DNA of 63,152 nt, filler included, from Pseudovirgaria hyperparasitica (Eukaryota), in assembly GCA_010093815.1 (NCBI GenBank). It is 4 parts of 4 records of this genome, joined end to end, with 100 filler letters (N's around TTAATTAATTAA, not from the genome) between each part and the next. Parts side by side here need not be neighbours in the genome. Positions count along the whole stretch, not along the records: positions 27,794 to 54,248 come from ML996611.1; 3 more parts are not named here. One strand, given 5' to 3'. Positions 1 through 63,152 of this stretch are shown piece by piece (position 1 is the stretch's first letter; every line of letters starts with the position of its first letter). The position numbers were made by a program, and so were the translations under genes. The notes beneath the pieces were generated by a model, which had not been told where the DNA came from, did no database searches, and saw nothing but the letters and a program-made list of their open reading frames with translations.

Positions 1-1231
1 CTGTAACCTCTCGAGATAAAATTATATACTATATGTCCTTTCGTCTCTTCCAGTCTGTACTCTTAAGCTTCGTCTTCGCTATCAGATCCAGGAGAGACAA
101 TCTGGCGGCGCTGATTAACTTTCAATTGGGGCAACGCCTCAACTGGCTCTAGCTCGTCTCCGTCATTATCCATTATAGGCTCTATCTTATTAGATCCTAG
201 GGCAAATAGCAACTTAAACTCCTACCGAGTAGTTAGTGTATTGCTTAAGTATAGAATAGAGATTCTAACGCATTCATGCTGTCCAATCCTGGATTTACAG
301 GCGGTGAAAATATCAACTCCTATATAAGTGGGTCCATGGAGGAGATAGACACACTCGTTTCTTAGAACGAGTTTATATTGCCGCTCTAGATTCCCTTCAC
401 CAACGTTGAAGATCTTTAGATTCTTGCTTGCAAGTGGTCCTTCATAGACCCTTTGAAAAAGGCCGTTTTCTGTTTTCTTTGAGAGGAATATGAGATCGCT
501 AGAACTGTGCAGTTCCACTAACGTAATCGGAGTACCACACCTCCTACAAAGGAGACGATAATCTAGACGGCGTTCCGGAACGAGTAGAGGTATAGCTTCC
601 CGCTGTCTAGTAGGTTGTTTTCTGTCTGGAAGTGATGTGCGGAACTCCTCGCAATATTTCTCGAGATATGTCTCGAACGGCTCTGGACTTTCTTTATCTT
701 GAAGGAGGGAAACTTGAGTCATTGTAAAAATATGTGGTTTGAAAATTTACGAACGGGACTAGAATGTAAACTGATAGGCAGGTATAATAGCGAGCAGCGA
801 TGATTTTAATGGCCGCCGCCCTCTGTCTCTCCTATGCCTGTCCGTCCGCTTATCGTTCTTTCATGAACTCCCGAGGTGGGGAAGGACCCCCCTAAGAGAC
901 GTCGGCGTGATGCGCATCGACTAGACTTGCATCCTCACATGTTTCGAAGCGAACTGGATTGAGCCATCCCGCGGATGTACGAGGGCAGTACCGTCTGCTA
1001 CCAAGACCACCATGCATAATAATAAAGCAGCATTCGACGCTCAGGTTATTCACGCAACTTGGTGGCTTCCACTCAACCCTGCTCACAAGCACTGCATGAT
1101 GTCCTAATAGCAGAGTAATCGATCTGAATCCTTACATGTATGGCTTCTTCTCAACCTGACCACGCCATCGGAGGATTGCAGTCCATATATTTCGATTGCC
1201 AAGTACAGATTAGTTTATCAGTCACTGAAAG
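1..1231 (+). repeat. Direct repeat, copy 1 (copy 2 at 61284-62447)
   Basis: Near-identical to 61284-62447 apart from a few SNPs (several G/A). Copy 1 has an extra ~54 bp at ~1057-1110 and lacks ~113 bp present in copy 2 before GTCACTGAAAG. The left end is cut by the window. Confidence 0.95.
63..722 (-). CDS. Hypothetical two-exon protein (~203 aa) with CxxC motif and acidic C-terminus
   Basis: ORF 722-270, then a 48-nt phase-0 intron 269-222 (GTTAGA...CTAAC...TAG), then an open exon 221-63 (EFKLLFALG...DSEDEA*). Intact in both repeat copies; family not recognised. Confidence 0.55.
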
Positions 1232-1944
1232 TGCTGGCCCTAAAGGTTTCCCTTAAGTTCCTCTTATACCCCCACCTAGTCTAATAGTGCCTTGAGACCA
1301 ATCGATAGCTTTTCCGTAACCGTCTATATAAAGCCGATAGTACACTATTCTTAGACATTAGATGCCATTGGATTCGCTATCTGCCTAAAAACGCTATAGG
1401 TGTGCCAGCTATTGCTAAAGGGTATGATCGCTTAAGAAACATAGTTTTGTGGACACTCGGTGATGAGTACCCGGAGTGCATGCTGCGACCGCTTACGGTC
1501 ATGTTGTTGTTGTATGTAAAGAAGAGAGAGTGAGCGACTCAGTAGAAAGCTATTTAACAAAAGACCACTAGTCCCAATCGGGAAGTAGGTACCCCTTATA
1601 TCTTCGAAAGTTACCTTAGAGCGGATTATTATTACCTAGCTTAACTCAAAGTGCATAGGAACGCCTTCGCCTACTTGAAAGACACTCTCAGTGAAGGTAT
1701 TCATCGTTGGCACTGCGCATGTAGTGCCAGTAGCTGGCTCCTTGGGGAGCAAGTGTGATGATCGCGAATCATCTGGATTGTATTCCATGACCTTACACTT
1801 GATCTCAGCTTGCGATGCACCCAGTTGTCGATTTAGCTCGTTCTGTGGATGAGATAATTTCAGACACTCACTGGGATTTGATTACGACGTTAGGCTTGGT
1901 TAGAATACTATACATTTGGGTTACGAAGCAGAAATCAGCATCGA

Positions 1945-2029
1945 GGTCGACGGGTGCAAGACTTCAATCAAGCGGTTTATTGTATTTTTACATATCAAGC
2001 CACACAGACAATCGAAACGCCCAAGATTA
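1945..2029 (+). repeat. Internal fragment of the NLR-cassette terminal inverted repeat
   Basis: GGTCGACGGGTGCAAGACTTCAATCAAGCGGTTTATTGTATTTTTACATATCAAGCCACACAGACAATCG..CAAGATT matches ~53340-53423 and ~32745-32822. Confidence 0.85.
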
Positions 2030-2644
2030 CGAGGAATATAGAAGTAAAGATATACAGCACTTCCACTAGTATAAAGGTTCAAATATCGCTGTTGTCACTG
2101 CTACCCTCCAAGTTGGCAATGTTCGCGGAAATAATGTGTCCGAGAGGTCCCCCAAACGGGAACACAATCTCTGCGGGTATTAATTAGGCTGGGGGTGTCG
2201 CGCTCTCCGCTAGAGCATTCCACGGGGGTCGTGAAACGCTTTCCAGTTGGTGGACGGAGTCGACCCCCTCGAGGTCGGCACCAGTCTTGGCCGCAAAGCC
2301 CCCCAGCATCGTAAAACTACTCATTCTCCCTTCGTTATGAAGCTCCTCACAGCACGTGACATTGCCCTACAAATCGACAGTACGGTCTCAGGGGCGTTAG
2401 GCCGTCTGATGGCAGAGGGGACTTGGACCTACAAGCAAACTGATGTCGGTCAGCAAGCAGGGACATGGTGATGTCTGTCCACTCATCTACGGTGATGATG
2501 TTGTGATGTTTCTCATGCTCAAATACCATCGAATTTGACCATGGCCTGCATCTCCAAACGAATGCGAGTGTTCAGCTATGCCCGTCAAATTTTCAATTAT
2601 GGTCATGGTACGTACGCCTTTGGAGAAAGAACCGTAAAGTGCTG

Positions 2645-2760
2645 CTACCAAACAGATAAGCAATATTATTGACGCTTCACAGCTTCGCGACCGTCCCGAC
2701 ATCTACGAGATATTCCATCATAAAGAGGCTTCATACATTGTTCTGGAGGACATGGCAAGC
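2645..2760 (+). pseudogene. Possible protein-kinase-like fragment
   Basis: Short frame ...DIYEIFHHKEASYIVLEDMA resembles kinase subdomains IV-V; flanked by stops. Confidence 0.25.
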
Positions 2761-3074
2761 CACAACGGCCTTGCAAACCCCTCAACTAAGTACATCTAAC
2801 TGTTTCTTTCCCAATGCAACCATTCACCAGAACGTGTCTGCCGTAATGAGACTTGCCGCTTGCCTTCTCTCTCGGACACATATACTTAGTAACCACAAGC
2901 ATTGAGGGGAGCCAGTACCATCAATGATTCATCCTCATAGCACACCAGAATCTAAATTTATAGAATTGATTCTCTAGCGAGTTCATGTCCGAAAGCCTGC
3001 TAAATCATGCAGTAAATCGATTGCGCGTTCCGTCTAACCTGCACGTTATGATGGGGTTGGAAGATAGTGACGCA

Positions 3075-3918
3075 GTGTACTGGCGGCTGGTGTGCGACAA
3101 AGCGGCACTGGCACTACTGATCGTCGTATGCGGGATCAAAAGTAAGTCCTCCCGCATGAGATTGCTTCGATGTATGGGTGCATGGATTGCCGCCAAGAGC
3201 AGCTTTATCCTGCCAAATCACACCATGCAGGATATCCCTGCACAACGAATTGGAATTCCAGCCAACTGGCTGGGTATCATCATGATCTGGGGGGTTCAAT
3301 GGCTTGACGTGCCCAAGGATGAGGCGAGTGCACGGCCGGTAAAGATTGGCCATACATGGGGCTGCCTTGGTGGCCTTTGAAGTCTTCCCAGCGCGACTTT
3401 GGTATCGACGACCGTAACCAAAATTCATGTGCCAATGGTGTCTCGATAGGTGCTTCTTTATTTCACCCTGCTTTCTATTAGGTCAAGCCGTTCGACGGTC
3501 CAGATGGACACGTCCATTGTGACGATACCATCCGTAGTTTGACCCCTGCAGCTACCAAGTCGTGCTTGGTTGGTTCCGCAGTCCTGTGGTCTTCGAGGCA
3601 GGCGACATGGAATGGGACGAACGCCGCCCTGTGATAGCCAGTAATTGGAAAAGGTTTTCCGTATCCGTAGCAGACTGAGGCAGATGGGCAGGCTTGATAT
3701 GATGTGGCTGGCCAGGTTCACAGCATCACCAGCGAAGCTTGCACTTCCGTCGACCGACTGCTGTCTCAGCCTTACGACGTGCGGAGCGGGCCTATCGTAG
3801 TATTTGAAGGCGCCATGACCTTTCTCAACTCGACAAATCACTCTCATTTGCCTTCTTTCCCACCGCCATGTATGACCTAACTTCTGACTCTATAGCCTGT
3901 CTAGTTCTTGGCTGCATA
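3075..3918 (+). repeat. Dispersed repeat family X, copy A
   Basis: Blocks match the reverse complement of 12567-13187, 18786-19143 and 60578-61000 (e.g. GCTGGGTATCATCATGATCT, CGGGATCAAAAGTAAGTCCTCCCGC). Confidence 0.85.
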
Positions 3919-4935
3919 TGTTCCATCTTTGCATCTTTCTCTCTCCTCTATTCGGTTACTACATACAGAGGAAACCGGCCACACATACCTCTGCTTGGAG
4001 TTTTGGCCGGCATTCTCTCATCCGCTCTTTCTCTAATAGGAGCATTTCTTGTTCCCATTTCCGTATCGTATTTCCCACGGTGGATACCCCTTTTGACAAG
4101 TCTTTCAGCCGCGTTCGGTGCCTTGTTTGAGGTGCGTTACTCTCGCGACTAGCGTCCAATACTGACTTTTTGGCCGCCAGAGCCTTGCTACGTACTCAAT
4201 GATGCCGTACCTGTCTTGGGAGTATGTCACAGCACTATGTCTCCCATCTAGTCTCGGAATACTATCAACCATAATCACATTGTAAGTCTGAGCCCTATTC
4301 TACGACTTACCACTGAGATGATATTAAGCTCTTTTGTGTTTGATGACATAGCTCCAGCGGAGACCATGTGCATCGCCCAATTCTTCTTGCTGTTAGGCGA
4401 GATCACATTGATGATATTTTGGTACCGAGCACGCGGACAGGGCCAACAGAGTAGCAGAGAGGGACTAGGAGAAAGAAGGCCAACACGTAAGGAATCCAAA
4501 GGAAATGATTTCATAAGTCGAAGTATCATTCGTCACGGGATTTTAGCTGTCCTTATTGTCGCCATTATACCAGCTAGTGTGTGTACCAATAAGGTAAGTC
4601 TGTCGTACGGCTATCAAACGTTGCTGATGTTCCAGGGAATACCGTACTCACTATCTCTCACCATCTTGCTGGCTTTGTATAAAACGAACACCTTGTTTAT
4701 GACGTTACCTCCAGCAATTCGGATGATCGTTGCGTTAATTAATGCCACACGGAACAAAACGCACGGTGGTCGAGAGGCCAACCAAGAGCATTCGAATTTC
4801 GGTTCTGAGGAAAAATCTCTGGATTCTTTCGACGGAATAAACGACCGTCCGATGAGCGGAATGAGCTTCATGTGCAGAGGCACATTTCTCACTTCGTCCA
4901 TCCCTCCTCCAACTCAATTCACAAGTCGTGTCTAA
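3868..4935 (+). CDS. Multi-pass membrane protein (about 7 hydrophobic segments), 4 exons
   Basis: Exons 3868-4131, 4181-4281, 4329-4593, 4636-4935. GT..AG introns keep the frame; many hydrophobic stretches and a polar C-tail. Confidence 0.65.
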
Positions 4936-5835
4936 TACCTTGCTCTCTCCGAAGTCATCTTTAGGCGCCTGCCGTTTGTTGTTGTACAGTGCGCAAACGA
5001 CTGGTGGGTCAGGCTCCAAGAAGAGTTCTGATTGATCGGGATGCAGTTTTCGTGCTGGGTTCCATGATATGACGTATCTACTTGGGCGAGTCCGGAATTT
5101 CACTGTTCGTTTCGGATTGCGGCCTATACTATACCGTGGTCGGCTTGGAACGTTTCTGGTGCTATGTAATTTTACCATTTCCTATGACCCGGGTCGGTGC
5201 TCCAGCCGAAGCTCCAAGCATATTTCCGCCGCCCTTGATGAGTCGCGAGTCTCCAGACGCTAGGCACTAATGCATACGTTATCCATCCAGCACTACTATC
5301 AGAGTTTTAGCTTCCTTCCATTGGTCGTAGAGTCTAAGAATGAGGGCTTCCTTCCACATTTGTAACCAGAGTAGGAGAGAAGGGGGCATAGGCTGACTTT
5401 CTGCCAAAGTAGTAGAGAGTAAATCCAGCAGCTTATGCGTCTGCTCGGTATGCCCAGGTAAGAATCCCGGCAACCGGCCTGGGGCGAGGCTCGCTGGACC
5501 GCAATGATCAGGAGTGGCGAGCACGACATAATCAGGCTGGCTACACTATGCTAGTCTCTTTTGACGGCACGACGACCGTTGAGGGCTTGGACGTGCGGCT
5601 ACTCCGTGTGTAATTAGGCCATGGATAGCTCTTCCCAGATTTCTACTATTCTTACCGAGCATGACATCGTGATCAAATCTCAGTGAATGTCTGACATCAT
5701 CTCATCCACAGAACGATCTAGATATCTGATGTCTCCAAAGGGGATCGAGTTGTGCGTAATGGCTGCTGCAATATTTACTCAATTTCAGTGATGTGTACTA
5801 GTTCCTATTCTATGTTCACCCTTCACGCAAGGCCC

Positions 5836-5923
5836 ATAATCCACCTTGCGCGATGACATTGGCGCCCTTGTCGAGCAGCAGCTTGACAGTCTGCTGGTGG
5901 CCTCCATCTGAAGCTGCCTGGAC
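5836..5923 (-). pseudogene. Single orphan ankyrin repeat unit of NACHT-ANK type
   Basis: Translates VQAASDGGHQQTVKLLLDKGANVIAQGG, close to the fungal NLR ankyrin consensus ALQAAS.GGH..VVKLLLDKGADVNAQGG. Confidence 0.75.
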
Positions 5924-7353
5924 GCTGGAGCTAAGTAAAAGCGTCACAGCCATAACCAGGTGACCCCTTCTTTGGTGAACTTGCCTAGTGAAGCTTTGTA
6001 ACCAATAGCACTACTTTCGTTATTGTGCGGCTTTTCAAAACACTTGGTTGACCGCCGGGGATTTCATTACTAAGCGCTATTGAAGGATCATGCCTGATAC
6101 TTTTAGGAGGATCAAGCTCCAGTCATTCACAGGGTATGACAAATCCTGACTTGCATTGGATACCGGAGATAAGATTAGCGACGCCCAGCAGAGCGCTTGA
6201 GCAGCTAGGCGCAGACTCATGCTTCGTCTAAGTTAGAGCCGTTCAGATCGATACTTCGAACGACGAGTACAGCGATTGCAAGCCTTCAAGGCAGGGATAC
6301 CAGCACATCAATGGGAAAGATAACAGTATATTGCTGAGATATAGATGGTCAAGTAATAGGTCCAGCTTCATGAAATGACTCTCATGGCATAATGCCAGCA
6401 GCAGCCCCCTGAGCCCACCTCGCCTCACCATCACCCTTGCGCAAGGACTTTGAAGCTTCAATCACGAGTCAACAACCCCCACTTATCCGTATCCCACCAC
6501 CAGGGTTCGAAAACACATCCCGCTGTGCTGGGGTCCTCTCTGGCGGGTCTGGTTCACAGTCCCAAAACTTAAGGACACTATTTTCACTCATCGACCAAAC
6601 CCTCTCTGATATGTTGCCAACACTGGCGTTATCGACCGGTAGACCGCTATCCACATGGGCCGCGTCACGATTATCAAGTCGCGCCTGATCTGGAGGCAAG
6701 CCTGTGTGATTGGCCTGGTCAGGATTCTCAGTGAGAGACACCTCTTCCTGACCGCCGATCAAGGTAATTTCGACCACAGCACGTCCCCGGTATGGTAGCA
6801 ACAACGTGGCTATAGTCACTGCATATTGAGACCTCGTGAGGCGTGGCGCGTCGATGATCCATGGGAATGTATGCTTCGTATTTAATGTTTTCGTGCTCTT
6901 GGCGTCCATGAAGAGCTGCAGTACGGGGCGGGCTCGGGGGTTGGTCAGTCTTGTTGACATGGTAAGGCCTCCGGATCCGTTCTCCCACCAGACGTAGGTA
7001 GAGCTTCTTAGTGCGCCCTATCATACTAATAAGAGAAGAGAAAAAGAGGTTGCCTGGGATAAGTCAGAACAAGGAGACTGTCAGTTTGAGCAATACTTAC
7101 CACTCATTTTTGCCGGGCGATATGCTATAGTGTGAGTCTAGGTGTCGGTAATTGCGTATAGTTTGTTCATCAAGTCCGATGTCCATGGCGTCCATCCTGG
7201 AAAGATCATCAGTGAGGGATTCGTTCTATGTTTACTGTGGTATCACGCCGAACAGTTGCTAGCGCCAATTTGACTTCCTAGCCAGAGGGGGCTGTGACGG
7301 AACAACTTGACTTGCATACTTAGTGCATCAATCTACAGGTAAGTAGCCCAACA

Positions 7354-7421
7354 TACGGCTAAACCGTGGCCCTGACCGCAAAAAGTCGACTTTTTGCGGT
7401 CAGGGCCACGGTTTAGCCGTA
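7354..7421. mobile_element. Miniature foldback element: 64-bp spacerless TIR pair flanked by TA (Tc1/mariner-type MITE)
   Basis: Perfect 72-bp palindrome 7352-7423: caTA-CGGCTAAACCGTGGCCCTGACCGCAAAAAGTC|GACTTTTTGCGGTCAGGGCCACGGTTTAGCCG-TAtg. Confidence 0.75.
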
Positions 7422-7567
7422 TGATCAAGGTATCAAGAGTCCGGACTGCACGCCTCCAGAGTCATACAATTGCCTTTCCCCCCTACTGTCTCATCCTCCA
7501 AGCGCAGATTCCCAGCGCTACTCAGCAGTTGCCTTCTTTCCAACTTTGCCCCCTTCGAGTCCCCTCA

Positions 7568-9492
7568 ATGGCAATCTCCTCCCCGATTACATCTTCCAAC
7601 TTCGAACATTCTGCGATAATATTAGCATTACGACTTGTCGCCAAATGCTTTAATACTATCGAATCTGTTCGTTCAGCGCATAGATGTTGTGTATTCAAAG
7701 ACTAACACGGCTATAGTCTTTCGGAGATGCATTCCTCAAAGCGGCTCATGAAATCGAGCCTTCAAGAGGCGAGGAAGAGATGCTCAATGCTTTTCGCAAG
7801 TTATCATTAACTATTAGAACACCTCGAGGGCCTGCAGTGTCATTGGACAAACGAAGCAAGACATGTCGAAGTCTCGCAGGCAATAATAAATCCACAGCTA
7901 GGGTCTCACGTGGCAGTGGCCTGATATCAAGCATTACTGCTCCTACTAACCATGGCCCAACGAAGGAGGCAACAGGTGGTAGACGAAGCCATGGCAACAT
8001 TCCAGTGACTGTTATTCCTCCTATTGACCATTCCCGGACGGGAGAGGCTGTCGACCATGGTCCGACGGACGGAGCTCCAGTCGGTAGACAGATAGGCCAG
8101 ACACAAAGTTACGACAGTGACCCGCTACGGAATGCTAGTAATGCTCAGCTTGAAAAACAAAGTGACATATCCAGCGGTAGCATCACCGGGGAAACTGCTG
8201 TCAGCAGACTCGAGGCCTTGATCAAAGACCATAAAACCGTCAAAACATCCCTCACCAAGGGCGCGATCGACAGACTGGTGAAGATTGTTAGAAAGATGTC
8301 TATCCAGGATCTGCCAGAGACCACAATGCCTCGCATGAGACCGCCCGAATCCGTCAAAGAATTATGGGAGCAATACAAGCAATTCGACCGCCAGTGTATG
8401 GAAAGACGTCGGGTGTTCCAAATGGCGCTGACATTCTGTTGGGTCAGAGAAATAGAGAGGTGTCCAACGCGGACGGATAATAAAAAGATCCTCGAGGAAA
8501 TCGCCTTGAACGTGGGGATCTCGAAAGAAGACACCAAGGAGATGTACGGACTGTATGCCTGTGGTGTCACGCTATTGAGTCTACAACCAAGGGTGTGGAT
8601 CATGACAGCGGGTATGAAGCTGGATTCGTAGTATGTGTAGTCCAGCCCTTACATGTACATAATGCTGACACAGAAGAGCTTCACCAGATTAAGCGCTGAG
8701 GCCACAACAGTTCTCCATGAGTATATAGACACATACTGGGGAAACTCAGTCGAGCTTGACCGTACTGTCGTCGAAAGAGTTCGAGAGATTGTTCCTATCA
8801 TACCTGAATTTGATAGCTGTGCCTCGACTTATTATAAGCAAGCATTAGCGCGCTCGCCGCTACCCTTGACTGTTGAAGAAAGACACGGACACTCCACTGT
8901 GAGTCCAACAACTATATCGAGTCGACAGTCGAGTACGCGTCCATCTTCATCAAATCTATCCGCAAGTACATTTTCGGGTGCGGATTCGAACAGTGTCGAT
9001 CATTACGATCACGAAAATGCAGGTTCTAGGAAGCGGTGGATATCAGAAGGCCACGACCAACAGAAGCGGAAGCGTTTACTCGCCGATCAAGACACTCCTA
9101 TCATATTGGAGCACACAACTGTATCCCCACAGAGCTCGAATGGACTAATAATACCGGAGGTTATTGCGAACAACCCCGCAATCCTCACAACCACACCATC
9201 GCAGACATCTCCCGAAGTCCTAGACCGCAATCAACCTCAACAGGCGACAAACTTAGGGCTAACGACAGACTCGGACATGCGGGAAGACGTGATTATCCAG
9301 AATAACTCGCTCGTCTTACGAGACAACTACAACCATTTCCCATCGCTCGATGGTTTCGGACAGAGTTTCACGGCGATGACCCAGGATGTCTCGTTCGTCT
9401 TTCCACCAGACAGATTTGATCGGCTCGATGGTTTCGGGCAGAATTTTACGGCTAACATTGATGGATTCGGGTATCCAATGCCTGTTTCATAG
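7568..9492 (+). CDS. Hypothetical multi-exon protein, S/T-rich, basic NLS-like patch, C-terminal DGFGQ repeats
   Basis: ORFs 7780-8631 and 8653-9492 plus a short upstream exon from ATG 7568 (intron ending CTAAC..TAG at 7716). The splice junction near 8630-8675 is unresolved. Confidence 0.55.
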
Positions 9493-10139
9493 GATCATCA
9501 CAGGACGGATACAAGGTGGGCCTGAACGCGATATAGCCCTGGCTTTCTTATCATTTTCAAAGTTCCCGCAGTGCCCAGTCACATGGTCAGCATGTCTTTA
9601 CCAGAAATAATGTATTGTTCCCGCTTTAGTCTATGACCAGACATTTAAGCGGATCATTATTTCATTATTGTACAACCAAGAAAACCACATCTCCTCGCAC
9701 ACATGATACCGAATTCGAGGTGCAGAAGATTGCTATTCCAGGTTCGAAAGAGCTCCAATTCTCGTTATCAGTCGAGACGTGTGAGGATCCCTGCAAAACC
9801 ACTATAGGGACGAGGTATGTATCCCGAGTTCGATTGATCATAAATTTACCTTCCTGTGGTTTCGTCGGTCGTAGTAGGCCCCAGAGGGTCTAGTAGGCAT
9901 CAACGATTGAACCCGTATTTCGTTGGCTTAACTTACTGGTCTTTCCTTCCATATTCCAAGAGCTAACTTCTGTGCGCTATCCTCATACCCTGGAGTATGA
10001 CATTGCCAAAACCCAGGCAACTTAGAATCTTGGAACTGCCCTTGTTCTTCTACCGCCTTCGCCAGTGCTGCTCGATGCTCTTCAACATGTTGTGGGAGAG
10101 TGAAGCTTGCAAGATGTTCAGGCATACTAGCAGAGGGTA

Positions 10140-11640
10140 AAACAGCGTAGATTCAAACAAACATGCGCTTTCAGACTAGGTAAACCTTTGTGCGCTGACG
10201 CGATGTGATCGTAAATTTCCCGCATATGCCACGAAATGGCGGGGCAGCACGTGCTGTCCCGTAACGCTTTCGGATCACGTGGCTAGAAGTTTCACCGAGT
10301 AATATTTTTATCTTGATGACTCTGACTCTAAGCGCCCGCCCGCCATGTAGCTAAGACGGACGGATTTGATCTACACTTCTTAACAATCGTTCAGCCAAGC
10401 CTGCGATCCAAGACCCAAGTGTTATCAAGCCGCTATTCAATCATTATCCTAGTGGACATGGATTAACCTAAGATGTCATCGATCGTGCCTTCATACCGTG
10501 GGGAGAAGCCAGGGAGCTGGATCCGAACGTTGCAGACCAGATCGTCATCATTATTACCGATACCAAAGTGGAAAAGCTGACTCGTATCAAGTTCGTTGCA
10601 TACCGCGGCCATAGTCAACGTTTCTATCACCAAGTCAGACTTGGTTGAGACCTTATGTCTAATCTTCTTCATCTTTACGCGGATTCTTCTTATATTAATT
10701 TAGCTAATATATCGCATTGTAGAAAATAAAAAACGCTAATATTACAATGCCGATAACGTGACTTAGTTTATTACGGACCGTGATAAAAGTATAGGGAAGG
10801 CATGGAAGGGGATCTTAAGCTGGTCATGTATATTCGTCCCGCCGCCCGGTATCCAATACCTAGTATTATTCACTACCTAGCTACTAGTTATCTACTCTAT
10901 TAATATCTATATCCCAAAGCGACCTAGAAAAAGGACAAAGTGAGAAAGTTGGAGGCGTTGAGACCCGACTAGGTTGGGTTATGGAGAGGTCGGCTCATCC
11001 ATATGCTCGCCCTGAATCGCCAGCGATACGGAAGACAAACATAGCGATCCGTTGAATCCTATCGTATGCACTCGCGCGTGGTATCAGCGTATGGCTATAG
11101 GATCGACCCCCCCACCCTTTGTTTCTATCTTACTCTACGATTGGCTTATTACTAACGCGTCAGCCTATGCAAAAAGCAGAGAACAGGGTGTGGAAACTAA
11201 CGAGGAAAGGTACTAAACCCGTGAAGGGTCCTTCGCAAGTAGAAAACGAAGCGTAGGCTATATATATGAGTCAAAGCCTGCGATGCAGCCTAAATTATAG
11301 ATGGCCATCCTTATAAATTCAGGCACTATAAGCATGGTGTCTAAAGTACGCAATGACGCATGAACGCTGTCCTTCTGACATAAATGAGCAGTAAGTAAGT
11401 AAAGGATATATCTGACTAGTAAAGAACGCTCACGATAACAGGCAGACCAGGGAATCTCGGTGCGGTATGTATCCTTTCGGTATGTGAGGCTATTTCACTA
11501 AGTCTCTTAAAGCGGGTTGGAAACCAGCGAGTCCAATCACTCATGTTATACGAGAGAGCTTCAGCCTCGGTCCGCGTTATCTTGAGTTTACGCAGTCCTT
11601 TTGAGTATGGAGGACGAGAAACCTTAGCGCTACCGCTATC
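10140..11640 (-). pseudogene. Degraded multi-exon gene of unknown family
   Basis: Protein-like frames (MSDWTRWFPTRF..., KDSVHASLRTLDTML..., NVRIQLPGFSPRYEG...) with GT..AG introns and many TAA/TAG/TGA stops consistent with C>T mutation. Confidence 0.3.
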
Positions 11641-11738
11641 CGTCTGTAACCTTTTCAGCGCGACTCTTGGCACACGTTGCGCGCGCAATACACCACTTCT
11701 TCTCCTATCCGTTTGTCCATCTGTTTATCCATAGTTAC

Positions 11739-12253
11739 ATCCGTCCGTAACTTTTTCAGTGCAACTCTTGGCACGTGTTGCGCGCGCAACACACACATTT
11801 TCTCTTATTCTTAAAAACCTATATTTCCTTTAATAACTCTAGTATTAGGACTCTAGAAGGTATTATAAGATCTCATATACTTATATTTATATCTAAAGAG
11901 TATCTATTAAGTTCTTTTAAAGAATCTTAAAGAGATAGATGATAGAGAAAATCTCTATTTTCTCTTTATCTTTACTATATACCTGGGTACTTTAGAAGTT
12001 ACCCCTCCTAAGTTATTATAGAGCTTTTCTTAGAATAACTAATTAATATATTATTGTTCTCTTAATTTTTTTATATAGGAAGTAAGAGACTATATAGAAG
12101 TATATTTAGGTATAATTAAAAACCTCCTAGAGTCTTAGTTCTGGAGTTATTGAAGAAAATATAGGTTTTTAGGAAATAAAGGTATCGGTAAAAAAACGTG
12201 TGTTGCGCACGTAACACGTGCCAAGAGTTGCGCTGAAAGAGTTACGGACGGAT
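11739..12253. mobile_element. Foldback/MITE-like element 1 (~120-bp imperfect TIRs, very AT-rich core)
   Basis: ATCCGTCCGTAACTTTTTCAGTGCAACTCTTGGCACGTGTTGCGCGCGCAACACAC... at the left end and its inverse ending ...GTTACGGACGGAT at 12253. Extra partial TIR at 11638-11695. No TSD found. Confidence 0.7.
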
Positions 12254-12566
12254 CCGTCGTTTTCCTAGAACCTGAGTCGCTTGGCATTTTTCAATTTCAC
12301 GCGTGTGTTCACACACCCCAATTAGATAGCTATTTTACCTCTCTACCTCTATATAAGGGTCTATATATAATAATATCTATATAGACTTATAGAGTAGAGT
12401 AGGGCGATTAATCCTATATATTTTTTAAGCTCTATACTCTCTAATTCACTCTATAATAAGAGGGTCTAGTTTCTTAGAGAAGAGGAAGAAGGTGGTTTTC
12501 CTAGAACCTGACGCGGTTTTCGCACGGCCCTCTTCTAAGAACTTTTTAAGATCCTTCTCTACATAT

Positions 12567-13187
12567 GCAGCCAAGAACCAGACAGGCTATAGAGTCAGAA
12601 GTTAGGTCATACATGGCGGTGGGAAAGAAGGTAAATGAAAGTGCTCCGTCAAGTTGAGAAAGGCCATGGCGCCTTCAAACCTAATTACCAGCAGAGCGCG
12701 GACCAGTAGTTGGTTCCTGGCTGGCATCCCTCGGAGAACGATCCTGGTCGACGACGACAACGACAACGAAAAGGCAACAGGCACCAAGCCTGCCCATCTG
12801 CCTCAGTCTGCTACGGATACGGAAAATCCTTTTCCAATTGCTGGCTATCATAGGGCGGCGTTCGTCCATTCCATGTCGCCTGCTTCAAATACCACAGGAC
12901 TGCAGAACCAACCAAGCACGACTTGGTAGCTGCAGGGATCAAACCACGGATAGTCTCGTCACAATGGACGTGTCCATCTAGACCGTCAGACGGCATGGAT
13001 TTTAGGTACGGTCGTCAATACCAAAGTGGCGCTGGGAAGGCTTCAAAGGCCGTCTAGGCAGCCCCACGTATAGCCAATCTTTATTGGCCGTGCACTCGCC
13101 CCATCCTTAGGCACGTCAAGCCACTGAACCCCCCAGACGAGATCATGATGATACCCAGCTAATTAGTTGGCTGGAATTCCAATTCGT
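12567..13187 (-). repeat. Repeat family X, copy B (inverted copy of ~3245-3918)
   Basis: Diverged colinear reverse-complement match, including the first codons of the 3868 membrane gene; lacks ~3430-3490. Confidence 0.85.
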
Positions 13188-13271
13188 ATGATCCTGCACT
13201 GCTTTACCCGCTGAAGAGCTCCCACCGCCCTAATACAACGCAGCTTCTCCTTCTCCTCCTTTAGTCCAATT

Positions 13272-14748
13272 ATGCCTGTAACACGACCATCTTTTGATAC
13301 TGCTGCGCGGCAGCAATGGCCTGTAAGTGCCACGTTATGGCGGGAGCGCATGACTGACGAAGCTTCCAAATTCATGCGCTCCGTTGTTGAAAAGGAGCTA
13401 GCCAAGCTCGACCTCCCAGAGACCAAGGACTCTCTCAAGCCGCTTACCTCTGCTTTCTGGGGTATTAATCAACAATCTAACCACGCATCGCCGGGCATCG
13501 ACACATCCAGCCAAGGGAGTTTGAATTCGATGCCGAACCACTCTCTCACTCGCGTAATAGAGCCACACAGTTCTCGGCGCATAGAAGCTACCGGAGACAG
13601 TTTTCATCCCAACCTCACAACCTCACCTGGCATTGTGAGCAGTTCCGCGGACTCAAGCCGTGCCAGTCCATCTACTGCACCATCGACGCCGCCTGACGAA
13701 GGAGCTGACACCAGTAGCGCACGCAACCCATCGTCCGAATCGACTTCGTCCATTGATAAAGCAGCTTCTGGGCTTTCAGAGCATCCCATTCAGCATAGTC
13801 AAGCTGCTGGCAAGCATCCAAACCTTTGTCCCACACAAAGTTCTGTACTAGAAAGTGGATCCAACTTGAATGCCAGTACAAGGCAACGGACGCAAAATAA
13901 TGGCGATTCATCCTCAAGTCTGACTGGAGTCTGCATAAGCACCACACCGTCACGAATACACCTTGACGCAGTCGCGCGGGATATGGCTGTAGGTGATGAT
14001 TCGTCTGTCCACGGATCTCACAGCGGCTGCAATTCCCATTTAGTCGCACCCAACCCGACAGAAGATGCAATAAGCCTGCCTGGCACCAAAAGACCATATT
14101 CGGGGCCAGCGAATGATGCCGATTTAATCGAAGACAATATATGCCATGGTATTAAGCGGTTTCGAGGGGATTTTCGTTTTTCGGGGAGCAGACTACAGAC
14201 GGGTTGAATGGGCGTGGTACAGCTAGTCGGCAAGACTTAAATGTCACTGTGAGAAACCTCATAGCGCCGGTCTCTGACATCACAAGTAAAGGGAATTCTC
14301 ATGTTCAATGATGCCTGCTAATTGTCATAGGTCAGCAGTCAGTTCTTCCTGCGGTTCCTACGGCTCCTACGAGCGTAATTGGTGCGTCCATAGCCGTAGC
14401 GGAAACGTTGTCAACTAACAAATCGAAGGGGCGATTCAGTTTGAGAAGACCTATCTTCAAGACATAATTGTCAATGGACCCAGCAGTATTCTAGGCGATA
14501 TATGGCTCGGTAGTCTGCCAGGGTTCCCACCATTCATTTCATTAAGGCCGTCAAAGAGATTGGACGGCATGATTAAGTCATTCGGTCAAGAGGTCCCTAT
14601 CCCCTCACCCGCTCCAGCAGCTCTAATTCAAAGAGATGGGTTTGGTAGATCGTTTTTGAACGAAGCCGGGGGGACATCTTTTATATCGGTTGAGGTGTTA
14701 GATGAGCAGTTGGTAAATGATTTTGTCCAAGCTAGCAAGCAAGAATAA
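13272..14748 (+). CDS. Hypothetical multi-exon protein with long Ser-rich region
   Basis: 311-aa ORF 13272-14207 and a last exon from ~14429 (after CTAAC..AAG) in frame with ORF 14560-14748; middle exons uncertain. Confidence 0.5.
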
Positions 14749-14846
14749 TGACAAAATCAGTACTCCCACAAGGTCATTCGTCATCAATTAAATTTTACAG
14801 TACGAAAAGCGAAGGTAGGGACTGCTATCTTTATACTCGTAATAAC

Positions 14847-15664
14847 CTATCTAGCCAGGACGCGTTTATCTCTCAAGAATTTTATAGCGTCCGACATATG
14901 CTTCGTCTTGCTATTGGTGATATTATAATGACTACCTGATATGATAACACACCGTGTCTCCCCTGTCTGGTCGACGGCTCCATCCTCCGTGACAGCCCAT
15001 CCTGTTACTTGAGATTTGAACTGCCCAATTACCTCCTCTCTCACCTCTGCCTCTTCAAGTAAAAGGCTGCCGCTATCAAAAGAAAACTCAACCATCTTCG
15101 CCGCCTGGCCTTGTATTGCCTCAAGCCCCAGAACGTTTTCCAAGCCCGTGATCTTGAGGCAGTTGGTAAACTCTAGAAAGAAGTTACGATCGATAGTTCC
15201 AGCACTGACTGGCGGACCTTCGCGAAACTCAGAGGGGAATAGAAGCGGACTGCTCCTCTCGCCTTCGGATGTACGGCTGGTTGCATCCACCAAGATAATG
15301 TGAGCATGTATTTTGTGTAAATCGATATCAGAAATGCAAGTAGGTCTGGTCCAATACCCGCGCGGTTCGGATATGCGAGTGCCTAAGAGTATTTTTCCCA
15401 CAGGGATGGTGGTATGGCGATGGAGGAGTCGCAGTCGGAACTGGCTCTGGGCGGAGTAGGTTGAAATTATTGCACAGAGTTGTTTAACTCCATCGGATAG
15501 TACGTTTATTTCAGGAAATGCAGTGTCTGGGGGGAGTCGATTGTGACTACCTTCGATAAGCAAGAAGTCTGCGAGCATGAAGCTGGAGCATGGACTAACC
15601 ATCTCGTGGAAGCCATCAACGTCTCTTTCGTAATGTTCTCATTCAATCGTAGAGTATCTGCCAT
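14847..15664 (-). CDS. Conserved-looking fungal hypothetical protein, 2 exons
   Basis: ATG 15664 (MADTLRL...), GTTAGT intron, then a long open exon (LRLLHRH...GYWTRPT...LFPSEFREG...LGLE) to 14847. Confidence 0.65.
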
Positions 15665-16789
15665 CTCAATGAAAGATGTGCTGTGCTGATCAAGAGCGCC
15701 TTTGGTTGCTGAGGGGAAAATTCGTAGGTTGAGGCATTTACCTCTAGGCCCGTCCAAGGTTATCTCAATAAACTTAGACCCTCACGTAATCAACGCCAAG
15801 CCGCTAAGGCGGCAGTTGTTGCTCGGCAGCAATCGAAGAGTATATACAAAAAGGAGTGTCGATCTGTACTGCACGTGACCGTTCACCGCTACTCACGCCA
15901 GCCCGGCTCACATGCGTGTAATTCTGGTCCAGCCTTCGGCTGATTCCTGACACCATACGATTTTGGGGTGTCTTGGTTATGCGAGCGGGTAGCAACGCGA
16001 ATAGCATAACTTAGCTAGAAAAATATATTAAATACCTATCTAGGTAGTTCTATCTATATTAAATTTTTTATTATGGGTTTGCTGGGCTGGAAATTGTAAT
16101 CAACCCGTGTAGTACGAGCGGCTTATCCCTAAAGTAGTCCGTAACACAAGAGTGTTCCGGCTTTGCAATAGGCAAAGGTGTTTAAAGGGCTTCGGTAAGA
16201 TCAAACTTGGTTTGAGTACCATTCTACATCGAACGAAGAATGGATAGAAAGCACCATTCGAGCGTCGACATTACAGCAAGTGCCCTGGGCCTCCTCGTAC
16301 CATATCCTCCCAACACAGCTTCTTCCAATCTACGATCTGACATACCAGCTCCGGCTTTCCGTTTAGAGGAAAGTTCCGGACACAGCGGAGTCAATTTGGT
16401 TTGCTATGAAGGGGGATACCGGCGCTCTGAAGCATTCATTTGGCGAAGGGCTGGCGTCTCCAGTAGAAGTGAGCAGTTCTCGAGAGCTCTCTTTGGTAGC
16501 AGTATGCAATGCGCCTGTTGATGATGGGTGAGTCAGAATATGGAATCAAGTAGCATCAGCTGTATCGAGAAAGCTACTGACCGCCCATTCTAGGTCCTAT
16601 GACCATGCATGGGAATATGCATATCGCAATAGTTACAGCATAACGGAGCTTAAAGGGCTAGAATGCATTATGACTAACACGACCGTTCATAGAGATTGGA
16701 GAGAGGAGCAGAACTTTTTTCCAGTCCATGAAATTGTCTTTGGCCGATCATCTAAGCTGCTGAAGACTGAGCTTGACGAAATCCGAGCG

Positions 16790-16930
16790 CCGTATTTGCC
16801 ACGGTGCGAGACATGCGGCAGAAGAGGCACGATAAAACACTACCTAGCACTCTTCCCCGACCTCCACGACCAACGACAGACACTTATCAATGCCACGAAG
16901 ACCTCCGACACATCACGATGGCTCCATGAA
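16790..16930 (+). mobile_element. LINE (Tad1-like) ORF2 C-terminal zinc-knuckle fragment
   Basis: YLPRCETCGRRGTIKHYLALFPDLHDQRQTL; DNA 16861-16929 nearly identical to 23197-23264. Confidence 0.65.
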
Positions 16931-17058
16931 CCAGTTCGTCGATCGGCCCGCGGAGATGGCAGGCAGCAGTCGAGCAGCTCCTTCTCGACGCCTCATCCGC
17001 AACCTCGCCTCCCATAAGGAGTCGGCGGAAGGTCGTCGTCGTCCACGGCCTTGGCGGC

Positions 17059-17536
17059 ATCCGTATATCCATAGTTGCATGGGAAAGCTTGGCGCCCGAT
17101 GTTCGCCGTGTCACTAACACGCACGATTTAGTATAATCGACATTTTTATCTATTACTACTATACCACGCTTATATAGTATTAAAGAGGTAGTATAACTAA
17201 TATATAGTACTATAGACCCCTAATACCTCCTCTATATCCATCTAGAGCGCCTTTAAATATAGGGGTGTATACCTAGCTAGACGTAAGAATATCTCTATAT
17301 AACTACTCTTTTTCTATAGTTTTAGAGGTATTATAGATAATATAAAGTAATATAAAGGCTATAGAGATATAATAAGGATTATATAGAACTAATTTTTAGT
17401 AATATTTAGTACTATATAAGTATCATACGGTGGTAATAGATAAAAATGTCGATTATACTAAATATCGTGTGTGTTGGTGACACGGCGAACATCGGGCGCC
17501 AAGCTTTCCCATCCATGCAACTATGGATATACGGAT
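17059..17536. mobile_element. Foldback/MITE-like element 2 (~100-bp TIRs, AT-rich core)
   Basis: ATCCGTATATCCATAGTTGCATGGGAAAGCTTGGCGCCCGATGTTCGCCGTGTCAC... and its inverse ending ...CTATGGATATACGGAT; no TSD seen. Confidence 0.75.
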
Positions 17537-18720
17537 CCATCCATCGGATCCGATCGGCTGCTGTGGGTGGGTTGTCTGTGCGTGAGTGACCAACCGATTT
17601 CACGGGACTCCTCTTCCTCCACCTCTATGCGCTGCGTTGGCGGCCCTTCCTCCTCGACCACAATATCCAATGAATCCGAGGTAGCTTCAGGGACTTTCTC
17701 GAGAGCCGATTTAAAAAAACGCTCGATGACATTTTTCCTTCTTACCGGCTCTTTCCTGAATGCTCTGCGATATTCGTCACCAGTCGCTGTAAATCCTGAG
17801 GGTTCTCCCATGGCGTCAAGTAATTTTTAGAAGGACTACATAATTAATTCATTGCCTTTACAGAGATTTCAGCATGCTCACTAGATATGCAACCCGCAAA
17901 GGAATCTTACCCGAAGGGTGCGAGAGGTGATCAGGCATTGTCGCTTCTCGAAAGGAACTCTTAACGATGTCGCGTCGACTGCGCGGTGACTTGTTGAATT
18001 CAACCTTGCACAGTTCCTTGAGGTTTTTCGATAGACCGCTTGGAAGGTCGATTTCGTGTATGAATCGATTGAAGTACTTTGTTTATTAGCTCTCATAATT
18101 GCGTAAGATGCGAGCGGTCGTACGTGGTGTGATTTTTGCTCCCCCATCTCGATAACGAGGCTGATGAAAGTCTACTCAGCGGACCAAAATGACAGGAGAA
18201 TTGTTACAAGTCAATTTGTGGAAGAATAAGCCCTTGTCGAACGTATAGAGAAACGAATGCAGGCACATGTTAATGAACTGACTACAGAGAGTTGTCGTAC
18301 TCTCTCTTATACAATGACTTGGTAAAAGAACCCACATAACTCCATCACATCTAAGGGGAGGACAGGAGTGGGTGAATGGATGCATCAACATGGCGTACTT
18401 TGTCCCAATGGATCCTGTAATTTGTGTATCAATGCATTGGAAAGATCAGTGGGTCCAACTCTCACTACAAGTGCTCTCCCAATAATGGCTGCTTAATTCG
18501 TATCATCCAGCCAGATATACTGCAAATCATTAATATTGACACACAGATCTCCCAATTTCTGCACTCTGTACTTGTGCAAGATCTTCGGTCCCAAGTCGTG
18601 TATAGAGCGCACGAGTATGCACAGGCGGAAGTGTGCTCGGATCTCAAAGGGGTCACCGTGTACCTTGTAACATGGTGGAGCACCTTGTACTTGGGAATAT
18701 GGTAGATCACTATATCGCGC
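17537..18720 (-). pseudogene. RIP-like degraded gene of unknown family, running into MITE 2
   Basis: Long frame GTKYAMLMHPF...ILVR*...NYES**TKYFNRFIHEID...RVAYL, a phase-0 GTGAGC..TAG intron, then SF*KLLDAMGEPSG...; stops are in frame. Confidence 0.4.
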
Positions 18721-18785
18721 TAGCGACTGTAATCGTGCGCTCTGTAATATGGTGGAGCAAGTGATTCGGAACATGGTGGAGCAAC

Positions 18786-19143
18786 AGACGAGATCATGAT
18801 GATACCCAGCTAGATGGTAAGCTGCTCCTGGCGGCAATCCATGCACCCATACATCGAAGCAATCCAACAAGTCCAGCATGGATGTTAGGTTCCGATCTCC
18901 ACCCACGCTGGGATACCTATGCGATGGAGGTATATTGAGATTCAAAATTCTCCAGTCGAGAATGGCATATCTTCTATTGGGATGCCAGGTTGGGAGGCAG
19001 GCCTCGAGCGGGAGGACTTACTTTTGATCCCGTATACGACGATCAATAACTCGAACAATGCATGAATGAAGCTACCCCTGCCGCCTTGCACCCTGTCAGG
19101 GGCTCTGCCGTTGCTGGCACTTACTGGGCAATCGGAGTGCTGG
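18786..19143 (-). repeat. Repeat family X, copy C
   Basis: Shares blocks with ~3118-3290 (inverted) and ~60670-61000 (direct), with different internal deletions. Confidence 0.8.
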
Positions 19144-19680
19144 TGACGAAGACACTCCTTCCGGTTCCCTTGTTTGTAAAGCCTCTCACCCCGGCCGGTA
19201 CTTTGTATTCGTCTAGATCGACACGATGCTAGAAATTATCCATGCAATGTAATCAGTGACAAGAGCATTGGTCTCACCTATGAATCGATTGGGCAGCTTA
19301 GGCGAATCCTACCGGTACACGCCATGGGTGTAGGTAGCTCTTATTCAGAATAGCAGAGCCTTTAGCAATATGACCCGTCGTTACAGTTGGCCCCTCCATC
19401 CTGTCATTTCGAAACTATAGTTTACTTTGCATAAGTGGCTCAAGGATAAACGGACCAAAAGGGTCTCCAATCCAGACGACAGGCCACATGCTTGCGAATT
19501 GGTATCGAGAAGAGTGTGGTTGTATGTTCAACCTACTTCAAAGCTCAGCACGACGATTGCTTAGATACAATCACGCAATCTAAAAGTAGCATCATTCTAA
19601 CCGAAAGCGAGGATTCGACATAGACCGATCAGGCTGGATAGAGACTGCTTCGTTGGCTATGTTTAGTAAACTTAGACTAC

Positions 19681-19783
19681 GCCTCGGTAAGATCATGGCT
19701 CAGTAAGGGCATGGCTCAGTAAGGGCATAGCTCAGTAAGATATCGACTCAGTAATGCCGACTCAGTACAGTCATGGCTCAGTT
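19681..19783 (+). repeat. Array of ~7 degenerate (G/A)(G/A)CTCAGTAA units, 14-16-bp period
   Basis: Directly visible; the same motif forms arrays at 54351-54382 and 58175-58285. Confidence 0.85.
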
Positions 19784-19800
19784 GAATAGACCTCTTACAA

Positions 19801-19920
19801 GAGTATAGTAAATCTTCTCTACGGCCTTAGTAGCTAAAACCTACTCCTTAGAATAAGTAGCCTACATACTAGGAACCTCTTATTACCTAAGAGCTATTAA
19901 TAGCTAATATAAGTAGTTAG
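19801..19920 (+). repeat. AT-rich repeat; unoccupied paralog of the pogo and NLR-cassette target sites
   Basis: Matches 46849-46869 joined to 48687-48784; reads AATCTTCTC-TA-CGGCCTTAG...AAGTAGT-TA-GTACGC without insertions. Confidence 0.9.
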
Positions 19921-20889
19921 TACGCTTTACAAATAATTTACACGCCAGCTGTTGTATACTATTCCCATTTGGCAGTCTAATAAAAAGTTGAGTCGATTGG
20001 CATGGAAAGTATGCTCACTTCCCATGATCATGCCTGCTAACAACGCCCTGACACCGCATGTATTCCTTTCTCGCCTTGGTTAGTCCTCTGTCTGGTTAAG
20101 CTGCTTCTCCATTTTAACACTTACTAAAGGCAGGCAGTAACATGGATTTTTATTGATATCCAGCTAAATCTAATTTATTCACGCCGGTAATACTGCAATA
20201 TCTGATGCTCGCTGGATCGAGTCGCAATACGTACGATACATGCGGATCTGCTGCGCCAAGTTCATGTTTTCCTCTACCAGTCTCTCTAGGGTCGTCGTAT
20301 GCAGCTGTTCTCGACAGGAGTCTATCTCGGAGATGATGCGCTCGATGTCTGTTGCTGTCTCATAATCATAGCAGACATAAATACACTGCACTGGTTGTGG
20401 TCCGGCCCATTTTTCTGAAGATAGCCGTAATGTGGAAGGGCGCTCAAGACGATTTTAGCATCATTGGGGCCGTCTTGCGGTTGGGTAAGAGCCTCGATTT
20501 CTCATGTCAATATCCTATAAAACAAACAGTTCAGTTCCTGAAGCACTTTAGTTTACCTCGCGGTATATTTGAACCGAGCTGTCAGTTCTAGTAGTAGAAT
20601 TGAAGTTGACTCAGTTGAACTGAAGTCTAGTAGATAGTCTGTCTAGAGTGAAGAAGTAGCGTAAAAATACGGTAAATTTAAGTTTATATAGAAGATTTTC
20701 GTACGCCTAGACGACTCTTATATATTTGTCCCTATTGGCACACAAGTAAGGCAGGGTCGAGACCCGATCCCAGGCCATTGAGGGCGCACCGCTATTTTCA
20801 AGTCTAAGTAAATTTGGGTCAGCGCAAGATGTACATGACGAGAATCATATAACCACCCCCGTAGTCATTTGGTCTCTCCAGCGATTTGA

Positions 20890-21045
20890 CATGTCCCGTA
20901 CCCGCTCAAGTCCAATTCCTGTCCGAAGGGGCCTTCGACAATTGCGCTGTAGCCTACGGCAGCCTTCAGCTGAGGTTTGTAATGATCGTCTTTTCATGCT
21001 CTTGCAATGTCTGGTATATGTAGAATGGGTGAGACTCCATGAGCG
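20890..21045 (-). pseudogene. Ferric reductase (FRE/NOX-like) FAD/NAD-binding fragment
   Basis: LMESHPFYI (HPF FAD motif), then after a frame change AIVEGPFGQELDLSGYGT (EGPYG motif). Confidence 0.65.
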
Positions 21046-21049
21046 AGCC

Positions 21050-21545
21050 AAACAAATATGCAACTGGACTGTGTCGTATCCCTGTGTCATTCCGCGCTCC
21101 TCAGGACGAAGCGCTGGTCAACTTGCTGGCTAACAGCGAGACTGAGAATCTGGACATGGTTGGCGAGGTGGAGAACATGGGCTTGGAATTGGGATGCATG
21201 CCGTCGCTTTATAAGAGCATGAGTCTGCAGGGGAGCTGGAACGTTTGCTTTGCTTAACACTCAGACACGTGAAATTTCGGACTGCGTGTTCGGCTAACGA
21301 AATGAGATATGTCTATTAAATTATGAAATTCATGCTTGAGAATCTCTCATCTTGGTGCAATGCTAATGCGAGACTGACGCGGGAACGTCCGTTTTCAAGT
21401 TCCCATTCTTTGTTTTCTTTCGTCCAGACCGGTACTCAATTTCACACCTGGTCATATAAAGATACTGTCCTGACCATGTCCTAGGTCAAGACTAACAATG
21501 CAAGGTACGTTCGTCGGCACCCCACCCGGAGAGAATGACTAGGTA
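21050..21545 (+). repeat. Duplicated segment (inverted copy at ~57086-57460)
   Basis: High-identity reverse-complement match; the 57-kb copy has internal deletions. Confidence 0.9.
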
Positions 21546-21763
21546 ACATTGCCGCCTAGCTGATGATGATCTTATCCACGAGCAAGGCGAATTTTTGGGG
21601 CGGATTTAGCACATCCCTTGGAGTAATGCACTAAAACAGGGGTCCTATCCATAGTGGTAGATATCCCTGGAAACGCCTCATGCCTGTTGGCCTAGGTGCT
21701 GCCGCCTATGCTTGTCTGTATTCCAGAACCTCAAAACGAGAAGACCTCAAAATTCGCTACGAT

Positions 21764-22166
21764 ATGTTGTTGGCGCGCTCGCAGCTTCCACATAGCCTTA
21801 GAAGACCAATGCCACCCTGCGAAGGACCAAAGCTGTCAGCGTTCAAGAGAGGGGGGCTTGCTATCCACTTCATAAAGCTTCTCAGTTCGTCGCCGCGCTT
21901 GGACGGATCTGAAGGAGCCGAAGGAAGCCACAGCTATGTCTTCAAAGTTCGCATAGGTAAGAAGAAGTATGCACTGAAGGTGGTAGGTACATACGCGCAT
22001 AGTTGATCACGACTATATCGTTCAGGCCTAATATGCGTCTAGTTCAAGTTCTTCAGTGTCGAGCACGAACGCTCTTCAGTATCTCCTACCGATAAGGTCA
22101 AGGCAAGCGATGAGATAATCGCTTATCACTCTGATCCATTTTTTGCAGAGTGTAGAGCATACGGAA
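21764..22166 (+). pseudogene. FTA2-domain (kinase-like) gene, 3'-truncated
   Basis: PPCEGPKLSAF...VFKVRIGKKKYALKV, intron 21983-22042, FKFF...DPFFAECRAYG; similarity stops at GAATTC ~22164. Confidence 0.75.
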
Positions 22167-22432
22167 TTCTCCTCCTCAACCCTATATCCACGGCGCCATA
22201 GCCAGCTTGGCTCGCCACGAGTTGAGAGACGCTCAATAGGGATACGGTATCCATGGAGGCGTGTCCAATCAATCGTCTCGTAGCCTTCGGGAGACTCAAA
22301 GTCAAAGGAAGTATTGTCTAAGTCGTCTCGCCGAGCACGTGCAATCGTCAGAGCATCACCAGAAATAGGTACTGCTGGTAGTATATTGAGTGACTCAGCT
22401 GCAGACGCGGTGGCTGAGGATGGGACAGACAT
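22166..22432 (-). mobile_element. hAT (Restless-like) transposase N-terminal fragment
   Basis: IDWTRLHGYRIP...SWLWRRGYRV resembles the region preceding the BED finger in fungal hAT transposases; fused head-on to the FTA2 fragment. Confidence 0.55.
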
Positions 22433-23009
22433 GTTCAGGTGACGATTGAGGTTCTTCAGAGAGGTAAAAACGCGTGATAATTCATGGATATTGGGAATAT
22501 TCGACATCCGCAGACATGTCTTATATGGTATATCCGCCTGATTCATGTTGCTGACTAGAATCAACGTATAAACCTAGTAGAGTTCGAAGATTTTTCACGT
22601 CGGCGAGCAACCTCAACCCTAGAACCTGTCTATATTCGACTAATATGGGTATATACAGAGCCTCAAGTTACACGTCACTTAAGAAACAGTCTCCCTTACA
22701 TCGTAGAGTCAGGTTTATTCAAGAAACTCACCATAAGAACCTGGCTAAAATCGACTAATCTGGCTATATATATAGCCTCACGTTACATGCCGTCTCCAAA
22801 GTGATATCCGCCCCACATATTCAATCTAACACAAGCAATCTGACCAATCGGATTGAGATTGTACCGTCTTGGCAATCTTCCATGAGGCGTAGATTGAGCT
22901 TGTATTCTCTATTAGAATATTTGAGCAGATTGAGCTTGCATGGATTCGGATTGTATGTGCCGAGTATAGGGCACATCGAACCTGCAGGAGTCCAGCGACT
23001 TCGAACTGG

Positions 23010-23400
23010 TGGCCCAGCGTGGTTCAGAGGGTCATGGAAGGAACCGAGCAAATGGACGTATAAAGGGCTTACGAAAGCCCAGACATCTATACTCCTCCAA
23101 GCTCGCACCGGCGCCATAGAACTCCCATATCACCTCCACCAGAGCTGTCCCAGATACACCTCCATGGTGCGAGGCATGCGGCAGAAGAGGCACGATCTCC
23201 ACGACCAACGACAGACACTTGACAATGCCACGAAGACCTCCGACACATCACGATGGCTCCATGAGCACTCTAAGGACGTAGCCCAGTGGATGCTCCAGTA
23301 CCTCCCCCTCCCCCAGTTCCAATGGACCCGGACCCATATGCCGGGGACCCCTCGGGAAGACTTTAATTATTGGTCAAAGGCAGCCCTTGATTTGATTTGA
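23010..23400 (+). mobile_element. LINE (Tad1-like) ORF2 3' fragment
   Basis: YKGLTKAQTSILLQARTGAI.L..HLH ... VAQWMLQYLPLPQFQW; the CCHC region is partly deleted. Confidence 0.7.
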
Positions 23401-23439
23401 TTCTTCACGCTGCGGGATGCCAGTTGGTCCCTTAGCTAA

Positions 23440-23957
23440 TCTACCAAGGTACGCTATTCATAGTAGCGCCAGCCTGTTTTGTCGTTGATGTTTAACCTCG
23501 AGAGTAATTTTCGGCGAACTTCAAGTTTTCACCCACTGCGGCTGATCCAATCTGGTGGTATCTCTGGAACGCGGGGCTGCTGTACCATGGGTTGCGTTCT
23601 TGATCGGCCACGAATTACTTTATTCGGCCTTTCATTCCTCGCACGATTCATGGTCAGAGCGGCAAACGTCCAGGTCCCTGCAAAGATTGTGGCTGCGGCG
23701 CAGTAACAGACCGACGGCTTATGATCATCCGTATGAAATTAGATCCAGAAGAGATATCTACGGCACTCGTCACATGGGTACTCTCTTAAGCCTATAAGTG
23801 GCCGGGTACGGCGAAGTCTGTTGGTTGGCGGCACAATTGCACTAGGTCGGGTCTGTAGCCAAAAATTCCAATAAGTAAGGGAGGTTATATCACAATTTGA
23901 GTGCCGTTGTAAAAGCGTACGAAAGTCATGATAAGTCGGCTCCTGGGGGTTAGTCAT
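23440..23957 (-). pseudogene. Small Cys/His-containing gene with in-frame stops
   Basis: MTNPQEPTYHDF...YPCDECRRYLFWI*FHTDDHKPSVCYC...; the frame continues through isolated TAA/TGA stops. Confidence 0.35.
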
Positions 23958-24059
23958 AATATCACTTGAGCGTAGCGACCATCCATTTAGAACATGTTCC
24001 CGTGCGAGTGATGACCATGTGAGCGATGGATCCATACGACCATCCGGATTCATGGATGG

Positions 24060-24154
24060 ATCCGTCTGTAACTTTTCAGCGCGACTCTTGGCACGTGTTG
24101 CGCGCGCAACACACACTTTTTCTCTGATTCTTAAAAACGTATATTTTCTTTAAT
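24060..24154 (+). repeat. Solo copy of the MITE-1 terminal repeat
   Basis: ATCCGTCTGTAACTTTTCAGCGCGACTCTTGGCACGTGTTGCGCGCGCAACACACAC...TTCTTAAAAACGTATATTTTCTTTAAT. Confidence 0.85.
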
Positions 24155-24289
24155 CCCTACGCCCAGCTGCAAAAGTCGTGGATCGCATCTCGCCACGGTT
24201 CCGATTCCCGTTTGCAGGCTATCTATATATTTAGACTGCATCCTCTCATAAGTAGATCAGTTACAGAGATCTGCGACAATTATTGTTAC

Positions 24290-25836
24290 ATGCCTGAGAG
24301 AATGTTGCTAAATTTACCGTCAGAGCTCATCTTTGACTTGCTAAACCACGTAGGTTCTTTCTAAAGTCGCGGACGTAGTCTAATACTAGTAGCTCACAAT
24401 CAATAACCTCTGCGAAGTAAGACTTGTCTGCAGGAGGATGGACGATGAAGTCAAAAGGATTGTACATTTCCGAGTACAGTTAGACTTGGCCACTCCTCTA
24501 CACGCAATAGAGACTTTGTCACTATCCCGATTCGTTCGTCAAACACTCTGTATTCACCGGGACACAGATCTTATCTCTTGGGACCACGCTACATCTTACG
24601 TACAAAGATGTGTCCCGAACTCGATCGAAGCTGTCTACATTGATTCTTCGATTCCCACAGTCGACGAGGTATTTCTGCGGAATGTACTGAACAACCATCG
24701 GACTATTCAGCACATTGATGTCAGGAGACGACTACGTAGTTCGAGTGCTTGGTTACGAGCTATTTTGCCGCCAAGTGTCTCGCTCTTTTATGGTACTAGG
24801 CAAGACATCGATGCCTTGTTAATCACTGCACATCCTTCAACCATTACAAAACTTGAACTAGGCTATATCGGGAAGATTGGTAATCGCACCGTCTCTCTAA
24901 AAGATTTTGAGACATTGAGAACTCTTCGCCTTATTGGTTTCGACTTACAATGTTTTATTGAGTTGCATAGAGTTGTTAACCAGCTCAAATCCATCCAGAT
25001 CATGCGCTGCACTGGCGTTGCGCGATTCCTGAGCCAGATACCACCTGCTACGCGCATGGACGAGTTCGAATGTTGTTTGCATTACAGTGATACTGCATCA
25101 ACTATAAGTGCTATTGAAGGATTCCTTGAGAGAGTTCGTGGTCTTCATAAACTAGGGCTCAATTATCAGGAGTCTACTAATCGAGTGAGACCGAACTACA
25201 TACGGCAACATTCGAAGAGTCTTAGACACTTCGAACTTACATCTAACCAGCACCTAAATTTTTTATGCTGCGAAGCATGGTCCGTGGTGTACGAGTGTCA
25301 GTCTCTGGAGTATTTAGGTCTGAGTATTGCCAACCTTGGACCGGAGAGCGCGCAGATTGGGATTGAGTGGGTACACTTGCTCTTTTGGGGGCTTGTAAGT
25401 CAAACTATGGTAAACATGTGTTGCAACGAAGTTAAAAATACATCAGTGGCTCCATCTCCTGCGATACCCAAAACACCCTACGCTCCGAAGCTTCCGTCTG
25501 ACTGGCGCATGCGCGTTTTATGGCCACATATCCCACAAGGATATCGAAGAATCACTTGGGAAAGCTCGGCGTTTCTTACAAATGCGGCTTCCATTAAGGA
25601 TGCTATGCATTAATCCAGCATATACAGATGCAGAGATTGAGAAATTGTATGAGTACGGCAGCCCTACACTAGTGCCGCGTGTAGTGTTAGAAGATGGCGA
25701 GGAGCCGGATGGGGAAAGGTACAAGAAGACCCGGAGATCCGTCGTTTTCCTAGAACCTGAGTCACTAGCACACGCGTGTTCTCTCCCCCATCTTTATACC
25801 TACCCGTCCCACGTACTTCGGAGTTGTAACCTCTGA
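24290..25836 (+). CDS. F-box / LRR-like protein, 3 exons; extreme 3' end runs into a pogo insertion
   Basis: MLLNLPSELIFDLLNH|LTINNLCEVRLVCRRM F-box, LxxLxL repeats, intron ~25395-25446, last exon in frame with ORF 25582-25836. Confidence 0.75.
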
Positions 25837-26673
25837 AGTGCTCCCGACTTGAACTGTACATATGCACTTCAACGGTACTATATAGACAATATATTCAGAT
25901 TTAACAACACCCCCATGCCTACAGTCCCTTATGCGTACCAAAATGAGGAGGAGAAGGTCCAATCTGCCATTCGTGACTTTCGGATCGCGAAATTTGGATC
26001 ATTAGCGGCCTCGGCGTGTCATTATCGCGCTATATACCGTCGCGTCTTGTATCGCAATCGCGGTATACCACCAAAAACCGCGCAAACCAAGACTTCTAAT
26101 AGGCTTAATCCACGGCAGGAGCTTACCCTTAAGGAGTATATACACCACTGCGACGAGATTGGTGTATCTGCTTTAATTAGGCAGATTCGGAGTGCTGCAG
26201 AGTATACGTGATGCTGAGCCTGGTTCTGACCATATACCACGGCTAATTGGACGTGACTGGGTTACGCGTTGGCTAGCACGTAATCCCGAGTGTAAAAAGG
26301 TAAAGCAGAAGGCACGAGAGTCTACACGTATTACAGTAGAGGACGTAGTAGAGATGAAGGGCTTCTTTATAAAGTCGCCTTTGGTACTGAAACAAATCGC
26401 GACTATATGACGTCTATTGAATGCATTCTAGTAGATGGCTACGTGCTCCCTCCTTTACTTATTATGAAGGGAGTCATAGTATGAGAGAAATGGATAAGTA
26501 GAGAGATAGGCCTACTAGGTGACTATAAAGTATCCTGCTCGGAATCTAGTTATATAAATGACCAGCTAGCCCTATCGTGGATTCAACACTTCGACAAACA
26601 TACAAAATCTCGTATACTTAGCGCCTATCAACTCATTATATTAGATGGAGTAGTATCCCATTTAACCGTCGAA
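25803..26673 (+). mobile_element. Truncated pogo/Fot1 DNA transposon (left TIR plus 5' part of transposase)
   Basis: TA+CCCGTCCC... TIR as at 46870; HTH_psq/CENP-B-like N-terminus; internal deletions, stops, no right TIR. Confidence 0.9.
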
Positions 26674-26994
26674 TAGCAGAAAGAGAATATTGTCAGGACA
26701 ATCGAAACATCCGGATGCCCAAATTCAGACTGCTCTGAAGGTACTCCCTTGGCCTCGAATGGTACGGCAGCACAGCAAGAGAATCCTACACGAGAGCAGT
26801 CCACGACATGCCAGAAGAGTTTTTCTGGCGCGTAATTGATCTTTGACTTCATTTAAGATACAAATCCAATTTTGGGCTGTGGCCTCAATATATAATCAAA
26901 CTCTCGGCCCAATCGATACTGGGCCATGTATTGATCTTGACACACCTGCTCTGTTCCCAGGACTTAAGTTCCCAGCTTTCAACTCGCATTAGCC

Positions 26995-27693
26995 ATGAAG
27001 ACCCACGTGTATCCCTGGAAGCGCCTCATGCCTGTTGGCCTGGGTGCTGCCGCCTTGGCTTGTTTTCTAGTATCGCTATACGCTGCTACAAATAAGAGAG
27101 TGCTTCGCGAGGGCATCGCAATCATCAAGGTAAGACATGTTTTGGCTGACGCGGTGCCCAGCACTGACTCTAAAACACAGTTCAATAAGCCAGAGCTTCC
27201 GTTGGTGCCAAAACATCGAAGAAGTAACACATTTCGCGATATAAATGTCCCACACCCTGGCCTCCCTAGCCTCGACCCCCAAGACATCGACATACCCATA
27301 CCGGTGATGCCCAATTCCAACGAGATCCAGAGCAAAGTGCTTAGCGCCATTGGCAGCGCACAAACGGCCACAAGCAACGTGATTGATGAGGTTCAAAACA
27401 CGGCCGGTAATATCATTGACAAAGCAAAAAACCTGACCAACATCGCTCTACCACGGAACATCACCATTGGCACTCAGAGCTACTGTGTCAACTTAGACCA
27501 TGATACGACTTGTCGAGATCTTCCCCTGGACTTGTCCTCTCTACTACCCGCGGACACACTCCATGTCCTCGAGTCCGTTATGCCAGGCTTTTCATCATTA
27601 GCCGAGAAGCTAAATCGGTTTACAGTCCCGATCTTCTTGTACATACTCATTGCCGGGATCATGTGCTCATTCAGTCTCTGGCTGGCTTGTATT
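26995..27693 (+). CDS. Membrane protein, SUR7/PalI-like, cut by assembly gap
   Basis: N-terminal TM, probable in-frame intron after IIK, LPRNITIGTQSYCV...C loop, second TM before the gap; first ~55 nt also copied at ~21662-21716. Confidence 0.5.
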
Positions 27694-27793
27694 NNNNNNN
27701 NNNNNNNNNNNNNNNNNNNNNNNNNNNNNNNNNNNNNTTAATTAATTAANNNNNNNNNNNNNNNNNNNNNNNNNNNNNNNNNNNNNNNNNNNN
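27694..27793. other. Artificial assembly spacer
   Basis: Exactly 100 nt: Ns with central TTAATTAATTAA (stops in all frames). Confidence 0.98.
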
Positions 27794-28183
27794 TGGAGCT
27801 GCACTGTTATCAGTTCCATAGCGTTCTTCACAATCTTTAGCTTACCATGTCTGTCACCTCTGATGCTGGCAGCATGGTTTGTAGAGCTACTGGTAGACAG
27901 TCCCGCCTAGATAAGTCTAGATATTAGAAAGAGCTTGGTATCGTGATTCTCATCATGTGTTCTTTGTGCTTCATTTATATACGTCCTCGACTCATCCGCC
28001 TCTTCCAGCGGTTCTATCGTCTGACTCTACGTCGCAGTGTGCCAGGTAATCGTACTCACCTCCTCCTTGCTTGAAAAGTCTACAGGATTATGCGTGGTGC
28101 CAAAAATCATTTTTGCATAAACTCCCTGCGCCCTCCTAAGGGCGTTGACTTTCAGCTAGTCTCCGACAATCCAATACTAGCTA

Positions 28184-28720
28184 ACGTCCCTCCCTACGTC
28201 GCGAGAAACCCTGTGGGCCGAGATGCCTTCAATACTTTCAATCATAACAAATTGTCCTGTGGTATGGGACCTTGCAAGCTCTCGGGATAGAGGCTTCACA
28301 CCCTATACTACATTTCTACTTAATCTTGAGCGTTGTGATTATCTACGTGGCTTGATATCTAAAAATACAGCAAACCGCTTGATTAAAGTCTTGCACCCGT
28401 CGACCGATTTATCATGCTTCAAGCTTTGCACTTCGTTGGAAAATCTACCATGTCGTAGCCAAATAGATAAAGGCCATATCCCGAGCTTTTTAAGCAGACA
28501 ACAGCGTCTTGTGTCGTGATACAGCAGCTTTTAGACTTAGCATCGAGCAGCGCCAAGAAATCGTCAGCACTGGTCATGTACTAAAAGCCGAAAGAGTGCT
28601 AGATGTGGCTGAAGTCTTGCTTGCCCAAAACGTCTGTACCTTCAGTAGCCCGTAAAACCCGAGCGCCTGATGAGGCCTGACTTTACTCTAGCGAGCCCTG
28701 CCCCATAAATTTGCACCGTC
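28184..28720 (+). repeat. Left long TIR of NLR cassette
   Basis: Colinear and essentially gap-free for ~440 bp with the reverse complement of 32419-32960; roughly four-fifths identical by eye. Confidence 0.9.
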
Positions 28721-29060
28721 CTTCCTTGTCTACTAGCTTGGCTAAAGGGTGACTCGCTTGCGACACCTCGAAGGCCCGCATAGCCCTGTCATCTAGGCCA
28801 ATGGGCTACGCTGTCCCTGCGCGTCGACAAACGACAGCAAAGCCGTCATGTAAATCCACGTGATCGACGCAACTGCAGCCTTGTGCACTTGATGCAGCGG
28901 ACGCTACTTCATCGAAACATAATCCCAGCATTCGTTTCACTCTGCTTGTAATACACGATGGTTACATCCATGCAAGAACACTAATTTACCCCGAGACTAC
29001 AAGACCCAGCGAACGTGCGCCTAGTCCAACGAACCCGCCGAACTTAGTGTGCCCCTTACA

Positions 29061-32029
29061 ATGCACCTGCTAACGCACAATCCACACGGCAACCTCATCG
29101 TCCAGACCTTTACGAACGAACCCTTGCCTCCATACGCGATACTTTCACATACATGGCATGAAGATAATAGTCAAGAGGTCAGCTTTGACGATCTACAGAC
29201 GGGCCGGGTGCAGCAAAAGCATGGCTATGGCAAGATACGATTTTGCGAGCGGCAGGCTGTTGCGGATGGATTGCGGCACTTCTGGATCGACACCTGCTGC
29301 ATCAACAAGTCGGACAAAGCGGAAGAGTCTCAGGCCATCCAGTCTATGTTCCGCTGGTATCGCAATGCAGCTCGATGCTACGTCCACTTGTCAGACGTAT
29401 CGGTGAAGCCAAAGAGAGATCAAGATGTGATCTCATGGGAGACAGCCTTCCGTAAAAGCCGGTGGTTCACCCGTGGCTGGACACTGCAAGAACTTCTTGC
29501 GCCCAGCAAAGTAGAGTTCTTCTCAGAAGAAGAACACAAGCTAGGCGACAAGGAGACGCTCAAGGAACAGATTCGCAGAGCTACAGGCATCCCAAGTGCG
29601 GCGCTCGAAGGTGTTCCTCTTTCTGAGTTTACCGTCGAGGATCGGTTCCGCTGGAAAGGAGATCGCGAGACGACACGAGAAGAAGACGGGGCATACTCGC
29701 TGCAAGGAATTTTTGATGTTAACCTAGCGCCTCTTTACGGCGAAGGCGCTGTGGGAGCATTTGAGCGTCTCAAGCGTGCAATCAGTCAGCTAGCACAGTG
29801 TATTTCAGACCTCCGTGGCACGAATCCGCGCGACGACAAGAAACGCATTCAGGATACAAAGGGCGGACTACTCGAAGATGCTTATCGCTGGATCCTCTCC
29901 AACGAGACTTTCCGGCGCTGGCATAGCGATCTGCAGAGTCCACTACTATGGATAAAGGGTGACCCTGGCAAGGGAAAGACAATGCTACTATGTGGCATTA
30001 TCAACGAGCTTGAAAAACCCGCAGCTTACACCGTCAACATAAGCTACTTCTTCTTCCAAGCAACCGACTCGCGCATCAACAACGCCGTAGCCGCACTCCG
30101 AGGGCTTCTATACTTACTTGTGATACAGCAGCCGTCGCTTATCTCTCACGTACGCAAGCATCATGATCAAGGTGGAAAGACCGTGTTCGAGGATGCAAAT
30201 GCTTGGATTGCCCTGACAGAGATCTTCACAGACATCCTACAGAGTCCCGATCTGGAGCCGACATTTCTAGTTGTTGATGCACTGGATGAGTGCGCGACCA
30301 ATCTCCCAAAACTCTTGGATTTTCTTGTGAAAAGTTCATCTGCGCATTCCAAAGCCAAGTGGATTATATCTAGCCGCAACCGGTTTCTTATAGAGGAGCG
30401 ACTGGAGCAGGCAGGGCGTAAAGCTCGGCTTAGTCTTGAGCTCAACGCTGATTCAGTGTCAACGGCCGTGCGGGCGTTCATTGGGTACAAAGTAGATCAG
30501 CTCACCGGGCAGAAACGATATGACGATCGAACTCGGCAGGCTGTGCTAGCACACCTGGAGTTAAATGCAAACGACACCTTCCTCTGGGTAGCGCTAGTGT
30601 GCCTAGACCTCGCAGGAACATCGAAACGACATGTGCGGAGGAAGCTTGAATCTATTCCGGCCGGACTTGATTCTCTATACGAGCGAATGATGCGGCAGGT
30701 CAGTGAATCCGACGACGCTGAAGTTTGCAAGCAGATTCTAGGAGTGTCTTCACTGGCGTATCGTCCGCTTAAACTAGCCGAGCTCGGGGCTCTTAGGGAG
30801 CCGCTGGATGGCCTCGTCGAAGATGCAGAGTCGTTAAGCGAGCTTGTCAGCCTCTGTGGCTCGTTTCTCACGCTACGAGACCGTACCATCTACTTTGTGC
30901 ATCAGTCCGCCAAGGATTTTCTCCTCGCCAAGGCCGCTAATAAGGTATTCCCTTCTGGCACAGGAGTCGCTCACCACGGCGTCTTTACAAGGTCACTTGA
31001 GATCCTGTCTAGGACTCTTCGTCGCGATATATATAAACTGAAAGCGTTCGGGTGTCTAGTTGGGGAGGCTCAACAACCAGATCCTGATCCACTAGCAGCT
31101 GCACGCTACTCCTGCGTTTACTGGATTGACCATCTGCGTGACTCGAACCTGCTTTCTTCTATGAGTCATGAGGCTCTTCAACATGGTGGCATTGTTGATA
31201 TCTTCTTCCGAAGCAAGTTCTTATACTGGCTGGAGGCTCTGAGCTTGTGTGCAAGCATACCAAAAGGTGTGGTCTCGATGACTAATTTGCATCTTCTAAT
31301 ACAGGTACCGAATTTGGAAACAATCATTAAGACATATCACGCTAACAGAACCAGAACAAGCATGAGCCAACATCATTTACCGAGTTCCTATATGATGCAC
31401 ACCGATTCTTTCTGTATCACAAAAGTGCAATTGAAACCAGCCCACTCCAGGCTTATGTTTCTGCATTACTGTTCAGTCCATTAAATAGCAAAGTCCGGAG
31501 GCAGTTCCAGCATGAAGAGCCCGACTGGATCACCGTTAAGCCAGTAATAAGCAGTAGCTGGAGCGCGTGTATGCAGACGCTCGAGGGCCATAGCGGTTAT
31601 GTCAAGTCCGTGGTGTTCTCGCACGACTCGACGCGGCTGGCATCAGCGTCATTCGACAACACGGTCAAGATCTGGGATGCGAGCAGCGGAGCGTGTGTGC
31701 AGACGCTCACCGTCGGAACATGCATTCAGAACCTCTCATTCGACTCTACCGGCTCGCATCTGTATACTGATATTGGCAAGATTGCTATCATCTCTCCACC
31801 AAATTCCCAACCAATTACTATTACAGATCCCCAACACCCTGATTTCTGCGATATAGGTGTTGAACCAGGAGGAATATGGATCACTTGCAGTGGGAAAAAT
31901 GTTCTTTGGGTCCCATCAGAGTATCGAAGATGGTGTTCATTAGTGCATGGAAACAGGGTTGGCATTGGTACTGGATCCGGAAAGGTGTGGTTCTGCAATC
32001 TGACCGCTAAGGCTGACAAGTCCATATAG
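29061..32029 (+). CDS. HET-NACHT-WD40 (HNWD, het-e/het-d-like) NLR, ~972 aa, 2 exons
   Basis: HET motifs YAILSHTW, WIDTCCINK, WFTRGWTLQELLAP; Walker A GDPGKGKT, Walker B VVDALDEC; intron 31305-31354 joins in frame to an exon with one full WD40 unit (LEGHSGYVKSVVFSHDSTRLASASFDNTVKIWD). Confidence 0.95.
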
Positions 32030-32418
32030 AAACTAAAATCAAGTCACATGGAATTAAATAGACATAAAATTAATCATAAGGAATATTCATTCGATTCTAA
32101 GAATTAAGCTTCGCTCGAGCTTTACTGTGGATCAATTTGGTTATGTGTAAACACGTCAAGGGCTTCTTGCCACATTGGGTTTCTCGCCACGCAGGGAAGG
32201 ACTCCTGGCAGACAGGCGATGGGCTAAGGCCATAGATTGCGAGCTGTGTATCGCATAAAGCTGCAAATATCCCCTCACGTGCAAATAGCACATGGTGGTG
32301 TGTACTGTGGACCACTGACTTCGAGTGTCCCTAGACAGGTTAAGCTTGTACGGGGTCGATATGGCCGCTTTCTTGTGTTCCCTAGATAAGGACAAGCGAC
32401 CGCTGGTGCTCCGTAGTG

Positions 32419-32960
32419 GGGCGGTACAGATCTTTGGGGTAGGGGCCGCTAGGGTCAAGTCAGGCCTTGTGAGGCGCTCGGGTTTTAAAAGATGCTTAAG
32501 CTATAGCTAGCACGTCTTGGTCAACCAGACTTCAGCCACATCTAGCACTCTTCTGGCTTTTGATACATGGCCATTGTCGACGAGTTCTTGGCGCTGCTGG
32601 ACACTGAGTCCAAAAGCTGCTGTATCTCGACACAAGACGCTATTGTCTGCTTAAAAACCTCGGGATACGGCCTCCATCTATTCAGCTACGACATGGTATA
32701 TTTTTAAACGGAGTGCAGAGCTTAAAGCGTGATAAATCGATCGAATGGTGCAGCACTTGAATCAAGCGGTTTATTGTATTTTTATATATCAAGCCACACA
32801 GACAATCGGAACGCTCAAGATTGAGTGGAAGTGCAGTACAAGATATGGAGTCCATATCCCGAGAGATTGAAAGTTCTCAGACCCCAGAACAATTTGTTGT
32901 GATTGAAAGTGTTGAAGGCATCTCGGCACGCAGGGTTTCTCGCGACATAGGGAGGGACGT
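32419..32960 (-). repeat. Right long TIR of NLR cassette
   Basis: Inverse of 28184-28720. Confidence 0.9.
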
Positions 32961-33101
32961 TAGTGCCCCAGAGATGGCCGTTGTGCATCAATGATACTAG
33001 TGTACTGCCGGTGAGTCTTTCAGTCACTTTTCTGCCTCGAGTGAAGCGTAGCATATTCTACATTACGAAAAATTCAGATCAGATATGTCCGTTTGATATA
33101 G

Positions 33102-35459
33102 CTAGCGCTTCAGTCCACCCATAGCTTTTCTGAACGTTTCTAGGCCTTTCTCCAACATATTTTTCCTAGACTCCAGACGAAGGCGCTGTTGCATGATCTC
33201 AGGAGGCTCAGCAGCGACGAACTCGATTTCTTTCTCCGTCATTTGTGTCACTACTAGAGGCGAAAGAATGTTTTCAGGGAGGGGTTCGACCAAGTGGCGC
33301 TCAATGACAGCCTTAGTGACGGCGTTGACGAAGTACTTCATCTCATCTTTGTAGAACGCACGCTCAATATCAAGAGCTTCCTGGCTTGAGAAGACGTCCA
33401 TATCCAGCTCGATCGCTTTATTCATGGCCTCTGAGAGCTTTCCAGGGTCAATATGCGTACTTATGTCGTTGTAGCGATCATACGTGCTGACTTGTGAGGC
33501 TTCTGAGGCTTTCTTCGTGATTTTCTCGTGTTTGCGTTGACGCATCTTCTGTACCGTGGTAGTGAAGTAGTGGTTATAAGTAGTTGGATGGCGAGTTTTG
33601 TCCTTTAGGACCTTGTGCAGTTCTTCTTCCGCGCCGGTAAGAGCTTTGCTTAATGCACCATCCACATACAGAGTTGTAAGCCGGCCCTTGAACTCAGATG
33701 GAGCGGCATCCCGGAGAACCACATCGATGAACTCCTTACAAGCAGTCGCAACCGTGTTAATATGCTGAGAAGCAATCTGCTCCCATGGCTGGGACTGCTC
33801 CCAGAAAAGCTGTGATATCAGCATTGGCTGGAATGTGCCAGGAAGCTCGTAGCCACGGGAGCGCTCCAAAGTCTTCTTGACCCAGTCGATGGCTTCTTGA
33901 CGTGTAAGCTTCGTGGGCTTGGGAAGAGACATGAGCTCCCGGTGTTCATCGAGATTACCAAGCTCTTCCTGCGCTTTTATATCCTCTTTGATTTCTCCCT
34001 CTCCGTCACCAGGTCCGGCTCCGAATGCGTATTTATGACCCCTCAAGCGCATATCGTTGGCGAAGGTGATGTTGAGGTGTTGGATCACAGCTCGAAAGCG
34101 GCGGATATTCTCGGATGCATCAACAGCAGCGTCCTTGTTGATTGGTCCGAAAAACGACGACTCGTAATAGCCCTTGGTAGCAGAATTCAAGATGTCGCTG
34201 ATGCGCATGCTGATCTTCATCAGAACCATGCGCTGCTCATGAGTGGTGTTGCGCTTGTCGCCTAGCTTCACAAGCTCTGCAATTGTACCCTGAAGCTTGT
34301 GAACTATTTCGTCCTTCAAAGAAGGAAGCTCCTTGATCAAATGATTGAGTAGCACTTTACTGAGACGCTCGCGCAAGGAGTTAATGCCAACGCACTCACG
34401 GGGTAGGTCCGCGTAGCGGCCCTTGTTAAAGAACATGTCCTCGTCTGCGTTGCGTTGCTCAAAGGAGAACTTCATCTGATTATCACCACGATTCTTAAGC
34501 ATGTGCCAACCGCGCTCCAAGTAAATATCCTTGTTCTGGACCAACTCGATCCAGGTCAGTTCATTATCAGTGCCTTCACGGAGGAAGTCAGGCTTGGTGA
34601 CGATGCCAAGGGTACGACGACCCTGGTCGTCGATCTTGCGGCAATGGTCCAGAATAATTTGATTAGCGTAATCGTTCTTTGCGCTCACCACTGCCAAAAT
34701 GATGGTACGCGGGTTTTTCATGTACTCCTTAACCAGGTTCAGGATCAGCTCTTTATCGATCTCTGTCTGTGCTTTGTTGGTTGCATGGATGAGACCCGGA
34801 AGGTCCACGAGAGTACTAGCCATTCATTAGTACGCCTTTAGCATATCGGATGAATGACATACAGTTGAGGCCTGGCTGGACCAGTGATCTCGACCGACAG
34901 CACATCACGAGAGAATGCCCTTGAATTGATCCCACCTACAACCCCTAGGCCCATCGCTAGTGTCGCCTCTTCGATCACATCTGGAAGCTGACTGAAGTCG
35001 TTCATGGACTTGCTGAACGATTTGAGCTTGGCTTGCTCCGACTTTGGGCGAAGCTTGTCTGGAGTGATCGTGATTGTGCTGGTGGACGATGCAGAACGAC
35101 GGAGGATGATCTAGAAGTCGTTAGCATAATACCTGGGGCATTTGAGATTTACTCACTTCAGTCGCAAATCTCGTACACAGGTTTTCCTTACGAGGAAACG
35201 GAATCTCGGTGATAGCCTCAAGTACAGAGCTTTTACCGGATGACTGGTCACCGCAGACTACAAGCTGGGGTAGTTCCACAATACCACTGAGACCTGTACG
35301 TCGCAGCTTGTCTACGATATCCATAACTTTCCGCTGATCTGCAGACTGTAAAGCGTGCAGTGAGCTTGTAGTGACAGAGTCCGGGTCGATAGGCACTGTC
35401 GATGTGGTTGACATCTCGACGCCTTCAAAATCGGAGTCGCTAGACGTGCCACTTGCCAT
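33102..35459 (-). CDS. Dynamin-family (Mx-like) GTPase, ~755 aa, 3 exons
   Basis: G1 GDQSSGKS, G2 CTRFATE, G3 DLPG, G4 TKPD, RGYELPG middle domain, GED-like end; introns 35156-35111 and 34862-34816 keep the frame. Confidence 0.95.
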
Positions 35460-38400
35460 ATTTGTGAACAAACTCTTTTTGTAGGCGAAGCAGATAACAC
35501 TGTCGAGTTGAAGTGGTACGGAAGAGATAGTTGGACGAGCAACAGAGTGACTTAGAGATGGATCCAAAGAGGCTGCCGCAGTGAGTGCGAGGGAAATAGA
35601 CAGCAAGGCGATTGCTGCGGAATTACATCTTCGCTTTTTGCGATGTACCAAGGATCTATTGACATCTTGCGTTACACTGCTTATCCCACGAGTTGTCTTA
35701 AAAAAACAAAGGAAAACAGTCAGCAGCCCTGTCCCAACAACTGAGTAGAACTTTTTGAAAACGTGGCCATTTTAGTGGACACATCCCCCCTTCTTCCCCC
35801 TATACCTGCTTTGCAGTTCTCGCATTTCTCTGGATCTACGTATCTGCTGGCTTGCATAACATGCATGACCACAGTTCAGCGCCTCAAACGCTTTACATCC
35901 CTGTAGCGGACTGGATCATGCATTGCGGGATGAAAAAGCTGCTTTCTATCTGCGAGCGAGACCAAGCCAGCCATCGGGATAAGACAGTCATCGGTGATCT
36001 GGGCTTGGTTCTCCACATGTTGGCACACCGTAGTAGACTTTCTCGCTTCTGGTGCTTCCGTGGCTGCTAGATACTACTGCTAGAAATCGCAACGCGGTTC
36101 TGATTGGCAATGGCACAAAACAAACGGGGCCTCTAGACCTCCAGGAATCATCTTCGCAACGGTCTCTGAGCCTGCATGTAAAGCGCGGCGTCCAGCCTCT
36201 AGATCATACTTCGATTCGTTTAGCGATGTTATCTTTCCTGATCTAGGAAGACCACTGAGTCCGGTTACTTCGACTGCGTTCTTGTTGCCAGACACTAGTT
36301 CCCGGCATATAGTATCTTCTGCAGCACCGACTGTTATTGTCGCTCGTGTAGGTTGGGACATTATGTCTAAAGGCATTTCAACAGGAAGGGGGGCGAAAAC
36401 GCAAAAACAAACTTTTGTGAGAAGTTCATGCATTCAGTATCATTAGCCCATAGGTTTGGCTTACACGCCACTCCGACAGTTGTTCACCGGAATCGAGGAA
36501 TTCAAACACCTGTATATGCGCGGAATGCGAAGAGAAGCACTGCACTGCAAATCATGCTGCAGCTCCCTCTGTTCCTTTCTACAGAAGAAGTGGCTAGACG
36601 CTTCGTTACTTGCGACAGTTTCTCTCGACTGCCGCTGAGGTTGGAATGGTGCCGCATAGCAGCGTTCTCGACGCTCCTCCGGATGCTGATCACGATACCA
36701 AGATGGAGGTGATTGTCTAGGAAGACCCGACATCTTATACCATTAACGCAGAAGCATGGTGGTGGCATGCCAACAGGAAGAGACGTGGAACGTTCACTTG
36801 GTCTAGACCGTTGCAATCGGAAAGTGCGACCACTGGCTCCCTCACGACGTTCTGCAAGACTTTGCCATGATATACGCAGCTTTGACGCTAGTCTACTCCA
36901 GCGGACTTACAACTTTCAGAGTCTGCAAGTCTCCGCGTTAGGTTGCCGAGACTCACCGCCTACCGTGTTGTAAAACTACACACACACAGGTACCGATCAC
37001 AGAGCAATTTAGTAGAGTACCCTAAAGACCCATGCGACAGAGCCTCTCACTAATGCTCTCTTGATCGGAGGATTATCCGGCTGTGAGTGTTGATTTGGCG
37101 TGGCGGTGTTGGGGTACGCTTCATGCGCGACGCACTACCCGTATCTCTCGTACTACGTTTCTGCTTCTTCCTTGGTACTGCTTTTTGTAAAGCCTCACGC
37201 TTGCCTGTAGAGGACTTTTGTATAGCTGTCTCATGATCGCGAGTTTGCCTTTGGCCCTCTCCCTCAGTCATGTAGCGGCGAAACAGGGATGATTCATGCC
37301 ATGCTGCCATCTCGGTTGGTATTCTCCAAAGCGATCTGAGTGGGATCAGTTGTAAACGCCGTTTATACGTCTGCCTTGAGCACAATGGTTACAACATACA
37401 CAATACAGCCACTGATAGGCTTCCTGGCCAGCCCATCGTACTCGGAGAAAGTCTGCAACCTCATGTATCAGCGTGACAAGGGCTGCACAAAGGGATTGGT
37501 GGATTCGAGGAGTCTGGTAGTCAACACTGATGCAAAGGAGAAGATGAATCCATGTCACGGCTTGCAGCTGGGCGGATACACCAGCCAATGCGTTGCGAGG
37601 CGAGCGGCTGTACTGTACCACCATCGCCATCCGCTGTGATGCGCGGTAAGACCCTGGGCCAGCTCCACCGTCCTCTCTGATCGAGCACTGCCGCACTATG
37701 CCGCACTAAGGGCGCTGTTGCTTCGATACGCAGTCTGCACGGTCCAGTGCCTATCAATTGTCGCCATCGCCGCAGAAAAGTCCTAACAGCCACGCGGAGG
37801 TTGGACTAAGCCTGTTGGTAGGTAAGCGGTTTTTGGCGAAAGACTCGTATGACTCTTGAGGCTGCAGCAATGATCGGTGAGAGAAGCCTAGGCGGTCTCC
37901 ACTTCAATCAGGAGACCAGTCGGTGCACCATTATTGCAGACATGTGGCTGATTATCGGTGTACAAGAAGGGACCGTCTGCTGATACAGCATGGGCAACAA
38001 CAGTTTGGAGATCATTAGAGCTTGTTGAAGCAAACTAACCGTAGTCAATTGCCTAGTTGACAGTGGTCCCTCGCTCATACAAATGCAAATGCATACGGTC
38101 ATTTTTTTGTCTACTAGTGGTAAGGCTGAGGCCCTGTTAAAAGCTCTGTTCATTCTGGTGGAGGCTTGCATTCCAGTTACTATTGCAATTTCTGATCGGG
38201 TTGTAATTGTGCCGGTATTTTCGCATGAAAATCTGCATGATGAAATCAAATTGACCATCCACTTTCTTCATGGCAGCTTCCGCATCTGCAACGGCGGCTT
38301 CGTGTATTACATCTCCTAAAGCACATGTCCTTTCCATAATGCGCTCGAGGAAGTCGCCGCAGTCAACAAAGTCCGGGTCGCGCGAGAAAGGGACTGTGGA

Positions 38401-38565
38401 GAAGGGCGCGGGGCGGGTCGGACGCTTTCGTATCTAGTCGCGGGTGCGAGTCGGGTCTAGCGTACGTGGGGCAGGGTAATGATAGACATCGTGCTACTTC
38501 TGCCTCAGACCGCAGTCCCCACCCACCTGTCGTCTTACAGAAGGCCACAGCCAGACGAGGCTGAG

Positions 38566-38586
38566 CAGCAGCAGCAGCAGCAGCAG
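38566..38586 (+). repeat. (CAG)7 microsatellite
   Basis: Directly visible. Confidence 0.9.
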
Positions 38587-38821
38587 TCCACCACCAATGT
38601 TGCGCAGACTACCTCAGCGGCACTGCTTTACTTCCATCTCTTGACATCAATACTCACCACCTCAATATGCGAAAGTTTGGTAGCGTGTTTCGCCCAAAGA
38701 AGACTGCGACGGTCCTGCCCACGCCAGATCCATCAGACCCACCCTTGCCAGATGGCGAAGCGGGAGCACAACCCTTCGGACTGCGCCGACACGCCGACCC
38801 CCTTTTTATTAGTCAAGGGCA

Positions 38822-41160
38822 GCCCTTGACTAATAACGGCGCAGTTGTGAAGCAGTTCTTCAACGATCGGAACGCATCTCGCGCTTCCGGCGTCAACCGT
38901 ATCTCGACCGACTCAGCTTTGCGCTGCGCTCGCCCACCTATGGGGATATTACCGCCATTTTCAGTGAGTTTGTTGAGCGGCGCCGCAATGCGTGAGAAAC
39001 CTGCAATGAATTTGCGGTAATAGTTCACGAAACGTATGAACGTCCTGATTTGAGGTACAGTAGTAGGCTCTGGCCATTCCATGATGGTCTTTACGCGCTC
39101 TGGCTCCATTTTTAGGCCGCCATGAGTCACAATGAAGCCGAGAAACCCAACTTCTTGTTGGTGAAACTCGTATTTGGACAACTTTGCGTAGAGCTTATGC
39201 TGCCTTAAGCGATTCAGCACCGATTTGACGTGTTCTTCGTGCTCCTCCAGGCTATCGGAGTAAATCAGTATATCATCGAGATAAACTACACAGATCACGT
39301 CCAGTAATCCTGCAAGTGCAGTATTGATGTAGCCCTGAAACGCTCCTGGTCCATTTGTTAGCCCAAACGGCACAACAGTGTACTCGAAATGACCATATCT
39401 GGTCCGAAATGCGGTTTTCTACTCATCTCCGCGACGAATTCGAAGCCGATGATAAGCATCTCGCAAATCAAGCTTAGTAAAGTACTTCGCCTTCGTTAAT
39501 TGGTCCAAAGATTCACCAACTAGCGGTAATGGGTGCCGATTCTTCTTGGTCACCGCATTTAATGCCTGATAGTCGACGCAAAGGCGTAGGCTGCCGTCCT
39601 TCTTCTTTATGAAAAGAATAGGTGCGCCGGCTGATGACGTACTACGACGTATCCAGCCCCTTCCGAGGAACTCTTCGATGTATTTACGAAGAACTTCGAG
39701 TTCTAACCTCGAAAGTGGGTAAAGTGGACTTTAAGGGACGTCTGCTCCCTCTTCGAACTCGATCTTTAGCTCGCGCGGTCCATGATCGGGGAGAAGTGAC
39801 GCATCTCCTGCCGAAAATACATCCGCATACTGCGAATACGTGTCGGGCAGTGTATCTTTGCTCCGATTAGGGTCACCGTCGTCGTCTTCGTCGACGATCG
39901 ATAGCGATGCAAGGTAGATTGGCGACGATCGAGTCCGTACAGCGAGGTTCCATGCCTCTTTGCTGATATTTGCGATCTGCTGGTATAATTTACCGCGATG
40001 TCGACGGAACGTCAATGTCTCCTTCCAAAAATCGAGGATTGGATTTAGGCGTTTGAGCCAAGGCATTCCTAGAATCATATTCCATTGCCCAATATTAGCG
40101 AAGATGAACTGATCATTCATCTGCTGCTTTGTTGTCTTTGAGTCATGAACTTCGCAATTCGTCGTAGTTTGACCCAAAGTTCTGACTTCATGACCATCAA
40201 CTGCGATGGTTCGGCCAAGTTTGCCGAGGTCATACGCTAATCTGCACTCTTTTGCAAGGATCGACGAAATATAGTTGTCTTCTGTGCCCGTATCCACGAG
40301 GGCCTGTACAGTTTTGGTGCCTTTTGCTGTGGGTAACGATACTTTCAGCAGAATGAGGTGTTTACTCGCAGGAAGCCGTTGAGGCTCCTCCTGAGTGTAT
40401 GTAATCTGGCCAATAACGCGGTCAGGTCTCGCGAAATGGCCTATGCGCTGTGGTCCTGCTGTTTTGCGACAGGCGTGGCATTTGAGCCTGTGCCCTGTCC
40501 TTTTCCGCGTTGAGAGTTACCGCCCCGACTGGATCGGTATCCTCTTGACGCATTTTTGCCCCGATTTGCGCTCTTCTGGCGCTGATCGTTGTGAGGTTGC
40601 TCATGATCGAACGTATTCGATCGACCTCGCTTCTGACCGGTTTGGGGTTCGTCGACCTTGCCTAAGGATCCGCGTTCCCCGAGGATGCGGTAATGTTCTT
40701 TATCTTTCTCCTCTAATTCGTGTAGATGGTTGAAACTTGACAATGCTATTCCCAGTCTTTCTCTGATCGACGGGAGTAGTGCTTCGCGATACTGAAATAT
40801 GCGTATATTCTCCTGTAACATTGGGATGTTATCCCAGAGGTTCTGTAAGTATTGTAGGAGTTGAGTGGGCGTCTGATTTGGTCGTTGTCCGACGCTTTTC
40901 AACTCGGATAAGGCCTTCCTTTCGCGTTCTCCTGTGGTGCCGAGTGTATTCAGCATGAATTTGGCTAGATCGTCCCAGGTTGTCGCAAATAGTGGCTTAA
41001 CTTCCTTCTGTCTGTCCCATTGATCGCGGGATTGTGAACCTAAGTAGCGTTCTCCGAATGAAATGCGTTGTCCTTCGGTAGAAAAGAGCGTAGGGTTGTC
41101 AAGGAAGTACTTTTCGCAGTCTCTCTTCCAATCTTTCCACTCCTTTTGGTTCTTTCTAGC
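38822..41160 (-). mobile_element. Ty3/Gypsy retrotransposon internal fragment (gag, protease, RT), no LTRs, no RNase H or integrase
   Basis: Gag-like ORF; protease [55 protein letters not shown]; in-frame stops at 39731 and ~39420; ends at TTAPLL. Confidence 0.95.
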
Positions 41161-41223
41161 AACATCTAGTAAGTGGTGTTCATACAGATGGATCTTAGCT
41201 AATGCATTGAATATTATCAAGAG

Positions 41224-42486
41224 ATGTCTCTTCCGAATCTCCCTCATGAATTACTTCTTTCGATAAGCGATATGCTACATCGGCTTTGTTATATAAATAC
41301 TTTAGCTCGAACGAACCGACGACTATATTGGCAACTCAACAGCTATCTATACTCCCTCGATGTTAATGAAACTGGAGGGTCGGCATTAGTCTGGGCCGCA
41401 GAATCTGGATTAAGGAAAACTGCTTGGCTATCGCTCGCTGAAGGCGCGAATGCAGAAGCAGTCAACAAGATAACAATACCAAGTTTGCTGGAATGCCTAG
41501 GTTTCAGGTATACATCGATTTACCTGACACCACTTCAGATTGCTCTGTCCTATGGGTCTGATTCTGTTGCAAGGCTCTTGATTAATCATGGCGCCCTGTC
41601 TTCGGCAATTTTTCCCCCTGAAATGTGTAGTTGCACAAACATTCATATGGCGGCTGCTATGGGGCTCACATCCACTTTGAAAACTTTGATTAAGCAAGGT
41701 GCAGATGTTGGAGCTCGCGATCGGTGTCTTCGAACACCATTACACTACGTTGCCGCAATACAAAGCCGGAAATTGCTAGAACAAGCATGGGTGGTTATGC
41801 TGCTTTTGTCAAACAATGCAGACCCCAAAACGGAAGATGCTCAAGGGAGGAGTCCGATATCCATGGGGAAAAAACGATTCAATCCCGTCGCCAAAATGGT
41901 ATCAGAGAAAGGCGCTACAATTGAAGCGTACGAGATATCGTTGCGAGATCGAGAGACCTTCGAGGCGTGGCGCATATTGAAGGAAAACCGTGAAGAGACG
42001 ACGTGGTCCGCAGAGACGAAAGCAAGCCAACCGCTTATACAATACGGGAAAGAGCGAAAGTCTAAGAACAGAAAGAAGAGAATTGCAGCCACAGGGAACC
42101 ATACAATGCGAGATGAAATAGTGAAAGGAGAATTCCAGAAAGTCACTCAGATACCTGATAAGAACGCAGCTAAACAATTCGAATCTACCACGGTAAAAGC
42201 CAAGCAAGATTTGATAGAGGAGAAGGAGCGCTTGGGGAAGCATAGCATTTTAAGAGAGGCTTGGTCTACGATGAGGAGAGAGGCTGATCAGAAGAATCGT
42301 GCGGCCCATCAACTCAGTTCGTTGCCAAAGGCAGAATGCGATCATGTGCTGGGCCTATGGAAGTGTTGTGTGCGAAAGTCCTGTCAATTTTGTGGGGTTT
42401 CTGCAAAGAGGCTGTCTCTTTGTCCGGATTGTGGATTCGTGGCATGTGTGCGATGTAAATCATCAGAGATGCAGATGTATATGTAG
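41224..42486 (+). CDS. F-box-like + ankyrin-repeat protein with C-terminal Cys-rich (Zn-finger-like) domain
   Basis: LPNLPHELLLSI...LARTNRRLY; ANK units ALVWAAESG, TPLQIALSYG, TPLHYVA; C-terminal CxH..C..CQFC..CPDC..CVRC. Confidence 0.85.
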   Translation: MSLPNLPHELLLSISDMLHRLCYINTLARTNRRLYWQLNSYLYSLDVNETGGSALVWAAESGLRKTAWLSLAEGANAEAVNKITIPSLLECLGFRYTSIYLTPLQIALSYGSDSVARLLINHGALSSAIFPPEMCSCTNIHMAAAMGLTSTLKTLIKQGADVGARDRCLRTPLHYVAAIQSRKLLEQAWVVMLLLSNNADPKTEDAQGRSPISMGKKRFNPVAKMVSEKGATIEAYEISLRDRETFEAWRILKENREETTWSAETKASQPLIQYGKERKSKNRKKRIAATGNHTMRDEIVKGEFQKVTQIPDKNAAKQFESTTVKAKQDLIEEKERLGKHSILREAWSTMRREADQKNRAAHQLSSLPKAECDHVLGLWKCCVRKSCQFCGVSAKRLSLCPDCGFVACVRCKSSEMQMYM

Positions 42487-42857
42487 AGCAAAGTTAACGC
42501 GAGAGTTTTGGAGTAGCTACACCTGGGTGATTGAAAAAGCGAGTCCTCTAAGGATTTTTAGCCAACTTAGTTAGTACTGAAGCTCCGGTCGTAGTGTTGT
42601 ATCATATGCTCCATGTCCTATGATTGATAATGATAGGCTGCCGAGCTGGCATCGTAAGTATGTTTGATTCACACTGTAAAGGATCCAGAGAGCTTAAGAT
42701 ATTGCAAAATCTCCTCTACCTATTCCTCAGCACCTTTCAGATCATCATCGACCGACGAAAAGACAGAGAACGGATGTCGATGAGGGTGAGCCCACAGCCG
42801 TTCCGATCTACGCACGACCTGCACAAAGCCATGTTCGGCCTCCAAAGGCTGGAGGGA

Positions 42858-44551
42858 CCATAACAGATGCAATCATCCTGCTTGTCCTTGCATTGGGCGC
42901 AGTTCTGCAGGAAGATAGACTGATCAGGGGTTCTCTCAACCCTCGCAATAAAATTGCCGAGTCAATCCACTCTCCTTCGACACGAATGCGATATTCACCT
43001 GTAACCTCAATAGGTCTTCGGTCGCCTGTCGAAGACAAGGATCCAGGCAGCCCAGCACGTTTAAACAAGGAACTCATGAATCTGGACGTTATTCCTGGTC
43101 TACACTACTATGCGTATGCGTCTAATATCCTTGGGAATCTGTACGGTGGTAACGAAGTTTACCATGCCCAGGCGTTTCTACTAGCGAGCCTCTACATGAA
43201 CCAACTTGGTCGTGGCTTAGAGAGCTATAGCTGGATTAATGCTGCAGCCCGGGTTATTAGGTTCAACCTTAGAATGTATCTTACTTCCTAGCTATATGAA
43301 TCATGCAGAACGCTGACTCGCTGTAGAAATCACGTATATGTGAAGCCTGACCCTACGGACCCTTCTAAATATAATCGCCAGCAGCATCCCGATAATCTAC
43401 CTCCTGGTGAGGTAGCCAAGTTTAAAATCAAGATGAATCTCCTCAAGTTCGTATATTGGTCAGCAGTACAGCTTGAAAGGTTAGTCTAAAACGATGAGGC
43501 ACCATTAAATAGTAAAACTGAACTATAGCAGTGATATCCTTGCATATTTGCCACTACCAACAAGTCATATAACACTTTGGGAAGATCGAGTTGCCTATCC
43601 GAAAGATCAACCAGTGTCTGGCGAAACGGGACAAGTCGATAACCAGCGTGACATTATCATAGTGTTGTTTTTGGCACAGATACAGTTCCGTAAGATACTC
43701 AACCAGGTCCCTATGCATCTATCCACCTTATGGGACCATCCACCAGACAGCTTCCCAGCTGGCGTCTACGAGCCTCCATTCGGTAGAGAGGCGTCAACAG
43801 GCATACCTTCGTTTCTCAATTGGCTATATAACTGGCGAAACGTGAGTAAAGCGATGGGCGTGGATTGGGATGATTATGACGATCCTTCCCCCGATCCGAA
43901 TATTGCTAGGCTACGAGCGAAATACTATGGAGCAGAAACAATCATTACTCGACCATACCTACACTACGTATACCATTGCCCAGAAGCCGACCGAGATGTA
44001 CTTAAACGAGCATGGACTTACATCAGATCTCGAAAGGAGAGCTGGACGGCTTCAAAGCTCCGGGAAGCGGAATGGGGAAACTCACTTGAAGATCTTCTTG
44101 AGAGTGATCCAACTCAGTCTCGGGATGGCATTAGTACCAAAGCCATCAGGAGCATGCTGCTTAGTCATGCTTGTATGTGGTCCTCGATCCGGAGTACGAA
44201 AGCTTTCGACGGTATTCGAACACGTCTAAAGGTAACGAATATTTTTGGCACAATCCATGCGTGAGTATCCTTCATTATTACATAAGATATCAAACACACG
44301 ATATGAAACACCTAACATGAGACGACAGTCAATTCGGAAATTGCTTGGTTCTTGCACAGTGCTGCGAGTCTGTATGGTTTAAAGACCTTGAAGGGTTTGC
44401 CCCGATCCATGAAGTCCCCGAACTCCTTGAAGAAACAATGCACAAATGCAAAACATACTCAAACCTCGCACCAGCTCTTGTCAAAGATTATCAGATTTTA
44501 CGCCAAGCTTCAGATAGCATCAGAGGATTGAGAGCATCCAGCACGTATTAG
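42858..44551 (+). pseudogene. FTF1/FTF2-family fungal transcription factor, 5'-truncated (no Zn2Cys6 domain)
   Basis: AIILLVLALG, NLDVIPGLHYYAYA, YWSAVQLE|SDILA, ARLRAKYYGA..ITRP, VTNIFGT.HA|QFGN; three canonical introns; no upstream start exon. Confidence 0.8.
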
Positions 44552-45636
44552 ATGTACCCTCCAGAAGAGCACACCTGATCATCATAGCTAGTACATTGTT
44601 TAAGACTCATATCATGTGGCGTGAAATAGCATCAAAATGGCAGTTTTAAATCTTGTCACTCTCACCGACACGCCTGGAAGTCCGTGACCCGGTGTGGTAC
44701 CATGATGATCCCATGATCCGCTATGTTTTGCAAGGATATGTAAGCAAGTACCAGGATACTACAACTTAACCACTTTCCGTTAATCCAAGCGTGTTTGTAG
44801 CCTCATTTGGCTGAACATTGTGGATGTTGAGGTGCTGTGAGTGCTTGAGCTTTTCAGGCTCTATCATATGTTAGGCTTCTAATCCGCCTTATAGATCTTC
44901 AGGCGGGGCGGTGGTGCATAAGTTTCAGGGTTGCTGCACCTTCTGTTAGGTGAACTCGACGCCCTGTCTTGACAATTTTATGTTTTGAGATCGGGATGCA
45001 GAGACCATCTGCGGTGTAGAACCTCGCTGTAGTGTGCAACGCTAGACTAGGCGGAATGTACAAGGGTGTCATCTTTTGCGATTGTGCGGTGGGCGAAAAG
45101 AGCGTAGGGGAGAAAGAGTTACCGCGAGTATCAGCAATAGAGTATTCATCCCAGTACAAAATATATAGTATTATCACTGGAAGTTTATGGTTCGGCGATA
45201 TGCTCCAACAGGATATTGAAGCTGAGCAAAAGTGCCCACCTCGCGAGCTCGAAGTCTTGCAGGGATACATCAAATCCAGAAATCTCCGTAGAAATGCTCG
45301 AACTGCGATCCTTTGTCTCGACATATATCTGATCAGGAGCGCTTCCATAACGTAAAATCCATCTTGCTGGAAAAGCCCCGGTTGTGGGAAAATCACTACA
45401 AGCATTCATCGTATCTGTCTCCTCAGCCAGACCATTGAGCACTTTGTTTGAGCGCGTGAAGGCACGGATTCGAGGGCATCCTGGTAAAGCGTTTCGATGG
45501 ACTTCAAGAAGGACTTCGGATCCAAGCTCTCCCGCTACGCCGCACACAGACGACGCTTGGATGATAGGCCTCCATGCCTTTCCAGATTACCGGTATACGT
45601 TCTCAGTCACTTCTTTACGTCAGTGTTTCAACTGTT

Positions 45637-46209
45637 GAGGCATCAAGCTGCAGTCTTGTTTTAACAAGCCAGATTGGATTTGTAGCAGTCGCTGTTGCTA
45701 TCCCAGCGGCAACGGCAGCGTAGGCGTGAACTATGGCCGCGTCTTCTCCGCACCCTAGCATCTGCGCTCTAAGATATTTACAGTTGCCGTATACGTAGAA
45801 TTTAATTGCAGTTGCAGGGACTACGCCTGCAAGGCTTGGCCCGAGACCTCGATAGAAGCCGCGCCAGCCTTCGGTATGGGAGATGGAGCCAATGATCTGG
45901 AAGGTGCCGCGAATGTGGTCCTTCGATGGACCAAGAAAAGTAAGCCTGGACTGGACGGGAGACGCAGGAACGAGAGAAGGGCGGTGGTAATCTGATTGGA
46001 GTCGAGTTCGCAGACCATCAAGCGGGGATGTAACAAGCGCTGTGGCTAATCCTCCATTGCTTTAAGCAATCAAGGCTGTTCGTGACTTACGCGCCAGCAA
46101 GCAGATGTACCCAAGATCGTACCGGTCTCTGCTCTATCGAGCTACTATTTTTTGTCTTTGGAAGTATTGCTGAAGACTGAGAGCTGTGACGCATCGATTC
46201 CTGTGCCAT
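45637..46209 (-). pseudogene. Mitochondrial carrier (RIM2-like) 5' fragment, absent from the ORF track
   Basis: SWVHLLAGA|NGGLATALVTSPLDGLRTRLQSD...EGWRGFYRGLGPSLAGVVPATAIKFYVYGN...ATNPIWLVKTRLQLD, then truncated; intron only 31 nt. Confidence 0.85.
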
Positions 46210-46591
46210 TCTCGTGGTTCATCGACGGCTATGTGCGTGCAATGGAGTGCGAGCTACGACGAAACAAGTCGCGTTGAAACGGATGTACACGCATGCGACA
46301 AAGAAGAATGCATTGGAAGACCAATCAAACGAGCAGTGAGAGAAAAATTGAGAGCGTGTTGATGAATATGGAGCTTCTGTAATATCGCAGTGAAAATCTC
46401 GAGGAAACACGAATCTAAGCTGCGAGAAAGTCTTGGAGTTTCGGCAGAGCCGAGGAGTCCCCGGGGGCTGAGTCAAACAACCCGAGTCTTGCAACGTCTC
46501 CAAAGACTTTCAATTCGGACTGAGTGTAGTCTACAACAAGATAGTTCTTCCACTTCGAAATCAATTCGCGAAATCTGTAGGTTTTGGTCCT

Positions 46592-46681
46592 TTGGACATC
46601 TATGCTTGGACATCTAATGCTTGGACATCTAATGCTTGGACATCTAATGCTTGGACATCTAATGCTTGGACATCTAATGCT
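46592..46681 (+). repeat. Minisatellite (TTGGACATCTAATGC) x6
   Basis: One 14-bp unit plus five identical 15-bp units. Confidence 0.95.
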
Positions 46682-46869
46682 CGGCAGTATCTCGACGAAA
46701 CGGTTCCCTGTCGCGTTGCGGAATTATGCGTCACTTCAGCCAGTGACTTCGGTCGAACTTGCTCGTGAACGCGTTGCTCAGTATTGAGGACAGCCGTTAG
46801 CCACACAGTGCGCGACATGCTTGAACATTTCAAGTAATAGATAGTAGAGAGTATAGAAAATCTTCTCTA

Positions 46870-48684
46870 CCCGTCCCATGCACTTCGGAGTTGTAACCTC
46901 CGAAGTGCTCCCGACTTGAACTGTACATATGCACTTCAACGGTACTATGCCTAAAGTCCCTTATACGTACTAAAATGAGGAGGAGAAGGTCTAATCTGCC
47001 ATTCGTGACTTTCAGAACGCGAAATTTGGATCATTAGCGGCCTCGGCGCGTCATCATCGCGCCATATACCGTCGTATCTTACATCGCAATCGCGGTATAC
47101 CACCGAAAACCGCGCAAACCAAGACTTCTAATGGGCTCAATCCACAGCAGGAGCTTACCCTTAAGGAGTATATACACCGCTGCGACGAGATTGGTGTATC
47201 TGCCTTAATTAGGCAGATTCGGAGTGCTGCAGAGAGCATTCTTATACGTGATGCCAAGCCTGGTTCTGACTATATACCACGGCCAATTGGACGTGACTGG
47301 GTTACGCGCTGGCTAGCACGTAATCCTAAGTGTAAAATGGTAAAGCAGAAGGCACGAGAGTCTATACGTATTACAGCAGAGGACGTGGTAGAGATGAAGG
47401 GCTTCTTTATGAAGTTCAAGCAGTTCTATACGTCCTATGGTATACAGGACCATGACGTATATAATATGGATGAGACTGGCTTCCGAATCGGTGTTAGAGG
47501 TTCACAGAAGGTGATTACTATGAAGAAGTACCCAGTCGCCCTCGGTACTGAAACAAATCGCGACTATATGACGTCTATCGAATGCATTTCAGCAGATGGA
47601 TATGTGCTGCCCCCTTTACTTATTATGAAGGGGGTTGTAGTACAGGAGAAATGGATAAGCAGAGAGATAGGCCTACCAGGTGACTATGAAGTATCCTGCT
47701 CGGAATCTAGCTATATGAACGACCAGCTAGCCCTATCGTGGATTTAACACTTCGATAAACACACAAAGTCTCGTACACTTGTCACCTATCGACTCATCAT
47801 ATTAGATGGAGCAGTATCCGATTTAACCATCGAACTCATAGAGTATTGCGACAAGAATCAAATACTCCTCTTTGGACTACCTCTTAATAGTAGTCACGCG
47901 CTACAGCCACTTGATGTCAACTGTGTTCAGACGTATAAACAACATCATATAATGGGTGTTGAGATGGCTGTACGCGAAGGCCGCTTAGACTTTAATAAGG
48001 TTGAATTTCTCCATGGAATCCACTCATGGAGAGTCGCCACATTCAAGCCAGGTACGATTAGGAACGCCTTCAAGAAGACTAGGTTGATTCCTTTCAATCC
48101 TAATGTTGTATTAGATCAGATACGTGCTAAAATAGACGTCAAGGCACCTATATCTCATCGCCAGTTACTCCAGAAAATGGATGAACTACAGCAGGAGGGC
48201 AAGTTTACTGAAGCCAATCATAAACTATGGAGTAAACTATACAAATCAACACACGCACTCTCTATTAAGTATGAACTCTGTCGCAATGAACTACGCGATA
48301 ATCAACAAGCAGCCGTCAATCGTGCTAGACGTAACCCTCCTACAAAAGGGTGGGTATTGGCAAATATGGTCCCTTTAACGTGAGAGACTCTAGGGTTACT
48401 ATTACAAAGAAGCGTGCGAGTACTATTAAGAGAGATGCACAGAGGGCGGCTAGGGAGGCTCAAAAACAGGCCACAGAAGTGCCTACTGCTGAGGAATGTG
48501 ACTAGAACACGAGTACTCAATTCCCAGATGACTGCGAAGAAGTTGACGAGTAATAAATATATGGTATTAGCTATATAGACGTCGCTATCTTCATTTTACA
48601 GATACATGGTACCGTTGAAGTGTATACGTACAGTTCAAGTCGGGAGCACTTCGGAGGTTACAACTCCGAAGTGCGTGGGACGGG
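46870..48684 (+). mobile_element. Full-length pogo/Fot1 DNA transposon (1,815 bp), transposase inactivated
   Basis: ~77-bp TIRs (CCCGTCCC...GGGACGGG), TA TSD confirmed by the empty paralog at ~19820; YNMDETGFRIG, ECISADG, LDG, LQPLDV motifs; CAA>TAA stops relative to the 25.9-kb copy. Confidence 0.95.
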
Positions 48685-48784
48685 TACGGCCTTAGTAGCT
48701 AGAACCTACTTCTTAGAATAGGTAGCCTAGATACTAGGAGCCTCTTATTACCTAAGAACTATTAGTAGCTAACATAAGTAGTTA

Positions 48785-51700
48785 ACGTCTCTCCCTATGT
48801 CGCGAGAAACCCTGCGTGCCGAGATGCCTTCAACACTTTCAATCACAACAAATTGTTCTGGGGTCTGAGAACTTTCAATCTCTCGGGATATGGACTCCAT
48901 ATCTTGTACTGCACTTCCACTCAATCTTGAGCGTTCCGATTGTCTGTGTGGCTTGATATATAAAAATACAATAAACCGCTTGATTCAAGTGCTGCACCAT
49001 TCGATCGATTTATCACGCTTTAAGCTCTGCACTCCGTTTAAAAATATACCATGTCGTAGCTGAATAGATGGAGGCCGTATCCCGAGGTTTTTAAGCAGAC
49101 AATAGCGTCTTGTGTCGAGATACAGCAGCTTTTGGACTCAGTGTCCAGCAGCGCCAAGAACTCGTCGACAATGGCCATGTATCAAAAGCCAGAAGAGTGC
49201 TAGATGTGGCTGAAGTCTGGTTGACCAAGACGTGCTAGCTATAGCTTAAGCATCTTTTAAAACCCGAGCGCCTCACAAGGCCTGACTTGACCCTAGCGGC
49301 CCCTACCCCAAAGATCTGTACCGCCCCACTACGGAGCACCAGCGGTCGCTTGTCCTTATCTAGGGAACACAAGAAAGCGGCCATATCGACCCCGTACAAG
49401 CTTAACCTGTCTAGGGACACTCGAAGTCAGTGGTCCACAGTACACACCACCATGTGCTATTTGCACGTGAGGGGATATTTGCAGCTTTATGCGATACACA
49501 GCTCGCAATCTATGGCCTTAGCCCATCGCCTGTCTGCCAGGAGTCCTTCCCTGCGTGGCGAGAAACCCAATGTGGCAAGAAGCCCTTGACGTGTTTACAC
49601 ATAACCAAATTGATCCACAGTAAAGCTCGAGCGAAGCTTAATTCTTAGAATCGAATGAATATTCCTTATGATTAATTTTATGTCTATTTAATTCCATGTG
49701 ACTTGATTTTAGTTTCTATATGGACTTGTCAGCCTTAGCGGTCAGATTGCAGAACCACACCTTTCCGGATCCAGTACCAATGCCAACCCTGTTTCCATGC
49801 ACTAATGAACACCATCTTCGATACTCTGATGGGACCCAAAGAACATTTTTCCCACTGCAAGTGATCCATATTCCTCCTGGTTCAACACCTATATCGCAGA
49901 AATCAGGGTGTTGGGGATCTGTAATAGTAATTGGTTGGGAATTTGGTGGAGAGATGATAGCAATCTTGCCAATATCAGTATACAGATGCGAGCCGGTAGA
50001 GTCGAATGAGAGGTTCTGAATGCATGTTCCGACGGTGAGCGTCTGCACACACGCTCCGCTGCTCGCATCCCAGATCTTGACCGTGTTGTCGAATGACGCT
50101 GATGCCAGCCGCGTCGAGTCGTGCGAGAACACCACGGACTTGACATAACCGCTATGGCCCTCGAGCGTCTGCATACACGCGCTCCAGCTACTGCTTATTA
50201 CTGGCTTAACGGTGATCCAGTCGGGCTCTTCATGCTGGAACTGCCTCCGGACTTTGCTATTTAATGGACTGAACAGTAATGCAGAAACATAAGCCTGGAG
50301 TGGGCTGGTTTCAATTGCACTTTTGTGATACAGAAAGAATCGGTGTGCATCATATAGGAACTCGGTAAATGATGTTGGCTCATGCTTGTTCTGGTTCTGT
50401 TAGCGTGATATGTCTTAATGATTGTTTCCAAATTCGGTACCTGTATTAGAAGATGCAAATTAGTCATCGAGACCACACCTTTTGGTATGCTTGCACACAA
50501 GCTCAGAGCCTCCAGCCAGTATAAGAACTTGCTTCGGAAGAAGATATCAACAATGCCACCATGTTGAAGAGCCTCATGACTCATAGAAGAAAGCAGGTTC
50601 GAGTCACGCAGATGGTCAATCCAGTAAACGCAGGAGTAGCGTGCAGCTGCTAGTGGATCAGGATCTGGTTGTTGAGCCTCCCCAACTAGACACCCGAACG
50701 CTTTCAGTTTATATATATCGCGACGAAGAGTCCTAGACAGGATCTCAAGTGACCTTGTAAAGACGCCGTGGTGAGCGACTCCTGTGCCAGAAGGGAATAC
50801 CTTATTAGCGGCCTTGGCGAGGAGAAAATCCTTGGCGGACTGATGCACAAAGTAGATGGTACGGTCTCGTAGCGTGAGAAACGAGCCACAGAGGCTGACA
50901 AGCTCGCTTAACGACTCTGCATCTTCGACGAGGCCATCCAGCGGCTCCCTAAGAGCCCCGAGCTCGGCTAGTTTAAGCGGACGATACGCCAGTGAAGACA
51001 CTCCTAGAATCTGCTTGCAAACTTCAGCGTCGTCGGATTCACTGACCTGCCGCATCATTCGCTCGTATAGAGAATCAAGTCCGGCCGGAATAGATTCAAG
51101 CTTCCTCCGCACATGTCGTTTCGATGTTCCTGCGAGGTCTAGGCACACTAGCGCTACCCAGAGGAAGGTGTCGTTTGCATTTAACTCCAGGTGTGCTAGC
51201 ACAGCCTGCCGAGTTCGATCGTCATATCGTTTCTGCCCGGTGAGCTGATCTACTTTGTACCCAATGAACGCCCGCACGGCCGTTGACACTGAATCAGCGT
51301 TGAGCTCAAGACTAAGCCGAGCTTTACGCCCTGCCTGCTCCAGTCGCTCCTCTATAAGAAACCGGTTGCGGCTAGATATAATCCACTTGGCTTTGGAATG
51401 CGCAGATGAACTTTTCACAAGAAAATCCAAGAGTTTTGGGAGATTGGTCGCGCACTCATCCAGTGCATCAACAACTAGAAATGTCGGCTCCAGATCGGGA
51501 CTCTGTAGGATGTCTGTGAAGATCTCTGTCAGGGCAATCCAAGCATTTGCATCCTCGAACACGGTCTTTCCACCTTGATCATGATGCTTGCGTACGTGAG
51601 AGATAAGCGACGGCTGCTGTATCACAAGTAAGTATAGAAGCCCTCGGAGTGCGGCTACGGCGTTGTTGATGCGCGAGTCGGTTGCTTGGAAGAAGAAGTA

Positions 51701-53561
51701 GCTTATGTTGACGGTGTAAGCTGCGGGTTTTTCAAGCTCGTTGATAATGCCACATAGTAGCATTGTCTTTCCCTTGCCAGGGTCACCCTTTATCCATAGT
51801 AGTGGACTCTGCAGATCGCTATGCCAGCGCCGGAAAGTCTCGTTGGAGAGGATCCAGCGATAAGCATCTTCGAGTAGTCCGCCCTTTGTATCCTGAATGC
51901 GTTTCTTGTCGTCGCGCGGATTCGTGCCACGGAGGTCTGAAATACACTGTGCTAGCTGACTGATTGCACGCTTGAGACGCTCAAATGCTCCCACAGCGCC
52001 TTCGCCGTAAAGAGGCGCTAGGTTAACATCAAAAATTCCTTGCAGCGAGTATGCCCCGTCTTCTTCTCGTGTCGTCTCGCGATCTCCTTTCCAGCGGAAC
52101 CGATCCTCGACGGTAAACTCAGAAAGAGGAACACCTTCGAGCGCCGCACTTGGGATGCCTGTAGCTCTGCGAATCTGTTCCTTGAGCGTCTCCTTGTCGC
52201 CTAGCTTGTGTTCTTCTTCTGAGAAGAACTCTACTTTGCTGGGCGCAAGAAGTTCTTGCAGTGTCCAGCCACGGGTGAACCACCGGCTTTTACGGAAGGC
52301 TGTCTCCCATGAGATCACATCTTGATCTCTCTTTGGCTTCACCGATACGTCTGACAAGTGGACGTAGCATCGAGCTGCATTGCGATACCAGCGGAACATA
52401 GACTGGATGGCCTGAGACTCTTCCGCTTTGTCCGACTTGTTGATGCAGCAGGTGTCGATCCAGAAGTGCCGCAATCCATCCGCAACAGCCTGCCGCTCGC
52501 AAAATCGTATCTTGCCATAGCCATGCTTTTGCTGCACCCGGCCCGTCTGTAGATCGTCAAAGCTGACCTCTTGACTATTATCTTCATGCCATGTATGTGA
52601 AAGTATCGCGTATGGAGGCAAGGGTTCGTTCGTAAAGGTCTGGACGATGAGGTTGCCGTGTGGATTGTGCGTTAGCAGGTGCATTGTAAGGGGCACACTA
52701 AGTTCGGCGGGTTCGTTGGACTAGGCGCACGTTCGCTGGGTCTTGTAGTCTCGGGGTAAATTAGTGTTCTTGCATGGATGTAACCATCGTGTATTACAAG
52801 CAGAGTGAAACGAATGCTGGGATTATGTTTCGATGAAGTAGCGTCCGCTGCATCAAGTGCACAAGGCTGCAGTTGCGTCGATCACGTGGATTTACATGAC
52901 GGCTTTGCTGTCGTTTGTCGACGCGCAGGGACAGCGTAGCCCATTGGCCTAGATGACAGGGCTATGCGGGCCTTCGAGGTGTCGCAAGCGAGTCACCCTT
53001 TAGCCAAGCTAGTAGACAAGGAAGGACGGTGCAAATTTATGGGGCAGGGCTCGCTAGAGTAAAGTCAGGCCTCATCAGGCGCTCGGGTTTTACGGGCTAC
53101 TGAAGGTACAGACGTTTTGGGCAAGCAAGACTTCAGCCACATCTAGCACTCTTTCGGCTTTTAGTACATGACCAGTGCTGACGATTTCTTGGCGCTGCTC
53201 GATGCTAAGTCTAAAAGCTGCTGTATCACGACACAAGACGCTGTTGTCTGCTTAAAAAGCTCGGGATATGGCCTTTATCTATTTGGCTACGACATGGTAG
53301 ATTTTCCAACGAAGTGCAAAGCTTGAAGCATGATAAATCGGTCGACGGGTGCAAGACTTTAATCAAGCGGTTTGCTGTATTTTTAGATATCAAGCCACGT
53401 AGATAATCACAACGCTCAAGATTAAGTAGAAATGTAGTATAGGGTGTGAAGCCTCTATCCCGAGAGCTTGCAAGGTCCCATACCACAGGACAATTTGTTA
53501 TGATTGAAAGTATTGAAGGCATCTCGGCCCACAGGGTTTCTCGCGACGTAGGGAGGGACGT
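48785..53561 (-). mobile_element. Putative non-autonomous TIR element carrying an HNWD NLR gene, copy 2 (inverted)
   Basis: Reverse complement of 28184-32960 (matching coordinates sum to 81745); only one difference noticed, near the terminus (48790); flanked by TA on both sides. Confidence 0.75.
49716..52684 (-). CDS. HET-NACHT-WD40 NLR, second copy
   Basis: Translations identical to the 29061-32029 gene; exons 52684-50441 and 50390-49716. Confidence 0.93.
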
Positions 53562-53951
53562 TAGCTAGTATTGGATTGTCGGAGACTAGCTGAAAGTCAA
53601 CGCCCTTAGGAGGGCGCAGGGAGTTTATGCAAAAATGATTTTTGGCACCACGCATAATCCTGTAGACTTTTCAAGCAAGGAGGAGGTGAGTACGATTACT
53701 TGGCACACTGCGACGTAGAGTCAGACGATAGAACCGCTGGAAAAGGCGGATGAGTCGAGGACGTATATAAATGAAGCACAAAGAACACATGATGAGAATC
53801 ACGATACCAAGCTCTTTCTAATATCTAGACTTATCTAGGCGGGACTGTCTACCAGTAGCTCTACAAACCATGCTGCCAGAATCAGAGGTGACAGACATGG
53901 TAAGCTAAAGATTGTGAAGAACGCTATGGAACTGATAACAGTGCAGCTCCA
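53562..53951 (-). repeat. Flank duplicated with the cassette (inverse of 27794-28183)
   Basis: Match continues to the left contig end; three substitutions noticed. Confidence 0.9.
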
Positions 53952-54248
53952 CAATGCATTCATTCGTATCAATCGCGATATTCAAGAGAGATGTCTTCCG
54001 GTTCGTACAACTTTGCAACACTTTACAGCCAACTTCGCGATGCCACGGGTGAACTAGCTGCGCTGGCCAGGAACAATGAGAGTTTGCTTATGGAGATAGA
54101 AACCCTCCATCTTACGATCGACCTGGACTATCTTGCACAGGCTTCTGAGACCCAATCGTCGCCTACATCAACTACGGGGTTGCAGGGGGTGGGACCTGAC
54201 CTCACTTTTGAAGCTCTCCTCATATCCGATAGTGTCTGCCCATGCCGT

Positions 54249-54348
54249 NNNNNNNNNNNNNNNNNNNNNNNNNNNNNNNNNNNNNNNNNNNNTTAATTAA
54301 TTAANNNNNNNNNNNNNNNNNNNNNNNNNNNNNNNNNNNNNNNNNNNN
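54249..54348. other. Artificial assembly spacer
   Basis: 100 nt, Ns plus TTAATTAATTAA. Confidence 0.98.
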
Positions 54349-54591
54349 AATCATGGCTCAGCAAAATCATGGCTCAGCAAAAGTTCCTCCTCTGACAGAC
54401 AGTCTTCTAGTAGATAGCGACATTAAGCCGGAATGCGAGTACACGTTAATGTAGCGTCACTACCATACTGCGCCGTACATGTGCAGGTGTTAAGACGGAC
54501 GACTTGGTTAACCTATAAAGCCTTCAGTCTACTGTACAGTACCCGCAGGTGTTATGTATACACCACCTGCTAAGCACTCATTACTTTCGAC

Positions 54592-54765
54592 ATGGCCGGA
54601 CTTGCTTGGACAGAGGAAGAAAATGCTTGGCTAATCACAATGTTAGAGAAGAATCCGAGCATAAGTTGGGGGGAGCTTGTAAAGTTGTATAACGAAAAGT
54701 TCTCGAACCGCCCTCGCAGCGAAGACGCGATTAGGAACAGATACTTCCGTCTTACAAAGAAATGA
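54592..54765 (+). CDS. 57-aa stand-alone Myb/SANT-like protein (below ORF-track cutoff)
   Basis: MAGLAWTEEENAWLITMLEKNPSISWGELVKLYNEKFSNRPRSEDAIRNRYFRLTKK*; has the WT.EE, W and RS..AI..RY Myb pattern. Confidence 0.75.
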   Translation: MAGLAWTEEENAWLITMLEKNPSISWGELVKLYNEKFSNRPRSEDAIRNRYFRLTKK

Positions 54766-55428
54766 GACAGCTGCCGCCTTGCCTGCAGAAGCAGTAAGTA
54801 AGCTATCGCCATATCTCTAGGTTATGAGCTACTTTAACAAAGCTAGAGACATATGCTGTCAATCAATCTCCGCTACAAGCTTTAGTTAGATGCACCCAAG
54901 GCACCATGGAACAATGTATGGGATGCTCAGTAGTAGATACATTGTAGAGAGACTGCGTCGGGATATAGGTGGCATTCTTAAGACATGTGTAATATCGGCT
55001 CTAGTGATCATCACGGTCGTCATGTTAAAATCAGTCGAAATACGAATGAAGAATAGTGTGATATTCAGCACCCCTATCGATAAGCCGATGGATGTCACAC
55101 TTCATTTCCTATTATGCGCATGATGTGATTGTTACGCGGAACACGCCTAGTCGAATGAGCGCGATAGCGCAAGAAATGCGAGTGAAGGTGTCAGGCTGTA
55201 ACTAGCGCCTCCTGGGTAATTAGCTCCCACGGCTCCTTTACATTTCTAGCTTCGCTTGACTTTACCCGCCATGGCGGCACCGTGGTAACAAGGACGGTGG
55301 AGGATCATCTAATTAGCCGTCTGTCTAAATCGCTGCCCTTGATATTCTGCTTTGTTCTTCTGCCCGCGTGGCGCTACCCTATGACCTGGTTTGAATATTA
55401 AGCCGCCTTACGCAGATTATTTTCTTTT

Positions 55429-55558
55429 AGACTCTTAAGGCATGAAACTATCTCAGGATCGATGGTGCCCCTAACTCTACTACTCCTGGACTGAGCTTGT
55501 AATAGCTCTCCTCGCCTACTTCGGGATATTTAGCCGCAAAAAAATTTAAAGACTGCGC
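55429..55558 (+). pseudogene. Diverged 5' fragment paralogous to the 56305 gene
   Basis: ATGAAAC.ATCTC.GG...TGGACTGAGCT...AAAGACTGCGC aligns with ~56292-56420. Confidence 0.65.
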
Positions 55559-56304
55559 GACGGGCTAAGATGGAAGGAGCCGCATAACGGGCGCTAGTCG
55601 TAGCCTTACGAGCTGTGACACGGTAATTAGTCTGCATTCACGAGCGGTTTCTCCGACAGTCCGGCTGCAATTTTAATGGCCATTCGCTCGTCTAATCTAT
55701 GCAAGAAAGAAGATATGTGGGGTATACCGCATCGTTCAAGTGTCGTGTAACGTTATCTCTGATGCATTAGCCCAGTACGGGACGGCTTTGAGGCACAGTC
55801 GCCATGCCTTTGTTGATTATTCTGGCGTTCCGTCAAGGATAGCCTCCCAGCAATGCCTAGGTGTGAAGAAGAGCCATTCATGTCTTACCCGGTTGTATTA
55901 GCGCTCCTAGTTTAGGCAGCCAAAGGAGGTGCGATAGACTGCGCCGTACCGGAGTAGACCGGGCTGACGAGAGAGTGCAGCCAAGGATTCTTTGTATCCC
56001 CACTTTCAAGGATCTGGCGAGATTCTCGGGCTGTTTTAGGTGTTGATGACCATGACTGACTGCAGACAATTTCCTCTAATAAGGCTTGCATCGAACGTGC
56101 GAACAAAGACTGGTAGACTTGAAATCGCCACTGCAGGCACTGCGCGCGAATGAAGTCTAGGCATGCAAGGCTGTACTTGGCTAGCGCTTAGTAGTTTGCC
56201 TCTCTACCTCTATAGAAGAGTCTTCTATTATAATATCTACATCGACTCTAGCAAGGCGATCGTTTCGATCTTTTCTCAACTCTCGATTACCAGACTCTTG
56301 AGAC

Positions 56305-56988
56305 ATGAAACGATCTCGGGCTCGACGATGTTCCCGAGCCTATCACCATTGGACTGAGCTGGAAATGGCTCTACTCGCTTTCTTCAAGATATTTGGTCGC
56401 AAAACATTCAAAGACTGCGCTACTACCCTCCAAAACGCCCTTAAGTATCAACAACGAAGGTCACTGGCATCTCTGCGCAGCCGTCTTGACATACTAAGAA
56501 AAAGACATCCGGGACTGTGGGAGCAGGGGTGGGACCTCAAGATGGGCCAATCCGTGATCAAGGAGTCGTTGTTGCAATACCATGATCAGGTTCTCTTCTC
56601 AAAGTACGTCGACGAATACATACAACAGCTATACCAGGAACAAAACGTAAAGAGGGCTAGAGAGCAAGAGAGCAGGGATCCCCCCCAGAGCTCTACAGAA
56701 TCGATATTAAATCTACATGATTTTGATCTTGCACAAGATACTGCCGGGTCGTGCGACTTTATGTCAGGCGCCAATGGATCTCCTTACCTGATAGAGTCAG
56801 AGCTACGAAGCCTGGACTATCAACCAGCGCAGTTGATCGATCATGAATACACCATTCAGAGCTGGGACTCGTTGCAGGACGTCTTATGGAGACCATATGA
56901 GCCTCATAGTAGTGACTGTGGTGGTGTCCCAAGTGTACCCACTGAGCAGGTAGCACGACTTGAGCTCCTCATGGTTCCAGCACTTTAG
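56305..56988 (+). CDS. Hypothetical protein with N-terminal Myb/HTH-like region
   Basis: 227-aa ORF; HWTELE...RSLASLRSRL pattern, acidic C-terminal half. Confidence 0.55.
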   Translation: MKRSRARRCSRAYHHWTELEMALLAFFKIFGRKTFKDCATTLQNALKYQQRRSLASLRSRLDILRKRHPGLWEQGWDLKMGQSVIKESLLQYHDQVLFSKYVDEYIQQLYQEQNVKRAREQESRDPPQSSTESILNLHDFDLAQDTAGSCDFMSGANGSPYLIESELRSLDYQPAQLIDHEYTIQSWDSLQDVLWRPYEPHSSDCGGVPSVPTEQVARLELLMVPAL

Positions 56989-57085
56989 TGCCCGATACGA
57001 TGGCCACACATCGCGTTTCGAGAACGAGTCGAGATTAAGAGATCAGAATGCGGCCATCCAGTTGTGAGTTGTCAAAACGGACTGA

Positions 57086-57672
57086 CTACCTAGTCATTCT
57101 CTCCGGGTGGGGTGCCGACGAACGTGTTATATGACCAGGTGTGAAATTGAATACCGGTCTGGACGAATCTCAAGCATGAATTTCATAGTTTAATAGGCAC
57201 ATCTCATTTCGTTAGCCGAACACGCAGTCCGAAATTTCACGTGTCTGAGTGTTAAGCAAAGCAAACGTTCCAGCTCCCCTGCAGACTTATGCTCTTATAA
57301 AGCGACGGCATGCATCCCAATTCCAAGCCCATGTTCTCCACCTCGCCAACCATGTCCAGATTCTCACTCTCGCTGTTAGCCAGCAAGTTGGCCAGCGCTT
57401 CGTCCTAAGGAGCGCGGAATGACACAGGGACACGACACAGTCCAGTTGCATATTTGTTTGACCAGTGTCTGGCGAAATGACATTATCATAGTGTTGTTTC
57501 TGGCACAGATACAGTTCCGTAAGATACTCAACCATCTACCAGAACGAGCCTCCATTCGGCAGAGAGGCGTCAACAGGCATACCTTCGTTGCTCAATTGGC
57601 TATATAACTGGCGAAACGTGAGTAAAGCGATGGGCGTGGATTGGGATGATTATGACGATCCTTCCCCCGATC
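57086..57672. repeat. Chimeric patch: inverted copy of ~21050-21545 fused to deleted copy of FTF-like exon (~43610-43897)
   Basis: Junction at ~57460; both parts high identity with internal deletions. Confidence 0.9.
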
Positions 57673-57706
57673 TGTTCGTGGAATGATCTGTATTGTACAT
57701 AGCCTA

Positions 57707-58063
57707 TCATCCCTCTGTCACAATCACATCATCGGCTACCCTATCTCTTCTCTGAACCAATTTCAACTTCTTAGAACGAGGGCAAGTCTCGAATAGTTTT
57801 GGCGTTACGCGAATCGGAATGGGGTAGTTCTGGTCCTGTTGGCCTTGTTAGTGCATCCTCCCAGATGATCAGTGCCTTCATCTTACTAGCACCTTTAGAT
57901 CTGTCAGCCAAGAAACACCTTCCTCGGAGTCACATATATAAATCCTTTGACCGCGCCTTATGACGATGAAGATATCTGCGCCATAATTCTTGAAAAGCAC
58001 GCCTTTCCGAAGAAAATTGTCTTTAGCCTTGCGGAACTTTTCTTTGACCAATTTTTGGCCCAT
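57707..58063 (-). CDS. Small SRF/MADS-box-like protein, 2 exons
   Basis: EKFRKAKDNFLRKG...YGADIFIVIRRGQRIY...W, GTAAGA..CTAAC..CAG intron, then DQNYPIPIRVTP. Confidence 0.65.
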
Positions 58064-58174
58064 GCTTACGAGTCAGGTAGGGCTATTTCGCATAAAGTAC
58101 CAAGTTGCGAAGTATACCCCAGGTAAAGAGCTCATACCAAGTGACTTACGGTAATGTATGCTCAGTCACTAAGG

Positions 58175-58285
58175 CTTTACTGAGCCGCAGACTTTACTGA
58201 GCCGTCACACCTTACTGCGCCGTCGCACTTTACTGAGCCACTACACTATTCAGCGCTAATATCGTTACGATTGAAACTGAGCCGT
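58175..58285 (-). promoter_or_regulatory. GGCTCAGTAA motif array upstream of MADS-like gene
   Basis: 4-5 TTACTG(A/C)GCC units; regulatory role inferred from position only. Confidence 0.45.
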
Positions 58286-59193
58286 GAGAGATTCTGTACT
58301 GGTGACTAGTCGCCAGCTGATCATGAAACCACACGGCTTCCACCTGCTCTTTCCAGCGAAGAATTTCAGAAGTTCCCACGTTGAAAGGGCGCAGGCCCAA
58401 CGCTCTGTGCCATTGACCTGTTAAACGTGGTAGGAGGCTCAGTAGGTTCTTGGCAGCGTCAATTCTGTAGCGGCTTAGTCGTTGGTAGCCAACCCAGCGG
58501 GGAGGAGATGGATTGCATACTTTAATTTATAAGCTTCACCCCTCAGGCATGTACAACCCACAGATCTAGTACCACACGTGAACCATACAATAGAGCTTGG
58601 AACGAACCGGCAGAGATACTAAGCTATGATGGCAGAGCGTATCGAGTTCGATTCAAGCAGAGAATACTGCGTGGCAAGGAGCTTAGTCGCGTTTCGCCCT
58701 TGATTCACCAGCTGCGTCTAAGAGATGGCTTCCCATGGAAGAAGCCAAGACATATAGAGATACAGAATAACCTATTGTATCGGGTTCGCTGGAAAGACCG
58801 AAGGATGGACCCAGGCAATCTGCACACGCAGGGGTACTTGCTGCACGACTTCTGGAGCGCCAAGCACGTCGAGGATCAGTTCCGTTATCAGCAAGGCATA
58901 CTACGCTCCAACGCGGCAGGACAGTCCCTTGAGACAGCACGATCGGAATGGGAAGTCGGATACATCTGACTGCTCTACATTGAGGTCGAATGTTCGTAAG
59001 CAGTCGCTAAGTCGAGAGGCAGATGACACCTTCATGTAAGAGATAGAGATAGTCATGCCAAGGAGGGAAGAGCTTCATTAATTTCCTGTGAAGGTTCTTA
59101 TCAGAAACCGTGTTACAGCAAGTCAAAACCCGTCATTTCTATTCCATGTGACTCTCAATAATGTCTGGGGAATCAGGGCCCAATGATGCAAAG

Positions 59194-59725
59194 CTAGCCC
59201 ACCTGCGTTATCCAAGTTACGATCGTGACCACAGGAGGCGGCGTAAAATCTGCTGTTAGGGTAACCACCAAGTCTACGACTCCACCATCTGGTGGGGACT
59301 CTTTCGACGGTGAAGGCTGCAGTGGCTCGCTGCCGGAGTTTACGTTTACAACGCCTGTTGGTTGATCAACCTGACTGATACTAGAAGGATTTGTCGACGG
59401 CGTCAGTTGTTTGCAGCCTGTTAGATCGATGTTCTGAATTCCCGTGCTTAGGGCCGAGATATGGTCCGGTAGACTTGCATTCTCTTCTCCAAAACTCCAC
59501 GCCATCGCGCCACCTAAGCATTTGTCTTTTACTATGCGATCTATCTTTAGCTGCACATACTTTATTGGGTCCCACGTCCAGAATAGAGCATCAGTCGGAT
59601 CAAAGTAGGTGTATCCACCAGCATGACTGTCGTCTATAGGATCCGCGAGCGCGGCTTTCCAGGATTTCCAGAGGTCAGGACCTTGGCAGCTGTCGGAGCC
59701 GCTATATGGAGGATTGCATCTACCA
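59194..59725 (-). CDS. GH18 chitinase, C-terminal part (5' end lost in gap)
   Basis: GGYTYFDPTDALFWTWDP...KIDRIVKDKCLGGAMAWSFGE followed by an S/P/T-rich tail. Confidence 0.8.
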
Positions 59726-59825
59726 NNNNNNNNNNNNNNNNNNNNNNNNNNNNNNNNNNNNNNNNNNNNTTAATTAATTAANNNNNNNNNNNNNNNNNNN
59801 NNNNNNNNNNNNNNNNNNNNNNNNN
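59726..59825. other. Artificial assembly spacer
   Basis: 100 nt, Ns plus TTAATTAATTAA. Confidence 0.98.
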
Positions 59826-60069
59826 AGTAGCCTTGCAATTGTAGCGAGCTTTGGTGGCTTTATCGTTGGTTGTAGTCTTCTTCGACCCGTTCCTGCGAAC
59901 GTTTTTTCTTCGTCGTACCTGACACATGTATCCGTTTGCTTCACATCTCGTGATGAGAGGTGAGCCCCTGAGAGTTAGCTAAATTTATGGTAACAATACT
60001 GACAGGACCTTTGTTACATCTTACCCTCGCAGTGGCACATTGTTGACAGGCTATGAGACTGTTGTCCAT
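59826..60069 (-). pseudogene. Degenerate Zn2Cys6-like N-terminus
   Basis: MDNSLIACQQCATARVRCNKGP, intron, then RCEANGYMCQVRRRK in a shifted frame; fourth Cys missing. Confidence 0.5.
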
Positions 60070-60577
60070 GACAGAATTAACGTACTGTCTTGGGTAGAGG
60101 TCGGACCTGGATTGAGCTTTGGCGATGCTTGCTTGCATCGAGAAAGATTCCCTGAAAGCAAGAAAACGGATGACCACGATAGCAACAACGTAAATCACCG
60201 ACGAGGATATATATTTTAGCATACTGGAGCGAGGTAGATAAAAGGCAACCGCGAGGCGAGCAAGTAGCGATAACTGACATCCCCCGCTCCAGCTTGCGGC
60301 ACACGCATCTCGGTCGAGCATGTCGAAGACTACTATCATCCATGAGCTGCGCAGAGCACGGGCGCATCGAAGACCACAGGACTGCGTCCTGCATTGATGC
60401 ATGACTGATTGGAGCGGTTTGCGCAGGTCGCTACTGTACCCTCTCCCCCCGGCTGATTTTTCATGTACCGCTACTAAAACCATCCACATTAGCAGATCAA
60501 TGCGTGCTGTGTCACTGAAGCGCATCGTGCCGAGATCCTATATTTCTAGTCATCGCGAACCATGGAAGGTATCGTAT

Positions 60578-61000
60578 GGACGATACCAAAGTCGCGCTGG
60601 GAAGGCTTCAAACAATCTTTATTGGCCATGTACTCGCCTGATCCTTAGGCACGTCAAGCCATTGAAATCCCCAGACGAGATCATGATGATACCCAGCTAG
60701 TTGGCTGGAATTCTAATTCGTTGTGCAGGGATGTGATTTCGAAGCAATCTAACGAGTCCAGCATGGATATTAGGTTGGGAGGCAGGTCTCGAGCGGGAGG
60801 ACTTACTTTTGATCCCGTAATTATACGACGATCAGAGTAGCCCGCTCGAGCAATGCATGAATGAAGCTACCAGTGCCGCTTTGTCGCACACCAGCCGCCA
60901 GTCTGCGAGTCTATCAAGGGTCAAGACTAATGGATGTACCGGCGAGATACTTGGGAAAGAAACAGTTAGATGCACTTACAGGGCAATCGGAGTGCTGGCC
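60578..61000 (-). repeat. Repeat family X, copy D
   Basis: Blocks matching ~3075-3410 and ~2784-2812 (inverted) and ~18786-19143 (direct). Confidence 0.85.
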
Positions 61001-61283
61001 CGGCAAGGAGTGAAGCCGCTCTTGGCAGTTACCCCGGGCTAGTGTGTCTGTACTAGTGCAGGATCATATCGCACTACATCATCCATATATAGCTTTGATA
61101 ATCCTTTTCGACCCTCATGTTGTAAAAAGGACAGGTATAGACTTTTACTAACTCATCGCCTAGCAAGAATCCGACCGACTAAGGAAAGTCGTTCCGTTCG
61201 CGATTGCTGGCGAGGCCACCTATTCTAGGCTTTAGTTAAGACATTCGAATTTGGAAGGCTTCATTTTAGGTGAACATTTAGCT

Positions 61284-62447
61284 CTGTAACCTCTCGAGAT
61301 AAAATTATATACTATATGTCCTTTCGTCTCTTCCAGTCTGTACTCTTAAGCTTCGTCTTCGCTATCAGATCCAGGAGAGACAATCTGGCGGCGCTGATTA
61401 ACTTTCAATTGGGGCAACGCCTCAACTGGCTCTAGCTCGTCTCCGTCATTATCCATTATAGACTCTATCTTATTAGATCCTAGGGCAAATAGCAACTTAA
61501 ACTCCTACCGAGTAGTTAGTATATTGCTTAAGTATAGAATAGAGATTCTAACGCATTCATGCTGTCCAATCCTAGATTTACAGGCGGTGAAAATATCAAC
61601 TCCTATATAAGTGGGTCCATGGAGGAGATAGACACACTCGTTTCTTAGAACGAGTTTATATTGCCGCTCTAGATTCCCTTCACCAACGTTGAAGATCTTT
61701 AGATTCTTGCTTGCAAGTGGTCCTTCATAGACCCTTTGAAAAAGGCCGTTTTCTGTTTTCTTTGAGAGGAATATGAGATCGCTAGAACTGTGCAGTTCCA
61801 CTAACGTAATCGGAGTACCACACCTCCTACAAAGGAGACGATAATCTAGACGGCGTTCCGGAACGAGTAGAGGTATAGCTTCCCGCTGTCTAGTAGGTTG
61901 TTTTCTGTCTGGAAGTGATGTGCGGAACTCCTCGCAATATTTCTCGAGATATGTCTCGAACGGCTCTGGACTTTCTTTATCTTGAAGGAGGGAAACTTGA
62001 GTCATTGTAAAAATATGTGGTTTGAAAATTTACGAACGGGACTAGAATGTAAACTGATAGGCAGGTATAATAGCGAGCAGCGATCATTTTAATGGCCGCC
62101 GCCCTCTGTCTCTCCTATGCCTGTCCGTCCGCTTATCGTTCTTTCATGAACTCCCGAGGTGGGGAAGGACCCCCCTAAGAGACGTCGGCGTGATGCGCAT
62201 CGACTAGACTTGCATCCTCACATGTTTCGAAGCGAACTGGATTGAGCCATCCCGCGGATGTACGAGGGCAGTACCGTCTGCTACCAAGACCACCATGCAT
62301 AATAATAAAGCAGCATTCGACGCTCAGGTTATTCACGCAGAGTAATCGATCTGAATCCTTACATGTATGGCTTCTTCTCAACCTGACCACGCCATCGGAG
62401 GATTGCAGTCCATATATTTCGATCGCCAAGTACAGATTAGTTTATCA
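61284..62447 (+). repeat. Direct repeat, copy 2
   Basis: Matches 1-1220. Confidence 0.95.
61346..62005 (-). CDS. Second copy of the two-exon CxxC hypothetical gene
   Basis: Same structure as 63-722, offset 61283. Confidence 0.55.
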
Positions 62448-62469
62448 ATCTGCACACGTTGACGAGCAT

Positions 62470-62533
62470 CTGCAATACCAGGGCAAGCACAAGGAGGCCG
62501 AGACAAGCCGCGCTAGAAGGGAGAGAGAAGTTG
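62470..62533 (+). pseudogene. Single TPR unit fragment of NB-ARC/NACHT-TPR type
   Basis: LQYQGKHKEAE + frameshift + ALEGREKL; compare consensus L..QGKYEEAE.M.RRALEGREK. Confidence 0.6.
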
Positions 62534-63152
62534 CAATTGCTAGTTAAAATCTAGGCGCGAGTCACTGAAAGATACTCCTGGACGTGATTCGATAGATCCT
62601 GAATAGAATCGAACCTCAGCCCACATATTGGACATTGTGCAGTCGCGATAGCTGGTCCGGAAGAGGTCGCTGAAGACATTGGAAATCTGATTCGATGCGC
62701 ACAATGTTAGTGAAGGCGAACAGTGATCGACAAGCAAGTGACGCGGCTTACATAATTCACATGACTAACACCCGACCAGGCGTTCCGAAATTCTCCGCCA
62801 CACATCCCTTCCACCTGGTGAAAAAACACGACAACAGCGAGAACCGAAATTTTTGGAATTCAGTCGATCAAACGTACGCATATACCTTCTCATTAGGCTA
62901 CTTGACTTGCTGTGAGCCAGGCGCATCGCCCAGTGCGACCCGGACACCATGGCAGCCGCGTGGCCTCAAGTGATGGTGTGGCCCACCGCGCTCCGCGAGC
63001 ACGCAACTCATCTCAGCAAGCACCTGCGAGACATCCTCCTCAACATCGAACGCTCGCAGGATCAACCAGTGCCCTCCGATCAGGTCAAAAATATCATTAT
63101 GGGCACGCTCGGCCTGGTCCTTAAGATGCAGAACAACCCCGACGTCAGCACG

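Follow-up and report, generated by a model that had tools for sequence, protein, structure and literature searches.

A HET-domain NLR gene between long terminal inverted repeats in Pseudovirgaria hyperparasitica: a probable non-autonomous relative of pogo/Fot1-like transposons

Structure and Gene Content of the Element

The window analyzed here is a stretch of 63,152 nucleotides from Pseudovirgaria hyperparasitica, in which four contigs are joined by linkers of the form N44-TTAATTAATTAA-N44 (positions 27694–27793, 54249–54348, and 59726–59825). It contains a 4,777-bp unit (28184–32960) bounded by TA|ACGT...ACGT|TA, the terminal sequences being read at 28182–28187 and 32957–32962. One flanking TA lies at the left (outer) end (28182–28183) and the other at the right (inner) end (32961–32962), where unique DNA follows and X2 record 9 spans the junction. 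These termini had been proposed in an initial annotation of the stretch and were read at both ends of both copies of the unit (the second copy is described below).

The two ends of the unit form inverted arms of about 540 bp each (28181–28721 against 32963–32419; 82.4% identity over 546 nt), and their realignment gave 446 matches, 62 transitions, 30 transversions, and 7 gap columns (about 83% alike). The left long terminal inverted repeat (TIR) arm (28184–28721, plus strand) begins with ACGTCC, and its first ~45 nt (28184–28228) constitute the conserved terminus of the family described below; in the right long TIR arm (32419–32960, minus strand) the conserved terminus occupies 32916–32960. The outermost 30 nt of the arms mismatch at a single position, and by eye the tips contain two direct repeats of ~16 nt. 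The arms show no inner boundary, their homology fading gradually about 545 nt in. At 17% divergence between its arms, the shell of the element is old. A coding origin of the arms was rejected, as the substitutions were spread evenly over the codon positions (15/18/20) and the right arm contains stops. A check for RIP between the arms gave no clear picture, with transitions and transversions at 62:30 and 20 of the 62 transitions in a CpA/TpG context.

The single gene between the arms encodes a 972-aa protein (P0001), named HET-domain-containing protein [Pseudovirgaria hyperparasitica] at NCBI, whose closest homologue outside the species is 65% identical. Its first exon (29061–31304, plus strand) covers residues 1–748 with the HET and NACHT/NPHP3_N domains found by gene model and Pfam (E-values: HET 1.4e-12, NACHT 6.3e-14, NPHP3_N 5.5e-35). 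A 50-nt GT..AG intron (31305–31354, plus strand) is followed by the second exon (31355–32029, plus strand), which encodes a linker, one Pfam-detected WD40 repeat, the C-terminal tail, and the stop codon. This WD40 stretch is the only one passing Pfam (E-value 2.3e-12) and lies within a tail of ~140 aa, so that the receptor may lack a working sensor. An X3 contig of 2,908 nt spans 49822–50390 and 50441–52779 on the second copy with the 50-nt intron spliced out (joint 50390->50441); X3 was taken as RNA on the basis of the GT..AG joints in its contigs, the kind of library not being on record. In the region upstream of the gene (28722–29060, plus strand) an RNA contig (X3 record 21, mapped from the second copy) starts at or upstream of 28966. 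The HET-NACHT-WD40 gene of the element is intact, spliced, and transcribed, and alignment, gene model, and Pfam bear out the earlier description of one such gene between ~540-bp inverted repeats.

Downstream of the gene a relic of an older right terminus was identified inside the element (32163–32204, minus strand) by profile and shuffle comparison, with a score of 45 against a shuffle maximum of 28. It sits 756 nt inward of the present right end, is alignable to the left end over ~75 nt, has a mutated tip, and is without a TA. This decayed internal terminus suggests that the right arm is a later addition, in partial agreement with a scenario of independent arms. An isolated 98-nt fragment elsewhere in the window (1945–2041, minus strand), 86% alike to arm positions 125–222, is the relic of another copy of the family.

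Second Copy, Flanking Repeats, and Copy Number

A second, inverted copy (48785–53561, minus strand) is flanked by TA at 48783–48784 and 53562–53563 and differs from the first at a single position, 48790, which lies 6 nt away from its inner tip. The claim that the unit occurs twice at exactly 4,777 bp had to be revised, for the near-identical block (27794–32962 against 53951–48783; 5,169 bp, 4 differences) also takes in 390 bp of outer flank and ends only at 27794, the first base of the contig. The two copies lie in one small contig as the arms of an inverted repeat measuring at least 5,169 bp. Only at the inner ends (32962/48783) does homology between them stop at an element terminus; there the two copies adjoin different DNA, and the junction lies exactly at the terminus plus TA in both. 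The inner junctions look transposase-made. Since the outer flank is common to both copies, the assembly does not show a clean cut-and-paste event of the 4,777-bp unit.

The common outer flank, here flank A (27794–28181, identical to 53564–53951 inverted but for 3 differences), begins where the contig does and is part of a high-copy repeat, in which both contig ends fall and whose bin depth was 49x (X1) and 19x (X2) that of unique DNA. An 87-aa open frame in flank A had no homologue in a search of longer proteins (0 of 201 candidates) and no Pfam match at E <= 1, and the window holds no further copy of the flank. A contig at 2x depth (X2 record 15) ends 27 nt beyond the element end. The differences between the copies cluster in the flank, which has 3 in its 390 nt, whereas the other 4,779 nt have 1 (Fisher p 0.0016). 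This pattern fits either two different members of repeat A or consensus noise near the contig end.

Word depth in the interior of the element was 623.4/533.8 (X1/X2) against 316.5/297.3 in unique neighboring DNA, and the resulting ratios of 1.97 (X1) and 1.80 (X2) correspond to about two copies, although the runs X1 and X2 may be the source of the assembly and the depth is then not independent of it. In the TIR regions the depth was only ~2–4x, so that the family is not prolific in this genome.

The inner end of the second copy adjoins a multicopy repeat, repeat R (48685–48782, paralogue at 19822–19919), with a depth of ~10–18x in the reads. The stretch 19800–19919 matches 46848–46868 together with 48685–48784 and represents a ~120-bp repeat, the second copy of which is split by a 1.8-kb pogo insertion. 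The initial annotation had seen here a break in homology exactly at a TA and had taken the paralogue for an empty site, a reading that was not confirmed: the homology to this multicopy repeat is one-sided and is not taken up again past the far end of the second element copy. For this element, neither an empty site nor an insertion polymorphism was found.

Related Termini and Elements in Metagenome Loci

In order to find related termini, a profile of the terminal 46 nt (cut-off E <= 0.05) was searched against 80 metagenome loci with related HET-NLRs, which had been picked by NLR homology and therefore cannot tell how often the transposon lineage lacks an NLR. Homologous termini were found in 13 of the 80 loci (15 hits, all oriented toward the gene), and the gene-facing orientation held in 7 of 7 cases without the profile's own rows (sign test 0.008); five shuffles yielded 0 profile hits. 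Among the 44 loci with 1,300 nt or more of upstream sequence, 11 had a terminus ahead of the HET gene; 6 of these 11 had served to build the profile, and in 10 of the 11 the distance to the start codon was 476–1,249 nt. The same layout recurs in 11 loci from other organisms, in which a terminus is followed after 0.5–1.2 kb by the beginning of an inward-reading HET gene. In L072 and L077 a terminus was located downstream of the gene, facing inward. Nearly all tips are preceded by TA, and homology between loci ends at the tip.

With the profile built including L010, the tips gave E-values of 5e-9 at each end of L010 and of 2e-10 to 6e-9 at the ends of the window element. A model made from the two ends of the window element alone recovered L072, L076 (both ends), L058, and L038 at E <= 0.05 and did not list L010.

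Three loci contain complete TA-flanked elements with NLR cargo. Their flanking inverted repeats measure ~520 nt (73%) in L010, ~505 nt (87%) in L030, and only ~50 nt in L076, so that TIRs of hundreds of bp occur in 3 of the 4 complete elements when that of the window is included. The cargo comprises a HET-NACHT gene with six WD40 repeats plus a DDE_1 transposase in L010, a HET-NACHT-ANK gene in L030, and a HET gene together with a HET-DUF7779-TPR gene in L076. Of the 39 loci that extend for 500 nt or more on each side, 3 had flanking repeats of the family. In 8 of the 11 loci whose terminus lies upstream, no right end was seen in the available sequence. In L006, which has a left terminus, none was found in 5.9 kb downstream of the gene, and in L017, L038, and L058 none was found within shorter flanks. 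The 31-nt flanking inverted repeat of L011 is unrelated and was not counted.

A tree was inferred from the HET domain only (L015 and L022 were omitted for want of a usable HET match) and is poorly resolved. The terminus-bearing loci did not form one clade: the tree required 11 changes, compared with a mean of 13.0 after shuffling, and a count as low was reached in 67 of 500 shuffles.

Candidate Transposases

Neither tblastn with the L010 transposase nor inspection of open reading frames revealed a transposase or a remnant of one inside the window element, which can consequently only be a non-autonomous member of its family. The L010 transposase itself (583 aa) is apparently intact and lies together with the HET-NACHT-WD40 gene between the ~520-bp TIRs; no nested inverted-repeat pair was found around its gene. 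It matches DDE_1 (E-value 3.9e-33, 177 of 177 profile positions covered) and HTH_Tnp_Tc5 (E-value 0.014, below the Pfam cut-off). Among 7,999 scored sequences it had 1,014 homologues at E <= 1e-20, and the named homologues include those of Cladosporium (77% identity), Pyrenophora, Botrytis, and Bipolaris as well as one "transposase tan1" (64%). In the window it matched by tblastn only separate pogo copies (47031–48122 and 26383–26673). The window's own pogo (46869–48684) was rejected as the partner, since it has a different tip and TIRs and its transposase is 30% identical to that of L010 and contains an in-frame stop.

Identity, Mechanism, and Alternative Explanations

We consider the 4,777-bp unit to be probably a non-autonomous member of a pogo/Fot1-like (Tan1-like, DDE_1) cut-and-paste lineage whose members carry a HET-domain NLR just inside one terminus. 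The metagenome termini and the DDE_1 transposase of L010 with its tan1 homologue support the core of the initial annotation, a transposase-free TIR element of the pogo/Fot1 type carrying a complete NLR. The accompanying picture of a Pack-like capture is probably wrong, because in diverged relatives the NLR occupies a constant position and orientation with respect to the terminus, as if it had long travelled with the lineage and had not been captured in a single event. In the proposed mechanism an L010-type enzyme provided in trans would bind to the tips, cleave at TA|ACGT, and integrate the element at a TA, so that the NLR gene would move along with its own promoter. The present right arm would be secondary, given the decayed terminus 756 nt inside it, and the ancestor may have been a short-TIR or a transposase-bearing element.

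The origin of the second copy can be proposed only tentatively. The copying of a larger unit, by macro-transposition from a left end farther out or by inverted segmental duplication, would be our first suggestion, at somewhat less than an even chance; two insertions beside two members of repeat A might instead be responsible, although this is rather unlikely, and we hold the same view of an assembly mis-join inside repeat A. Sister-chromatid (hybrid-end) transposition and replicative inversion were discarded by reasoning rather than computation, since neither yields an arrangement A-E-U-E'-A' with like outer flanks.

A serious competitor, which we nevertheless doubt, is that the second copy is no product of transposition at all: flank A and the element would have been duplicated in inverted form by a recombination or replication error, or mis-assembled in the high-copy repeat, and the element would be an immobile fossil here. 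This reading concerns the event in this genome only and is compatible with membership in a transposon family. It is supported by the identity that continues for 390 bp beyond the outer terminus and reaches the very first base of the contig, by the position of both contig ends in repeat A at its 49x (X1) and 19x (X2) depth, by the stop of the 2x-depth contig 27 nt past the element end, and by the lack of a transposase or a known partner. Against these points, the duplicated block ends on its inner side precisely at a terminus next to TA, in both copies and with two different sequences beyond, the depth favors two real copies, and the concentration of differences in flank A is not predicted by a single co-duplication.

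The remaining two explanations deny that the NLR is cargo or that the terminus is a transposon end. That a resident NLR was bracketed by two independent, opposite insertions or fragments of a repeat, as a chance composite, would accord with arms that are only 83% alike, with the decayed terminus that makes the right arm a later addition, and with the isolated arm fragment at 1945–2041; however, the arms have no inner ends of their own, the layout of terminus and HET gene is repeated in 11 loci of other organisms, and three such loci are complete TA-flanked elements, one of them with a transposase. This reading is already disfavored and we regard it as very unlikely. Most improbable of all is that the ~45-nt terminus represents a promoter or regulatory module of the NLR clade with incidental inverted copies downstream. 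The fairly constant distance to the start codon and the absence of a right end from the available sequence of 8 of 11 loci would suit such a module, but it would not account for four elements with the sequence inverted at both ends and TA outside each tip, for the downstream, inward-facing terminus in L072 and L077, for the DDE_1 transposase encoded between the ends of one element, or for between-locus homology that stops at the tip.

A broader view is conceivable, though we think it doubtful: the HET-NLR clade may be, or descend from, transposon cargo, in that a Tan1-like pogo lineage long carried a HET-NLR by one terminus, swapped its sensor (WD40, ankyrin, TPR), and seeded genomes with copies that later lost their ends. 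About one quarter of the sampled loci retain a terminus, and these are dispersed over the HET tree. If true, a dedicated DNA transposon would be a main driver behind the growth of NLR repertoires, behind presence/absence variation, and perhaps also behind horizontal spread, and a receptor with a death domain may serve the element, for example by favoring carriers at hyphal fusion.

Significance and Comparison with Known Elements

Fungal genomes contain dozens to hundreds of NLR genes with fast turnover, and the element family suggests a possible route by which these genes could be copied and moved. It offers a small, testable vehicle with a TA target, tips of 45 nt, cargoes of 3–6 kb, three sensor types, and an L010-type enzyme as candidate transposase. 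For filamentous fungi it would likewise provide a cut-and-paste vector of natural origin that carries cargo. A 2026 Podospora study describes NLRs as enriched near transposable elements. In the literature searched, NLR cargo in fungal mobile elements was described only for Starships, which are also the only natural cargo carriers in fungi named in the available part of a 2026 review (PMC13728883).

With Tan1/Vader and other pogo/Fot1 elements (Tc1/mariner superfamily) the element shares TIRs and TA flanks, the latter present at the window copies, L010, L030, and L076. The ACGT tip may be a further likeness, ACGT termini being typical of fungal pogo/Fot1 elements such as Pot2, Tan1, and Vader. 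Tan1 in particular is approached by the L010 relative, with its DDE_1 transposase, weak HTH_Tnp_Tc5 match, and 64% identical homologue named after tan1. The window element differs from Tan1/Vader in carrying a 3-kb immune-receptor gene, complete and with a promoter of its own, and in having TIRs of ~0.5 kb. Tan1 and Vader are presented in the same part of the review as an autonomous/non-autonomous pair active in Aspergillus niger (PMC13728883), and this pair serves as the model for the trans-mobilization proposed here.

Like Pack-MULE and other Pack-type elements of plants, the window element is a transposase-free TIR shell around host-type coding sequence; it differs from them in holding one whole, spliced, and expressed gene rather than chimeric fragments, in the fixed position of the gene family in 11 related loci, and in an autonomous relative (L010) that carries the NLR too. 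Pack elements mostly hold gene fragments, repeatedly captured from many genes. Starships measure tens to hundreds of kb and are moved by a tyrosine recombinase, whereas the window element is 4.8 kb long, TA-flanked, and TIR-bounded, has a DDE_1-encoding relative, and carries only the NLR gene; no tyrosine recombinase was found among the 20 window ORFs scanned. Starships with NLR and HET-domain cargo are described in several papers (PMC9156397, PMC13562431, and others). ToxhAT, another TIR DNA transposon moving a functional fungal gene, is described in two further papers as a 14-kb hAT transposon carrying ToxA in Dothideomycetes (PMC6737239, PMC12506042). It differs in belonging to the hAT superfamily, in its virulence effector cargo, and in being a single known element instead of a diversified lineage. 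The protein of the window element has its HET, NACHT, and WD40 domains in the order seen in the HNWD allorecognition NLRs of Podospora (het-e, het-d, het-r), from which it differs in that only one WD40 repeat was detected.

Structure and gene content of the NLR element

The initial annotation had interpreted the 4,777-bp unit at 28184–32960 (here the NLR element, copy 1), on the second contig of the window (26,455 bp), as a non-autonomous element that spreads a complete NLR gene. This interpretation is supported by the element's tips, its cargo and a transposase-bearing relative, and the results support classifying the NLR element as a cargo-carrying cut-and-paste transposon. As to the observation itself, the structure and the gene stood, whereas the exact 4,777-bp duplication and an empty site, both treated below, did not.

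The boundaries TA/ACGT and ACGT/TA (slash marking the element end) were borne out by the sequence at both ends, and the long inverted arms described initially (28184–28721 versus 32960–32419) could be aligned over approximately 545 nt with 83% identity (446 matches, 62 transitions, and 30 transversions). The arms are non-coding, with substitutions even across codon positions and stops in one arm. Between them lies, as proposed, a single intact HET-NACHT-WD40 gene composed of two exons (29061–31304 and, after a 50-nt intron, 31355–32029), with a 972-aa product in which Pfam models for HET, NACHT/NPHP3_N, and one WD40 repeat were matched. A database protein of Pseudovirgaria hyperparasitica, a mycoparasitic dothideomycete, is 100% identical to this product (P0001, named HET-domain protein at NCBI). 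No transposase remnant and nothing besides the NLR gene was found inside the element, in agreement with its description as transposase-free.

Expression was examined using contigs of X3, a public sequencing run that was read as RNA from the GT..AG joints in its contigs, the kind of library not being on record. A 2,908-nt contig represents the NLR transcript with the 50-nt intron spliced out and begins 95 nt or more before the ATG. This spliced contig indicates that the NLR gene is intact, spliced, and transcribed.

From the observed structure, tip homology, cargo, expression, two copies, and transposase-bearing relative we infer a course of events in which a Tan1-like transposase would bind the element tips in trans, cutting would take place at TA/ACGT, the unit would then be inserted at a TA, and the NLR would be expressed at the landing site from its own promoter. 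A cell-death immune receptor as cargo, and its recurrence across the lineage, would be unexpected. In the accessible parts of the open literature, which comprise neither subscription journals nor repeat databases such as Repbase, NLR or HET cargo is described only for Starships, and the accessible part of a screen for co-option of fungal transposable elements contains no mention of NACHT or incompatibility genes (PMC10799480). This transposon family may already have a repeat-database entry.

Termini and complete elements among relatives

The closest NLR protein from outside the species shared only 65% identity. Twenty-three homologues were aligned, and 80 metagenome loci encoding relatives were retrieved with up to 6 kb per side; since the loci were picked by NLR homology they are uninformative on elements without an NLR. 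By self-comparison, long inverted repeats around the NLR were detected in two of the 80 loci, namely L010 (arms at 126–646 and 7058–7574, 73%) and L030 (arms at 4745–5247 and 9322–9825, 87%). Their tips, TA/ACGTCC... in L010 and TA/AGGTGC...TCCCT... in L030, have motifs in common with the tip of the NLR element. A motif scan added L076, with TIRs of approximately 50 nt and TA/ACGTCC starts at 635 and 8592. L010, L030, and L076 are complete elements with TA flanks. Of the 39 loci whose sequence extends 500 nt or more to either side of the match, these three showed the flanking repeats of the family.

A terminus profile was constructed from ten tips (46 columns) and searched in the 80 loci and the window (E-value cut-off: 0.05), giving matches in 13 of the 80 loci. 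Eleven plus-strand profile hits precede the HET gene; they come from the 44 loci in which 1,300 nt or more of upstream sequence is available, and six of them had contributed to the profile. In ten loci they lie 476–1,249 nt before the match, and in L076 the distance is 3,245 nt. Four further hits, on the minus strand, follow the gene. All 15 termini faced the gene (7 of 7 when the rows of the profile itself are excluded), and the tips were nearly all preceded by TA. The profile gave zero hits in five shuffles of this DNA. A model derived solely from the two ends of the NLR element recovered L072, L076 (both ends), L058, and L038 at the 0.05 cut-off. By eye, the tip layout consists of ACGTCC followed by two direct repeats of approximately 16 nt.

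Cargo and transposase of the relatives

The element in L010 (7,445 bp) carries a HET-NACHT gene with six WD40 repeats together with a transposase, encoded by a 583-aa open frame that runs on the opposite strand inward from the other end. A DDE_1 domain is present in full in this frame (E 3.9e-33); HTH_Tnp_Tc5 is matched weakly, short of the cut-off (E 0.014). The transposase as a nested insertion was rejected because there was no second inverted-repeat pair around its gene. Homologues of the transposase numbered 1,014 at E-values of at most 1e-20, out of 7,999 scored; some contain HTH_Tnp_Tc5, and named ones are from Cladosporium (77% identity), Pyrenophora, Botrytis, and Bipolaris and include a "transposase tan1" (64%). 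By these homologues, tan1 among them, the lineage belongs to the pogo/Fot1 group and is close to Tan1. Tan1 forms with Vader a known pair of autonomous and non-autonomous elements (PMC13728883).

No transposase was present in L030 (5,077 bp), which carries a HET-NACHT-ankyrin gene, or in L076 (7,958 bp), which carries a HET gene and a HET-DUF7779-TPR gene. The two HET-domain genes of L076 are located at 1486–3216 (minus strand) and 3754–7554, the second with an in-frame stop (4753–4755) between its HET and TPR parts. In another locus, L001, a DDE_1 fragment (55–411) with 44% identity to the L010 transposase stops just short, by a few bases, of the left terminus (419) of an NLR-carrying element; this is possibly a nested insertion into another pogo, the contig ending before the right end.

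The two copies and their flanks

Contigs of four public runs were compared with positions 34249–54248. X1 and X2 are DNA runs of one sample that may be the assembly's source and are thus not independent of it. The unique-DNA word depth was 316.5 in X1 and 297.3 in X2, versus 623.4 and 533.8 in the element interior, and the element is present in about two copies. A 6,381-nt contig of X2, which has the copy 1 variant, links the unique gene region to the element, reaching 508 nt into it over the 32960/32961 junction.

The claim that the unit exists twice at exactly 4,777 bp had to be revised: the copies are arms of a 5,169-bp inverted repeat (27794–32962 versus 53951–48783) with four differences, which includes 390 bp of the outer flank of copy 1 (flank A). 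The repeat stops in flank A because 27794 is the first base of the contig, and a homology boundary at the element tip is found on the inner side only. The differences are located at 27865, 28002, and 28045 in flank A and at 32955, 6 nt from the inner tip, the other 4,776 element positions being the same in both copies. Had A and the element been copied as one block, clustering of this kind would be unlikely (Fisher p 0.0016). The bin with flank A had 49 times (X1) and 19 times (X2) the unique depth, so flank A is part of a high-copy repeat, and the second contig ends inside repeat A on both sides. The counterpart of flank A at copy 2 (53562–54248) is covered by RNA contigs, with variants that have 55-nt and 64-nt deletions; an 87-aa open frame in it, cut by the contig end, had no homologue and no Pfam match.

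In X1, repeat copies differed mostly by C>T (137 places) and G>A (132 places), with 10–74 for each of the other ten kinds, an excess in the repeats of this genome that represents a RIP-like pattern. Two 4.8-kb copies without RIP-like change therefore indicate that the duplication is very recent.

Origin of the copies and history of the element

The inner ends of the two copies meet different DNA exactly at the tip plus TA, and the outer ends both lie in repeat A. Judged from these joints, the inner junctions look transposase-made. Copy 2 (48785–53561, inverted) may have arisen by one of three routes: a larger unit may have been copied, through inverted segmental duplication or through use of a left end farther out; the element may have inserted twice, beside two members of repeat A, which would fit the surplus of differences in A; or the assembler may have mis-joined inside the repeat.

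A further match to the terminus profile was found within the element at 32163–32204 (minus strand), 135 nt past the stop codon and 756 nt inward of the right end. Approximately 75 nt of this region align to the left end with a score of 45, against a mean of 19.7 and a maximum of 28 in shuffles; its tip carries mutations and is not followed by a TA. We read this match as a putative older right end, with the present right arm acquired subsequently, perhaps from a second copy in inverted orientation. The alternative named initially, that each arm inserted independently beside a resident NLR, would thus apply in part: the right arm would be a later addition, but the NLR would already have been within a terminus-bounded unit before.

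The 15 rows with a terminus were scattered over a HET-domain tree with 81 rows in total, which needs 11 changes versus a shuffled mean of 13.0; as few as 11 changes were reached in 67 of 500 shuffles, and the tree is weakly resolved. An old association of NLR and transposon shell with frequent loss of ends fits the scattered rows and the constant placement and orientation of the gene better than many separate captures would.

The pogo element and its empty site

The sequence at 19800–19919, initially regarded as an empty paralogous site of the NLR element, is a repeat of approximately 120 bp that matches 46848–46868 plus 48685–48784. The second copy of this repeat has a 1.8-kb pogo inserted at a TA, and past the far end of copy 2 no homology to the 19800–19919 repeat resumes; the site is therefore an empty site of the pogo and not of the NLR element. 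Read contigs without the pogo cross the empty form (joint 46867 to 48685) at approximately 10x depth. The pogo (46869–48684) has TIRs of approximately 82 nt, TA flanks, and ORFs with HTH_Tnp_Tc5 and DDE_1 separated by an in-frame stop. A partial second copy is located at 25800–26673, and differences among copies are chiefly C>T and G>A.

Element pieces in a run with another organism label

X5, a run under another organism label, has pieces of the element (50037–53010 in copy 2 coordinates) with 94–99% identity, including a 666-nt piece with 25 differences that covers the promoter and first HET coding part (28735–29401 in copy 1), a 157-nt piece with 1 difference, and a 144-nt piece with 9 differences. 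A pogo with 83% identity is also present in X5. Nothing from the unique neighbouring gene region (34249–38250) was found in X5 at its low depth of 2–5, which is only a hint that the element may occur without its present neighbours.

Composition of the window

Four contigs are joined in the window (1–27693, 27794–54248, 54349–59725, and 59826–63152) by three linkers (27694–27793, 54249–54348, and 59726–59825), each consisting of TTAATTAATTAA between two stretches of 44 N. Since the linkers join contigs end to end, linkage across them is not real for any feature. The last contig repeats the start of the first at 99.6% (1–1056 as 61284–62339 and 1110–1220 as 62337–62447). A further long inverted repeat pair (3245–3921 and 12561–13187; approximately 680 nt, 87–93% alike) encloses approximately 8.6 kb of ORFs without Pfam matches, and a partial third copy is found at 60613–60732 in the last contig. 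The tips of this pair are unlike those of the NLR element, and it may represent another long-TIR cargo element.

Between the two NLR-element copies are a dynamin-family gene (33102–35771, minus strand), an ankyrin-repeat ORF (41203–42486), and, within 38251–41585 and 42253–44920, high-copy retroelement-like DNA with a gag-asp protease ORF (39731–40516) as well as a multicopy region. RNA contigs of the multicopy region have GT..AG introns at 43276–43326 and 44261–44328.
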